Source of the DNA: Synechococcus sp.
GTDB taxonomy: Bacteria > Cyanobacteriota > Cyanobacteriia > Thermostichales > PCC-7336
Length of the DNA: 52,997 nucleotides
Direction: 5' to 3'
Assembly: GCA_051439605.1 (NCBI GenBank)
Contig: JBFRWN010000068.1
Span: 1-52,997, forward strand
The notes beneath the pieces are model-generated. The model made no database searches. It was given only the letters and a program-made list of their open reading frames with translations, and was not told the origin of the DNA. Positions 1 to 52,997 of this stretch are shown piece after piece. Position numbers and translations under genes: made by a program. How positions within the stretch are numbered: the first letter of the stretch is position 1; every line of letters starts with the position of its first letter.

Positions 1-723
1 TTGGGCGATCCCTCGTTCGTCAAGCACTAAATCTCCCACCTGACGGTGCATCTCTCGGACTGCAGCCTGGCTGACTTCAACGTAGTTCGGTGCTTTGGAG
101 TACTTGAGGGCGATCGCCGAATCGCCATACTTCACGTCAGGCATATAGATATCCACAATGCCCTCCAGTAGCGCTAGGGCCTCCGGGCTGTCATAGCCAC
201 CGGTGTTGTAGACCAGCGGAAGATGCAAGCCCTGCTCAGCTGCTCTACGGACTGCACCAATAATCTGTGCCACGACGTGACTGGGGGAAACCAAGTTAAT
301 GTTGTGACATCCCTGGGATTGGAGTGACAGCATCATATCGGCGAGCTCAGTCAATTCGACCTCTCGCCCCAAACCCTTGTGACTAATCTCCCAGTTTTGG
401 CAGAAGACGCACCGGAGATTGCACCAGCTAAAGAAGATTGTGCCCGAGCCGTTCCATCCCCGCAAAGGTTTTTCTTCGCCATGGTGGGGGCCAAAGCTGT
501 ACACGACGGCACGCTCCCCCGTGCGACACACGGCGCCCTTGGTAGTTTCGCGTCGGTTCACGCGACAGTAGCGGGCACAGAGATCGCAATTTTCCAGGTG
601 ATGGTAGGCCAGTTCCTCGCGCTTTGCCAGTTCGCCACTGTCTAGCAATCGGAGATATGCAGGTGCGAAATCCCTTGGCGCGTAGGCTGTAGTTGCTTGT
701 ACCATTGCCAGATTCCAGGTCAT
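1..723 (-). CDS. PflX-like radical SAM protein (3' end runs off the window)
   Basis: Not in the ORF track; hand translation gives MTWNLAMVQ...CDLCARYCRVNR...FGPHHGEEKPLRGWNGSGTIFFSWCNLRCVFCQNWEIS (CxxxCxxC)...GCHNINLVSP...VYNTGGYD...DIYMPDVKY...DERGIAQ. Alternative ATG at 705. Confidence 0.9.
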   Translation of the reverse strand, partial: MTWNLAMVQATTAYAPRDFAPAYLRLLDSGELAKREELAYHHLENCDLCARYCRVNRRETTKGAVCRTGERAVVYSFGPHHGEEKPLRGWNGSGTIFFSWCNLRCVFCQNWEISHKGLGREVELTELADMMLSLQSQGCHNINLVSPSHVVAQIIGAVRRAAEQGLHLPLVYNTGGYDSPEALALLEGIVDIYMPDVKYGDSAIALKYSKAPNYVEVSQAAVREMHRQVGDLVLDERGIAQ

Positions 724-790
724 CGAGCCTGGTGCATTCTGTTTCAACGCTAGCAAGATCGAGAAAGTCTGCGGGGATAGTTAAAGTTCC

Positions 791-1333
791 GTGTCCAGTC
801 CGCATGTCCTACTCCTCTCCGGCGTTCCCGGTGTGGGCAAAACAACGGTTATCCGCAAGGTAGGCGAGCGCTTGAGTAGCGATCGCCTAGCAGGTTTCTA
901 CACGGAAGAGATCCGCGAGGGAGGAGAGCGTCGGGGATTTCGTCTGAAAACGTTCGATGGTTCGGAGCGAGCGATCGCCTATGTAGATTTCCCAAAACTT
1001 AACCGAGTTGGGAAGTATGGCGTTGATGTGGCTGCCATTGATGGCGTAGCGGCAGCTGCCCTTGCCGTGAACCCAGATGTGACGATCTACCTAGTGGACG
1101 AGATCGGCAAAATGGAATGTTTGTCCCAACGCTTCGTAGAAGCACTCTGCACTCTGTTGGGGAGCAACAAGACGGTCGTTGCTACCATTGCCGTGAGAGG
1201 GACTGGCCCGATTGCCGAAGTGAAGCAGAGGCAAGATACCTTGCTGTGGGAGGTAACCCGAGCCAATCGGGACACAATGCCCGAGCGCGTTTTGGAGTGG
1301 TTGCAGAAACAAGCTAGCTCCCCTTCTCTCTAG
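791..1333 (+). CDS. NTPase_1/THEP1-family nucleoside triphosphatase
   Basis: GVPGVGKTT Walker A, GFYTEEIREGGERRGF, RVGKYGVD, LVDEIGKME motifs. Confidence 0.9.
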   Translation: MSSPHVLLLSGVPGVGKTTVIRKVGERLSSDRLAGFYTEEIREGGERRGFRLKTFDGSERAIAYVDFPKLNRVGKYGVDVAAIDGVAAAALAVNPDVTIYLVDEIGKMECLSQRFVEALCTLLGSNKTVVATIAVRGTGPIAEVKQRQDTLLWEVTRANRDTMPERVLEWLQKQASSPSL

Positions 1334-1382
1334 TGTGGGGATTTCTGTAATGCTATCCGCGAAGAGACATGGAGGATGAACG

Positions 1383-1838
1383 GTGCTTGCTTCCTTGAAC
1401 TCAGTGCAAATCGAGCAGGTATTGCACTCCCAGGTGCTGGGCCGAATCGGCTGCCATGCAGATGGCCGAACCTACGTCGTGCCGATTACCTACGCTTACG
1501 ATGGCGAACGAGTCATCTGCCACAGTAGGGCAGGGATGAAGATCGAGATGATGCGCAAAAACCCAGCGGTTTGCTTCGAGGTCGAGCAGGTGGACAATTT
1601 GGCCAATTGGCGCAGCGTTATTGCTTGGGGAAGGTACGAAGAGCTGCAGGGCGAGGCAGGTCAGAAAGCGATGGGTCAGCTGATCGAGCGGGTCATGCCG
1701 CTGCTCGCGAGTTCCACTGCAAACCTGTCCCACGGCGAAGAGGCACTTCAACAAGGAAAGGAATACCAACCTTCGCCACAAGCGGTTATCTTTTGCATTC
1801 ACCTAGCTGAAAAAACTGGGCGTTTCGAGAAGCGTTAA
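1383..1838 (+). CDS. Pyridoxamine 5'-phosphate oxidase-like flavin-binding protein (NimA-like)
   Basis: GRIGC...YVVPITYAY...GMKIEMMRKNPAVCFEV...WRSVIAWG...KTGRF; RBS GGAGG upstream. Confidence 0.85.
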   Translation: MLASLNSVQIEQVLHSQVLGRIGCHADGRTYVVPITYAYDGERVICHSRAGMKIEMMRKNPAVCFEVEQVDNLANWRSVIAWGRYEELQGEAGQKAMGQLIERVMPLLASSTANLSHGEEALQQGKEYQPSPQAVIFCIHLAEKTGRFEKR

Positions 1839-1856
1839 ACCAAGATTGACTTGAAT

Positions 1857-2597
1857 TTACTTCACCTTCTCAACCATTGCTTTCAAGCGCAAAGCATCCT
1901 TTGGGGCACATCCTCTTTCATCGTTGTTGAAGTAACAAAATATCTCCTTTCCTTGTCCGGTCCATGCTGCAATTCTCTTGGCCCAGTCATTCAGAGCGGG
2001 CTCCTCATAAGTTTCTCGGTATGCTTCACGAGGCCCATGCAGCCTCATGTAAATGAAATCAGCCGTCACCTCCATGGGGGAAACCTGGCCTTCTAAGTCG
2101 TAGATACAGAATGCAGCGCCATTTCTCCTCAACAGCTCGTAGGTTTGAGGCTGGAGCCAAGTGATATCTCGGAACTCGAAGGCATATCGATAATGACTTG
2201 GCAATATAGCCAGAAAGTCTTGCAAGCGAGCGTAGTTGCAGTGCCAGCGGGACGGTAGCTGAAACAAAATAGGCCCCAACTTTTCTCCTAAGTACTCTAT
2301 TCGACTTAAAAAGATAGACAGCGAATCTTTCGTATTCTTCAATTTTTTATAATGAGTAATATAGCGACTCGCTTTGATAGAGAATACAAAGTTTTCAGGG
2401 GCTTGCTGACACCATTTCTCGAAAGTCTCGATTTCTGGCAATCGATAAAAGGTGTTGTTGATTTCTACAGTATCGAATCTTTCAGCATAAAATTTAAGCC
2501 AACTTCCTTGAGGCAAGCGCTTGGGGTAGAAAGTCTGGCTCCAGTGAGGATAGCTCCAACCAGAAGTACCGATGTGAATCTGAATGCTGCCGTTCAT
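1857..2597 (-). CDS. DUF72-family protein
   Basis: IGTSGWSY..W...FYP, TVEINNTFY, FSIKASRYITH, LFQLP, FEFRD, YMRLHG, YFNND. Start taken at ATG 2597 after a GA-rich RBS. Confidence 0.9.
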   Translation of the reverse strand: MNGSIQIHIGTSGWSYPHWSQTFYPKRLPQGSWLKFYAERFDTVEINNTFYRLPEIETFEKWCQQAPENFVFSIKASRYITHYKKLKNTKDSLSIFLSRIEYLGEKLGPILFQLPSRWHCNYARLQDFLAILPSHYRYAFEFRDITWLQPQTYELLRRNGAAFCIYDLEGQVSPMEVTADFIYMRLHGPREAYRETYEEPALNDWAKRIAAWTGQGKEIFCYFNNDERGCAPKDALRLKAMVEKVK

Positions 2598-2640
2598 CGA
2601 TCCCCCTCTCCCAGTTAACAGTGTTGATACAGAGGAAAAC

Positions 2641-3417
2641 ATGCAATCCCCTCTCCTTCAGATTAAGAATCTGAATGTGGTGGTGGGAGATCGACCAGTC
2701 TTGCAGGGAGTCAACCTGGCGATTGAGGCAGGAGAAATCCACATCCTTTTCGGCCCCAACGGCTCTGGTAAGTCCACGCTTCTATCTGCAATCATGGCTC
2801 TGCCCCCTTATCGAGTCACGCACGGAGCGATTTGGTTTGCGAGACAGCGCATCGATCGCCTAGTGACAGACGAGATAGCCCGTTTGGGGATCGGCATAGC
2901 GTTTCAACGCCCCCCTTCCATCAAAGGAGTCCGGCTCATCGACTTTCTCAAGGCCCTCGGAGGTGACACTCCCGAGTTACGCAGAGAAGTTGCTTCATTG
3001 GATTTAGCCCCCTTTCTCCAGCGTGAAATCAATGTCGGATTCTCTGGCGGCGAAATCAAGCGATGGGAGATACTGAAATTGTTCGCGCAACATCCTCGCC
3101 TTTGCCTGTTTGACGAGCCAGAATCGGGGGTCGATCTGGAACATATCGCTACCGTTGCAGCAGCCATCAATCGCTTGTGTAGTAGCCCAAACCAACTTTC
3201 GGATCGGGCTATGCGACCCTCTTCACTAATCGTGACGCATACCGGTTTCATCCTTAACGACATTCAGGCAAGTCAGGGCCATATTATGCGTGACGGCAGG
3301 ATTATTCGGTCCGGCGACCCCCGACAGCTTTTCGAGGAAATTCAAGCGTACGGTTACGGCGGGGAAGCGAACCGGTCAGCCTCATCGCACCAGCTCAACA
3401 GCGGGAGGACTTTATGA
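2641..3417 (+). CDS. SufC-like Fe-S assembly ABC ATPase (SmsC-like)
   Basis: GPNGSGKST, GIAFQRPP, REINVGFSGGEIKR, LFDEPESGVD, VTH; overlaps the downstream SufBD-like gene (ATGA). Confidence 0.85.
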   Translation: MQSPLLQIKNLNVVVGDRPVLQGVNLAIEAGEIHILFGPNGSGKSTLLSAIMALPPYRVTHGAIWFARQRIDRLVTDEIARLGIGIAFQRPPSIKGVRLIDFLKALGGDTPELRREVASLDLAPFLQREINVGFSGGEIKRWEILKLFAQHPRLCLFDEPESGVDLEHIATVAAAINRLCSSPNQLSDRAMRPSSLIVTHTGFILNDIQASQGHIMRDGRIIRSGDPRQLFEEIQAYGYGGEANRSASSHQLNSGRTL

Positions 3418-4541
3418 GGAATCGGCAAAAAGACCTTCAACAACTACCCATCTTGACCGACGAAGAATGGTCCCAACTGAGTAAGGTCGGCTTTCAGACT
3501 CTAGATCGGCGTTCGGGCAGTTTTTTGCTGTCCGACCAAGAAATTCTCTGTTCTCTCGCCCACAGCGATCGCCTGGAAGTTTTGCCTTTACAGAGGGCGC
3601 TGGACCTCTATCCATGGGTTCAGGATCTGCTCTTTCGACTCATCGATCCAGACGAGAACCCATACACCAAATTAGTGGCCGAGCAAGTCGGTCCGCCAGT
3701 CGGCCACTTTATCCGCGTCTTTGAAGGCCAAAAAGTTTCGCTACCCGTACAGGCTTGCATGATGCTCCGTACACCTCAGGCTAGGCAGTACGTGCACAAC
3801 ATCACGATTGTAGAAAAGAATGCCGAACTCGAACTCATCACTGGCGCGACTGTAGAACCGCATGTCCATACCGGACGCCACATCTGTCTGGGCGAGTATT
3901 ACATTGCCGATGGAGGGACGCTGCGCACAACCACCATCGAACGATGGGAGAGCCACCTGGAAGTGCATTGCTTCGAGGCCCTTCAGATTGGTAAGAACGC
4001 CAAGCGCCTCTTGACTCACCTCCTGCTAACGCCCGTCAAGATATACGAATCGGACCCTAAATCGTTGATTGACGAGAACGGCTGCTTGCAAGAACGTTCG
4101 GTCATTTTTGCGCCACCGGGATCGAGTTTCAGGTTAGGAGGACGAGCTTACCTCCAAGGAACTGGGGCATCTGCCGAATTGATTAGTCGCGCGGTTTCTG
4201 CTGGCGGTCGAATTGCGACAACCCCCACAATTGTGGGGCAAGCGAAGGGGGCGAAGGGATTTGCCGGTTGCGACGGACTACAGTTAACCGAAGAAGGAGA
4301 AATTGTTGCTGTCCCTAAGCTCGAAGCGACTACCATCGGATTGCAGCTCTCTCACGAGGCATCCGTAGGGGCGATCGCCCAGGAGAAGCTGTCGTACTTG
4401 ATGGCAAGCGGGATGAGTGAAGAGGAAGCCCGCGACCTGATTATTCAGGGATTCTTGGCACTCAAAGAAGGTGACATTCCCACAGAAATTAGTCAGTCTG
4501 TCCGAGACGCCATTGCTGCCGCTAAAAGCGGCGGTATGTAG
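3414..4541 (+). CDS. SufB/SufD-family scaffold protein (SmsB-like)
   Basis: QYVHNITIVE, GASAELISRAVS, GCDGL, SHEASVGAIAQEKLSYLMASGMSEEEARDLIIQGFL. Confidence 0.85.
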   Translation: MRNRQKDLQQLPILTDEEWSQLSKVGFQTLDRRSGSFLLSDQEILCSLAHSDRLEVLPLQRALDLYPWVQDLLFRLIDPDENPYTKLVAEQVGPPVGHFIRVFEGQKVSLPVQACMMLRTPQARQYVHNITIVEKNAELELITGATVEPHVHTGRHICLGEYYIADGGTLRTTTIERWESHLEVHCFEALQIGKNAKRLLTHLLLTPVKIYESDPKSLIDENGCLQERSVIFAPPGSSFRLGGRAYLQGTGASAELISRAVSAGGRIATTPTIVGQAKGAKGFAGCDGLQLTEEGEIVAVPKLEATTIGLQLSHEASVGAIAQEKLSYLMASGMSEEEARDLIIQGFLALKEGDIPTEISQSVRDAIAAAKSGGM

Positions 4542-4591
4542 AGAGCTAGATGCAACGAAGCCGCAGAAATCGATTCATTCTTTCTAAGAGT

Positions 4592-4879
4592 CTAGAGCAT
4601 CTCTAAGAATTCGCTCCACGGTGTTGCCAATAATGTTTCTGTGGTCGAATTCCCATATCCACGAATAACCATGGCTGCCATCTCGACTTGTTTCGGATCG
4701 TCTGCCTCCACAATGTCTACCACATCAAAACGACCCATTGTTGCATAGCTTCCTTTCCAGTGGACTCCAGGATAATCGCTCTTAATTTTTTCAGAAACTG
4801 TAGCTGCTATTTGCTTGAAATCTTCAGGCTTCTCAAATGCCTGAGGAGAAAACCGACTGAGAATAATGTAGGTAGACAT
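4592..4879 (-). CDS. GYD-domain protein
   Basis: MSTYIILSRF...YATMGRFDVVDIVEA...GNSTTETLLA; RBS GGAG. Confidence 0.8.
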   Translation of the reverse strand: MSTYIILSRFSPQAFEKPEDFKQIAATVSEKIKSDYPGVHWKGSYATMGRFDVVDIVEADDPKQVEMAAMVIRGYGNSTTETLLATPWSEFLEML

Positions 4880-5089
4880 TGAATCTACTCCCTAAGTAAC
4901 AACCATTCTAATGGCAAGAATACTTTCGTCTCAAAATCTATAATTCAATAAAGAATTGGATACAGGTCTTAAAGTAGAATGACATCCTTAATAGGAATTC
5001 ATGCATTCAAATCATCTCCCTTCTGCTCGAATAAGTTCTACAGGTTTTAAGCTTGTCTAGGAAATTCAATTCATTCGATTACCTGCTGA

Positions 5090-5203
5090 CTATTTCCGCA
5101 AGCGGCAGGGAATCCTCATGCTGCTCAAATCCTAAGGAGATAGCTCTACTTTGACGCGATCCCCAGGTAGAATTTTGATAGAGTGACTCCGAATCTTATT
5201 TGA
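5090..5203 (-). pseudogene. infA: Translation initiation factor IF-1 pseudogene fragment (C-terminal half, internal stop)
   Basis: Hand translation [36 protein letters not shown] resembles cyanobacterial IF-1 [34 protein letters not shown]. TAG at 5132-5134 replaces Tyr; no recognisable N-terminal half. Confidence 0.8.
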
Positions 5204-5376
5204 AGACTCCTTGAAAACATTACTAAATATGACAGATCTAACGGCGAGAATCTAAAAAAATATAACCCTTATACTCAAAAAAAATCACAGAAGTAATTTC
5301 CTCAACACCAATCATCCTCTATACCCAAAAATCTCCCCCTATCATCTCGGTATGCAACGCTTCCTTTTCTAGAAGT

Positions 5377-5472
5377 TTAGAGGAGCACTGCTAAAATTAA
5401 GACAACAGCGAAGACACCAAGCCCTATGGCTGTGAGCATGCCAGCAGTTGCATATTCATAATCTTGTTTCAT
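5377..5472 (-). CDS. Putative 31-aa single-transmembrane small protein
   Basis: Hand translation MKQDYEYATAGMLTAIGLGVFAVVLILAVLL*; polar N-terminus and a ~23-residue uncharged hydrophobic helix; no obvious RBS. Confidence 0.5.
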   Translation of the reverse strand: MKQDYEYATAGMLTAIGLGVFAVVLILAVLL

Positions 5473-5837
5473 AGCTATAAACCAAGCTACATCTATATTC
5501 TCGCCTGATTTCTTGGCAATTGCTTAAGGATCGTAAAACATGCTGTAATTTGTAACATTTACCAACCTCAATAATTCAAACAAACAATCTAGAGGTTATA
5601 TTATTGACAGGATCTTTATAACAAATCACGATCGGGGCTGAGTTTAGTTCCAACTAACACTCAAGGCAGCAGGTCTGGTTCAAATCTGTTGGCTTAAGAG
5701 TAACATTTTGAATAGAGGTTAATACTTACCAAAGCTGAATTGGTGGGGATTGGAGCTTTGATAATTGATCAAAAGAGTGATTTACCATTGAACCGTTCCT
5801 TTGCGATATTCTATTAACCCAAACTGAGCGGAGGAGA

Positions 5838-7064
5838 ATGCAAAATAAACGATACCTCTTCTCATCCGAGTCTGTAACAGAAGGTCATCCCGACAAAATC
5901 TGCGATCAGCTCTCCGATACTATTGTCGATGCTCTGTTAACTACCGACCCTGCTAGCCGGGTAGCTGCAGAAGTGGTGGTGAATACTGGGTTAGTGCTGG
6001 TGACGGGGGAAATTTCCACCCAAGCTCATGTCAATTACACCCAATTGGTTCGAAACAAGATTGCAGAGATTGGTTACACCAATTCCAGCAATGGGTTTGC
6101 ATCAAACAGTTGTGCTGTGTTGATTGCACTTGACGAACAGTCCCCTGACATTGCCCAAGGGGTAAATGTGGCGTTGGAAAATCGTAGCGGTAGTGAGGAC
6201 GTATTTGATTTCGTGGGGGCAGGAGACCAGGGGCAAATGTTTGGTTTTGCCTGTAACGAAACTCCCGAACTGATGCCGTTACCCATCAGCGTTGCCCACC
6301 GGCTCACCCGCAAATTAGCTGAAGTTCGCAAAAAAGGCACGCTACCTTATCTTGGGCCTGATGGAAAAGCCCAGGTCACTGTTGTGTACGAGGACGGCAA
6401 ACCCGTCGGCATCGACACCATTGTGATTTTCACCCAGCACAGCGAAACCATTGACGAGTTGACCGATAACGCTGATGTCCAGGCTCGCATCCGCAATGAT
6501 TTGTGCGAGTCCACGATCGCCCCTGCATTTGAAGGGTTGGACATCAGACCGACAAATGAAACCTGCATTCTGGTCAACCCAACTGGAAAGTTTGTGATTG
6601 GCGGTCCTCAGAGGGATTCTGGTTTAACAGGTCGCAAGATCTTCGATGACGCCTACGGTGGATATTCTCGCCACGGGGGCGGTGCCTTCTCTGGTAAAGA
6701 TCCTACAAAGGTTGATCGCAGTGCGGCTTACGCTTGTCGGTATGTTGCCAAGAACATTGTGGCGGCTGGCTTGGCGGACAAGTTCCAGATTCAGGTGAGC
6801 TATGCCATCGGGGTGGCTCGTCCGGTCAGTATTGTTGTGGACACCTTCAGTACTGGCAAGATTTCTGACGAGGCCCTGGTAGAGTTGGTGAACGAGCATT
6901 TCGACTTTCGTCCAGCAGCGATCGGAGCTCAATTCGGACTGTGCAAATTGCCTCAAGAGCGGGGTGGCAGATTTTACCAATATGTGGCGGCTTGTGGGCA
7001 CTTCGGGCAAGTCCATCCAGATCTTCCTTGGGAACGTATTGATAAAGCTGAATGGCTCAGATAG
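5838..7064 (+). CDS. metK: S-adenosylmethionine synthetase, divergent paralog
   Basis: [50 protein letters not shown]; several normally conserved positions are substituted. Confidence 0.92.
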
Positions 7065-7575
7065 ATTGCACAATCGATAGGATAGGTGAGTGAAAAAAAC
7101 AGGAAAAGGGCTCTTGTAATCCATAAAATATGGTCAAGTTAGTCAATAATTGCCTGCACTGTCGATGAATTAGCATTAGCTACCCCGCTCGGATTGTCAA
7201 ATTTTTCGATCCGGTAATCGATGGTGTATCCATCAGTATGAATCAAGGTGTTTGTGGAAATGTTGGCAGGAACATGATAGATGGACTTTAACCTCACCAA
7301 CTAAGCATAATATATTCTAAAGTATCGACCATTTAATCTGAAATTCAGCGGAATAAATTAATCAGCCTTTAGAATGTATTTATGCTCAATCTGGAATTAG
7401 TCAAACCTAAACTTATAAACTAAGACACTACTCATTCCATGGGTATATTACGCTTCCACTCTGAATGCAGCCGCGGACATCAGTACCTCGTTCCTTTCTC
7501 AGAAAAGTAGTGCTTTCTTTTGCGATTTTCAGTGAAATTAACAATCCCTATGAAACAGTCCTACCAACATGAGAG

Positions 7576-7824
7576 CTATTCACCAAATCGCTCTTGAATT
7601 GTCCGCACCGCATTCGCTAACTCATGCAACGCCGTCTCCACAATCACCACCCGACCATCGGGCAAATCCAGTCTCATACTAATGCTGGTGCGGCCCGAGG
7701 CCATCCCCTCTGGCATCGCAACAATCTCAACCGGAGGGGCCTCATCCCCCAGGTAAATTACCTCTTTTTCTAAGAGGTCCTCCCAATGTTCTTCCGGTTC
7801 CAGGATCGTATGAAAGGTCAGCAT
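7576..7824 (-). CDS. Hypothetical protein, 82 aa, acidic
   Basis: ORF with a clear RBS (AAGGAG) and protein-like composition. Confidence 0.65.
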   Translation of the reverse strand: MLTFHTILEPEEHWEDLLEKEVIYLGDEAPPVEIVAMPEGMASGRTSISMRLDLPDGRVVIVETALHELANAVRTIQERFGE

Positions 7825-8306
7825 GGAATTGTCTCTCCTTCACAATTTACTGATACTTACGATCTAACTTTAGTTGTTAATCTTGTCCACGCGAAGCGAT
7901 CGAAAAATGATACACCATCAGCTTACACTGTATCCTCTACATCGTCTCCTTTCGACTGATGGTAGTCTTGCAAAGTTTGAGTACATACGCTTCCCACAGT
8001 GTTCTAATAAGCTTTTGAAACACTGTAGCTAGTGCTTTTGATAAATCTTGTGATACACCCTATAAATTTTAAACAATTTCCCTTGTAATTGTATTGACCA
8101 GTATATTTGGTTTATGCAGGGTCAATTCAACCCTGATTAATCCTTCAAAGCCCCACAAGTTCCTCAACTTTCTCTACTATCATATAACCATGGCTACCCT
8201 GACGTTTTACAAGAGATGGGTAAAAGGACTTGGAATTCGAAGATAGATAAACTGAATTTTGGACCTGCGGGGACATTATTTTCTTTTATCAGAATTGGAG
8301 GGAACG

Positions 8307-8759
8307 ATGAGCAAGCTGCGAACGACTTATGATGGGATACAGCATTGCACGACGTTGCAAGCAACGCATGGGAAAACGGTGGCTTCCGCCTGTTCTTCCA
8401 GTGGGGGTAAGGGGGAAGAACTGTCACCTATAGAACTGGTAGGCGCAGGATTGGTAAGCTGTATGCTTTTCTCGATGGGAATGGTGGCTCGGCGAGACAA
8501 ATTGGACATTTCAGATACCCAAGTAGACACAGAAATCTCGATGACGGATAAGCCGGTTAAGCGCATCGGGGCAATCGATTTAACGTTTACCATGCCAAGA
8601 AAAATGTCTGAGGCAGATTGCGTCAAGTTGGAGAGGGCCTCGGGGATGTGCCCGATCAAACATAGCTTTCATCCCGATACTCAGATCTCTGTCCACTTCA
8701 ACTATCCAGAACAATCGGATAGAGAAGTTTCAACTAGTGGGTCAACTGTCATTAATTAA
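8307..8759 (+). CDS. OsmC/Ohr-family protein
   Basis: GGKGEELSPIELVGAGLVSCM...ERASGMCPIKHS (two conserved Cys); start at ATG 8307 after GGAGG. Confidence 0.85.
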   Translation: MSKLRTTYDGIQHCTTLQATHGKTVASACSSSGGKGEELSPIELVGAGLVSCMLFSMGMVARRDKLDISDTQVDTEISMTDKPVKRIGAIDLTFTMPRKMSEADCVKLERASGMCPIKHSFHPDTQISVHFNYPEQSDREVSTSGSTVIN

Positions 8760-8909
8760 GTCTTACCCCAACAGGGGCAAGAAGAGCCGGGTGCTTGGGG
8801 CATGAGTTCCGACCACTCCCAAAGATCTCGTTTTTTTCCATCCTCAATTATCCTGGTTTGTTTTTTCTCTCTACTCGATTAGATATGCTTTTGAAATGTA
8901 CGGGGGCTT

Positions 8910-9638
8910 TCACATCAGGATAATAGCGAGCAACATCGCCAACATCGTGATGAAGTGAACGAGCACTCCGCCCCACAAGTTTTGGGTCTTTATTGTTAAG
9001 TACCCATTGATGACGCCGAGCGGCAAACCCATCAGTGCCATCATCAAGCGCTCCATTAGCTCGACGGGGGCAACGGCAAAATGATTGAGAATAAAACAAA
9101 GGGTCGCGATCGCAATTGCTGTACCGTTGTCAAAACCACGAGCGAGAAGGGACGAGAGTAATAATCCTCGCCAGAGAAACTCCTCCGCCACAATCAATAG
9201 GGGCAAGAACAGTAGAGATTTGTAGTCGATGAGTAAGTCCGCCATTGCGTCAGTTTGCATCTGAGCTATTTCGGCGGTTTTCATCTGCTCAATATTGAAA
9301 AGGCTCATCAAGAAGAGAACTGTGCCGATGATTCCACCCCATAGCAATGATTGCTTAAGGCCATAATGGGTGATGAATAGTTGCCTCCATTCGCCGAAAC
9401 GTCTCCCTCTCCAAAGCGCGAGTGCGATGCTTCCGATAAGGTAGATCGCGAGAGCGCCCCATTCTTTGAGAGGTGTGAAATGTCCTACAAGTCCTGCAAA
9501 CCAGACAGCGGCAATAAGTAAGAGGGTTTGCTTCAAACGGTCACGATCTGTAGTGCCCGTTTCGACTAGAGATTGATTCAGCAATGTAGAATCTCCATCT
9601 TCTTCTTTCTGAGAAGTTATGCCCCAATCAGTACTCAT
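8910..9638 (-). CDS. CPBP/Abi (CAAX protease-like) intramembrane metalloprotease
   Basis: Multiple TM helices; EEFLWRG, FILNH, LVHFITM motifs. Confidence 0.85.
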   Translation of the reverse strand: MSTDWGITSQKEEDGDSTLLNQSLVETGTTDRDRLKQTLLLIAAVWFAGLVGHFTPLKEWGALAIYLIGSIALALWRGRRFGEWRQLFITHYGLKQSLLWGGIIGTVLFLMSLFNIEQMKTAEIAQMQTDAMADLLIDYKSLLFLPLLIVAEEFLWRGLLLSSLLARGFDNGTAIAIATLCFILNHFAVAPVELMERLMMALMGLPLGVINGYLTIKTQNLWGGVLVHFITMLAMLLAIILM

Positions 9639-10169
9639 AAATTTTCTCAGAATTAATATACAAGCGCTTCACTCTCTCTATGCAGGATTTTCGACTGCCC
9701 AAGCCGATGGCATAAAGCCTAAACCGATCTCGATTCGTTCCTCTGTTCCAGCAATTGCAAAGCAACTCTTGCAAGCTCTATCTAGATGTGTTTCAAGCTG
9801 ATTTCTTATATCATGACAATCATGTCAATTTTACGGTTTTATTGCAAATTTTTTTGATGCTAGCTGGACTGTACTGAGATAGAAAAAACTGTTAGATCTG
9901 GTATCTCAGTGGGGACTTGCTGTTCTGGTGTACCCTTCAGTATAAGGCTTTCAAAGCCTACATAAAGTACCGTGAAGTAACAATAAAATGCTTATGACTT
10001 TTCTTGTCACTGAGCTTAAAACTAGCTGTAGTAGTACTGTCGAATTCAATCAAGCTTTGTATTTACGATGCGGCGAATTCTGAATGCTGCTGGTTCTGGG
10101 ATCGGAGCGATGCCTCTCAGTCTGTAACCTGGAGCGATCGCTAAACGCTCCTAACCTCCTGGCCTTCAT

Positions 10170-10766
10170 CTAGCTTCCCGGTGGAGGAGGTAATGGCTGC
10201 TGTTGCTTGTCGGCCCTGAGGGGGACGACATCTAACCCACTCCTAATTAGCTCTAATTGATAGCGTCCCGGTTCGGGGACGATCTGGGAAAGCCCCGGAA
10301 TGCTGTGTAGATAAACAGTATCGAAACGAATACTAGGAACTTTCATCACATCGCCATCAATATCGCCCCAGAAGTACCACATTTCTTTGATTCCCGTGGA
10401 GGTGGGCTTGAAGCAGGATTTCGGCTTCAAGGTGGCCAACTTACCCCTCTGAACAGACGGCCATCCCGAAACCCAAACTGGCTCCATCGGTAGCTTGCCT
10501 CCCTGCTGCGATAGCCACTTCCTGAAGCGTCCCGTTACTTCGACCTCGATAGGACTCTCAGTCCCCTCTACTTGAAACAGGATCTGCTCGCCAGCGATGC
10601 TAAAACTCCCACGTAACCAACAGAAAAAAGTACCGCTTTCACCTTTAGCAGAATGCGCTGGCATCGACTGTTTTCGACCTTTCTTATGCGCAGGTTGCTT
10701 TCCTCTGAGCTTGGGGTGTGCCCGCTCGAAATCTAACCGAGTTGAACCCGTTCTCTGAGGTTTCAT
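10170..10766 (-). CDS. Hypothetical protein
   Basis: 198-aa ORF with basic N-terminus; no motif recognised. Confidence 0.55.
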   Translation of the reverse strand: MKPQRTGSTRLDFERAHPKLRGKQPAHKKGRKQSMPAHSAKGESGTFFCWLRGSFSIAGEQILFQVEGTESPIEVEVTGRFRKWLSQQGGKLPMEPVWVSGWPSVQRGKLATLKPKSCFKPTSTGIKEMWYFWGDIDGDVMKVPSIRFDTVYLHSIPGLSQIVPEPGRYQLELIRSGLDVVPLRADKQQQPLPPPPGS

Positions 10767-10904
10767 AACGATAGTTTCGTTCGTTAGGTCTACCTTATCT
10801 CTCGTTCTTTTTCTCGGTCATGGGCAAACTGATTTCGTTGAGGATGAACTCAACCACGAGTACTCGACACGAGCACTAAAATTGGTTTACAACACTGCTA
10901 GTTT

Positions 10905-12353
10905 CTAAGAATGGCTTTCTTCTGCTTCAGGTATTTCCAACAGCGATTCCATGGCAACCTGAAGCTCCCGCGTCAACTGTACAACAGCCGCTTTCAATTG
11001 CCGTGGGTCCAGCCCACACTCCCCCCAACGATCGCCGATCCAAATAGGCTGGCCAACGGTAATCTCGGCCCGTCTCCATCCCAACTGCGGTCGTGAGGGC
11101 AACCCCTTCCCCTGGATACGTTCTCCAGCATCAAATAACAGTAAGGCTCTTTCTGCCAACTGTTCAATCGTTGGAGCTTCGGGAATCGGTGCCTCTATCA
11201 GTGCGACCAAACTTTCCACTAATCTCATGTGGCGCATGTCCAATGCGGTATCTGCCGCCACCCAATCCGCTAAAGCCCAATTCGAACGCCCGAGATTGTT
11301 TGACCCCATTTCTGTCTGTCGATAAATCCGTTGCCATCCAGCTTCCTCCAGACAGCGGCAGCGATGGACCAAGTCGCCCTCATTTGGCAATCCGAATGTT
11401 TGTTCTGCCACCCGTAGTGCGGTGTCTAAGAGAGTCTGGAGCTCTAGAGTCCCGCTGCTTTTGCTCCCACTGAGCTCGGGGTGGGTGGTGAAGTCCATTG
11501 CTGGGATCTGCGCAACGGCATTCGGGTAAAACTGGCGGTAAAAATCCTCCAGGCAAGCCACAATCTGAGTTTGCAACCGATCGAGCCTTACGGCAATTTC
11601 GCATCGATCGGTTGGGTTAGCTGCGGCCCTAATTGAAGAATAGATGGGCAGCCCAAAGTCCCGTTCCAACCGAGAGAGCAATCGATTTAGTCGGGGCCAA
11701 AGGGAGGCGAGGTAGCGGTATCGAATGCCAATCGGGACGATTGCAACCCGTTCCGATCGTCCAGCTTTGCGCAAATCCCTCAGGCACCACATCCCTAGTT
11801 GGGCCAGCCCCCGCTCTAAGGGACCGATGCGATCGCTACAGCCGTTGTTGCCCCCTTCCGGTGCAATCGCCATCGGTAGGGTGCCATTCACCAGCAAGTG
11901 ACGAATCGTGCGCATTGCCGTCAGATCGATCCGTCTGCCCCGACGAACGGGAACACCCCCCAAGCGGGACAGCAACCACCCCAACCAAGCCCCTCCCCAC
12001 AAAGGCATGCCGCGATCGTAAACAAAGTGCGAATGCAGGGGCATTGTCAGGGGGATTCCTTGTTGACGAGCAGCCTGCGGCAGGAGGCGGGACAGCACGT
12101 ACAGCATGGGGAGAGGATCGTCGACTTCAGGGTGGCGTAATGCCATCAGGAAGCGGGTTTGTCCGGTTTGAAATTGGCGGTAAAGCTCGGCTAAGACTTC
12201 AAGGTTGTCGGCTTCTACTCGGGCGATCCGAGCGGTGAGCCACGGTCGAGTCCTCACCCGCAAAAGCAGAGGCAACAACCCCTGAAAGCAAGACAGCACA
12301 AGCGGATTGAACTGCGGCGGGATATAGGTTAGCGGAGGTCGAGCATGGTGCAT
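10905..12353 (-). CDS. Cyanobacterial phospholipid/glycerol acyltransferase-family (PlsC-like) protein
   Basis: RHPEVDDP (HX4D), HSHFVYDRG, IAPEGG, IVPIGIRY; start taken at ATG 12353. Confidence 0.8.
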   Translation of the reverse strand: MHHARPPLTYIPPQFNPLVLSCFQGLLPLLLRVRTRPWLTARIARVEADNLEVLAELYRQFQTGQTRFLMALRHPEVDDPLPMLYVLSRLLPQAARQQGIPLTMPLHSHFVYDRGMPLWGGAWLGWLLSRLGGVPVRRGRRIDLTAMRTIRHLLVNGTLPMAIAPEGGNNGCSDRIGPLERGLAQLGMWCLRDLRKAGRSERVAIVPIGIRYRYLASLWPRLNRLLSRLERDFGLPIYSSIRAAANPTDRCEIAVRLDRLQTQIVACLEDFYRQFYPNAVAQIPAMDFTTHPELSGSKSSGTLELQTLLDTALRVAEQTFGLPNEGDLVHRCRCLEEAGWQRIYRQTEMGSNNLGRSNWALADWVAADTALDMRHMRLVESLVALIEAPIPEAPTIEQLAERALLLFDAGERIQGKGLPSRPQLGWRRAEITVGQPIWIGDRWGECGLDPRQLKAAVVQLTRELQVAMESLLEIPEAEESHS

Positions 12354-12431
12354 AGTTACAAGCAATAGTGTCCCGACATTCTGACTGTATCCCCGACCTC
12401 AATCGTCAACCTCCTTCTCGTCACTTGCCTG

Positions 12432-13280
12432 CTAGTCTTTAATCCCCGATCGCTCCCCCAACCATGCCTCGATATCAGCGATCGCTTGCAGGGCATCAAA
12501 ATCGTTAAACAGATCGTGGTAAGCGTCGGGATACTCGTGTAATGTCTTGTCTGGAAACGTGACCAGCTCGAAAAAGTGGCGCCCCCCTGCTGGTGCCACG
12601 ACGCCATCGGCTCCCCCAATTAGAACCAGTAGAGGTAATTGCCAGTTGCATGCACGGGCGTGGATCCGTGCGATCGTGTCAAAATATTCAGTCACCAACC
12701 GGGCAGTGGCTTGCTTGTGACGCAACGGGTCGAGATCGTAGGCTGCGACAACGGCGCGATCGCGGGAGGCAAGCGATGGATCGAACCCCGTCTCCAAGCT
12801 GAATCGAGGCCAGATCCGCGACAGTATCTGACCCAAAAAAATTCTGATGGGGGAGGCTTTGACTTCCCCCAGAGCCGGTGTGCAGACGATCGCCCCTCGC
12901 ACCCCATCCGGTTGGCACAGGAGGAAATCCAGCGCCATGGCGGCTCCCAAACTGTGACCCAAGAGAAAGAGTGGGACATGGGGCTCTTGCGATCGCACCT
13001 GCACCAGAAATCGCTGGATATCCCCCCGGAATTCTGCCCAACAGTTGATGTACCCTCGCTGCCCTTGCGAGCGACCGTGACCGCGCATATCCGGAGCATA
13101 AACAGCGTATCCCGCTGCAGTTAGGGCGCTAACGAGCGGCATGTGCAACCCGCTGTGTCCCCCCAGTCCGTGCAGTTGGACAACGACCGCATGAGGCGAT
13201 CGCCCCGAGGGGTACCAACATTGGTAGTAAAGCTGTAGCCCCCCAACCCCTTCAAAGGTGCCGGTCAAATCTTGCTTCAA
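12432..13280 (-). CDS. Alpha/beta hydrolase, lysophospholipase/monoacylglycerol lipase type
   Basis: HGLGGH, DMRGHGRS.G.RG, GHSLG nucleophile, D/H triad (GADGVV, YHDL); TTG start after GGAGG. Confidence 0.88.
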   Translation of the reverse strand: MKQDLTGTFEGVGGLQLYYQCWYPSGRSPHAVVVQLHGLGGHSGLHMPLVSALTAAGYAVYAPDMRGHGRSQGQRGYINCWAEFRGDIQRFLVQVRSQEPHVPLFLLGHSLGAAMALDFLLCQPDGVRGAIVCTPALGEVKASPIRIFLGQILSRIWPRFSLETGFDPSLASRDRAVVAAYDLDPLRHKQATARLVTEYFDTIARIHARACNWQLPLLVLIGGADGVVAPAGGRHFFELVTFPDKTLHEYPDAYHDLFNDFDALQAIADIEAWLGERSGIKD

Positions 13281-13396
13281 AATCCCTCCACCTAACGATC
13301 CCCCACCATTCCACAGGCACAAATTGCCGAGCTGCTGATGTGAACAAGCGGTTTAAGGCATCCACACGTGACGGGCAGCATGACTCAATTCGGTGC

Positions 13397-13936
13397 TCAC
13401 ATCAGGCTTTCCTCAGTTGGGTTGCTATCCACTAGCTCTTCTGGTGAACGATGGGTCAGTTCGCTGTAGCGAATTTCAAGAACGTACAAGAACGTATTCC
13501 CCCGTTTCTTGTGGGTTCTCATCACGAGGTAGTTACCCGATTCCCAGGCTTGATGAGAGTGTCCGGACATCCAACTGCCGATACTGCTGCGAGTCACGCC
13601 CAGATGTTCGAATTTGTTCAAGAACTCGACAATTTCAGCCAGAGAGCCTTCAAATGCAGCAATACAACCCGGCAGGGGAAGGGGCCGTAAGTTCGTTTCA
13701 ATTCCCTCTAGCAAATGACCGCTCTCGTCAAGATAGTGGTGCTGCACCGCAGCAAACCCGTGACGAACCACTTCTATGCGATCTCTGACGACTTCAGAGT
13801 CTTCAGTCGTTAAAGCCTCTGCCAAGGCATTGCAGATCAACTGCTCGAAACTCTGTCCTTTTGTCTCAGCCACAGCTTTCGCTTGCTTGTACAGATCGCT
13901 GGGCATGCGGAGTTCTATCGTCGCATCTTGACTCAT
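13397..13936 (-). CDS. Hypothetical protein with an N-terminal ribbon-helix-helix-like segment
   Basis: TIELRMPSDLYKQAKAVAETKGQSFEQLICNAL resembles RHH/CopG; C-terminus not recognised. Confidence 0.55.
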   Translation of the reverse strand: MSQDATIELRMPSDLYKQAKAVAETKGQSFEQLICNALAEALTTEDSEVVRDRIEVVRHGFAAVQHHYLDESGHLLEGIETNLRPLPLPGCIAAFEGSLAEIVEFLNKFEHLGVTRSSIGSWMSGHSHQAWESGNYLVMRTHKKRGNTFLYVLEIRYSELTHRSPEELVDSNPTEESLM

Positions 13937-14084
13937 TGGCCTACCGTTGAAAGCAAAGCATCAGTTCTAATTACCCATTCATACTGTGTCTCAATAGCCG
14001 CTCCGCTGTAACGACTTGCGGGTCGGACCCCTATTGAACATTAAAATTAAATTCGACGATAGACGCTTGACTGGGGACTGGGCT

Positions 14085-14855
14085 TTACGTGTAACTCGAT
14101 TTCGCTCTTTGGATAATTCCGCGCAATGCTCTGCGGGTACCTCGCTGTCTGTCGTACATCCAACGAACTGCGCTCCAGCTCAGCGGCCGATCCACGTTGA
14201 AGGAAGATTTTTTTGGGGTCACCAAGGCAGCTGGTATGTTCAGCTCTTCGGATGGCAGGAGTGCACTGGCGAGTTCTTTAGCTAAGTCCGTTAGCCCCAT
14301 GCTCTCAGCCAGTTCACAAAGTATAGCTGCCCCCCGATCTCCGCTAGCGTAGCTACTCGTCTTGTCGCAGTATTGCATACCTAAGTCTAGGTGGTCTTCA
14401 AATTCATTGGCAAGGCGAATCAAGATCGGATCTCGTTCGGCAACCTCCATTGAATTGGCGCGCTTGCACAAGTCTTCGATGTTCGAACGGTTCCAACTCA
14501 AATCGCTATACCTTGCGATTAAGTCCTCCGTCTCCTCGCCGACGACAGAACGAACCCTCTTTCGTTTGGAGTCCGTAATTCCGCGTCTAGGATCCGGAAA
14601 CCTTCCCTGTAGATATGCGGCATGCAAGAGTCCAGCGGAGACGATCGTCAATGAGGCCTTTTGGGCTGCTAGAATGCTTGCCGTACCAATCAAATGAGAG
14701 ATAAAGGGCTTTCCGTTCGCTCGAAATAACCCACCGAACAACGAGATAGCTAGGTCGTGTGCAGCCCTGGCTCTGCTGACGTCGAGTGCGCTGTAGCCAC
14801 CACGCAGAAGTTGATTGTAAAGCTGAATATTCGTTTGTGAGTATCCGTGGTTCAT
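14085..14855 (-). CDS. HD-like (DUF6817-type) protein
   Basis: QTNIQLYNQL, GKPFISHLIGTASIL, AGLLHAAY, LANEFEDHLD. Confidence 0.65.
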   Translation of the reverse strand: MNHGYSQTNIQLYNQLLRGGYSALDVSRARAAHDLAISLFGGLFRANGKPFISHLIGTASILAAQKASLTIVSAGLLHAAYLQGRFPDPRRGITDSKRKRVRSVVGEETEDLIARYSDLSWNRSNIEDLCKRANSMEVAERDPILIRLANEFEDHLDLGMQYCDKTSSYASGDRGAAILCELAESMGLTDLAKELASALLPSEELNIPAALVTPKKSSFNVDRPLSWSAVRWMYDRQRGTRRALRGIIQRAKSSYT

Positions 14856-14912
14856 GTCAATCTAATCTGCTCCTTTGCCTGTGCATATTCATCACTTATT
14901 TGGGGTAAAGCG

Positions 14913-15893
14913 CTAGGTTAAAATAGCAGTCAAAATCGGCTGCAACAGATTTAAAAGCGGGGTGACAAAGCGATCAATCAGCCTTGATAACCTTGGTCTA
15001 CCAAGTTTTGGAAACCATCTGGCTACCATATTTTGGATAGGCTTCCATGCTAAACATCGGTGATGAGTGCACCAAGTTAACATTCTCTTACTGTAATTGT
15101 TTGAGTTGGGTAGATTCCATTTTTCACTGAAACGATCCATTGTTTCTCGAGTTGCAGAATCACTCCAACGCCACAGGAAAAAAGGTAAGTCATTGACTGC
15201 AAATGGGGGAGGCGTAACGTAAGTGACCTTTGACGCTGGTTCGATATAGACTTCTTTGCCTACTTCTCGAACGCTCAATGCGAAATCTAGATGTTCGCAT
15301 GCTGTTTTCAGTCCCTCATCTAGAGGTCCTAACCTTTCAAAAGCAGTCATTTTCGCTAAAGTACAATGGAACTCAACAGTCTCGGTTTTCTCTCGTTGCA
15401 AATTTGAGGCAATTGAAGATAGCTTCTTGCCACGATATCGATGTTGTTCGTAAAACTCCCTTTGGCCTCGAATCTCTCGGAAATGAGCAAGCCCACCAAA
15501 CATGTGGATCGTTTCATCTTCGGGTTGCCCTTCAAAATATAAAGGGCCAACAATCCAAGCTCCTGTTTCATCAGAACATTTAACTAAAGCTTTCAGCCAG
15601 CCAGGGTTTACAAAAAGGTCATTATCAACAAAAACAACATATTCTGTCTTGATGTGAGGCAAACTCAGATTTCTTGCTTGATTTGGCCTTAGATATCGCT
15701 GAGTTCTAAGCAGCTTGAATCCCTTCTCCTTCGACGCCATCTCTAAGTAGCGCTGAGTGCTACGAGGAGAATTGCCATCAACATAAATCAACTCAAAAGG
15801 AATTTCTGTGTTTTTGTAAATGCTATTTAAAGACTGCTCTGTGTAGTTAAATCTCTCGCGGGGAGAGACAACAACTGTAACTCTGGGTTGCAT
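14913..15893 (-). CDS. Glycosyltransferase family 2
   Basis: VTVVVSPRE, IYVDGNS, NQARN, FVDND (DxD), EHLDF. Confidence 0.88.
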   Translation of the reverse strand: MQPRVTVVVSPRERFNYTEQSLNSIYKNTEIPFELIYVDGNSPRSTQRYLEMASKEKGFKLLRTQRYLRPNQARNLSLPHIKTEYVVFVDNDLFVNPGWLKALVKCSDETGAWIVGPLYFEGQPEDETIHMFGGLAHFREIRGQREFYEQHRYRGKKLSSIASNLQREKTETVEFHCTLAKMTAFERLGPLDEGLKTACEHLDFALSVREVGKEVYIEPASKVTYVTPPPFAVNDLPFFLWRWSDSATRETMDRFSEKWNLPNSNNYSKRMLTWCTHHRCLAWKPIQNMVARWFPKLGRPRLSRLIDRFVTPLLNLLQPILTAILT

Positions 15894-16195
15894 AAACTTC
15901 GCCCTTGTAAAACTGCGGACTTGGTCAATCTATGGTTGAGCTTAGTTCATCTCACAGGGCTTGATGTTAGTTGCTACCCTAGACAAATCAGCATAAGCGC
16001 TACCTCATGCCCGTCAATTCGAACATATTCAAGCCCAATTATGAACATTTTGAATGTCGTGCCGATATTAGCATGTAAACTTTTTGCGGTTCACGAAAAG
16101 GATGAGAGATGTGTCACAGAGTGTGTTGATGTAGGCGAGCAGAGTTGAGCTGTCCGTGGATCGATCTGGAAAAGCGATCGCAACTGCAGATTTTC

Positions 16196-18217
16196 CTAGG
16201 GCAGGGGGCGATATTCCGCAAATACCATCGAAAACGTTGCCATGCCGTGAGATAGCGATCGCAATTCCGTGGAATATCCAAACATCTCTGCCAAGGGGAC
16301 CTCCGCCGAAATCACCACATCGCTATTTCTAATTTCCGAACCTTGTAGCAAAGCCCGACGAGCCAGCAGCTTGCTCTGAATCCGACCTGTAAACTCGTTG
16401 GGGGTTTCTACTTCCAACTGCATGAAGGGCTCCATCATCACTGGTTCGGCTTCAGCTACCCCGAGATCGAACCCCTGTCTGGCAGCAAAACGAAATGCTA
16501 TCTCCGCAGAATCGACATGATGGTAGGATCCTCCCTCGAGAATCACCTTCACCCCCACCATCGGATAGCCTTTTAGCCAGCCTGTTTGCAGGGCGTCTCG
16601 AAATCCCAGTTCGCAGGCCGGAATCAACTGCGCTGGAATCTCATCGTCCACCACCCGATTTTCAAAAACGAAAGGAGACTCGCACGGCTCCAATCGGCCA
16701 ATAACCCGAGCATATTGCTCAGCTCCTGCCGTCGGTTTCTTGAAGGTGTAATCGAAGCTAGCCGAACGAGTGATGGTTTCGCGGTAGGCGACGGTGGGTG
16801 CTCCCACATAGACTTCTGCACCGTATTCCCGTTTCAGTCGTTCTAGATAAATGTCGAGATGGAGTTCGCCCATCCCCGAAATCAGTGTTTTGTTGGATTC
16901 CGGATCGGTACCGACGTGCAGTGTGGGATCTTCCCGCTCGAAGCGATGGAGGGCTTTTCCTATCCGCTCGACATCAGCCTGGTGTTTGGGGGAGATTGCC
17001 AGCGTCATCACTGGTTCCGGCACTTGAATCCCTTCCAGAGCAAGGGCCGTACCTGGGGAGCACAAGGTATCGCCAGATGCACAATCGATTCCCATCAATC
17101 CAACAATTTCTCCAGCCGAGGCAGAGTCGAGAACCTGACGTTTGTCGGCCTCAATGCGGACGATGCGGCTGACACGGAACTTCTTTTTGGTGCGAGTGTT
17201 GCGGAGGCGATCGCCTGCCTTTAAGGTTCCAGCATAGATGCGGGTGTAGGTCAACAGGCCAAATTCGTCATCAATTAGCTTGAACCCCATTCCTACTACT
17301 GGATTGGAGGGCTCGGGGTAAACGGCTACTGTCTCCTGCGAGGTGAGCTCCGTTGCGGAGATGGGTTCTCGCTCTGCGGGAGACGGCAGGTAGAGGGCAA
17401 CTGCATCGAGTAGGTCCTGCACGCCCTTATTTTTGAGTGCGGATCCCATGAGGACGGGGGTGAATTCACGACTCAATGTGCCCTGGCGAATGGCATCCCA
17501 AATCGTTTGGGGAGGCACCTCCTCTCCGCTCAATAAATGAGTCATCATGGCTTCAGAGTGGATGGAAATGCGATCGAGCAGCTCTTCTCTGGAAGTTTGA
17601 GCCTTATCCCGCAAGGATGCCGGAATCGGTTTTGTCACCCGAACTTCGCCATTCTCCCCTTCGTAATAATGAGCAGCCATTTCAATTAAATCGATGACTC
17701 CTTCAAACTGTCCTTCGGTCCCAATGGGATATTGCAGAAGGATCGGGGTAAAACCCAACGTTTCGTGAAGCGCTCCTACCACCCGAAAAGGATCGGCACC
17801 GAGTCGGTCCAGCTTGTTGATGAAGACAAGACGGGGAATTTGATATCGTCGCATCTGCCGATAGACCGTCACGGATTGGGACTGAACCCCTGCCACTGCA
17901 CACAACACCATCACAGCGCCATCGAGAACCCTGAGAGAGCGCTCCACTTCCACCGTGAAATCCACATGCCCAGGGGTGTCAATTAAGTTAATTTGCCTGT
18001 CTTGCCAAAAACATGTGATGGCAGCTGAAGTTATGGTGATCCCCTTCTCGCGCTCCAGCTCCATGTAATCCATCTTGGCTCCATCACCCTGTCCGCCCAC
18101 TTCCTCAATCTTGTGGATTTTGCCGGTGTAATAGAGTATCCGTTCGGAAAGGGTTGTCTTTCCGGCATCGATATGAGCAAAGATTCCTATATTTCGAAGA
18201 TTAGTGAGGGGAGTCAC
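16196..18217 (-). CDS. fusA: Elongation factor G paralog
   Basis: AHIDAGKTT, EREKGITI, DTPGHVDF, NKLD, GMGELHL, VAYRETI, MFGYSTELRS; stand-alone, not in the str operon. Confidence 0.92.
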   Translation of the reverse strand: MTPLTNLRNIGIFAHIDAGKTTLSERILYYTGKIHKIEEVGGQGDGAKMDYMELEREKGITITSAAITCFWQDRQINLIDTPGHVDFTVEVERSLRVLDGAVMVLCAVAGVQSQSVTVYRQMRRYQIPRLVFINKLDRLGADPFRVVGALHETLGFTPILLQYPIGTEGQFEGVIDLIEMAAHYYEGENGEVRVTKPIPASLRDKAQTSREELLDRISIHSEAMMTHLLSGEEVPPQTIWDAIRQGTLSREFTPVLMGSALKNKGVQDLLDAVALYLPSPAEREPISATELTSQETVAVYPEPSNPVVGMGFKLIDDEFGLLTYTRIYAGTLKAGDRLRNTRTKKKFRVSRIVRIEADKRQVLDSASAGEIVGLMGIDCASGDTLCSPGTALALEGIQVPEPVMTLAISPKHQADVERIGKALHRFEREDPTLHVGTDPESNKTLISGMGELHLDIYLERLKREYGAEVYVGAPTVAYRETITRSASFDYTFKKPTAGAEQYARVIGRLEPCESPFVFENRVVDDEIPAQLIPACELGFRDALQTGWLKGYPMVGVKVILEGGSYHHVDSAEIAFRFAARQGFDLGVAEAEPVMMEPFMQLEVETPNEFTGRIQSKLLARRALLQGSEIRNSDVVISAEVPLAEMFGYSTELRSLSHGMATFSMVFAEYRPLP

Positions 18218-18346
18218 AAGTCAAGTCAAGTTTATAGAAGAAATGAGTACACATACCCACACTAATTTTAAGCTTCATGCCCAATAGACCCAAATGGCCA
18301 TGCCTCTTGATTAGGATTGAGGTAGATAGAATTGGTGGAGAAATGC

Positions 18347-18832
18347 ATGAATAGGTTTCTCGTCGTTACAATTGATGGTACAAAAGCACGGTTCTTCACA
18401 TTTGAGCCCGAAGAACTCCCGGGGAGTGACTCTGGATCGAAGTTGATTGAACGCGAACAGCTAAGCAATCCATCGCACAGCTTGCACGGACAGGATTTGT
18501 GGGCTAATACGAAAACAGGGAGAAATCGAGGAACAAACGGTCAAGGGCATACCTACGACGATCGCCGTCAAAATCATGTTGTTGAGTTCGAGCGACAGTT
18601 CACCAAGGGGATTGCAAACAAAATTGTCGAATTAAATCAAACTTTTGCAACTCAACGATTACTTTTAGTTGCAGAGCCTCAGATTTTAGGAATCATGAGA
18701 GATTCCCTCTCTTCAATCTTGCCTAAGTCGCATAGGATTTCTGAGTTAGCCAAAGATATTTGTCATTTCAAACCTCATGAAATCCACGAATATCTAACAA
18801 AAAAAGCTCTGTTGCCCGCGCGAAGATCGTAA
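18347..18832 (+). CDS. Host-attachment/baeRF (bacterial aeRF1-like) family protein
   Basis: LVVTIDGTKARFF...GRNRG..GQGHTYD...LLLVAEPQILGIMR...ELAKDI. Confidence 0.8.
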   Translation: MNRFLVVTIDGTKARFFTFEPEELPGSDSGSKLIEREQLSNPSHSLHGQDLWANTKTGRNRGTNGQGHTYDDRRQNHVVEFERQFTKGIANKIVELNQTFATQRLLLVAEPQILGIMRDSLSSILPKSHRISELAKDICHFKPHEIHEYLTKKALLPARRS

Positions 18833-18939
18833 ATCGATCTCTATCAAGCGGCTAGGGATTTGGCTAAACTCTTATCTAAGGCCGCCCATCCTTGACGTGA
18901 CCGTCCAACGCTATCTCGGCATGACTAAACCATTAGCCA

Positions 18940-19140
18940 TTAGCTCATGGTTGCATGGCTTCGCTCGTAGTTCTTGCGGAAGGTAGGCTGAACCTTACCT
19001 TGGATGTGCCCCCAAAAATCAATGTGTTCTGCGCCAATACCCACTTGAGCAGCAGACCGAGCTAGCAAAGACTGCTGCCGACTTTTTAGGCGGGCCCGAT
19101 TCAACAACAATAGGCGACGAGCATGTGAAGAAACTTGCAT
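18940..19140 (-). CDS. gifA: Glutamine synthetase inactivating factor IF7
   Basis: ARRLL...KSRQQSLLARSAAQVGI...FWGHIQGKVQPTFRKNYERSHATMS matches the IF7 pattern (KNRQQSMLSRAAAEIG...QGK...FR..YDRS..xS); AGGAGG 6 nt before ATG 19140. Confidence 0.88.
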   Translation of the reverse strand: MQVSSHARRLLLLNRARLKSRQQSLLARSAAQVGIGAEHIDFWGHIQGKVQPTFRKNYERSHATMS

Positions 19141-19209
19141 GGACAACCTCCTGAGCGGGACATATAGGCTGATGTCCTACCTATCCAAATATTAAATCCA
19201 ATCAAAAAA

Positions 19210-19223
19210 GTAGCAAGTAATAC
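19210..19223. promoter_or_regulatory. NtcA box (GTA-N8-TAC) at a repressor position of the gifA promoter
   Basis: GTAGCAAGTAATAC; putative -10 TAATAT on the minus strand at 19194-19189, so the box overlaps the -35 region. Confidence 0.8.
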
Positions 19224-19699
19224 AAAACACAGTCTTTGCTAAGATGCGATTAGGAAAAGGTTAATGATACACTCGGACCTGGACTTTAACTGTTCGAGTA
19301 TTTTTGCTTGTTAAAGAGAAAGGAGATAAGCAGAGTATGGTATAAATTGACCTTTTTGTTTGCTCATTAAGGAATGTCCTTCTTTTCAGGAGATTTTGTA
19401 CGGCAACAATGAAAGTCAATTAACCAACTGGGCCTAGAAAATTATTGGCCGCCAAATGTTGAGGTTTAGGCGGCCTGAAAGGAAATATAGCCAGCTTTTT
19501 ATAGAGGGGCAGCTGGAAGTATTGAAAGAAAATAGTAAGTATCAACAACTAAACTAAAGGAAAACCAACAGAAGGCCGCAAAAAGTTAATATTTCTTCGT
19601 GACAGTATTGGCCGATACACGATGTGCTTCAGGAGTTGGAATGAAATGTAGCTGTGAAGTCATCTTTGTGGTCGTTTTGAACGATTTCGTTGGGTTCAT

Positions 19700-20245
19700 C
19701 AGCCAGCATCATACTTTCGAGTAAAAAGGCCAGCAGAAGCGATTTACTCAGAAAAAGCATATTTTGAGGGCGCCTTGTTGGTTGGATTTTTTGATTGCGC
19801 TCGGGACTGTCCAAAAGCTCCAGAGCACCGATTTGGGATTGCAAATTTTACTGTCCCCACAGCCTCCATTCCCAGCCCCCTTCTGCAAGGGGCTGGAAAG
19901 AGCAGACCATCTCATTAATGGCACTGTATCGAATCCCCCTAACAAGCCAATGGCAACTGTGGCAATTGTTTTACCCACTGCAAAGTGCGATCCCAGTGTC
20001 CCGATGGTGAGGGCAAACATGGAGGGATCCATAAGGGGGGAGGATAGCCAGAATGCCATCAAGGCGGGGAGCGGTACACCGCTGGATAGGAATGCGGCAA
20101 TGAGAGGTATGACTCCGCAGGAACAAAAGGAGGGATGCTCCCGCTAGAGCTCCCATCACAATCGTGTCATTCAGCTTGCCTTGAAAGGTGCGGGCTATGT
20201 GGTTGTCTGCGCCGCTAGCTTGGGCGTATGCAGCAGCTCCGAGGG
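19700..20245 (-). pseudogene. Frameshifted, truncated DUF318/ArsP-type permease
   Basis: Pieces in different frames: AAYAQASGAD..IARTFQG / PFCSCGVIPLIAAFLSSGVPLPALMAFWLSSPLMDP / LFLSKSLLLAFLLES; both termini missing; ends approximate. Confidence 0.8.
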
Positions 20246-20344
20246 AGAGGAGATTGTGTATAGTCGCTACGTAACAAACTGATAGATCTCTGACGAGATC
20301 CCAGTGCTGTCAGTTTCATCGCTATCGTAGATTCTAGTTTGCTC

Positions 20345-20884
20345 TCAATCAAGCTTTAGGAAGGGATAACGACGCAGTTCGTTAGAATTCCAGCAGGACA
20401 TACCTGCCCAAGAGCCAATAGTTTCGACAACTACAATTGCATCTGGATCTTCGAATGTAATGTGGCCAGGATGTCCATCCTTTTCCAAAGCATCCAACAG
20501 AGCTTTATCCAAGAAATGTTCTTCATCCTGACTAGATAGGCGACCCTTGAATCCTCGCCGATGCATACGTACGTGAAACCTTTTGCCTGCTAGTTGAGTT
20601 ATCCATGTCAAAGCAATCTCTCTTGCCTTGGCTTCAAATTCTTCAGGCGATCGGAAAGTAAAGGTATGGGTGACAGGAATCACCTTTGACAGAATTGTTA
20701 GTGCACTGGGAGCTTCCTCTACACGATGCTTCAAGGTTTCCAGAAAACTGGGAATATCACCTACCTCCATCATGAACAAGTTCGTGAAGTTCGTGCGCCT
20801 GACCTTCCCAAAGCCCTCCATTAGCTTGCATGCAGGAGCGAACTCTTTTTCGTAAACAGTTACCACAACATTCCAAGCTGCCAT
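20345..20884 (-). CDS. Stand-alone THUMP-domain protein
   Basis: WNVVVTV...FHVRMHRRGFKG...ITFEDPDAIVVVET...RYPFL. Confidence 0.75.
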   Translation of the reverse strand: MAAWNVVVTVYEKEFAPACKLMEGFGKVRRTNFTNLFMMEVGDIPSFLETLKHRVEEAPSALTILSKVIPVTHTFTFRSPEEFEAKAREIALTWITQLAGKRFHVRMHRRGFKGRLSSQDEEHFLDKALLDALEKDGHPGHITFEDPDAIVVVETIGSWAGMSCWNSNELRRYPFLKLD

Positions 20885-21168
20885 CACTTTTCCCCCGACT
20901 CATCCTACTCAGAAATATTTACAATCATTGTTGCGCTTTTCGGGCTGGTGTAACTTGAGGTTACAATCCGAGAAGCATTTCTTGAGAAAACCAGCAATTT
21001 TTCCTTGGGATTTGCGATCGGCGGAGCTTGAATTTAGATACTTAGCGGTTGGTGTGTTCCAGCGCGATCGCCATACTTCTACTTGACTGTTATCCAGACA
21101 CTCACCCATGGGATTGTGGACTTACCAGCTTGACTGTTCTCAGATGAGATCTAGGTTTTGAGAGTTTC

Positions 21169-21825
21169 CTATACATAGACTTGGACGACGTTGTCAGGAG
21201 AGCTTGTCCCCAACAATAGATTGCGAAGCACCGCCGCTATCTTCTCTCCGCCCAGCTGCGAAGGTTCGATCAAAGAGAGGTCGGAGTAGTCCGATCTCTC
21301 CGTACAAATAAGTCGGAGATCGATAATGTTCACCTTTGCAGAAATTGCTTCTCGGAGGATCGCCTCGTTGAACATGGAAAGGGCTGCGTTCGTCATCGGT
21401 TCAAGATCGGGAATGCAGTCGTAGACGGTGCATATAGTCACATCTCTCTGCATCTCGATCGCTTTCTTGAGCATCCGTCGATACTGTTGACCGAATTCCG
21501 AACGAATCTGAGCAAAGCGCACAAGGACTTCTGCTACTGACTGAGCGCTTTCTGCGAGGAGGGGTAAGTAGTTCAGCGCGTCATTCCCCCCGCAGCTGAC
21601 CACGAGATGGGTTGCATCTTGAGGAATTCTGGTTAACTGTACCTCAACGTCTGCCATAACGTGACCATCTACAGCGAGCAGTGAAACTGCCCACTCCTCA
21701 GGGAGTGCGGCACGAAGCTGGTCAACGAATGCTGGCCCTTCCGGCACATACACGCCGTTGTCGAAAATGGAGTCGCCAAGTAGGACCACGTGCGACAATG
21801 CGCTTCCTCCTCGAGCCGTCCTCAT
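21169..21825 (-). CDS. SGNH/GDSL hydrolase
   Basis: LLGDSIFDN, SCGGNDAL, IEPS..GG; true start possibly TTG 21798. Confidence 0.85.
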   Translation of the reverse strand: MRTARGGSALSHVVLLGDSIFDNGVYVPEGPAFVDQLRAALPEEWAVSLLAVDGHVMADVEVQLTRIPQDATHLVVSCGGNDALNYLPLLAESAQSVAEVLVRFAQIRSEFGQQYRRMLKKAIEMQRDVTICTVYDCIPDLEPMTNAALSMFNEAILREAISAKVNIIDLRLICTERSDYSDLSLIEPSQLGGEKIAAVLRNLLLGTSSPDNVVQVYV

Positions 21826-22326
21826 AAAGCGATTTAACCCTCTAGATGCGAGTTCGGGTCAGTTTGACCCTTCTTTGCTAGCTTGAAGGTCCAGCCAAAC
21901 AAAAGCGGGCTCTGCGGGAATTGCCGGGGTTGAGCGCTACATCTAGTTTGGAGAGCAGAGTAATAGCAATAGACCGCGAACCAATACAACTTGAATGGTG
22001 AATAGGGTAGCAATTACTGGAGAGGCTTGGATTCGAGAGGATCTGACTACCTTCTAGGAATTTATTTTGATGCTGAACGACTCAATGAATTTAGTGAGAG
22101 GACTTGCAGTAGAGAGCCTTGAAACCCCAAAATTATGCGAGTGAAAGATCGTTCGAAACCTTAGTTTCTTCAACGACCGGCAAGTCACTTAGACCTTTTC
22201 TATGGCCTAAAACCTTACATGGTCTAGATCTAACTGCCTGAACTGAGAAGACCGTAGCGATAAAGCGTTGGTCGTTTGCCAAGCGTGCCCTGATGGCGCG
22301 CTGTATTCATGAGGAATTGTATCGTT

Positions 22327-24303
22327 ATGACCGCTGCTATTCGCCCTTGCTGGTCCATTCAGGATAGCAAAGCACTCTACAACCTCAAGGGTTGGGGGGC
22401 TCCTTACTTCCAGGTCAATGAATTGGGTAATGTGGAGGTGGTTACATCTGATGCAGCGATCGCAACTAAACCAGAGGTTATATCCGGGGCAGTGTCGGAC
22501 AAGTACGACTCCACTGTTGCGCTGGGGCAACCGCTAGATCTAGCCAAGTTGGTTTCCGATTTGACAAACCAAGGGCTACAGCTGCCGTTGCTAGTGCATT
22601 TTGACGATATTTTGGCCGATCGCCAGCGGCGCATCTACGAAGCATTTGCAGATGTGATTTCAGGGTGTGGCTACCCTCAGCCTTATCGCGGGCTGTATCC
22701 AGTCAAGGTGAACCAACAGCGCCACATTGTGGAGGCAGTGGCAGAATTCGGACAACGATATGGATTTGGCCTTGAGGCCGGATCGAAGCCCGAGTTGGCC
22801 ATCGCCCTAACAACTCTGCAGCCTGGTGACGGAGAAATTGTCTGCAACGGTTACAAAGATCGCAACTATATTCAGCTGGCGTTAATGGCGCAAATGCTGG
22901 GGCATCGTGCCATTGTGGTGCTTGAGAACATCCGAGAGCTTGATGTTGTGCTGCAGGTGGCAAACGAAATGCAGGTGCGCCCTTTACTGGGAGTGAGGGC
23001 CAAACTATGGGAGCGCAGCAACGGACACTGGAGTCAGTCAGTGGGGGAGCGGGCCAAATTTGGACTGAATACCGCTGCACTCTTAAGTGTGGTCGAGCGA
23101 CTGCGGCAGGAGAACCTGCTTGACTGTCTGCAATTACTCCACTTTCACATTGGCTCCCAGGTGGCAACTGTGGAAAACCACCAACGGGCGGTGCTGGAGG
23201 CAGCGCGGATTTTTGTGCATTTGGCGGACCTAGGAGCCCCCATGGCTTATCTCGATGTGGGGGGAGGATTGAGCATTGATTACAATGGCTCCAAATCTGC
23301 AGCCCATAGCTCCTGTTCCTATTCTCTGGAGGAATACGCTCGTACTATTGTGGCGACAGTCAAAGAGGTTTGCGAACGGCACCAGGTCGCAGCGCCCATT
23401 TTGATGAGCGAGAGCGGTCGCGCTACCGTCTCTCACCAATCCGTGTTGATTGTTGATGTATTGGGAATCAGTTCGGTGGGGGCGACTACCGTTCAGGTTG
23501 AGTCGGGGACAGCCGCGGTGGTGCACCGCTTGGCCCAACTGCAAGATCGTATTCCTCGGACCTCACTCCTGGCAGATTTTCGGGAGGTGGGCGAACTCAA
23601 ACATGAAGCCCTGAAACTGTTTTCCCAAGGGAATCTGAGCCTACAGGAGCGATCGCAGGTAGAGCAGCTGTATTGGAACTGCTGCCAGCGGCTGTGGGAT
23701 TGCGTGCAGAATTCTGCAGCGGACAATCCAGAAGCGATCGGCCTGAGAGAGCTAGAGCCGTTGATGGCGACGATGTATTACGGCAATTTTTCCGTGTTTC
23801 AGTCGTTGCCGGACAGTTGGGCAATCGACCAAGTATTTCCGGTCATGCCCATCCATCGATTGGACGAGGAACCCACAGAATCAGCCACACTGGTGGATCT
23901 AACCTGCGACAGCGATGGCAATCTGGATCGGTTTGTGGGGCCAGAAGGACGGATTTCTTCAGTGCTGCCACTTCATCCGCTCAATGGAGACCCCTACTGG
24001 ATTGGAGTATTTCTGACTGGTGCCTATCAAGAGATTTTGGGGGACTTGCACAACTTATTTGGAGACACCGATGTCGTTCATATCCGCCGGGAGAGCCATG
24101 GTTATCGCGTCGATCGGATGGAGCTGGGCGATCGTTTGACTGATGTGCTTGGCTACGTTCATTTTGATGGGGAGGAAATGGTAGAAAAGTTTGACACCAC
24201 GGTCGAACAGGCATGCTTGGGAGGCACTCTCACAGCTGAAGGTGCCAGTTGGTTGCGCAGGACTTTTAGAACTCAACTACAAGCAACAACCTATTTACAG
24301 TGA
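22327..24303 (+). CDS. speA: Biosynthetic arginine decarboxylase
   Basis: YPVKVNQ (PLP Lys), GLEAGSKPEL, HFHIGSQ, LDVGGGL, ESGRA, FQSLPDSWAIDQ, TCDSDG, GAYQEILGDLHNLFG. Confidence 0.95.
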   Translation: MTAAIRPCWSIQDSKALYNLKGWGAPYFQVNELGNVEVVTSDAAIATKPEVISGAVSDKYDSTVALGQPLDLAKLVSDLTNQGLQLPLLVHFDDILADRQRRIYEAFADVISGCGYPQPYRGLYPVKVNQQRHIVEAVAEFGQRYGFGLEAGSKPELAIALTTLQPGDGEIVCNGYKDRNYIQLALMAQMLGHRAIVVLENIRELDVVLQVANEMQVRPLLGVRAKLWERSNGHWSQSVGERAKFGLNTAALLSVVERLRQENLLDCLQLLHFHIGSQVATVENHQRAVLEAARIFVHLADLGAPMAYLDVGGGLSIDYNGSKSAAHSSCSYSLEEYARTIVATVKEVCERHQVAAPILMSESGRATVSHQSVLIVDVLGISSVGATTVQVESGTAAVVHRLAQLQDRIPRTSLLADFREVGELKHEALKLFSQGNLSLQERSQVEQLYWNCCQRLWDCVQNSAADNPEAIGLRELEPLMATMYYGNFSVFQSLPDSWAIDQVFPVMPIHRLDEEPTESATLVDLTCDSDGNLDRFVGPEGRISSVLPLHPLNGDPYWIGVFLTGAYQEILGDLHNLFGDTDVVHIRRESHGYRVDRMELGDRLTDVLGYVHFDGEEMVEKFDTTVEQACLGGTLTAEGASWLRRTFRTQLQATTYLQ

Positions 24304-24908
24304 GAGTTGCTGCTTGCATCACTGGATAGTGGGTCGAGTGCCTTACCCCATCCGGCAGATATCTTATTCTGCAGAAAAAATCTTGGTAGAGTTCTCGCGA
24401 TTTAACAATGGGTACATTGCCCAGAAAGCCTTGCCAACTAAACTGCTTTGGGCATATCGGTTGGAAACTCAGGGGTATTTTAGATCCAAGCAATAAAATT
24501 TGCTTTAAATTTATCACTAAAGCCCTCAATGTGGGACAATAAATTAAACGATTTAATAGTTATGTTTACGTAAAAGTTGAACTAGATGGCACTAACAAGT
24601 CTAGGAATGTTACACAACTTAAGCTGGGGACGTGTAAAAATATAATTCGCGTTCTCGTCAATTTAGAATGAAATGAACCTGGTTGAAACCCGGACTTAAT
24701 GAAGCGCATATTGAGGCAGCTTTGTCCCTTATTTTCATAGGTTTTGAGCCGACAGATATATTACACCTCTCTCTTGAAGAACCTAGAACAGAGACATTGT
24801 AGAAGATTGCGATCGGTGCCCAGATCCGCAACTTATTTTCAAACAATTTACAGAAGGAAATAAACTACAATATCCCTTAAACATCTGATTGCTGGAGATT
24901 GGGCTGAT

Positions 24909-26765
24909 ATGGATATCCCCGCGCAGCGTAAGCAATTGGTCGTAGATTACGAGGCAGGGAAGCGTGACTTTAGCAGGATCGAGCTCAGCCAGGTTGACCT
25001 CAGTGAGGTAAATTTCAGCGAAGCCAACTTTAGCGGTTCGGATTTAACAAATGCGAATTTAACGGCGGCCATTCTGAACAAGGTCAACTTTATGGGAACC
25101 TGTCTGGAACGGGCCACCCTCACCAACTCGAGTCTATCTGAGGCAAATTTTCAAGGAGCGGATTTGGGGGGGGCAAACCTTGAAGGTAGCAATCTTGCTG
25201 GGGCAACTTTGAGTCGCTCGAATTTGGACGGAGCCAATCTGATGGCCAGCAATCTTAGCAGAGTGGACTTGGCACAGGCGTCTTTAGAAGGAACCAGCCT
25301 CGAGCAGGTCGATCTTGCTAATGCCAATTTGGAGCAAACCAACCTTAAAAGCGCTAATCTCACCGATGCCAATTTGATGGGGACGAATCTAGGTACAGCT
25401 CTGCTGGAGGATGCAATTTACAGTGAAGACACTCAATTTCCCGATCTCTTCGATCCGGTAGCTGCCGGCATGCGAAAAGCTGCTGTGGATTCGCGGGTTG
25501 CTGGAACTGTACTCGAACAATACAACGACGGGAAGCGGGATTTCCGACGCATCAATCTCAGCAGAATTCAGATGCATCAGGCCAATCTCAGTGAAGCCGA
25601 TTTAACTGCTGCAGATTTGAGCGAAGCAGATTTAGCTGCCACCAATTTGAGTAAAGCTGTTTTAAGAGGCACGATATTCAATAGTTCTAACTTGAAAGAC
25701 GCCAATTTAACTCAGGCAGATCTGCGGGGGGCAAGTTTAGAGAATAGTCGGCTCATCAACGCTATTCTCGAAGGAGTCAATCTGGGTAGGGCGGACTTGA
25801 GTTCAGCCAATCTATTCGCTGCCCGGTTGGCTCGAGCGAATTTCGAGCAAGCCTCTTTAATGGGAGCTGTTCTCACTCGTGCAGATATCTCGGATGCCAA
25901 TCTGGTCCAGGCCAACCTCAGCCAAGCCAATTTAGAGGAAGCCAATTTGTGCGGGACTAACCTTAAGGGGGCCAATCTTATTCATGCCAATTTAAAAGGT
26001 GCCATTTACAACAAAGACACGCAGTTCCCAATAAAGTTCGACCCTGCTAGGGAAGGTATGACAGTCAGAGATTGGAGTCAACCCCAGCTCACTCAAGCCA
26101 ATGTCTTAGATACCAACACTTATCAAACGGAGTCAACACAGAGCAACATCAATCAAATTGCCATGAGGGAAGACCTCAAAGGCCGAAGCTCTGATTTGCC
26201 GACTAGCACGGCATCGAATGCAAAGGTCCAGCAAAATCCCTCTGTCTTGAATCTAGAGGTTAGACTCGATATCTCAAAGCTAAGCAGATTATTAGCTGAG
26301 GAATCTTGGGAAGATGCCAGTGTTGAGACAATGAAGCTGTTATTAGCTTCATGTCGTCAGCAAAATGGAAGGTTGGACAAGCAAGCAATTGCGGCCATTC
26401 CCTCAGAGATTATTCGGGCGATTGATAACTTGTGGAGCGAATTTTCCCATGGGAGATTTAGCTTTCAGGTTCAGGTGAAATTGCTTGAGGATTTAAGGCG
26501 CGGCAATCCTTTTAATGGGTTTGAAGAAATTTTCAGACTTTTTTTAGAGCGGGTTCGATGGAAACTGGTCCACTACAGAACTTCCTACCTTGTTAAGGTT
26601 GAGCGTGGGGATACTTGGGTTAAAGGCCAATTTCCTGTCTATTTAAAACATTTTCTCGACAGAAAAAATCTAGGTTTAGCCTATGCCCCTAACCTAGAAG
26701 ATTTAAATTGCTTTTGGACACACTTAAGGGAATGCTTCGTCGAAACAGAAGAGCGTGAGAAATGA
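24909..26765 (+). CDS. Pentapeptide-repeat protein with C-terminal GUN4-like domain
   Basis: Two A(N/D)Lxx blocks, each capped by Y..G.RDF and IY..DTQFP..FDP; C-terminal LSRLLAEESWEDA..ET...IDNLWSEFSHGRFSFQVQ. Confidence 0.88.
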   Translation: MDIPAQRKQLVVDYEAGKRDFSRIELSQVDLSEVNFSEANFSGSDLTNANLTAAILNKVNFMGTCLERATLTNSSLSEANFQGADLGGANLEGSNLAGATLSRSNLDGANLMASNLSRVDLAQASLEGTSLEQVDLANANLEQTNLKSANLTDANLMGTNLGTALLEDAIYSEDTQFPDLFDPVAAGMRKAAVDSRVAGTVLEQYNDGKRDFRRINLSRIQMHQANLSEADLTAADLSEADLAATNLSKAVLRGTIFNSSNLKDANLTQADLRGASLENSRLINAILEGVNLGRADLSSANLFAARLARANFEQASLMGAVLTRADISDANLVQANLSQANLEEANLCGTNLKGANLIHANLKGAIYNKDTQFPIKFDPAREGMTVRDWSQPQLTQANVLDTNTYQTESTQSNINQIAMREDLKGRSSDLPTSTASNAKVQQNPSVLNLEVRLDISKLSRLLAEESWEDASVETMKLLLASCRQQNGRLDKQAIAAIPSEIIRAIDNLWSEFSHGRFSFQVQVKLLEDLRRGNPFNGFEEIFRLFLERVRWKLVHYRTSYLVKVERGDTWVKGQFPVYLKHFLDRKNLGLAYAPNLEDLNCFWTHLRECFVETEEREK

Positions 26766-26872
26766 CAGATAATCTAGGCCTGTATTTTAACGCTATTTAA
26801 CAAGAATAATTATCTTACTTATAATCTGGATTTGATGCTGCTAATCTTAACCAATTTGACTGGATTTAAGCA

Positions 26873-28897
26873 ATGCTAGATTCGACTTCTGGAAACGATA
26901 TATTCGAAAAACAAATCAAGTCTGTTAGCGATCTTTTAGAACATTACGGCTCGGGGGTGCGTAATTTTAAAAGAGTTGCCTTGAATCAAGCCAGCTTTAG
27001 CAACGTAGCCCTAGCCAAAGCTGATTTCAGTAATTCAAGTCTTAAAAATGTGAAATTAGATCGCGTCGATCTGAGGCAAGCAATTTTCCGAGGTGCAGAC
27101 CTTGGTCGCAGTATAATTTCAAGCTCTAATCTTTCACGTGCCAATCTTCAAGGCGTTAATTTAGAGCATGCAAGCATTAATGATGCCAATCTGCGGAATG
27201 CGAACTTAGTTAGAGCGAATCTAAGTCAAGCATCGCTTCGCACTAACAATCTACAGGGAGCCAATCTAGAGCAAGCTTTATTGAAGGGAGCAGATCTAGC
27301 AGAAACAAATCTGCAGGATGCCAACTTGACGCAAGCAAATTTGGCTAAAGCCAACTTGGTAGGAACCAATCTGAAAGCCGTTAATCTAGATCGAACAATT
27401 TTGACAGATGCCCTCTACAGCGTAACCACTCGTTTTCCAAAGGGTTTCGATCCGGTTGAGGCTGGCATGAAAATGCCTGAGACTGACATTAGTTCTAGCG
27501 AACAGTTGCTCAGTAGATATCAATTGGGGGAGCGAAATTTTAAAAGAATTTCGTTGACAGGAGCCTTTTTGGGTAAGGCTGACTTACGTGGAGCTGACTT
27601 TAGCGGGGCTGACTTAACAAAAGCGGATTTTCGTTATGCCAATTTGCAAGGGGTCATTCTTAAAGGTGCCAATCTAGGCTATTCCCTGTTGATGGGGGCG
27701 AATCTCGCAGGAGTTGACTTACGTGGAGCAAACTTAAGTCACATTCAATTTAAACAGGGCAGTTTAGCTGGTGCAAAATTGGGCAGGGCAAATTTTAGAG
27801 GGGCAAACCTTGCTAATACTGACTTAAGCGGAGCGAGTCTGGAGCAAGCCTCGTTGAGGGGGACAAATCTCAGTGACACAACCCTCAGTCTTGCTAACCT
27901 CAGCAATGCGAACTTGGCTGAGGCCAACCTGACTCGGGCTAACTTGACTCAAGTGAATCTTTGTGGAGCGGAAGTCAATGTCGCAACTCTTGATAAAGCT
28001 ATCTTTAAGGATGCGCTCTATGACAGCAACACCTCTTGGCCACGTTGGTTCGATCCGGTTAGCGTAGGTGGAAAATCGGTCGACCGATCCTACGGAGATA
28101 CGGTCAAACAGACTATTGCGTCCTCAGTTTCACCTGTGCCGCCCATCCAAAATCGTTCCTCTGACAGGACTATTCGCTTTCCTGCTGGGCATATGAGAAT
28201 CGGTAACCTTTCAAAAGGTTCTTTCTTTGCAAAACCTGCCATCTACCTACCGTTTGTCTTGTTCTCTGCTGCAATACTGGGTGGAGGAGGCTACTCTATC
28301 TCTAGAATTCTGCAGAGTGGGTCTACTTTTGAGTCTGATTTTTCAGTTCCCTCACCTGACATATTTCTGGGGGAATCAGACGGAGTACCTTCATCCATCA
28401 ATATCGTTTTCGGAAATCAACCACCAGAAGAAATTGCAGATGAGTTACTACAGAAAAAAATGTTGGCAGAGATTGGCAATCGTCAGATAGGAGACACCGA
28501 TGAGTTGCTCGATACAATTGCCGTTGCAGGTCCTGCAGTCTCGATCGCTGAACCACAGAAGCCCACACCTGAAGCAGAAGCTGCTTTCGCTCAGCAAGCT
28601 CGCGAGTCCTTCGCTCGAAATGATTGGTTGGGGACGGTAGAGGCAGTCAGTCAGATTGAAACCCCCGCTATTGTCGAATCTCTTTTGCCTATGGTCGATC
28701 GGGCTTATCACAATCTTGCCCATGAAGCAGAAGATCGAGGGGAATGGCAAATAGCACTTGACTACGCAAACCGAACCATTACCGAAGAAGGCAAAATTCA
28801 GACTGCACCGATGGTGCAAAGACTTGAAGCGGCGATCGCAGAACTCTCTCAATCAGGAAGCAGGGCACCGGTTGTTAACGATCGGGGAATAGAGTGA
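26873..28897 (+). CDS. Pentapeptide-repeat membrane protein
   Basis: Same two-block architecture as the upstream gene, then a TM segment (IYLPFVLFSAAILGGGGYSI) and a helical C-terminus. Confidence 0.88.
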   Translation: MLDSTSGNDIFEKQIKSVSDLLEHYGSGVRNFKRVALNQASFSNVALAKADFSNSSLKNVKLDRVDLRQAIFRGADLGRSIISSSNLSRANLQGVNLEHASINDANLRNANLVRANLSQASLRTNNLQGANLEQALLKGADLAETNLQDANLTQANLAKANLVGTNLKAVNLDRTILTDALYSVTTRFPKGFDPVEAGMKMPETDISSSEQLLSRYQLGERNFKRISLTGAFLGKADLRGADFSGADLTKADFRYANLQGVILKGANLGYSLLMGANLAGVDLRGANLSHIQFKQGSLAGAKLGRANFRGANLANTDLSGASLEQASLRGTNLSDTTLSLANLSNANLAEANLTRANLTQVNLCGAEVNVATLDKAIFKDALYDSNTSWPRWFDPVSVGGKSVDRSYGDTVKQTIASSVSPVPPIQNRSSDRTIRFPAGHMRIGNLSKGSFFAKPAIYLPFVLFSAAILGGGGYSISRILQSGSTFESDFSVPSPDIFLGESDGVPSSINIVFGNQPPEEIADELLQKKMLAEIGNRQIGDTDELLDTIAVAGPAVSIAEPQKPTPEAEAAFAQQARESFARNDWLGTVEAVSQIETPAIVESLLPMVDRAYHNLAHEAEDRGEWQIALDYANRTITEEGKIQTAPMVQRLEAAIAELSQSGSRAPVVNDRGIE

Positions 28898-28941
28898 CGA
28901 TTGAAAGGCGATCGCAAACCTGGTTTATGGCCGAAAGCTGA

Positions 28942-29337
28942 TTACCCTCCCTCCTGGCGCTTGCGCTCCGCTTCCTGCTGTTCTTTAATTTTTAATTCGT
29001 AAGCTTCGTTATCCAGTTGCCCAAGCCGAAAAATTCCCAGACCCGCACAAGTAAGAACTGAATAGGAAATCGCCCAGCTGGGGCTGGTGAAGGTCTCCCA
29101 TAGCACTTCAGCGGTGGTCCCTGCAGCCAAAAATGGCAAGGTACTGGCGAGGGAGGCAAGTGCTTCTGGGATCGCGCGGGCAGTGCGATCGATCCAGCGG
29201 TTAATCCAGCGTCCGCAAATCAGATAGAACCCCAGCGTCCAAAAGGATACGCCCACCAACGTGGCGGGATTGAACCAAGAGGCAAGCCATTCGGGAGCTG
29301 CAATCATCATGCCACACCTATTGTAAAGAAACTTCAT
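28942..29337 (-). CDS. Small membrane protein of cyanobacterial type
   Basis: GVSFWTLGFYL...ASTLPFLAAG...SWAIS...GIFRLGQLD; start probably 29310 or 29307. Confidence 0.7.
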   Translation of the reverse strand: MKFLYNRCGMMIAAPEWLASWFNPATLVGVSFWTLGFYLICGRWINRWIDRTARAIPEALASLASTLPFLAAGTTAEVLWETFTSPSWAISYSVLTCAGLGIFRLGQLDNEAYELKIKEQQEAERKRQEGG

Positions 29338-29508
29338 CCTTCCACATCATACGGAGCCAATCAAGTTGGCGTCAGCTTAATTTTGAACGGGGCAGAGGAA
29401 TGGTGGGGGTGAGACCGAAGGAAACGTCGCAGCCATACTATTCTTGAATACAATTGCGCCATGCTCTTCGGTGAGGATAGCAGTTCGAGAGGATGCTAGA
29501 TCGAAAAG

Positions 29509-30336
29509 ATGGTAACCCCCATAAATGCAGACTTTGATAATACAAAGCACGAACTAGTCCGGCAGCCTTTGGTGTCATTGCGAGGTATTACCAAGCAATT
29601 TGGAGATCGCAAGGTCCTCAACAATCTAAACCTAGACATATACGAAAATGAAGCCCTGGCAGTCGTTGGACCATCGGGAACGGGAAAATCAACCGTTTTG
29701 AAGATTTTGGCAGGGCTGTTGCAAGCGGATGAGGGAACAATCCAATGGCGGGGGCACCCAAAGGTATTGGCGGAGACAGTGGACCGAGTGCCGGACCATT
29801 TGGGGATGGTGTTTCAGAACTCGGCCCTATTTGATTCTCTGACGGTGGACGAGAATGTAGGGTTCTTGTTGTATCAGCATTCTCAATTGCCACGATCTCG
29901 AGTACGTAAGCTGGTGAACGAGAAGTTAGCAGCCGTGGGACTACCTGGAATTGGCGACCGTTTTCCAGCCCAGCTATCGGGGGGGATGCGCAAGCGGGTC
30001 AGTTTTGCTCGGGCCATTATGGAGGATCCGGAAGATCTGGAAGACGATCCGTTTATTTTGCTGTACGACGAGCCGACGGCAGGCCTCGACCCCATTGCCT
30101 CAACCATGATTGAGGACCTAATTCGAGCTCTGCAACAAAAGATTTGCAATACTTACGTCATTGTCACTCACCAGGACAGCACTATCCGCCGTACCGCCGA
30201 TCGCATCGTTTTGCTTGCCGGGGGGAGAGTATGTTGGGACGGAGAAGCATCCGATCTCGATCGGTCCGATAATCCCTACGTTCGCCAGTTTATGAGTGGG
30301 GAGCTGGATGGCCCCATTCAAGTGGGCGTTGGATAG
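29509..30336 (+). CDS. mlaF: MlaF/TGD3-like lipid transport ABC ATPase
   Basis: GPSGTGKS, VFQNSALFDSLTV, LSGGMRKRV, YDEPTAGLDP; adjacent to an MCE gene. Confidence 0.9.
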   Translation: MVTPINADFDNTKHELVRQPLVSLRGITKQFGDRKVLNNLNLDIYENEALAVVGPSGTGKSTVLKILAGLLQADEGTIQWRGHPKVLAETVDRVPDHLGMVFQNSALFDSLTVDENVGFLLYQHSQLPRSRVRKLVNEKLAAVGLPGIGDRFPAQLSGGMRKRVSFARAIMEDPEDLEDDPFILLYDEPTAGLDPIASTMIEDLIRALQQKICNTYVIVTHQDSTIRRTADRIVLLAGGRVCWDGEASDLDRSDNPYVRQFMSGELDGPIQVGVG

Positions 30337-30437
30337 AAAAGCTGGACAGCTGAGAATGCTGAGGATAGGACAGTTGGGGGTGCCAAGTTGGCCGCAGCAC
30401 AACTTAAAAAATCTGCAACCGATAGGAGAAGAATGAG

Positions 30438-31613
30438 ATGCGTTCGCGACTGTTGCGGGAAGGAAGCCTGGGGCTACTTATCTTAGGAGGAATATTAGGA
30501 CTATCCGGACTGTTTTTCTGGATTATGAATTTTCGTGTCGGGGAGCAAAGCTATCGTTTTACCGTCAAATTTGACGATGCGGGGGGGCTGTTAGATGGAG
30601 CTGCCGTGCGCTTGCGGGGGGTAAATGTCGGTCGGATTGACGATATTCACACCAAAGTGGATGCGGTAGAGGTTCGAGTGTCTATTGATAGCTCCAAGAT
30701 TCTCATCCCGGTCGATTCCCAATTCACATCCACCCAAACCGGGCTGATTGGCCAAACCACCCTAGATATAATCCCGAGCGAAACTAGTGCGAGCAGCACC
30801 ACAGACGAAAGAAATGTCGCTGGACCGCTGGATAAAGATTGCGATGGGGAAATGATCGTATGCGATCGCGCAATAGTGCAGGGGGATGTAGGGGTCAGCT
30901 ACAGTCAATTGGTGAAGCGGGTGGACGGATTGCTATCTAGTATTGGTGACGGTGAATTGACCAGCAATCTCAATTCTGTGGCTGCCAGCGTGACAGAAGT
31001 TGCCAACAGTGTTGCCGAGCTATCGAACGCGATTCAGGAAGACCTAGATTTTGAAGCGATTTCGGGGGCAGTATCTTCGATTCAGCTGGCCGCTGATAGC
31101 CTACATGAGTTAGTAGAGGAAAACCAGGCTACTCTGACCTCTACTCTAGGAAGTTTGCAGGTCTTTTCACAGGATGCTAGTGAAATTTCTGCAGCACTCA
31201 AACCTCTGATTGTGGAGGGGAATTTTGTCCGGGATCTAGGCACGTTCACATCGCAGGCGGCGATCGCCTCTGAAAGTGCGTTGGCTGTCACCGAGGATTT
31301 AAAGGCTATCACCGCAAGCCTCAACGATCCCGATCTAGTCTTGACCTTTCGGACCACCCTCGATTCCGCCCGCGTCACGTTTGAAAATGCCGAGAAAATT
31401 ACCACTGACTTAGATGTGCTGACTGGAGATTTGGAGTTTCTCGAGAGTGTGAAAAGTCTAGTGCTCGGACTGGATGGACTGGTGTCTCATCAACCTCAAA
31501 TTGGGCATCGTCAACTGCTGTTAGTGGACGATCGGGAGATGAATTGGCAGCGTGCAAAGTTTGGCTTTACCCCTGTGAAAGCGTTTGGATCTGAGTTAGG
31601 GACTGGATTTTGA
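30438..31613 (+). CDS. mlaD: MlaD/Ycf22/TGD2-like MCE-domain protein
   Basis: REGSLGL TM anchor, FDDAGGL..GAAVRLRGVNVG, GLIG, helical tail. Confidence 0.9.
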   Translation: MRSRLLREGSLGLLILGGILGLSGLFFWIMNFRVGEQSYRFTVKFDDAGGLLDGAAVRLRGVNVGRIDDIHTKVDAVEVRVSIDSSKILIPVDSQFTSTQTGLIGQTTLDIIPSETSASSTTDERNVAGPLDKDCDGEMIVCDRAIVQGDVGVSYSQLVKRVDGLLSSIGDGELTSNLNSVAASVTEVANSVAELSNAIQEDLDFEAISGAVSSIQLAADSLHELVEENQATLTSTLGSLQVFSQDASEISAALKPLIVEGNFVRDLGTFTSQAAIASESALAVTEDLKAITASLNDPDLVLTFRTTLDSARVTFENAEKITTDLDVLTGDLEFLESVKSLVLGLDGLVSHQPQIGHRQLLLVDDREMNWQRAKFGFTPVKAFGSELGTGF

Positions 31614-31627
31614 ATGCCCCCCCAATC

Positions 31628-32515
31628 TCAGTTGGGGCTGGAAATGGGTTGCTCGGGGTCGGCAGGGCTGGTAATTAACCCAGTAGTGGGGGAACTGGCG
31701 CTGGCGTAAGATTTGACGGGGATGCGGCCAGCCAAATATGCGGTACGACCGGCCTGAGTAGCTTGTCCCATGGCCCGTCCCATTGCTGAAGGATTGCTCG
31801 CCTGCGCGATCGCCGTATTGATTAATAGTGCATCTGCCCCCATCTCCATCGCTTCAGCTGCCTCAGAAGGCACTCCAATCCCCGCATCCACCACTACGGG
31901 TACGCTGGCTTGCTCGATAATGATGCGAATCTGTTCGCGACATTTCACCCCTTGGCCAGAACCAATGGGGGAGGCAAGGGGCATAACGGTGACGCAGCCA
32001 ATCTCCTGTAGGCGCAGCGCTAATTGAGGGTCGGAATTGATATAGGGCAACACGGCGAAACCCTCTGACACAAGTTGTTTGGCGGCCTCGAAGGTCCCAA
32101 TGGGATCGGGCAATAAATATATGGGGTCCGGGATGACTTCTAGCTTGACGAAATTGTTGTCTGTTTGGCCGATGACATTTTGGGCCATCTCTCGACCTAA
32201 ACGGGCGACCCGCACAGCTTCTTCTGCGGTTTTGCAGCCAGCGGTGTTGGGCAATAGCCAATACTTGGACCAGTCTATGGCTTCCATTAGCCCCACGTGC
32301 CCCGCCGCTTTAATTTGTACTCTTCGGATAGCAACGGTGACGATCTCGGCGCCACTAGCGGCAATTGCCTGCTGCATGTCAGCCATATTGCGATATTTGC
32401 CGGTTCCCACCATCAAGCGGGATCGAAAGCTGCGTCCGGCGATTTGTAGGGCATCTTCAGTGGAGGCAACGATGGGGGGCGAGATTTCGGGATCGTTGAG
32501 GCTGGCAATAGTCAT
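31628..32515 (-). CDS. thiG: Thiazole synthase
   Basis: [39 protein letters not shown]. Confidence 0.96.
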
Positions 32516-32711
32516 TGGTGGCAGTGTCTTTTCGGCAAAAGTGCAATACCCATCCTAATCGAAGCGATCGCCTCTGCCGAGTATTGGTCCTTGTGTTTTA
32601 TGTTTGGTCCTTGCCTGGACAATCGTCCAACCCAGCCTTCTGGAGTTTGATGTTGTTGCTGACGTTGCCCCTCTGGACTTGACTATTTTGGGGGTAGTTC
32701 CGCCTAGGAAT

Positions 32712-33019
32712 ACCTGAGTTCGATATAAAGAAGGGGGCTAAATTGCAGCAGCAGGAGGCAACTGAGCCAGCAATGTTGGCTCAATATTGAGAGACGGTTT
32801 CTTGTCTTGGTGTGTGTGGGCAATCAGCCCAGAAATCAAATTCACCAGGAAATTGATGGAGCTGCGATGTCGGGAATGCTCAATCTGTGAAATGTTTTTG
32901 AGCTGGTCGTTGACTGTTTCAATCAAGGACCGTTTGCATAGCAAGATCTTGTCCATTATGGGTAACAGACGACTGTGCATTTTCTTCTTCAGAGGCGTTA
33001 CCAGCTGCAATCCTTGGCT
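32712..33019 (-). mobile_element. IS982-family remnant (3' part of transposase plus one end)
   Basis: LVTPLKKKM...[31 protein letters not shown]; end-like ACCTGAGTTCGATA at 32712. Confidence 0.85.
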
Positions 33020-33086
33020 GAAGGATGAGGTTTAAAAACAGCAAAATCTGAACCATGCCCTTTGCGATCTACTGAGTTTGAGACAG

Positions 33087-33869
33087 TTACGTTGCTGCCG
33101 TCCAAGTATTGTCAACAGTAATAGAAGCGCCGTTAATAAAGCGGGCATCATCACTGGCGAGAAAGGCTGCTACGCTTGCAATTTCCTCTGGTTCGCAAAA
33201 TCGCCCCTGTAATTTTTTCATATCGGCCTCAGTGAAATCTACGCCTAAAGCAGTGCATTCTTCCATTTCCCTCAAGCCATGAGGCGTTCTGATGAAGCCA
33301 GGTGCAATGGCATTACAACGAATGCCTCGATCGCGAAACTCAACAGCGATCGCTCGGGTTAGCTGCAGAACTGCTCCTTTAGTCGTGCAGTAAAGACTTT
33401 CCATAGGGGCAGCTGTCGTACTAGAAATAGAAGCAGTATTGATGATAGTGCCACCTCCGGCCTCCAACATGCTGGGCAAAATTGCCTGACTCATCAAAAA
33501 CATACTCTTGACATTAACTGCCATCAGCCAATCCCACTCAGCCTCAGTCGTTTTCAGAAAGGGCTTCACGATTAGAGTTCCAGCATGGTTAAACAGGATA
33601 TCTACTTTCGCAAAGCGCTGAAGAATGCGATCGACGGCTGTTTTCACGGCCTGTGCCTGCGAGACATCAGCCTCAACAAATATCGCTTGACCACCAGCCG
33701 CTTCGATCTCACTGGCCAGTTGCTCCCCGGCCTGAGACTGAATATCAACGATCCCAACGCTGGCTCCTTCAGCCGCAAAGCGTAATGTAGCAGCTCGCCC
33801 AGCACCACCGGCACCGCCGCTAACGACTGCAACCCTGTCTGAAAATCGTTGATTCATAATCCTGCTCAA
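33087..33869 (-). CDS. Classical short-chain dehydrogenase/reductase
   Basis: SGGAGGAG, DILFNHAG, S...YCTTK catalytic motif, IAPGFIRT. Confidence 0.92.
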   Translation of the reverse strand: MSRIMNQRFSDRVAVVSGGAGGAGRAATLRFAAEGASVGIVDIQSQAGEQLASEIEAAGGQAIFVEADVSQAQAVKTAVDRILQRFAKVDILFNHAGTLIVKPFLKTTEAEWDWLMAVNVKSMFLMSQAILPSMLEAGGGTIINTASISSTTAAPMESLYCTTKGAVLQLTRAIAVEFRDRGIRCNAIAPGFIRTPHGLREMEECTALGVDFTEADMKKLQGRFCEPEEIASVAAFLASDDARFINGASITVDNTWTAAT

Positions 33870-34510
33870 GCAATGCTCATCATGGTTCTAGGATGCCCAA
33901 CTGGATAGCTCTATCTCAAGTGACTTTAGCCGCTTCAAGATTGCGTAGCAGGAATGCTAGGTATTTAAAGACTTCCAGACAAATTCACATCGGGGGCAAA
34001 ACCCGCAACCAGTTGATGGGTATCGATGGCAACTCAAGTAAGAACACGGAGATCGCTATACAGCTAAATAGTCTTGAATAAGAAAGACTGCTGAAAGTCT
34101 TGCCAGACAAGGGCTTGAGGTTGTCATTTGTGTTTCGTGCCCCGCCCTCTTGTAACGGTAATTTAACTTCGATCGAGCCGAGGGAATACTTATGCCTGCT
34201 TGATATCCACAGCGTGACGGGTATCAGTTTGCAGAGGGGAAGAATGGCTGATCGGGGTAATTAATAAACATTTTTATACGTCTTCTTGGCATGTTGTGCT
34301 TGTTTTTAAGTGTTTATTGGTATTTCATGGTGGGCTCTGGGTATAAATAAGTACGTAATTTGTCTTGCTCCCTTGCGATGCTCCCTTGCGTTTCTTCTTG
34401 AGATGACTATGTAAAGCTCCAAGCCGATTTCTTGGCAGATCGCTCTTGAGAGGCTTTTGGCTTGAGTAATTTCCTTAAACAGCCAGTGACAGCCACAAAA
34501 CACAACAATC

Positions 34511-37500
34511 ATGAACAACTTGACACTAGAAGCCCTTATCGAACAGCAGGTTCGACTATCTCCCCAGGCCCCGGCTGTTTCTTTTCAAGGAGAGAGCTTA
34601 AGCTACCAAGAGCTTGATAGCAGAGCTAATCGATTGGCCAATTATCTACAAGACCAAGGCATCACAGCTAATTCCTTGGTCGGAATATGTCTCGATCGAT
34701 CCATCAACCTAATTATTAGTGTGCTGGCTATTCTCAAGGCGGGTGCCGCTTATTTACCGCTTGATCAAGCTTATCCTGCCGATCGCTTACGTTTAATGAT
34801 TGAGGATTCAGCAGTTCCTTTTATCATTACTCAGAAGCATTTGGATAGAGCTTTGCCGTCAACCGGGGCAAAGCGCATCTTTCTGGATTGTGAAGCGGCA
34901 AATATCGATCGTTTCCCTAATAGTCAACCTCCTAAACAGACAACGCCCGACAGTTTGGCCTACGTCATCTATACGTCTGGTTCAACAGGCAAACCTAAAG
35001 GGGTTGCCATGCATCATCGCCCCCTTGTTAATTTACTGAATTGGCAAAAGCAACAGTTTAAGAACCCCAAGGCGCGAACGCTTCAGTTTACGCCCATTAG
35101 CTTTGATGTCTCATTCCAAGAGATTTTTTCAACCCTGTTCAGCGGCGGCACCCTTATCCTTATTGGGGATACAGACCGGCGGAATAGTGAAACACTCCTG
35201 GTTCATCTTTGTGAGAACTCGGTTGAGCGCTTATTCCTGCCATTCATTGCGCTACAAAATCTAGCCGAAGCGGCAACAAAGGCTCAAAAGTTGCCGGCCA
35301 GGCTGCAAGAAATCGTCACGGCCGGAGAGCAGCTCAAAATTACCCGTTCAATAGTTTCTCTGTTTGACAGACTCAAAAACTGTTCGTTGGTAAATCAATA
35401 CGGCCCCTCAGAGAGCCATGTAGTGACTCAGCATGTTCTCACAGGGGCGCCAAGAGAATGGCCTCATTTGCCTCCTATCGGTCAACCGATTGATAACGCT
35501 CAGCTCTATCTTCTGAAAACTCCGTCAAGGCGAGAGGGCGACCCGATTGTTTTGGCGGAACCCGGTGAGCCCGGCGAGTTAGCCATTGGCGGCATCTGTT
35601 TAGCCAAGGGTTATATCAATCAACCTGAGTTGACCCGCAGACGATTTATCGAAAATCCATTTGTGGATGAGCCAGGAGCTATCCTCTATAGAACCGGAGA
35701 CTTGGTCAAACGCTCTACTGCAGGAGAGTTGGAATATATAGAGCGGCTTGACAATCAAGTTAAAGTTCGAGGGGTTAGGGTTGAACTTGGGGAAGTTGAA
35801 GCTCAAATCAGTCAACATTCCATGGTTAAGGTCAATGCCGTTGCGGCCAGAAAGCGAGCTGACAGCACCACTTATTTGACCGCCTATATCGTGCCCAATA
35901 GTTCCGAGCCTTTGCAAGATTCGACAGAGTTGGAGCTTCAACTCCGCACTTTTCTCAAAGAACGTCTTCCCGCATGCATGATGCCGACTTTCTTTGAATT
36001 TCTCCCGATCTTGCCGCTGACTCCCTCCGGCAAAGTTGATCGCCGCGCCCTCCCCGAACCAATCCAGAAAAGGCCTGCTCTCAGCCAGGATTATCTTCAA
36101 CCTCGCACGGATATTGAGAAAAAGCTGGCAGAGCTATGGTCAGAAATTCTGCAATTCAAAAAGATTGGCGTCAAAGATAACTTCTTTGAGTGCGGCGGTG
36201 ATTCTCTGGGAGCAATGCAGTTAGCTCATGCTATTAGAGAAACCTTTGAGATCAACCTATCAATTAACACTTTAATCAGCTTGCCAACAATTCAAGAATT
36301 AGCCAGGGAAATTGAAAGTCTGACCAACCATAGTGAAATTAGCTGCCCATTCAATAGCTTTACAAGTCAACTAGAATATGATGCAATTCCTAGACTTGAC
36401 CATAATCTGAGCATTCAACCCTTTAGCTTCACCAGTAGTCCTTCCAACATTCTTATCACAGGCTCTACAGGATTTCTGGGAGCTTATCTACTGAATCAAG
36501 TTTTGCAACAAACTCAAGCGAAAGCTCATTGCCTAGTCAGAGCTAAAAACCATGTGGAAGGAAGCAGCAGAATTCAATGCAATCTAGAGGCTTATGGGCT
36601 ATGGAAACCCGAATATGGGGGTAGGGTACAACCAGTATTGGGTGATTTAGCCTTATCTAACTTAGGTATGGACACGGATGTGTTTGAGCAGCTCAGCAAT
36701 AAAATAGAAGCGATTTACCACAGCGGCGCTGCTGTCAATGTTGTGTATCCTTATTCTTCCCTATATGCCACTAACGTTGGAGGCACAGAAAATCTGCTCA
36801 GGTTAGCCAGCAAGAGTCGCTTAATTCCTTTTCATTTCATATCGACGCTTGATGTTTTCCAAACTAAGGGTACCTTTAACAGTGGCTTAACTTCTGAGTC
36901 TAGCACTCTCAATCCAACTGAAGCCTTTGAGTTTGATGGATATGCCACGACGAAATGGGTGGCTGAGAAAATGGTTTGGCATGCCCAAAGTCTTGGGCTT
37001 CCAGTTTCTGTCTATAGGCCAACTATGATCTCTGGAGATAGTCAAACTGGAGTCTGTAACACCACGGATCTAGTAAGCTACTTGGTCAAAGGTTTTATCC
37101 AGCTCGGTGCAGCACCTAAAATGAACACTGTTCTGAACCTTGTCCCTGTTGACTATGTCAGTAAAAGCATAATCCATTTATCACTTCAACAGGAATCTTT
37201 GAACAAGGCGTTCAATCTTGTCAATTCAATCCCAATCAGCATGAATTCATTTATTGAATCCATTAGCCAATATGGCTACCCTCTTGATGTTCTAGAGCCT
37301 GATGACTGGAGTCACCTTCTAAATAAATTAAACCACCAGGCAGATGGATTAATGGCAACTCTGACACTATCAGAACAGAAAAACGTAGAAAACTATATGG
37401 TCAGAACTTCAATTAATGCCAGTCAGGCACCTAATGAGAACGTTCTGCAAGGGCTTAAAGACACAGCTATCACATGCCCAGAAATCAATTTTGAGCTTCT

Positions 37501-37573
37501 TAAAAGCTATTATAGATATCTCGAAAGAGCCAACCTATTTGGGTTTTCAAGTAAGCTTAGCAACGCAACTTAA
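34511..37573 (+). CDS. Stand-alone NRPS-like adenylation-thiolation-reductase (A-T-R) enzyme
   Basis: A: YTSGSTGKPKG, FDVS, YGPSE, YRTGD, KVRGVRVELGEVE, PSGKVDR. T: FFECGGDSL. R: TGSTGFLG, GYATTKWVAE, YRP. No C domain. Confidence 0.93.
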   Translation: MNNLTLEALIEQQVRLSPQAPAVSFQGESLSYQELDSRANRLANYLQDQGITANSLVGICLDRSINLIISVLAILKAGAAYLPLDQAYPADRLRLMIEDSAVPFIITQKHLDRALPSTGAKRIFLDCEAANIDRFPNSQPPKQTTPDSLAYVIYTSGSTGKPKGVAMHHRPLVNLLNWQKQQFKNPKARTLQFTPISFDVSFQEIFSTLFSGGTLILIGDTDRRNSETLLVHLCENSVERLFLPFIALQNLAEAATKAQKLPARLQEIVTAGEQLKITRSIVSLFDRLKNCSLVNQYGPSESHVVTQHVLTGAPREWPHLPPIGQPIDNAQLYLLKTPSRREGDPIVLAEPGEPGELAIGGICLAKGYINQPELTRRRFIENPFVDEPGAILYRTGDLVKRSTAGELEYIERLDNQVKVRGVRVELGEVEAQISQHSMVKVNAVAARKRADSTTYLTAYIVPNSSEPLQDSTELELQLRTFLKERLPACMMPTFFEFLPILPLTPSGKVDRRALPEPIQKRPALSQDYLQPRTDIEKKLAELWSEILQFKKIGVKDNFFECGGDSLGAMQLAHAIRETFEINLSINTLISLPTIQELAREIESLTNHSEISCPFNSFTSQLEYDAIPRLDHNLSIQPFSFTSSPSNILITGSTGFLGAYLLNQVLQQTQAKAHCLVRAKNHVEGSSRIQCNLEAYGLWKPEYGGRVQPVLGDLALSNLGMDTDVFEQLSNKIEAIYHSGAAVNVVYPYSSLYATNVGGTENLLRLASKSRLIPFHFISTLDVFQTKGTFNSGLTSESSTLNPTEAFEFDGYATTKWVAEKMVWHAQSLGLPVSVYRPTMISGDSQTGVCNTTDLVSYLVKGFIQLGAAPKMNTVLNLVPVDYVSKSIIHLSLQQESLNKAFNLVNSIPISMNSFIESISQYGYPLDVLEPDDWSHLLNKLNHQADGLMATLTLSEQKNVENYMVRTSINASQAPNENVLQGLKDTAITCPEINFELLKSYYRYLERANLFGFSSKLSNAT

Positions 37574-37613
37574 ACCCGAACTCTCTCAGTAAGCCCTCAA
37601 AAGAAAGACTACA

Positions 37614-40505
37614 ATGCTCAAGCAACTTAAATTACCTAACCTCAAAGGTTTCAGATCACAAGCACAAGCAAAAACAAAACCATTCCACGAACTAATTCCC
37701 AAAAGGTCAATTGGTTCAGGTTTGTTTTTGGCGGTCATGGGAGGCGCTGTATTCAGCATTGGTGCAAATTCTATAATGTTTTATAGAGTGTTAAAGCAAC
37801 AAGCTGAACATCACATCAGAGATGTACTGAGCACAGAAGTTAATGCGATCGAAAGTAAATTAACTCCCATAACACAATCTTTGAACAATTTAGATAGTGT
37901 AATAACATTAATGTATGAACAAGGAGTTGATGATCTAGAATCCTATAAAACGATCCTCCTAAGGTTTTTCTTAAGTAGACCAGAACTAGTTGTAGGAGCT
38001 TCTTTGCAACAAGTCCCCTATGGTCTTGTTAAAAATCAGCAGTGGTTTTCCGGTTTCTACTATGAAAACTATAACAATCCAGGCCAGATAGGGAGTCCCA
38101 TGGCACCTCCCTATAGCGATATTATGTACTCTGACCTAGCCATCGACGATGACGCTCCTAACCAAGAATACTACACCATCAATATTAATACTGGTGAAGA
38201 TAACTGGCTAGAACCCTATGAATGGTCTGGCATTACTATGACCACTTTGAATCATATTTTATATAGCAACAGTGGGAAAATGCTTGGCTTTGTTTCGATG
38301 GATGTCAATTCCACTGAACTTAGTAAGGAATTATCAGGGTCAGTTGTCTCAGACCAGGGTTACTTTATTGTCCTGAGTACGTTAGGGAATATCATTTCCT
38401 ATCCGCCAGATACTACGAAGATCCAGATGAGATATGATTCTGTTCCAGGCTTAGCTGAGGTTTGGGATAAAATTCAAAATGACAACTCAGGTCTCATAAA
38501 GCAGGATGGTCAATATTGGGCCTATCAACGTGTAGATACTAACGACTGGATTATCCTAGCAACGATTCCAGAATCAGTTGTGATGAGGCCAGTTTTAATG
38601 ATTACGGTTGGCGGTGCAATAGGCGCTGGGACATTGATTGCTATTGTCATAGCATTGTTTGTGAAAAAGCTGAATTTTAGACTTAAGCCCATTTTGGAGG
38701 AATGCCAAAAGCTTGAGATGGAAAATCTAGAGCGTGATCAAAGCATCTACCAAGAGCAAAATAGTGCCTCCACAATTCCAGAGTCAATCAGCCACGAGGA
38801 TATGGACGAATTAGATGTTTTGTCCTATACATTTTACCGAATGTCTGCCAAGTTAAAAACTTCTTTTGACAACTTGGAGTTGAAAGTTAAAGAAAGAACG
38901 CTGGAACTGGAAGAGGCCAAAGAAGCTGCCGATACAGCTAGTAAAGCTAAAAGCGACTTCTTAGCAAATATGAGTCATGAATTGCGCACACCGATGAATG
39001 CCATCATTGGCTACAGCGAGATGTTGCAAGAAGAAGCTGAAGACTTAGATGATGATATCTTCAGTGAAGATCTGACAAAGATTCATGGTGCCGGAAAGCA
39101 TCTCCTCAGCCTAATTAACGATATTTTGGATCTCTCAAAAATTGAAGCTGGCCGTATGGAGCTATTTTTAGAGGAATTTGAGATTGGTCAACTACTTAAG
39201 GAAATTGACGCAACTGTTTCACCTTTGATGAGTCAAAAGTCTAATCAGCTGACCATTAAGTGTTTCGACAATGTCGGCAGTATGAAAGCTGATCTCACAA
39301 AAGTTCGCCAGTCCCTGCTGAATTTGCTCAGTAATGCTTCTAAGTTCACAGAGCAAGGAACAGTGAACTTGACCGTCAACCGCTACAACCAAGATGGTCA
39401 ATCCTGGTTGAGTTTTGAGGTCGGCGATAGCGGTATTGGCATGACACCAGAACAGATGAACAAGCTATTTCAGGCGTTCAGTCAGGCTGATGCCTCAACA
39501 ACTCGAAAGTATGGAGGCACTGGTTTAGGGCTGGCTATCACGAAGAAGTTTTGCGAAATGATGGGAGGGAATATTACCGTAGAGAGCCAAATCAATCAGG
39601 GAAGTACGTTCACAATACATTTGCCAGCTGAAGTAAAAATTCAGACCACTCCATCTAATGTAGAAACGATCAGCAAAGGGAATTCTAAAGCTCTTATATC
39701 GCGTAAGCCCGTAATTTTAGTGATTGATGATGATCCCTTGGTGCATGACATTCTTGAAAGGTCTCTGAGTAGTCACGGATTCGATATCGTCACTGCAACA
39801 AATGGTGAAGATGGGTGCCGTATTGCTCAAGATCTGAAACCCGATGCTATTACGCTAGATGTGATGATGCCAGGTATGGATGGCTGGGAAGTTTTGAGTC
39901 AGTTAAAGGCTAACCCCGCGATCGCCCATATTCCTGTCATCATGCTGTCAATGGTAGACAATAAGAGCCTCGGATATGCCTTGGGAGCCGATGAATACCT
40001 TCTTAAACCCATTGACCGCCAGCAGCTCGTCAAGGTAATTGAGAAGTATAAAGTCAAGAAATCGCCATCTGTTTTACTAGTTGTGGAAGATGATTCAACA
40101 ACTCGAGAAATGCTCAAACGACAGCTGGAAATAGATGATGTCAAAACTCTTGAAGCTTCTGATGGTGCCCAAGCTCTGACATTGATGAAATCAACGAAGC
40201 CAGGGGCGATTATTCTCGATCTAATGATGAAAGATATGGATGGCTTTGAGTTTATTCATGAGCTGCAAAAGCATCCTGACTGGCAGTCAGTTCCAGTTAT
40301 TGTCATGACGGCTAAAGAATTGACTGGGGGAGAGCGAGAGTTCCTTAACAGCCGAGTTCAGAAAATCTTTCAGAAGGGTGCCTACGAGCGCTCGACGCTG
40401 TTGAGTGAAGTGACTAATCTCCTTTCAAAAGCACTGAGCATGATAGATGACTGTCATCAGGAAGGAGTCATACAAAAGTCAGCAGATATTCCCGTGCTGA
40501 AATAG
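37614..40505 (+). CDS. Membrane hybrid histidine kinase (TM-dCache-like-TM-HisKA-HATPase-REC-REC)
   Basis: Two TM segments flanking a ~275-aa periplasmic region with WLEPY...[41 protein letters not shown]; two receivers (LDVMMP, LDLMMK). Confidence 0.93.
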
Positions 40506-40586
40506 ATATCTGGGCTCTCGAACTTTTTGAGAAAAAACTGATGAGCTGCAGCCGATCGACGAAATTAATCATTGAGGATGAAAAAC

Positions 40587-40964
40587 ATGACCAAGATACT
40601 CTTAGTTGAAGACAACGAAATGAATCGAGATATGCTGTCGCGGCGGTTGGCACGTAAGGGATATGACGTTCTCATCGCGACTGACGGTGCTGAAGGATTA
40701 GAGAAGTCAAAATCGGATTCCCCTGACTTAATTCTGATGGATATGAGTTTGCCTGTCATTGATGGGTGGGAAGCAACTCGTCAACTGAAGTCAGATACTC
40801 ATACCAAAATGATTCCGGTGATTGCGTTAACAGCTCATGCCATGTCGGGAGATCGCGAAGAAGCATTAGCGGCTGGGTGTGATGAATACGACACTAAACC
40901 TATTGAATTTTTACGCTTACTTGGAAAAATAAAAACCTTGCTAGAGAAAGTGCAAGCTGTTTGA
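40587..40964 (+). CDS. Single-domain response regulator (DivK-like)
   Basis: ILLVEDN, LMDMSLP, ALTAHAM, TKP. Confidence 0.92.
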   Translation: MTKILLVEDNEMNRDMLSRRLARKGYDVLIATDGAEGLEKSKSDSPDLILMDMSLPVIDGWEATRQLKSDTHTKMIPVIALTAHAMSGDREEALAAGCDEYDTKPIEFLRLLGKIKTLLEKVQAV

Positions 40965-41181
40965 GAAAAGAAGACTTATTACCGACTCATATTAGTTTTT
41001 TGAAAGAGTGACTAGTTCATGTTAGCAAAATGTTCTAAATCCCTTGAGGGAATTCTTGGAAAGTTACTGATTTGTGTTTGGCTATCTGAACCAACCAGAA
41101 ATAGTTACAGTGAGACAGGCCTCCAATCTCTTTTTGAATGGGCGTGTTTAACCTTATCTAACGAGCTCAGAGGGATAAATC

Positions 41182-42981
41182 ATGCTTGATAAGCTGGAAA
41201 TTACCACTTCCTTACTGGCATATTGGCGCCATGAATTATACGGACCCCTCAATATTATTCAAGGATATTGCGATCTCATTCTTGAAGAGCTAGAAGAAGA
41301 TACTAAGTTCTCTGAGACTCATAAATTTTGCGCAATTCCAACAGAAATTTTGAGGACTGGTAAAGATATTCAGGCAATCATTGCTGACACATTCAGTTCC
41401 AAGATTCTTGAAGAAGGAAGCCGCCTCCGTAACATCATTGAACTCAGATCATCACTAGAACAGCAGACTGTGCCAAAGATCGATTCCATCGAGCAGAATG
41501 CCCGAGAAATATTGGCAAGTGATGGTGTGCCTTTCTCTACTACAGAAGACATTGAAAAAATCCTAAGAGCAGCTTCTAAATTAAGAAGTTTACTGCTTGG
41601 TGAAAATATGGGGTGGCTGAAAACCTATGCGTCCCCTGTTGGAGATCGCCAACTTCAAGATCAGATCGAGAAAGAACTAGAAGAAAGTTATTCTGGCAAT
41701 AGAGCAAGTCTGTTTGATGTAGAAAAGTCTCTCAATGAGATCAGATCTCACTCACACGGTAAATATGTAAGAGCTGAAGATTTTAAGATCCTAATTGTTG
41801 ATAATAATCGCAGTAACCAAGAGTTGCTCTACCGGCAACTCGATCGAGAAAGATATTCAGTCAGCTTAGCGGAGTCTGGTGAAGATGCTCTCCAAGCAGT
41901 TGCCAAGGAAAATTTCGACCTTATTCTGCTAGATATTGTCATGCCTGGACTAAATGGTTATCAAGTATTGGATCGACTTAAGAAGGGCCAATGGCAGCAT
42001 ATCCCGGTGATCATGATATCGTCGCTGGCTGAAATTGAGAGCATTACAAAATGTATTGAAATGGGGGCAGAAGATTATTTACCAAAACCATTTAGTTTCA
42101 CGCTACTGCGCGCAAAAATAGATGCATGTCTAGAAAATAAAAAGCTTCGAGACCAAGAAAAGATTTACGTTTCTAGACTTGCTCTAGCAAACCAGGAAAT
42201 CGCAGAGCTGAACGAGCAGTTAGCAGCCGAGAATAACCGCCTCTCAACTGAGCTAGAGATCGCTCGTCAACTTCAAGAATTCATCCTACCTCAAGCTTCG
42301 GATTTAAGAAATATTGAGGGTATTGACATTGCAGGATTCATGGAACCTGCCGAGGAGGTCGGTGGTGATTACTATGATGTTCACGCATGTAATGGCAGCG
42401 TCCATATTAGCATCGGGGATGTAACTGGACACGGTTTAGAGAGTGGGCTCTTAATGATCATGGTTCAAACTGCCATGCGGACCTTAATCGAAAGTCAGCA
42501 AACAGACCAGAAAAAGCTTTTGAATACGCTTAACCATGTCATCGTTGATAATGCCAAAAAGCTTAAGTCCGATCGGAACCTTACGCTGTCATCACTAGAC
42601 TACTTTAATGGCCACCTGAGCATTGCTGGCCAACATGAAGATATCATCATCGTTCGCTCTGATGGACATATTGAATTCATTGATACAACCTATTTAGGTT
42701 TCCCCATTGGCTTAGAGAAAAATATTGCAGACTTTATTGATCAGAGACATCTTGATTTATCCCCAGGAGATGTTGTGGCACTTTACACTGACGGGGTTAT
42801 TGAGGCAGAAAATGATGAAGGAGAACCGTACGGAATCCAACGCCTATGCGAGGTCATTTGTGATCATCGTATTCAAGATTCACAGTTGATTATAGAGAAA
42901 GTCATTGAGGACTTAAAAAGTCACATTGGTGCCAGCCAAGTTTTAGATGACATTACATTACTTATCCTAAAGCAGCAGTAG
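41182..42981 (+). CDS. HisKA-like-REC-PP2C (SpoIIE/RsbU-type) serine phosphatase
   Basis: RHELYGPLNIIQGY (H-box, no ATPase domain); LLDIVMP receiver; VGGDYYD, IGDVTGHG, YTDGVIEA, DDITL. Confidence 0.9.
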   Translation: MLDKLEITTSLLAYWRHELYGPLNIIQGYCDLILEELEEDTKFSETHKFCAIPTEILRTGKDIQAIIADTFSSKILEEGSRLRNIIELRSSLEQQTVPKIDSIEQNAREILASDGVPFSTTEDIEKILRAASKLRSLLLGENMGWLKTYASPVGDRQLQDQIEKELEESYSGNRASLFDVEKSLNEIRSHSHGKYVRAEDFKILIVDNNRSNQELLYRQLDRERYSVSLAESGEDALQAVAKENFDLILLDIVMPGLNGYQVLDRLKKGQWQHIPVIMISSLAEIESITKCIEMGAEDYLPKPFSFTLLRAKIDACLENKKLRDQEKIYVSRLALANQEIAELNEQLAAENNRLSTELEIARQLQEFILPQASDLRNIEGIDIAGFMEPAEEVGGDYYDVHACNGSVHISIGDVTGHGLESGLLMIMVQTAMRTLIESQQTDQKKLLNTLNHVIVDNAKKLKSDRNLTLSSLDYFNGHLSIAGQHEDIIIVRSDGHIEFIDTTYLGFPIGLEKNIADFIDQRHLDLSPGDVVALYTDGVIEAENDEGEPYGIQRLCEVICDHRIQDSQLIIEKVIEDLKSHIGASQVLDDITLLILKQQ

Positions 42982-42994
42982 AAAGCCACTAATT

Positions 42995-43600
42995 ATGATG
43001 ATGATTAAACATGAATTAAACCCTAAAAAATTTCTAGAACCCCTCCAATACCATGATGGCTATTCGGAAGCGAATTTCTTATTTAATTACCAACTACTAA
43101 AGGAAGAATATAGAAACAATGGTTTACTCGTTAATCACTATTCATTTGGTGAGATTGCACTTCAATTCATGAAGACCCTACATGCAAGCTACTTTGAACA
43201 AGGTTTCTTGTCGGCAACTGAAATCAGACAATCTGTCGATTATATTGCTAATGAATTATTAGAGAACTCAATCAAATATAGTGATGAAACTGCAACCAAG
43301 ATTAATCTGAAAATACATGTTAACAAGCAAAGAATCATAGTCGAATCAACAAATCTAATTAGTAAAAATAGATCTGAAACTTTTTTGAATTATTTACAAA
43401 ACCTCATGTACTCAGATCCTTCAGAATTGTATATCAGGCAGTTAGAAAAAAACTCAAGTGATAACAACAAATCTGGGTTGGGATTGTTGTCAATGATACA
43501 TGACTATAGAGCTGAGATAAACTGGAAATTCACTTCTACTGAGCTCAATCATAGTGTTTTAAGTTGTATTATTGTTCGACTGCCTACTAAGTTTATATAA
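42995..43600 (+). CDS. Anti-sigma-type HATPase Ser/Thr kinase (Slr1658/SiaB-like)
   Basis: YIANELLENSIKYS (N box), SGLGLLSMIHDY (G2-like box); lies between PP2C and STAS genes. Confidence 0.75.
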   Translation: MMMIKHELNPKKFLEPLQYHDGYSEANFLFNYQLLKEEYRNNGLLVNHYSFGEIALQFMKTLHASYFEQGFLSATEIRQSVDYIANELLENSIKYSDETATKINLKIHVNKQRIIVESTNLISKNRSETFLNYLQNLMYSDPSELYIRQLEKNSSDNNKSGLGLLSMIHDYRAEINWKFTSTELNHSVLSCIIVRLPTKFI

Positions 43601-43644
43601 ACCCAAGTAAAGTCTTCCTAAATCTGAATAGTAATCTTAAACCC

Positions 43645-44001
43645 ATGAAAAACAAATCCCCAAGCTACTCAATTTATTACGATTGCGAATCTGAGATCGT
43701 TAGCCTCAGTGGAAAACTGCATTTAATTCAGCGCGAGAAAGCATTTCATGAAATCCTAAGTTGGTTCGATCTTATTATCGATAAAGAACCCCCGAGGGTT
43801 CTACTTGATGTTAGTGGTCTAGACTATCTCAACAGTATGGGTATTAGTATGATCGCAAAATTTGTGATTAGAGCCAGAGATAAAAAGACCATTCACGTTG
43901 TGGTTAAAGCTTCAAAAGAAATTATTTGGCAAGGTAAGTCATTGGTGAATTTGAAGCGAATTATGCCCAGCATAGATTTTATCTATGACAATATTACCTG
44001 A
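43645..44001 (+). CDS. STAS-like anti-anti-sigma protein (Slr1659/SiaC-like)
   Basis: LSGKL...LDVSGLDYLNSMGISM (phospho-Ser motif)...WQGKSLVNL. Confidence 0.78.
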   Translation: MKNKSPSYSIYYDCESEIVSLSGKLHLIQREKAFHEILSWFDLIIDKEPPRVLLDVSGLDYLNSMGISMIAKFVIRARDKKTIHVVVKASKEIIWQGKSLVNLKRIMPSIDFIYDNIT

Positions 44002-44048
44002 CAAGTTGTGTAGATATATCCAAAGGATATTCATTTGAGAGGCTATTT

Positions 44049-46190
44049 GTGATGAATGTTTCAACATGTGATAATCAAATTTCTAATAAATACGTTTCTC
44101 TCTTTGACGATCTTACGGGGTTACCTAATCGAAGAGCTTTTCTAGAATATCTGGAGCAGCATATTGAGCTTTCTGTTGACTATGAAAACCAGCTATTTGC
44201 AGTGCTAGTTCTTGGTGTTGAAAATTTTGGTGTTATCAACAGTAGCTTGGGAATTCATATCGGAGATCAGCTACTTGTTCAAATTGGTAAAAGACTGCAA
44301 GAAGTCATACGGGTGAATGATTGCCTATTTCGTGTAGGAGGAGATGAGTATGTCGTTGTCATCCATGACATCAAAAGCGTTACCAGTCTAGATAAGTTCG
44401 CGGCACGAATTTACGAAAGCCTATTATCCTCCTTCCATCTTGAAGATAATGAAATCTTTATTGGCATCCGCCTGGGGATTACTCACAATCAAGTGAGTGC
44501 GGGTAAAGCTGAAGACTTTTTCCGTGATGCATGCGCCGCAATGAATCATGCAAAGTCTTCTGAGTCCCTCCATTGCGTTGTGTTTCAACCCAAAATCCAA
44601 GAGGAATTTGAGCATCATCTTGACTTAGCTAATTCCTTAAGAAAGGCATTAAACAGAGATGAACTCTTTTTAGAATATCAACCTATTTTTTCATTAAGTG
44701 AAGAGTTCTTGGTTGGATTTGAAGCACTTGTTCGATGGAAACATCCTAGGTGGGGGGTTTTATCGCCTGATAAATTTATCCCTTTGGCAGAAAAAAGCCA
44801 ACTCATCGAACCGCTAGGAGAATGGGTTCTTCAGGAAGCCTGTCGGCAATTAAAGAGTTGGCAAGAACAATTTTCGGAAGCACGTAAACTTTCTATTAGC
44901 GTAAATGTTTCAGTTCGTCAGATACTTTGCGGTGATTTTCACAAAAAAGTTAGTAAAGCTCTCAAAATAGCTAATCTTAAACCGAAATTTCTAAGTCTAG
45001 AAATTACAGAAAGTGTTTTGCTAGAACATAGTCAACAGACACTTCTCGAGCTAGAAAAAGTTAAGTCACTTGGAGTGAAAATCGCGATCGATGATTTTGG
45101 TACCGGTTACTCTTCTTTAAGTTACTTGCTTGACTTTCCTTGCGACATCCTCAAGTTAGATGCATCATTTACTGACGATGTAGATAATAATCATAGAAAG
45201 TTTTACCTTGTTCAGAGTTTACTCGCATTAGGACAAGGTTTAGGAGTCGAGGTGACTGCAGAGGGCTTAGAAACTCAAGAACAACTCGCTCATTTTAGAG
45301 CTTTAGGCTGCAATTATGGGCAAGGATATATTTTTTCTAAACCATTGAATACTCAAAATTCTCAAAGTTTTATTTTGTCACATATTTCTGCCAACAAAAT
45401 CCTAGGTGATATCGAAAATAGGCACTCTGTTTCAAATCCGAATGTCCTGCCTAACGGCTATTCTTTCAGAGATGATTTGCTCACAAAAAATCAGTATCTC
45501 GAAATGAAAATCAATAATCTAGCACAGGAGGTCGATGATTTAAAAAATTTATTGAGTACTGCTGAGAGTCATGCTGAAGTTATTGAGTCCCAGCTTTACC
45601 AGGAGGTTTCTGAACATCAGAAGACATTTCTTAAGTTGGAAGAAAGTAATCTTGAATTAAGGCGTCTGAGCTATATTGACCCTTTGACTCAAATCCCTAA
45701 CCGCCGATACTTTGACGAACACTTATGTCAGGCTTGGGAAAATGCGATTTTTCTTCAAGACTCAATCAGCATGATTATTGTTGATGTGGATTACTTCAAA
45801 CTTTATAATGATGAATACGGTCACCGAACTGGAGACTTCTGCTTACTCCAAATTGCCCAAACCTTATCCGATGCATTAATTTCCTCTACAGATTTTGTCG
45901 CGAGGTATGGCGGTGAAGAATTTGCCATTATCTGTTCGGGGCTGTCTCAAGAAGATGTTGTTGAAATGGCTCAGAGGATCTGCACAACTGTCATTTCCCT
46001 TAAATTGCAGCACTGTCGTTCTCCTGTTAGTTCTTATGTAACTGTGAGTGCTGGAGTGGCTAATATCATTCCTCAAGAGTCTAATTCTATTAATGATTTC
46101 TTCCAGCGGGCTGACAAAGCACTCTATTCTGCTAAACAGAGTGGTAGGAACGGGTTCAGTTTAGCTACGTCTATGAAAGCTATTTTTTAA
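44049..46190 (+). CDS. GGDEF(degenerate)-EAL-coiled coil-GGDEF c-di-GMP enzyme
   Basis: DLTGLPNR...GGDEY; FEALVRW, EITE, DDFGTGYSS, AEG.E, QGY; DPLTQIPNRR, DVDYFK, RYGGEEF, ADKALY.AK..GRN. Confidence 0.92.
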   Translation: MMNVSTCDNQISNKYVSLFDDLTGLPNRRAFLEYLEQHIELSVDYENQLFAVLVLGVENFGVINSSLGIHIGDQLLVQIGKRLQEVIRVNDCLFRVGGDEYVVVIHDIKSVTSLDKFAARIYESLLSSFHLEDNEIFIGIRLGITHNQVSAGKAEDFFRDACAAMNHAKSSESLHCVVFQPKIQEEFEHHLDLANSLRKALNRDELFLEYQPIFSLSEEFLVGFEALVRWKHPRWGVLSPDKFIPLAEKSQLIEPLGEWVLQEACRQLKSWQEQFSEARKLSISVNVSVRQILCGDFHKKVSKALKIANLKPKFLSLEITESVLLEHSQQTLLELEKVKSLGVKIAIDDFGTGYSSLSYLLDFPCDILKLDASFTDDVDNNHRKFYLVQSLLALGQGLGVEVTAEGLETQEQLAHFRALGCNYGQGYIFSKPLNTQNSQSFILSHISANKILGDIENRHSVSNPNVLPNGYSFRDDLLTKNQYLEMKINNLAQEVDDLKNLLSTAESHAEVIESQLYQEVSEHQKTFLKLEESNLELRRLSYIDPLTQIPNRRYFDEHLCQAWENAIFLQDSISMIIVDVDYFKLYNDEYGHRTGDFCLLQIAQTLSDALISSTDFVARYGGEEFAIICSGLSQEDVVEMAQRICTTVISLKLQHCRSPVSSYVTVSAGVANIIPQESNSINDFFQRADKALYSAKQSGRNGFSLATSMKAIF

Positions 46191-46258
46191 CTTTTCAGAG
46201 TCTCTTCATTTCTTCATGTGTTGTCAATTACGAATTTTTCAAGCAAGCATATACAGCG

Positions 46259-47086
46259 GGTGTTGACAAGTTAATCGTTCTGGCACCGATGGCTAGGCTG
46301 TGTAAGGCTTAGAGGATGAGCAGCATTTACAAACGACACCGTTTCCCAAACGAGATCATCTCCTACTGCGTCTGGCTGTATTACATCTTTCCTCTCAGCT
46401 TCAAAGAAATTCATAAGATGATGCTCTATCGTGGCATCCAGGTCACCTATGAAGCGATCCGACAATGGTGTCTCAAGTTCCTCAAAGCTATGCCAATCAA
46501 CTGCGCCGCAACCGTCCTAAGCTTGCTCATAAATGGTATCTGGATGAGGTGGTGATTAAGATAAACGGTAAGCAATACTACCTGTGGCGAGCCGTCGATA
46601 AGAATGGCCAGGTACTCGATATATTGATGCAAAGCTGTCGGAATGAAAAATCAGCCAACAAGTTTTTCCGCAAACTGTTGAAGCCTCAAGGTTTTACCCC
46701 CAGGGTTGTCATCACTCACAAACTCAAATGCTATGGTGCCTCCATGAAGAAGATCCTGAAAGGAATAGACCACAGGCAGCATAAGGGGTTGAACAATCGA
46801 GCGTAGAACTCGCATCGACCGACAAGAGTTAGGGAGAGGCGAATGGGCCTCTTTAAATCCCCAGGTCAGGCCCAACGATTTCTTTCAGCATCTGAACCGA
46901 TACGAGGACACTTTCACCCCCATCAACACAAACTCTCTGCAACCGAATTCTGAGAAACGATGCGCCAGTGCTTCGAGAGTTGGCATGAAGTAACGAGTCA
47001 AAACGCGGCTGTATAAATCAGCACCTCGCCCCTGCCTCAGAAAATCAGTGCTTTTTTTGTTGATCTTTAGTTCACTTGACAATGCC
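46259..47086 (+). mobile_element. IS6-family element with inactivated transposase
   Basis: YKRHRFP.EII...WYLDEV.IKI.G...YLWRAVD...NNRA; frameshift near 46480 and TAG at 46804-46806; imperfect IRs GGTGTTGACAAGTTAA and (reverse complement) GGCATTGTCAAGTGAA; 828 bp; no flanking direct repeat seen. Confidence 0.88.
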
Positions 47087-47250
47087 GGCATATCACCGCT
47101 TGAAAATTAGAGTTATAATTTCCCGTAAAGAATCGAGAAACACCTTGTAAGCGGTTGTTCTTTTCTATTTTGTAAGTTGTAGAGTTAGTGAGAATTTAGG
47201 CCGAATAAATCATTCAACTTAATGCACATTCTTTACGCCTCTTCAAGATA

Positions 47251-48030
47251 TTGGAACGCTTCAGCTGGACACTGCCATCTCTTCCCCTGATGCCCCCTTT
47301 AGATCGTGCAGTCCATCTATGGATGTTTGAACTAGCTTGTAATTTTCAAACTATTGCCCGGCTGGAAAAATTTCTCAACCAAGCGGAATGGCAAAAAGTA
47401 CTAAGATTCTGTTTTGAACGCGATCGCAATTCTTATATTGCCGGGAGAGGACTCCTTCGCCTAATTTTAGGTTTGTATCTGGACAAATCTCCCTCAGATA
47501 TACATTTTGACTACGGTCCTCAAGGAAAACCAGTTTTAGCAAAACAGCATGTATCCTCATTAAACTTCAATCTCTCGCATTCGAACAACCTTGTCCTGCT
47601 TGCATTTAGCTGCAATCGTGATGTAGGAGTTGACATCGAATATCATCGTTACCTGATGGACTGGCAAGGAATAGCCAAATACTATTTCGCACCTGGCGAG
47701 CAGTCAGCCCTGAAAAAATTGCCCCCTGAGCAACAGCAACATGCTTTTTTTGACTGCTGGACTCGAAAGGAAGCCTACATTAAAGCTCTGGGCGGAGGAC
47801 TAAGTATTCCACTCGATCAATTTGAAGTCTCTCTTGCTCCCAACCAACCCGCACGCTTAATCAGCGTCGAAGGGAAAACGGAGAAGTCCAAGCGCTGGAG
47901 CATGGTAGGAATTGACACTCAATCAAACTATTCTGCAGCACTCGTAGTGGAAGGCCCACCCCCACAAATGCATACTTGGCTGACTTCAATTGAGTCTTTG
48001 CTTTCGCTATCTGAGCGAAACTCTTTTTAG
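47251..48030 (+). CDS. Sfp-type 4'-phosphopantetheinyl transferase
   Basis: GKP, FNLSHS, VGVDIE, FFDCWTRKEAYIKALGGGL; start uncertain (47251 TTG or 47290 ATG). Confidence 0.92.
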   Translation: MERFSWTLPSLPLMPPLDRAVHLWMFELACNFQTIARLEKFLNQAEWQKVLRFCFERDRNSYIAGRGLLRLILGLYLDKSPSDIHFDYGPQGKPVLAKQHVSSLNFNLSHSNNLVLLAFSCNRDVGVDIEYHRYLMDWQGIAKYYFAPGEQSALKKLPPEQQQHAFFDCWTRKEAYIKALGGGLSIPLDQFEVSLAPNQPARLISVEGKTEKSKRWSMVGIDTQSNYSAALVVEGPPPQMHTWLTSIESLLSLSERNSF

Positions 48031-48452
48031 GATCGTAGGAAGGAGCCCACATTCATCAGGCAGGAGATGTATAAAAAAATTTTCGAAATCGCCATTGGCA
48101 TGGTGTAATTTTGACAATTGATGCCGGGTGAAGTGGGGAGATAAAACAACCAGCACCAATGCTCAGAAATGTGTCGAAATGAGATAGGGTCTCCAACTGG
48201 TTGCGGTTTTTGCCTCCTATGTGAATTTGTCTGGAAGCCTTTAAATAGGGTTAGCTGTTTAAGTCTCAATCTATTGCTATTACTAGCTTTCAAGGCCATG
48301 AGGCAGTGGCCAAGTGCAAGAGAAATTGAAATCATCGCCCAAAAGCCTTGCACCATCCATCCGCCATGTACCGATGCGTAGCCCCAGGCCAGTTATCTCG
48401 GGAGCGTAATAAATTTGCAGTCTGATTTTGAGATAAATTTGTCTGGCTACTT

Positions 48453-48554
48453 ATTGAGAATCAACCACGTAAAAATAAGACTTCTAGGAATACTCTTATC
48501 AATATTGTGGCTCCAATTTAGGCCTTATTGCGCTTATTGAGAATGACTATAAAT
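48453..48554. promoter_or_regulatory. Cluster of Fur-box-like motifs
   Basis: ATTGAGAAT at 48453 and 48536; the latter forms the imperfect 19-bp palindrome ATTGAGAATGACTATAAAT; CTTATCAAT at 48495-48503. Confidence 0.4.
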
Positions 48555-48661
48555 TTATTACGCTCCCTACGATCCTGCTACCCAACTAACTGGCGCCAGT
48601 CTTCCGTTTGCGCTAAACCAAAAGTGAAGGCTGCAGCATTCCCTAATTAAGCAATGGTGGT

Positions 48662-50143
48662 ATGGCATTCGAGCAAGATGTCTTTATTAGCTACGCACAC
48701 ATCGACAATCAACCTTTGCTGGAGGACAGCAAAGGATGGGTGACTCGCTTTCATCACATTTTAGAAACGCGGCTGGCTCAGCTATTGGGGGCCAAGGCGA
48801 AGATTTGGCGAGATGACAAGCTGCAAGGAAATGACGAGTTCGGTCCCGAAATTGTCGACCAGCTTCCCAAGGTTGCTTTGTTGGTGTCGGTGTTGACGCC
48901 CCGTTACGTGAAATCGAAATGGTGTTTGAGGGAGTTGCATAACTTTTACGAAGCGGCTGCTTTGTCGGGTGGGTTAAAGCGAGGAAATAAATCGCGGGTG
49001 TTTGTAGCCATCAAAACTCCCATCCCACGTGAGGAGCGTCCCGAAAATTTGCAGGATTTTTTGGGGTACGAGTTTTACGAAGTCAATGCCGATCGCCTGG
49101 TGGAGTATAGCCACGAATTTGGCCGCGATATGGAGCTGAAATTTGTTCAGAAAGTGAACGATTTGGCGGGGGATATGGAAAAGCTGCTGACGGTGTTGGC
49201 GGATGATGCCGAACCGGGCGAGCAAGCGATGGCGTCCCCATCTGGCAAGGTGGTGTATTTGGCAGAAACTAGCAGCGAGTTGGCGGCCACCCGAGATGCC
49301 ATCCGACGGGAATTGGAGTTGTCCGGTCATGCGGTGCTGCCCGATCGCCCCTTACCCAGTACCGCTCAATTCACCACCGAGGTGGAACAGCTTCTGGCCC
49401 AATCCGATCTATCCGTACATTTGTTAGCCGGGGGGGATAGCGAACCGCAGTCGGAGGATTCGTTTGCGGCCCAATTGACTCAATTCGAGACGGCGCGGAT
49501 GCGGGAGCAGTTGCATGTAGCGCTGGAGTGGAGTCAAAAGACGCCGGGGTTTGCTCAAATTGCTTGGGTGCCGGGCGATCGCGAGCGAAAGTTTTGGAGT
49601 CAAGAGGTGGCGGACTTACCCCGTCAACTGGATGCCCTGCAGACGACTGTGGAGGAGCTGAAGACTCTCATTCAGACGCGCATCGAAAATCCGCGCCCCG
49701 TTGTTTCAAATACAGGGGGTGCGGGTGAGCTGCCGACGTTATATCTGGATTTCCACAGGCGAGACTTTGAAGATCCCGAACCGGATTTTGAAGATCTTTA
49801 TGACTACTTGTCAGAGCACTTTACCTTGGTGGTGCCCGATTACGATGCAGGCGAAGGGGTAATGAGTTCGGAGCAAAAATTGCAGCAGGCGGATGGAGTG
49901 CTAGTTTTTTACGGTCAGGGGAGCCGGGTGTGGTTCGACAGCCGCATCAAGGCCTTGACCAAAAGTCTGTCATTCACAAAAGCTGATTTGCCTCGGGCGG
50001 TGTACTTGGGCAATCCCCCTAAAGGAGCCAAGGAAAAGTGGCAGGCCCCCGAATGGGTATCGACGATTCGTCAGGGGGAGAGCTTCTCGGAGGAGTTGAT
50101 GGAGGATTTTATGGCCCGGTTTAGTTTGAAGTCGGGGGGGTAA
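48662..50143 (+). CDS. TIR-domain protein with two further TIR/DUF4062-like alpha/beta domains
   Basis: DVFISYAHID, KIWRD, TPRYVKSKWCLREL; second domain VYLAE...RRELELSGHAVLP...SDLSVHL; third LYLDF...ADGVLVFYG. Confidence 0.85.
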   Translation: MAFEQDVFISYAHIDNQPLLEDSKGWVTRFHHILETRLAQLLGAKAKIWRDDKLQGNDEFGPEIVDQLPKVALLVSVLTPRYVKSKWCLRELHNFYEAAALSGGLKRGNKSRVFVAIKTPIPREERPENLQDFLGYEFYEVNADRLVEYSHEFGRDMELKFVQKVNDLAGDMEKLLTVLADDAEPGEQAMASPSGKVVYLAETSSELAATRDAIRRELELSGHAVLPDRPLPSTAQFTTEVEQLLAQSDLSVHLLAGGDSEPQSEDSFAAQLTQFETARMREQLHVALEWSQKTPGFAQIAWVPGDRERKFWSQEVADLPRQLDALQTTVEELKTLIQTRIENPRPVVSNTGGAGELPTLYLDFHRRDFEDPEPDFEDLYDYLSEHFTLVVPDYDAGEGVMSSEQKLQQADGVLVFYGQGSRVWFDSRIKALTKSLSFTKADLPRAVYLGNPPKGAKEKWQAPEWVSTIRQGESFSEELMEDFMARFSLKSGG

Positions 50144-50148
50144 GGGGT

Positions 50149-52674
50149 TTGGTACAGGCTACGGAACGCACAAATCCTTTTCCGGGGTTGCGACCCTTTG
50201 AGTTTGGGGAGGAGTATTTATTTTTTGGCCGCGAGGGGCAGGCGGACGAGTTGTTGCGGCGGCTGCAGCAGCATCGATTTGTGGCGGTGGTGGGGCCTTC
50301 GGGCAGTGGCAAGTCTTCGTTGGTGCGGGCAGGGCTATTGCCGGCGATCCACAGCGGATTTTTGCAAGGGGCGGGATCTTATTGGCTGAAGGCGGTGGTG
50401 CGACCGGGGGGAGCGCCGATTCGGAATTTGGCGCTGGGGTTAAACCAACCGGATGTGTTGGGGGATGGGGGGGAGGATGCCGAGCTGCAGGGGTTGCTGG
50501 TGGAGTCGACGCTGCGGCAGGGGCGGTTGGGGTTGGTGGAGGCAGTGCGGCTGGCGCGGCTGGACCCGCACCACAGTTTGTTGGTGGTGGTGGATCAGTT
50601 TGAGGAGTTGTTTCGCTTCCGGCAGACTGGAGGTAGTCGTGGGGAGGCGGATGAGGCGGCGGCGTTTGTAAAGCTGTTGTTGGGGGCGGTGCAGCAGCGG
50701 GAGCAGCCAATTTATATCGTGCTGACGATGCGATCGGATTTTTTGGGGGATTGCGCCCGATTTGTGGGGTTGCCGGAGGCGATTAACGACAGTCAGTATT
50801 TGATTCCCCGCATGACGCGGGACCAACGGCGATTGGCGATCGAGGGGCCGATTGGGGTGGTGGGGGGCAGGATTTCCCCCCGGTTGGTGCAGCGGTTGTT
50901 GAACGATGTGGGGGATGACCCCGATCAGCTGCCGATTTTGCAGCACGCGTTGATGCGGACGTGGGATTTTTGGCAGGGGCATCACGAGGCCACAGAGCCG
51001 GTGGACGTGGGCCATTACGAGGCGGTGGGGACGATGGCGGCGGCGCTGTCGAACCATGCGGACGATATTTTCGAGCAACTGACGAAGCAACAACAGGAAA
51101 TTGCCAAGCGGTCGTTTCAGCGGCTGACGGAGCAGGGGCAGGACGGGCGAGGGATTCGGCGGCCGACGCCGGTAGCTGAAATCGCTCAGGTGGCGAATGT
51201 GACAGAGGAAGACGTGCGGGGGGTGGTGGATCGGTTTAGAGGAGACAACAATTCTTTTTTGATGCCGCCTCAGCCGGAACGATTGTCGAGCAATACGGTG
51301 TTGGATATTTCCCACGAGAGTTTGATGCGGATTTGGGGGCGGTTGAAGGACTGGGTGGTGGAAGAGGCGGAGTCCGCACAAGAATTTTTGCGATTGGTCA
51401 ATCGGGCGAGCCGCTATCCAGACAGGGCGGGGCTGTTGCGGGATCCGGAGTTGACGTTTGCGTTGAATTGGCGGCGGGATGAGGGGCCAACGGAGGCTTG
51501 GGCGGCTCGGTATGCGCAGGGGTTTGAGGATGCCATCTCGTTTTTAGATGCGAGTGTGGAGGGTCGAGATCGCGAGCATGCCGAACGAGAACGGCAGGCG
51601 GCGGAGAAGGAGAGGATTCGCAGGCAGCGATTCAGGCAGGTGGTGGGGGTTGCGATTGCGATGGCGCTGTTGGCGGGGGGGGCGATTTGGGCGGCGATCT
51701 TCGCTCTGCAGCAGAGGCACGATGCCACTGTGGAACGAGATCGAGCTCAGCGGGAGGTATTGAATGCCAATTTGCTGGCCGCCAGCCTGAAAACCGATAA
51801 TTTATTGGATTCCGACCTGGAATTAGAAGCCACCATCGCGGCGATCCGAATGGGGCGAGAGATTGAAGCACTCGAACGTGATGGGCTGGAGAAACAGTTA
51901 TATCGCGATACTAGGGCGCGATCGGAGGCGTCTTTAAGCGAAGTGGTGTATTCCAGTCGGGAAAGAAACCGATTGGAAACTCATCGCGACTGGGTCAGGA
52001 GCGTGAGTTTCAGCCCCACCGGAGACACACTGGCCTCCGCCAGCGATGACGGCACGGTCAAGCTGTGGAATTTAGAGGGTCAAGAGCTGCAAACCCTGGA
52101 GGGGCATCGTGAACCTGTCTATAGCGTGAGTTTCAGCCCCACCGGAGACACACTGGCCTCCGCCAGCGATGACGGCACGGTGAAGCTGTGGAATTTAGAG
52201 GGGGAGGAGCTGCAAACCCTCCAGGGGCATCGCGGAGGTGTCTGGAGTGTGAGTTTCAGCCCCACCGGAGACACACTGGCCTCCGCCAGCTCTGACGGCA
52301 CGGTGAAGCTGTGGAATTTAGAGGGGGAGCAGCTGCAAACCCTGGAGGGGCATCGCGGAAGTGTCTGGAGCGTGAGTTTCAGCCCCGACAGCGAGACCCT
52401 GGCCTCTGCCAGCTCTGACGGCACGGTGAAGCTGTGGAATTTAGAGGGGGAGGAGCTGCAAACCCTGGAGGGGCATCGCGGAAATGTATTGAGCGTGAGT
52501 TTCAGCCCCACCGGAGACACACTGGCCTCCGCCAGCGATGACGGCACGGTGATTTTATGGAATTTCAATCTGGAAGATTTGCTGGCTAAAGGGTGTCGGC
52601 AAATTGCCAATTACTTGCGCTACAACCCCAACGTGACTGCAGAAGACAAGCAACTTTGCGATGGGGTTGAGTAG
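50149..52674 (+). CDS. STAND (nSTAND1-type) NTPase-TM-WD40 repeat protein, NLR-like
   Basis: NPFPGLRPF, FFGRE, GPSGSGKSS, VVVDQFEELF, LTMRSDF, LPILQHAL, ISHESL; TM VVGVAIAMALLAGGAIWAAIFAL; five WD40 repeats. Confidence 0.92.
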   Translation: MVQATERTNPFPGLRPFEFGEEYLFFGREGQADELLRRLQQHRFVAVVGPSGSGKSSLVRAGLLPAIHSGFLQGAGSYWLKAVVRPGGAPIRNLALGLNQPDVLGDGGEDAELQGLLVESTLRQGRLGLVEAVRLARLDPHHSLLVVVDQFEELFRFRQTGGSRGEADEAAAFVKLLLGAVQQREQPIYIVLTMRSDFLGDCARFVGLPEAINDSQYLIPRMTRDQRRLAIEGPIGVVGGRISPRLVQRLLNDVGDDPDQLPILQHALMRTWDFWQGHHEATEPVDVGHYEAVGTMAAALSNHADDIFEQLTKQQQEIAKRSFQRLTEQGQDGRGIRRPTPVAEIAQVANVTEEDVRGVVDRFRGDNNSFLMPPQPERLSSNTVLDISHESLMRIWGRLKDWVVEEAESAQEFLRLVNRASRYPDRAGLLRDPELTFALNWRRDEGPTEAWAARYAQGFEDAISFLDASVEGRDREHAERERQAAEKERIRRQRFRQVVGVAIAMALLAGGAIWAAIFALQQRHDATVERDRAQREVLNANLLAASLKTDNLLDSDLELEATIAAIRMGREIEALERDGLEKQLYRDTRARSEASLSEVVYSSRERNRLETHRDWVRSVSFSPTGDTLASASDDGTVKLWNLEGQELQTLEGHREPVYSVSFSPTGDTLASASDDGTVKLWNLEGEELQTLQGHRGGVWSVSFSPTGDTLASASSDGTVKLWNLEGEQLQTLEGHRGSVWSVSFSPDSETLASASSDGTVKLWNLEGEELQTLEGHRGNVLSVSFSPTGDTLASASDDGTVILWNFNLEDLLAKGCRQIANYLRYNPNVTAEDKQLCDGVE
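51970..52563 (+). repeat. Five near-identical 123-bp tandem repeats encoding WD40 blades
   Basis: His codon of each unit at 51982, 52105, 52228, 52351 and 52474 (exact 123-bp period). Confidence 0.95.
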
Positions 52675-52811
52675 GGGAAGTTCCAATGTTGGACCGTTAT
52701 AAGACAGTTTGAATACTCGAACGAATAACTGTAGCGACCCACAAACAATATCGGCTCGACCCGCAAACAAGGCAATTTTGGACCCACATTAAGGCTCTTG
52801 CACGCTTTTGG

Positions 52812-52997
52812 CGCACATTCCGCAGGTTGGGTGCAAGAATCAGATAATTTTATGGTTAGCGTTTTTTGCGAGCCGAACCCTGAGCATGCGCGTTCAAGAC
52901 CTGGATCACTTAGGCATCATTGCAGGGATTGTAGACCAAATTAAGCTTGAGGAGCGCGTCAATGATTGTCTCGGAACTCATCCGCAACAAATTGTGA
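52812..52997 (+). mobile_element. 5' end of an IS1634-family element (transposase starts at 52886, runs off the window)
   Basis: Hand translation MRVQDLDHLGIIAGIVDQIKLEERVNDCLGTHPQQIV; end-like CACATTCCGCAGG at ~52814. Confidence 0.85.

Follow-up and report, generated by a model that had tools for sequence, protein, structure and literature searches.

The window analysed in this study is a stretch of 52,997 nucleotides from a metagenome assembly. A first-pass annotation of the letters alone had described a run of signalling genes at positions 33087 to 48030. Open reading frames and the Pfam and NCBIfam profiles place every gene of this block at the position and on the strand claimed. A classical SDR oxidoreductase on the minus strand (33087-33869; adh_short_C2, 199 bits) is divergent, as proposed. 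On the plus strand lie an A-T-R NRPS-like enzyme (34511-37573), a hybrid histidine kinase (37614-40505), a set of relay and c-di-GMP proteins, and a phosphopantetheinyl transferase (PPTase) of the Sfp/HetI type (47251-48030). The expected IS6 scar was found at 46465-46806 on the plus strand, as a transposase fragment covering profile positions 3-98 of 139 (PF13610 DDE_Tnp_IS240, 88 bits). The repeat search identified two 54-nt inverted-repeat arms at 33962-34015 and 48194-48247, and the left arm is 93% complementary to the right. Another transposase fragment marks the left edge of the island on the minus strand (32738-33010; PF13612 DDE_Tnp_1_3, 66 bits); it matches positions 105-154 of the 155-position profile, the last 50 residues of such a transposase, and lies just outside the start coordinate of the first-pass annotation.

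The intergenic gaps of 40, 217, 13, 44 and 47 bp are exact, but the 81 bp given for the gap between the kinase and the single REC gene holds for one start only. The distance is 66 bp if counted to the TTG at 40572 and 72 bp if counted to the ATG at 40578; the in-frame ATG at 40587 gives 81 bp, and the REC gene may start there instead of at 40572. The Pfam search found no export or tailoring gene in the window's own block, in agreement with the earlier claim. Pfam and NCBIfam revealed no DNA-binding regulator in the island that would link the kinase to the enzyme's expression.

The A-T-R assignment was verified by profile matches to the adenylation domain (TIGR01733, 396.7 bits, cutoff 317.4), the carrier domain (PP-binding, 57.8 bits) and the thioester reductase domain (TIGR01746, 304.8 bits, cutoff 213.35). 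The profile search detected no C domain in the enzyme. The carrier domain has the motif GGDSL, and the reductase has TGSTGFLGA and Y-x-x-x-K. With the query used, no other NRPS-like gene turned up in the genome. The best matches of the specificity region were tyrocidine synthase 2 (residues 650-794; E 1e-26) and gramicidin S synthase 2 (E 2e-25), followed by the next match at E 9e-13. We take these two domains to be proline-activating. The adenylation specificity region thus appears closest to that of proline-activating domains.

An SDR homologue with 76-93% protein identity adjoins the A-T-R gene in loci L003, L004, L070, L072 and L078, while the DNA search returned no match for the SDR in same-family genomes. 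The SDR is a conserved companion of proline-type A-T-R genes. The downstream Sfp PPTase was also correctly recognized, as a HetI-like protein (ACPS 75.9 bits; NF042922 213 bits, below the cutoff of 370). It has no match at the L001-L004 or L072 loci, and contig C112 of the window's genome carries a second copy with 82% identity. The conserved island does not include the PPTase, which could load the carrier domain of the A-T-R enzyme.

The kinase contains a transmembrane segment, a periplasmic dCache domain, a second transmembrane segment, HisKA, HATPase_c and two REC domains, which bears out the proposed Cache-type hybrid kinase. The score of the sensor domain against MCP-like_PDC_1 was 26.5, just short of the Pfam cutoff of 27. 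The sensor was assigned to dCache because its sequence matches solved structures (3li8, E 3e-7) and because of its predicted fold (AF2 model pLDDT 82.5; Foldseek E down to 6.6e-16, probability 1.0). The best Foldseek matches include the amine receptors TlpQ, mmHK1S-Z3, PacA and PctD. The pocket residues Q184, Y186, Y187, Y202 and D230 form a Q-x-Y-Y...Y...D pattern with spacing equal to that of R126, W128, Y129, Y144 and D173 in PctA. A Gln replaces the carboxylate-binding Arg of the amino-acid sensors, while the Asp that binds the amine and the aromatic residues are retained. The betaine receptor PacA has Gln at the same pocket position, as described in the paper on amine-sensing dCache domains. 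From these residues, the pocket looks built for amines. This position varies among homologues: L082 has Arg there and L085 has Lys, which speaks against coupling of the sensor to the enzyme.

The single-domain response regulator (40572-40964, plus strand) was present as claimed (Response_reg, 89 bits) and is 82-91% identical in L001-L004, L072 and L098. The next plus-strand gene (41182-42981) had been read as HisKA-REC-PP2C. Its REC (101 bits) and SpoIIE/PP2C (130 bits) domains were clear, but HisKA was weak at 21.5 bits against a cutoff of 26.9, and the N-terminus contains an H-box or DHp-like stretch, RHELYGPL. The two following plus-strand genes had been called a HATPase kinase and a STAS protein and compared with the Sia partner switch. 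Both presumably encode switch proteins, which belong to the slr1658/slr1659 families and score below the Sia cutoffs. The first (42995-43600) is a member of the DUF6272/slr1658 superfamily (NF047703, 136.7 bits, cutoff 100) and is a presumed switch kinase, with weak likeness to the SiaB kinase (NF038262, 28.9 bits, cutoff 85). The second (43645-44001) has a STAS-like fold (STAS 24.4 bits, cutoff 22.6), belongs to the slr1659 superfamily (NF047705, 108.7 bits, cutoff 100), and is the presumed phospho-switch partner; its SiaC score of 19.3 bits was under the cutoff. The GGDEF-EAL-GGDEF protein (44049-46190, plus strand) was recovered with both Pfam and NCBIfam profiles. Its N-terminal GGDEF is degenerate (GGDEY), its EAL domain has intact EAL and DDFGTGYSS motifs, and its C-terminal GGDEF reads GGEEF and lacks the RxxD site upstream.

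The first-pass annotation had proposed that the enzyme makes a small molecule that the adjacent receptor detects, with c-di-GMP as output. We consider such a synthase-receptor coupling, within a horizontally acquired signalling island, to be moderately probable. The A-T-R enzyme would adenylate proline or a close analogue and load it onto the carrier domain, which the nearby Sfp-type PPTase could prime. Reductive release would give an amino aldehyde (prolinal) or an amino alcohol (prolinol), whose oxidation state the divergent SDR might adjust. The small secondary amine would reach the periplasm and bind the dCache domain of the adjacent kinase. The kinase His would then hand its phosphate to the REC domains of the kinase, from which it would reach the N-terminal His-box of the PP2C protein and then the REC of the PP2C protein. 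This relay would switch the PP2C phosphatase, which together with the slr1658-type kinase would determine whether the slr1659 STAS-like protein is phosphorylated. The latter would control the GGDEF-EAL-GGDEF enzyme and hence c-di-GMP.

The island was absent from three same-genus genomes and from the remaining family genomes. Its GC content is 0.419 versus 0.492 in the rest of the window. ThiG shares 68-69% identity with the donor-like genomes, but the island shares 80-100%. The left inverted-repeat arm belongs to a dispersed family with copies on other G000 contigs and in G002, G004 and G006. The absence from relatives, the GC content and the identity values strongly indicate that the block is a foreign, horizontally acquired mobile island in a marine cyanobacterium.

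Linkage of the two genes in other genomes, with a comparison of their trees, was the test on which the first-pass annotation had staked its proposal, and the outcome favours it. Among the loci reached via the sensor domain, 13 have an A-T-R gene immediately upstream of a dCache hybrid kinase gene, and the whole gene order is kept in all four close loci (L001-L004), with A-T-R enzymes 70-91% identical. The order of G007 gave 24 sensor matches. The reductase gene is directly upstream in 8 of the 22 determinable loci, including the 7 best-scoring matches, and absent upstream in the other 14, which counts against coupling. The same applies to the window's own order, where none of the five sensor matches outside its own genome has an upstream A-T-R gene; among 401 genomes sampled across the phylum, three of the five such matches are linked. 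A sensor that is nearly a copy of those in L073 and L074 stands in L075 without a synthase, and this also argues against coupling. Twenty further loci were picked by the reductase alone. Nine have a downstream dCache-HAMP hybrid kinase, three are decayed, seven have no kinase, and one ends at the contig end. The seven (of 19 determinable), which include the proline-code clade L090-L095, again weigh against coupling. The three decayed loci retain only the REC-kinase gene that elsewhere comes after the kinase, and two of them have a Mutator-transposase ORF at the expected kinase position. In the G039 copy the reading frames of the A-T-R gene and of the kinase gene are both broken, and the L001 kinase has a stop codon, which may reflect decay or assembly error.

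One alternative, which we regard as quite unlikely, is that no signalling link exists. The product would serve its own cell as an osmolyte-like amino alcohol, building block or reactive aldehyde, while the kinase would sense an environmental amine (choline, betaine or a polyamine of neighbours or hosts), and the genes would merely co-travel in one island or tract. The many external-amine receptors in the dCache fold family, the majority of related sensors without an adjoining synthase, and the lack of an exporter in the window and of a connecting regulator in the island agree with this explanation. However, the adjacency outlasts changes that would not be expected from hitch-hiking alone. The linkage persists across deep divergence and spans differing adenylation specificity codes. 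Four of these codes are not of the proline type, and two of the four presumably resemble Ala and Gly codes. Some linked enzymes carry an embedded methyltransferase domain. The kinase core differs among linked loci, the five close loci forming a separate clade with a branch length of 1.58, and the output partner is either a REC-kinase or the PP2C/slr1658/slr1659/GGDEF set. In the reductase-ranked set, 20 of 27 determinable loci keep the kinase or its REC-kinase partner. A MatE exporter gene in L098 and a PNMT-family amine N-methyltransferase gene in L102-L104 sit exactly between synthase and kinase; together with the pocket residue, these genes fit a secreted amine. The gene trees proved congruent: every supported grouping is shared between the R-domain and sensor trees, and on the R-domain tree of 32 rows two changes suffice to explain the kinase-linked label. 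The linkage and the congruent trees favour the synthase-receptor interpretation, while the sub-cutoff Sia scores of the switch proteins and the many sensors without an A-T-R gene do not. A probable pair of signal-maker and receptor recurs in many variants across cyanobacteria.

Sliding identity, synonymous divergence and AU tests identified an exchanged cassette at 36120-38957 on the plus strand. It spans the second half of T, the R domain, the 40-bp spacer, TM1, the periplasmic dCache, TM2 and the linker, beginning just past the GGDSL serine and ending at the start of HisKA. The cassette is 97-100% identical to L001 and L002, which are distant cyanobacteria, whereas the A domain and kinase core outside it are 75-89% identical. 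Against L003 and L004, which have a second version with about 55% identity overall, the cassette is 45-65% identical and the flanks 80-92%. Among four independent close-group sequences with two cassette types, the synonymous divergence between types is saturated (pS 0.77-0.82, versus dS 0.3-1.2 in the flanks), and dS within type A is 0.01. AU tests, with groups defined after the trees were inspected, rejected the rival groupings for the A domain (p = 6e-7), R domain (1.5e-11) and sensor (7e-4). At the level of sequence comparison, these data establish that the T-R and sensor segment was exchanged as a single cassette between distant genomes. When L003 is compared with L004, divergence is higher in the T-R part (pS 0.78) than in the sensor (pS 0.54), a hint of separate histories.

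It is somewhat unlikely that the kinase is a homeostatic or autocrine monitor of one cell's metabolism or envelope and not a receptor for a density-dependent signal between cells. The genomic evidence for coupling applies equally here and none of it bears on cell density, and the circuit acts on c-di-GMP or a further kinase instead of the promoter of the synthase itself. However, the sensor domain is periplasmic, and therefore the product must first leave the cytoplasm. The exchange of the cassette between distant lineages is also easier to explain with a molecule acting between cells.

If synthase and receptor are coupled, the cassette might in addition set pherotypes, a possibility that we put forward tentatively. 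Each reductase would release its own form, for example aldehyde versus alcohol, recognized by its own sensor version alone; selection would separate the types and recombination would homogenise the flanks. The single backbone with two types, saturated between types and nearly identical within a type across distant genomes, and the coincidence of cassette boundaries with domain borders are in line with this. So is the excess of nonsynonymous change in the recently moved type-A sensor (dN/dS 1.6 versus about 0.1 in flanks, on few changes). One locus of each type is present in the G007 assembly, but this assembly is binned and may mix two strains. Only two types were found, the A-domain specificity positions are identical in both, and both R-domain versions have the same catalytic motifs. 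Because the cassette does not include the A domain, any difference in signal between the types would have to arise in the T-R half; to our knowledge, this has no precedent. In addition, the R domain and the sensor are adjacent on the DNA, and therefore a single recombination tract explains their co-transfer without selection for matched pairs. In the large protein set with 81 sensor homologues, a kinase core close to that of the window occurs only in P0010 (core 85%) and in the L001 fragment P0083, which also weighs against pherotypes. The two-version cassette nevertheless resembles a pherotype polymorphism, and a parallel is offered by the comQ clusters of Bacillus, for which PMC4408185 gives 30-35% nucleotide difference where gyrA is about 99% identical.

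The gene run described in the first-pass annotation was borne out by the ORF list and by Pfam and NCBIfam scans. A classical SDR gene lies on the minus strand at 33087-33869. The A-T-R enzyme is encoded on the plus strand at 34511-37573, and its 1020 residues hold an amino-acid adenylation domain, a carrier domain, and a thioester reductase. After 40 bp, it is followed on the plus strand by a hybrid histidine kinase gene (37614-40505). Next on the same strand come a gene for a single REC protein (start at TTG 40572 or ATG 40587, end at 40964) and a gene for a PP2C phosphatase protein that also has a REC domain and matches HisKA weakly. Downstream, a protein of the slr1658 superfamily is encoded at 42995-43600 (NF047703, 136.7 bits, cutoff 100) and is adjoined, at 44 bp, by a gene for a protein of the slr1659 superfamily (NF047705, 108.7 bits, cutoff 100), so both reach their superfamily cutoffs side by side. 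The similarity of these two small proteins to the SiaB, SiaC, and STAS models is weak. The run ends with a plus-strand gene for a GGDEF-EAL-GGDEF protein (44049-46190). Two transposase fragments (32738-33010 and 46465-46806) and a gene for a HetI-like PPTase (47251-48030) are also present. The intergenic spacings given earlier were also right, and the 81-bp gap after the kinase gene holds only with ATG 40587, not TTG 40572, as the REC start.

The PP2C protein carries an H-box-like sequence, RHELYGPL, at its N-terminus. In the GGDEF-EAL-GGDEF protein, the C-terminal GGDEF domain reads GGEEF, the EAL domain contains EAL and DDFGTGYSS, and the N-terminal GGDEF domain reads GGDEY. By the motifs that mark activity in these families, the protein has both GGDEF and EAL catalytic motifs and is a predicted c-di-GMP turnover enzyme. 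Scans of 32500-48500 were uninformative for promoters (25 promoter-like sites, 29.7 expected) and for terminators (12 sites, 13.6 expected), and no hairpin was seen in the 40-bp spacer between the A-T-R and kinase genes. Elsewhere in the window, a TIR-domain protein gene is followed after 5 bp by a gene for an nSTAND1 NTPase with WD40 repeats (48662-52674). The GC content of this pair is 0.573, far above that of the island, and it looks like a defence-type gene pair. At 24909-26765, a pentapeptide-repeat protein with a C-terminal GUN4-like domain is encoded, followed by a second long pentapeptide-repeat protein.

The synthase shows the domains of a minimal NRPS-like synthetase. The adenylation domain scored 396.7 bits with TIGR01733 (cutoff 317.4) and 237.8 bits with the AMP-binding model. 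The carrier domain scored 57.8 bits with PP-binding, and its GGDSL motif is invariant in the 4 aligned proteins. The terminal reductase scored 304.8 bits with TIGR01746 (cutoff 213.35), and its sequence includes TGSTGFLGA and YATTK; in such reductases, the glycine motif binds the nucleotide and the Tyr/Lys pair is catalytic. No condensation-domain family was present among the Pfam matches of the 1020-residue protein. A fatty-acyl or carboxylic-acid reductase was also considered and rejected, as the CAR model scored 221 bits, far under its cutoff of 1300, and the amino-acid adenylation model passed its own.

Among solved domains, the specificity region is most similar to tyrocidine synthase 2 (residues 650-794, E 1e-26) and gramicidin S synthase 2 (E 2e-25), and the next solved match stands at E 9e-13. 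We take the two best matches to be the proline-loading first modules of TycB and GrsB. With code positions assigned from general knowledge, the window shares D, V, Q, A, V, and V with both proline-type domains, and differs from both by V for I in the TAGE motif and by Q for H after the N of NxYGPSE. One code position, Gln for His, separates the window from the proline-type pair, and two other loci, L078 and L083, match the pair fully. Across the linked loci, the adenylation codes fall into five groups, with the alignment of code position 278 between proline-type and other rows being uncertain. These are the proline-type group that includes the window, a DLF.NALTY group (presumably alanine-like), a DIL.LGM group (which we assume to be glycine-like), and two further groups. 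Outside the cyanobacteria, two Rubrobacter assemblies (L006 and L009) and one Desulfobacteraceae assembly (L011) hold A-T-R relatives of 30-33% identity together with an SDR of 32-38% identity within about 3 kb, and no kinase was found near these A-T-R/SDR genes.

The kinase has hydrophobic stretches at residues of about 34-58 and 327-350, with a domain of about 265 residues between them. The Pfam score of this domain is just under the cutoff (26.5 versus 27). The domain matches solved dCache domains by sequence (phmmer; 3li8, 3e-7), and its AF2 model, with a pLDDT of 82.5, matched dCache structures at a Foldseek probability of 1.0. A double PDC (dCache_1) fold between two membrane helices is thus predicted for the sensor. 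In the sensor alignment, Q155, Y157, Y158, Y173, and D201 (kinase residues 184, 186, 187, 202, and 230) are invariant or nearly so, and their spacing is exactly that of R126, W128, Y129, Y144, and D173 of PctA. Mapped by spacing only, the Gln stands at the position of PctA R126, and Tyr, Tyr, Tyr, and Asp are kept. The Gln position is not uniform, being Arg in locus L082 and Lys in L085.

According to the accessible text of PMC10589655, where amine-sensing dCache domains were defined, R126 of PctA holds the ligand carboxylate in amino-acid sensors; in amine-sensing dCache domains, the Asp is kept and the carboxylate-binding Arg is not, with PacA having Gln there. In the Foldseek search with the predicted model, PacA, PctD, the histamine receptor TlpQ, and domain 3LIB of M. 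mazei are among the best fold matches. The M. mazei domain is counted as amine-type in the same part of PMC10589655. Amino-acid receptors stand lower among these model-based matches, but all E-values are close. An enzyme predicted to remove the carboxylate, next to a sensor that appears to have no carboxylate-binding residue, would form a coherent picture, although L082 and L085 show that the pattern is not uniform.

We read the block as a putative synthase-receptor module, in which a small amine derived from proline would be produced by the A-T-R enzyme and sensed in the periplasm by the adjacent dCache kinase. A phosphorelay would then act through the REC-PP2C protein on the slr1658/slr1659 switch, and the bifunctional c-di-GMP enzyme would be the output. 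The support for the coupling is comparative. As a genomic argument, it is strong; the biochemistry is predicted from sequence throughout.

Linkage between A-T-R and Cache-kinase genes in other cyanobacterial genomes, which the first-pass annotation had proposed as a check, was found by searching with the sensor and by searching with the reductase. The full order from the A-T-R gene to the GGDEF-EAL gene is kept in the close loci L001 (identical to L002), L003, and L004. Eight distant A-T-R relatives, from other phyla or Prochloron and 29-38% identical, had no such kinase within up to 10 kb on each side. When the sensor was searched in the window's own order, 5 matches of 33-38% identity were obtained outside its own genome, none with a reductase gene upstream. 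In the order of assembly G007 (173 genomes), 24 sensor matches were obtained. A reductase gene lies directly upstream in 8, 14 are without one, and contig ends truncate the other 2; all of the 7 top-scoring matches are linked. An even sample of 401 genomes of the phylum yielded 5 matches outside the window's own genome, 3 of them linked.

The reductase search in the order of G007 yielded about 108 matches in 72 of the 173 genomes, and the best seven were linked loci already known. Twenty further reductase loci were chosen by score and ORF size with their neighbours disregarded. In nine of them, a dCache-HAMP hybrid kinase gene comes after the A-T-R gene; these nine kinases had been missed by the sensor query because their sensor domains are too different. 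The kinase follows directly in L087, L096, L099, L100, and L101. A MatE efflux gene (4682-6082) stands between the A-T-R gene and a two-REC dCache kinase gene in L098. In L102, L103, and L104, the kinase gene is preceded by a gene for an amine N-methyltransferase of the PNMT/NNMT family (L102:4250-5020, L103:6161-6940, and L104:6098-6940), and the synthase gene upstream of it is of the A-MT-T-R type. This arrangement suggests stepwise N-methylated amino alcohols as the predicted products. Three more of the twenty (L097, L105, and L106) keep only the REC-kinase that usually follows the sensor kinase. Between the A-T-R gene and this REC-kinase, the place of the dCache kinase is taken by a Mutator-transposase ORF of about 670 residues in L097:4776-6839 and L105:2891-4897, and by a 202-residue ORF in L106. 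Seven loci are without a kinase, and one is cut by a contig end. With the eight known loci included, 20 of the 27 determinable loci in the reductase-ranked set keep the kinase or its partner, a count that covers the best of the approximately 108 matches; about 80 lower-scoring matches, many in ORFs of at least 1400 residues, lie outside it.

Broken copies of the pair also occur. The L001 kinase gene has a stop codon. In assembly G039, assembled largely as one 7.9-Mb contig, both genes of locus L072 (G039:C1:1247400-1267300), which carries the same cassette version as L003 and L004, are split by frame breaks, at about 8800 and at 10913-10976 of the locus. These breaks may reflect either decay of the pair or assembly error.

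Several related arrangements were observed beside these loci. The gene after the kinase in L098 encodes a REC protein 82% identical to that of the window. One genome holds two near-identical sensor domains: L074 (G149:C300) adjoins an A-MT-T-R gene, and L075 (G149:C145) has no synthase and may be an orphan receptor. In L086 (G260:C89), at 8831-10876, a sensor of the same family (36% identical) appears to be fused straight to a PP2C phosphatase 55% identical to that of the window, with no kinase between them and no A-T-R gene nearby.

The constant feature across the linked loci is a reductase-terminated enzyme followed by a dCache kinase. Some of the enzymes have an embedded methyltransferase domain, and the tailoring partner varies between an SDR, an epimerase-family protein, and an amine methyltransferase. 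Downstream, most loci encode a REC-HisKA-HATPase protein; in the window's group, the downstream set is REC, PP2C, slr1658, slr1659, and GGDEF-EAL. The kinase core of the five close loci is of a two-REC kind and sits apart as a separate clade, with a branch length of 1.58. The sensors of the same five loci cluster with the sensors of L070 and L071, two loci that have the common one-REC core. In the comparison of the two gene trees, which had also been proposed as a check, the R-domain and sensor trees agree in every supported grouping. In a 32-row R-domain tree, the kinase-linked state needs two changes, a count biased by the first 13 rows having been found via the kinase.

The alignment of 33000-46400 with L001-L004 revealed a sharp mosaic. 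In the A domain (34506-36105), the window is 75-87% identical to L001/L002 and 72-92% identical to L003/L004. In the next stretch, the cassette (about 36120-38957), identity to L001/L002 rises to 93-100%, and identity to L003/L004 is mostly 45-68% (about 36180-38890), with a low point of 33-35% in one 60-nt bin. From 38958 on, the values are 75-89% and 68-97%, respectively. The left edge lies in the carrier domain just past GGDSL, and the right edge at the start of HisKA. The cassette thus exists as one type (type A) in the window and L001/L002 and another (type B) in L003/L004. Between types, pS is 0.77-0.82 (saturated) in the T-R part and the sensor. The A domain and kinase core have a dS of 0.3-1.2 with a dN/dS of about 0.1, and within type A, dS is 0.01. 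This pattern of synonymous divergence shows that the contrast is a difference of history, not of constraint.

The A-domain tree pairs the window with L003 and L001 with L004, and the R-domain and sensor trees pair the window with L001. AU tests reject the swapped groupings in each part; the groups were defined once the trees had been inspected. Both L001 and L004 belong to a single binned assembly, which may represent one genome with both types or a bin mixing two strains. Contigs from four sequencing runs were placed on 33000-46400. One run covers 36708-38960 with 29 differences in 2277 bases, and one contig spans 35233-36003, with 135 differences over 771 bases, together with 36074-40966, with 316 over 4893. 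Taken as evidence for the covered parts only, these contigs fit the mosaic, but their population may be the same as that of L001. Of the 81 sensor homologues in a large protein set, a kinase core close to that of the window was seen only in P0010 (core 85%) and in P0083, a fragment of L001, so only two cassette types are known. A metagenome scan with the A-T-R alignment returned 5 loci, namely L001's own contig, a 3.3-kb fragment, and three relatives of 35-40% identity, with no new cassette type among them.

The signal-making gene and the sensor half are therefore jointly polymorphic, in two types, with the kinase core and downstream genes conserved. An attractive reading of this pattern is that the cassette marks specificity types, or pherotypes. 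It is the weaker part of the argument. The T-R half and the sensor are DNA neighbours, so one recombination tract accounts for their having moved together; both types share an identical A-domain code, and between L003 and L004 the T-R part is more diverged than the sensor.

The island is foreign to the genome that carries it. A search with the T-R half yielded no match in three genomes of the same genus, one of which is a complete single contig. In a DNA search with 29000-48900, the flank of ABC, MlaD, and ThiG genes was found in congeners at 68-76% identity, and the stretch from the SDR to the PPTase gave only short domain-level matches there. No island copy was found in the window's own family or in its order. 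The locus has its closest copies in three assemblies of 6.8-10.6 Mb, whose ThiG is only 68-69% identical to that of the window, yet the locus is 75-100% identical. The GC content of the island is 0.419, compared with 0.492 for the rest of the window, and the locus is low in GC in other genomes too. No other NRPS-like gene was found in the window's genome with the T-R query.

A 54-nt inverted repeat pair (33962-34015 and 48194-48247, 93% complementary) brackets the stretch from the A-T-R gene to the PPTase gene (34016-48193). Three related genomes and several further contigs of the window's own genome hold similar copies, and the sequence looks like a small dispersed mobile repeat. The pair was considered as the ends of a composite element, and hence as the island boundary, and was rejected because the SDR outside the repeat belongs to the conserved locus in five other genomes and the repeat is a dispersed family. 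The PPTase was not found beside the locus in other genomes and is therefore not counted in the conserved unit. A second copy, 82% identical, lies on another contig of the same genome (G000 contig C112:3214-3960), beside further copies of the short repeat.

Should the coupling be real, the locus would be a candidate, open to testing, for chemical communication among benthic marine cyanobacteria, tied to c-di-GMP and therefore to aggregation and motility. Ligands could then be assigned to a whole branch of orphan dCache sensors, and matched enzyme/sensor pairs could serve as orthogonal parts for synthetic biology. A wider proposal is more tentative, and we consider it rather doubtful. Cyanobacteria would hold a large, hitherto undescribed family of private chemical channels. 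In each, an NRPS-like reductase with a distinct amino-acid specificity, and in some cases N-methylation, would produce a small N-alkyl amino aldehyde or alcohol, to be read by a co-diversifying dCache kinase encoded beside it. For the branch to which the window belongs, the proposal treats the reductase and sensor halves as a specificity cassette that would be exchanged among distantly related cyanobacteria and decide who talks to whom.

Genetically defined pairs of a self-encoded signal and its receptor are textbook knowledge in proteobacteria and firmicutes. We rate the present system as belonging to this known kind, a synthase and receptor signaling pair, in which the pairing of an A-T-R enzyme with a sensor kinase was not found described. 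No pair of NRPS-like reductase and Cache kinase, from cyanobacteria or elsewhere, was found in full-text searches of the literature, subscription journals and supplementary tables aside, and no such pairing is described in the accessible text of the phylum-wide survey of cyanobacterial NRPS/PKS (PMC4247773).

Several known systems resemble the locus in part. Slr1658 belongs to the same superfamily as the product of 42995-43600. In Synechocystis sp. PCC 6803, slr1658 is described as a putative two-component system gene, and recovery from iron limitation is impaired when it is lost; the available part of PMC7555055 cites one genetic study for the family and mentions no A-T-R or c-di-GMP enzyme with it. 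ATRed of Xenorhabdus indica is a minimal stand-alone A-T-R enzyme that releases an amino aldehyde, which dimerises to a pyrazine (PMC7586950, as far as its text was available); a secondary amine such as prolinal would not be able to do likewise. A receptor for the ATRed product is not described in that text.

In SiaABCD of Pseudomonas aeruginosa, a PP2C phosphatase, a small kinase, and a STAS-like phosphoprotein stand before a diguanylate cyclase. The proposed Sia-type partner switch holds for the layout, as a PP2C protein, a small kinase, and a STAS-like protein are encoded ahead of the c-di-GMP enzyme in the window. It does not hold for family membership, since all scores are under cutoff (SiaB 28.9 versus 85, SiaC Pfam 19.3 versus 24.5, and SiaD 220.3 versus 290). 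In contrast to SiaABCD, the window has slr1658/slr1659 proteins, a phosphatase with REC and a His-box, and an output enzyme with an intact EAL domain.

PvfC of Pseudomonas has A-T-R architecture. It is a nonribosomal peptide synthetase that makes extracellular small-molecule autoinducers, for which the receptor is still to be found according to the accessible text of PMC10194917. The pvf cluster needs PvfA, the diiron N-oxygenase PvfB, and PvfD; the block in the window is without them, with no PvfA, PvfB, or PvfD domain in the ORFs scanned at 32079-52674, and has a candidate receptor next door. On the sensor side, the dCache_1AM sensors PctD, PacA, McpX, and mmHK1S-Z3 share with the window sensor the double-Cache fold, the Asp, and aromatic residues. 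The AM motif on PctD consists of W155, F188, Y189, M215, S217, and D235 with the R103-D133 pair, and the window sensor is likened to this group by the positions common to the amino-acid motif only, not by AM-specific residues. Known dCache_1AM members sense external amines, whereas the predicted ligand in the window would be a product encoded beside the sensor.

In CqsA/CqsS of Vibrio and LqsA/LqsS of Legionella, the synthase gene adjoins a membrane kinase gene, and an amino-acid- or acyl-derived signal feeds a phosphorelay. The window likewise has a synthase gene beside a sensing-kinase gene. However, CqsA and LqsA are PLP-dependent acyl-CoA transferases and the window synthase is an NRPS-like A-T-R reductase; CqsS and LqsS sense within membrane helices and the window sensor is a periplasmic dCache domain. 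In ComQXPA and Staphylococcus agr, the sensor halves of ComP and AgrC belong to the variable block. The likeness is that polymorphism is high in the genes that make the signal and in the kinase's sensor part, with the rest of the pathway conserved; comQ clusters of Bacillus subtilis are 65-70% identical at the nucleotide level while gyrA is about 99% identical (PMC4408185, from its available text). The signals of these systems are ribosomal peptides, whereas here no peptide gene takes part and the variable block covers the T-R half of an enzyme, in two types. If the coupling is real, the cassette exchange would be a non-peptide example of pherotype-like evolution.
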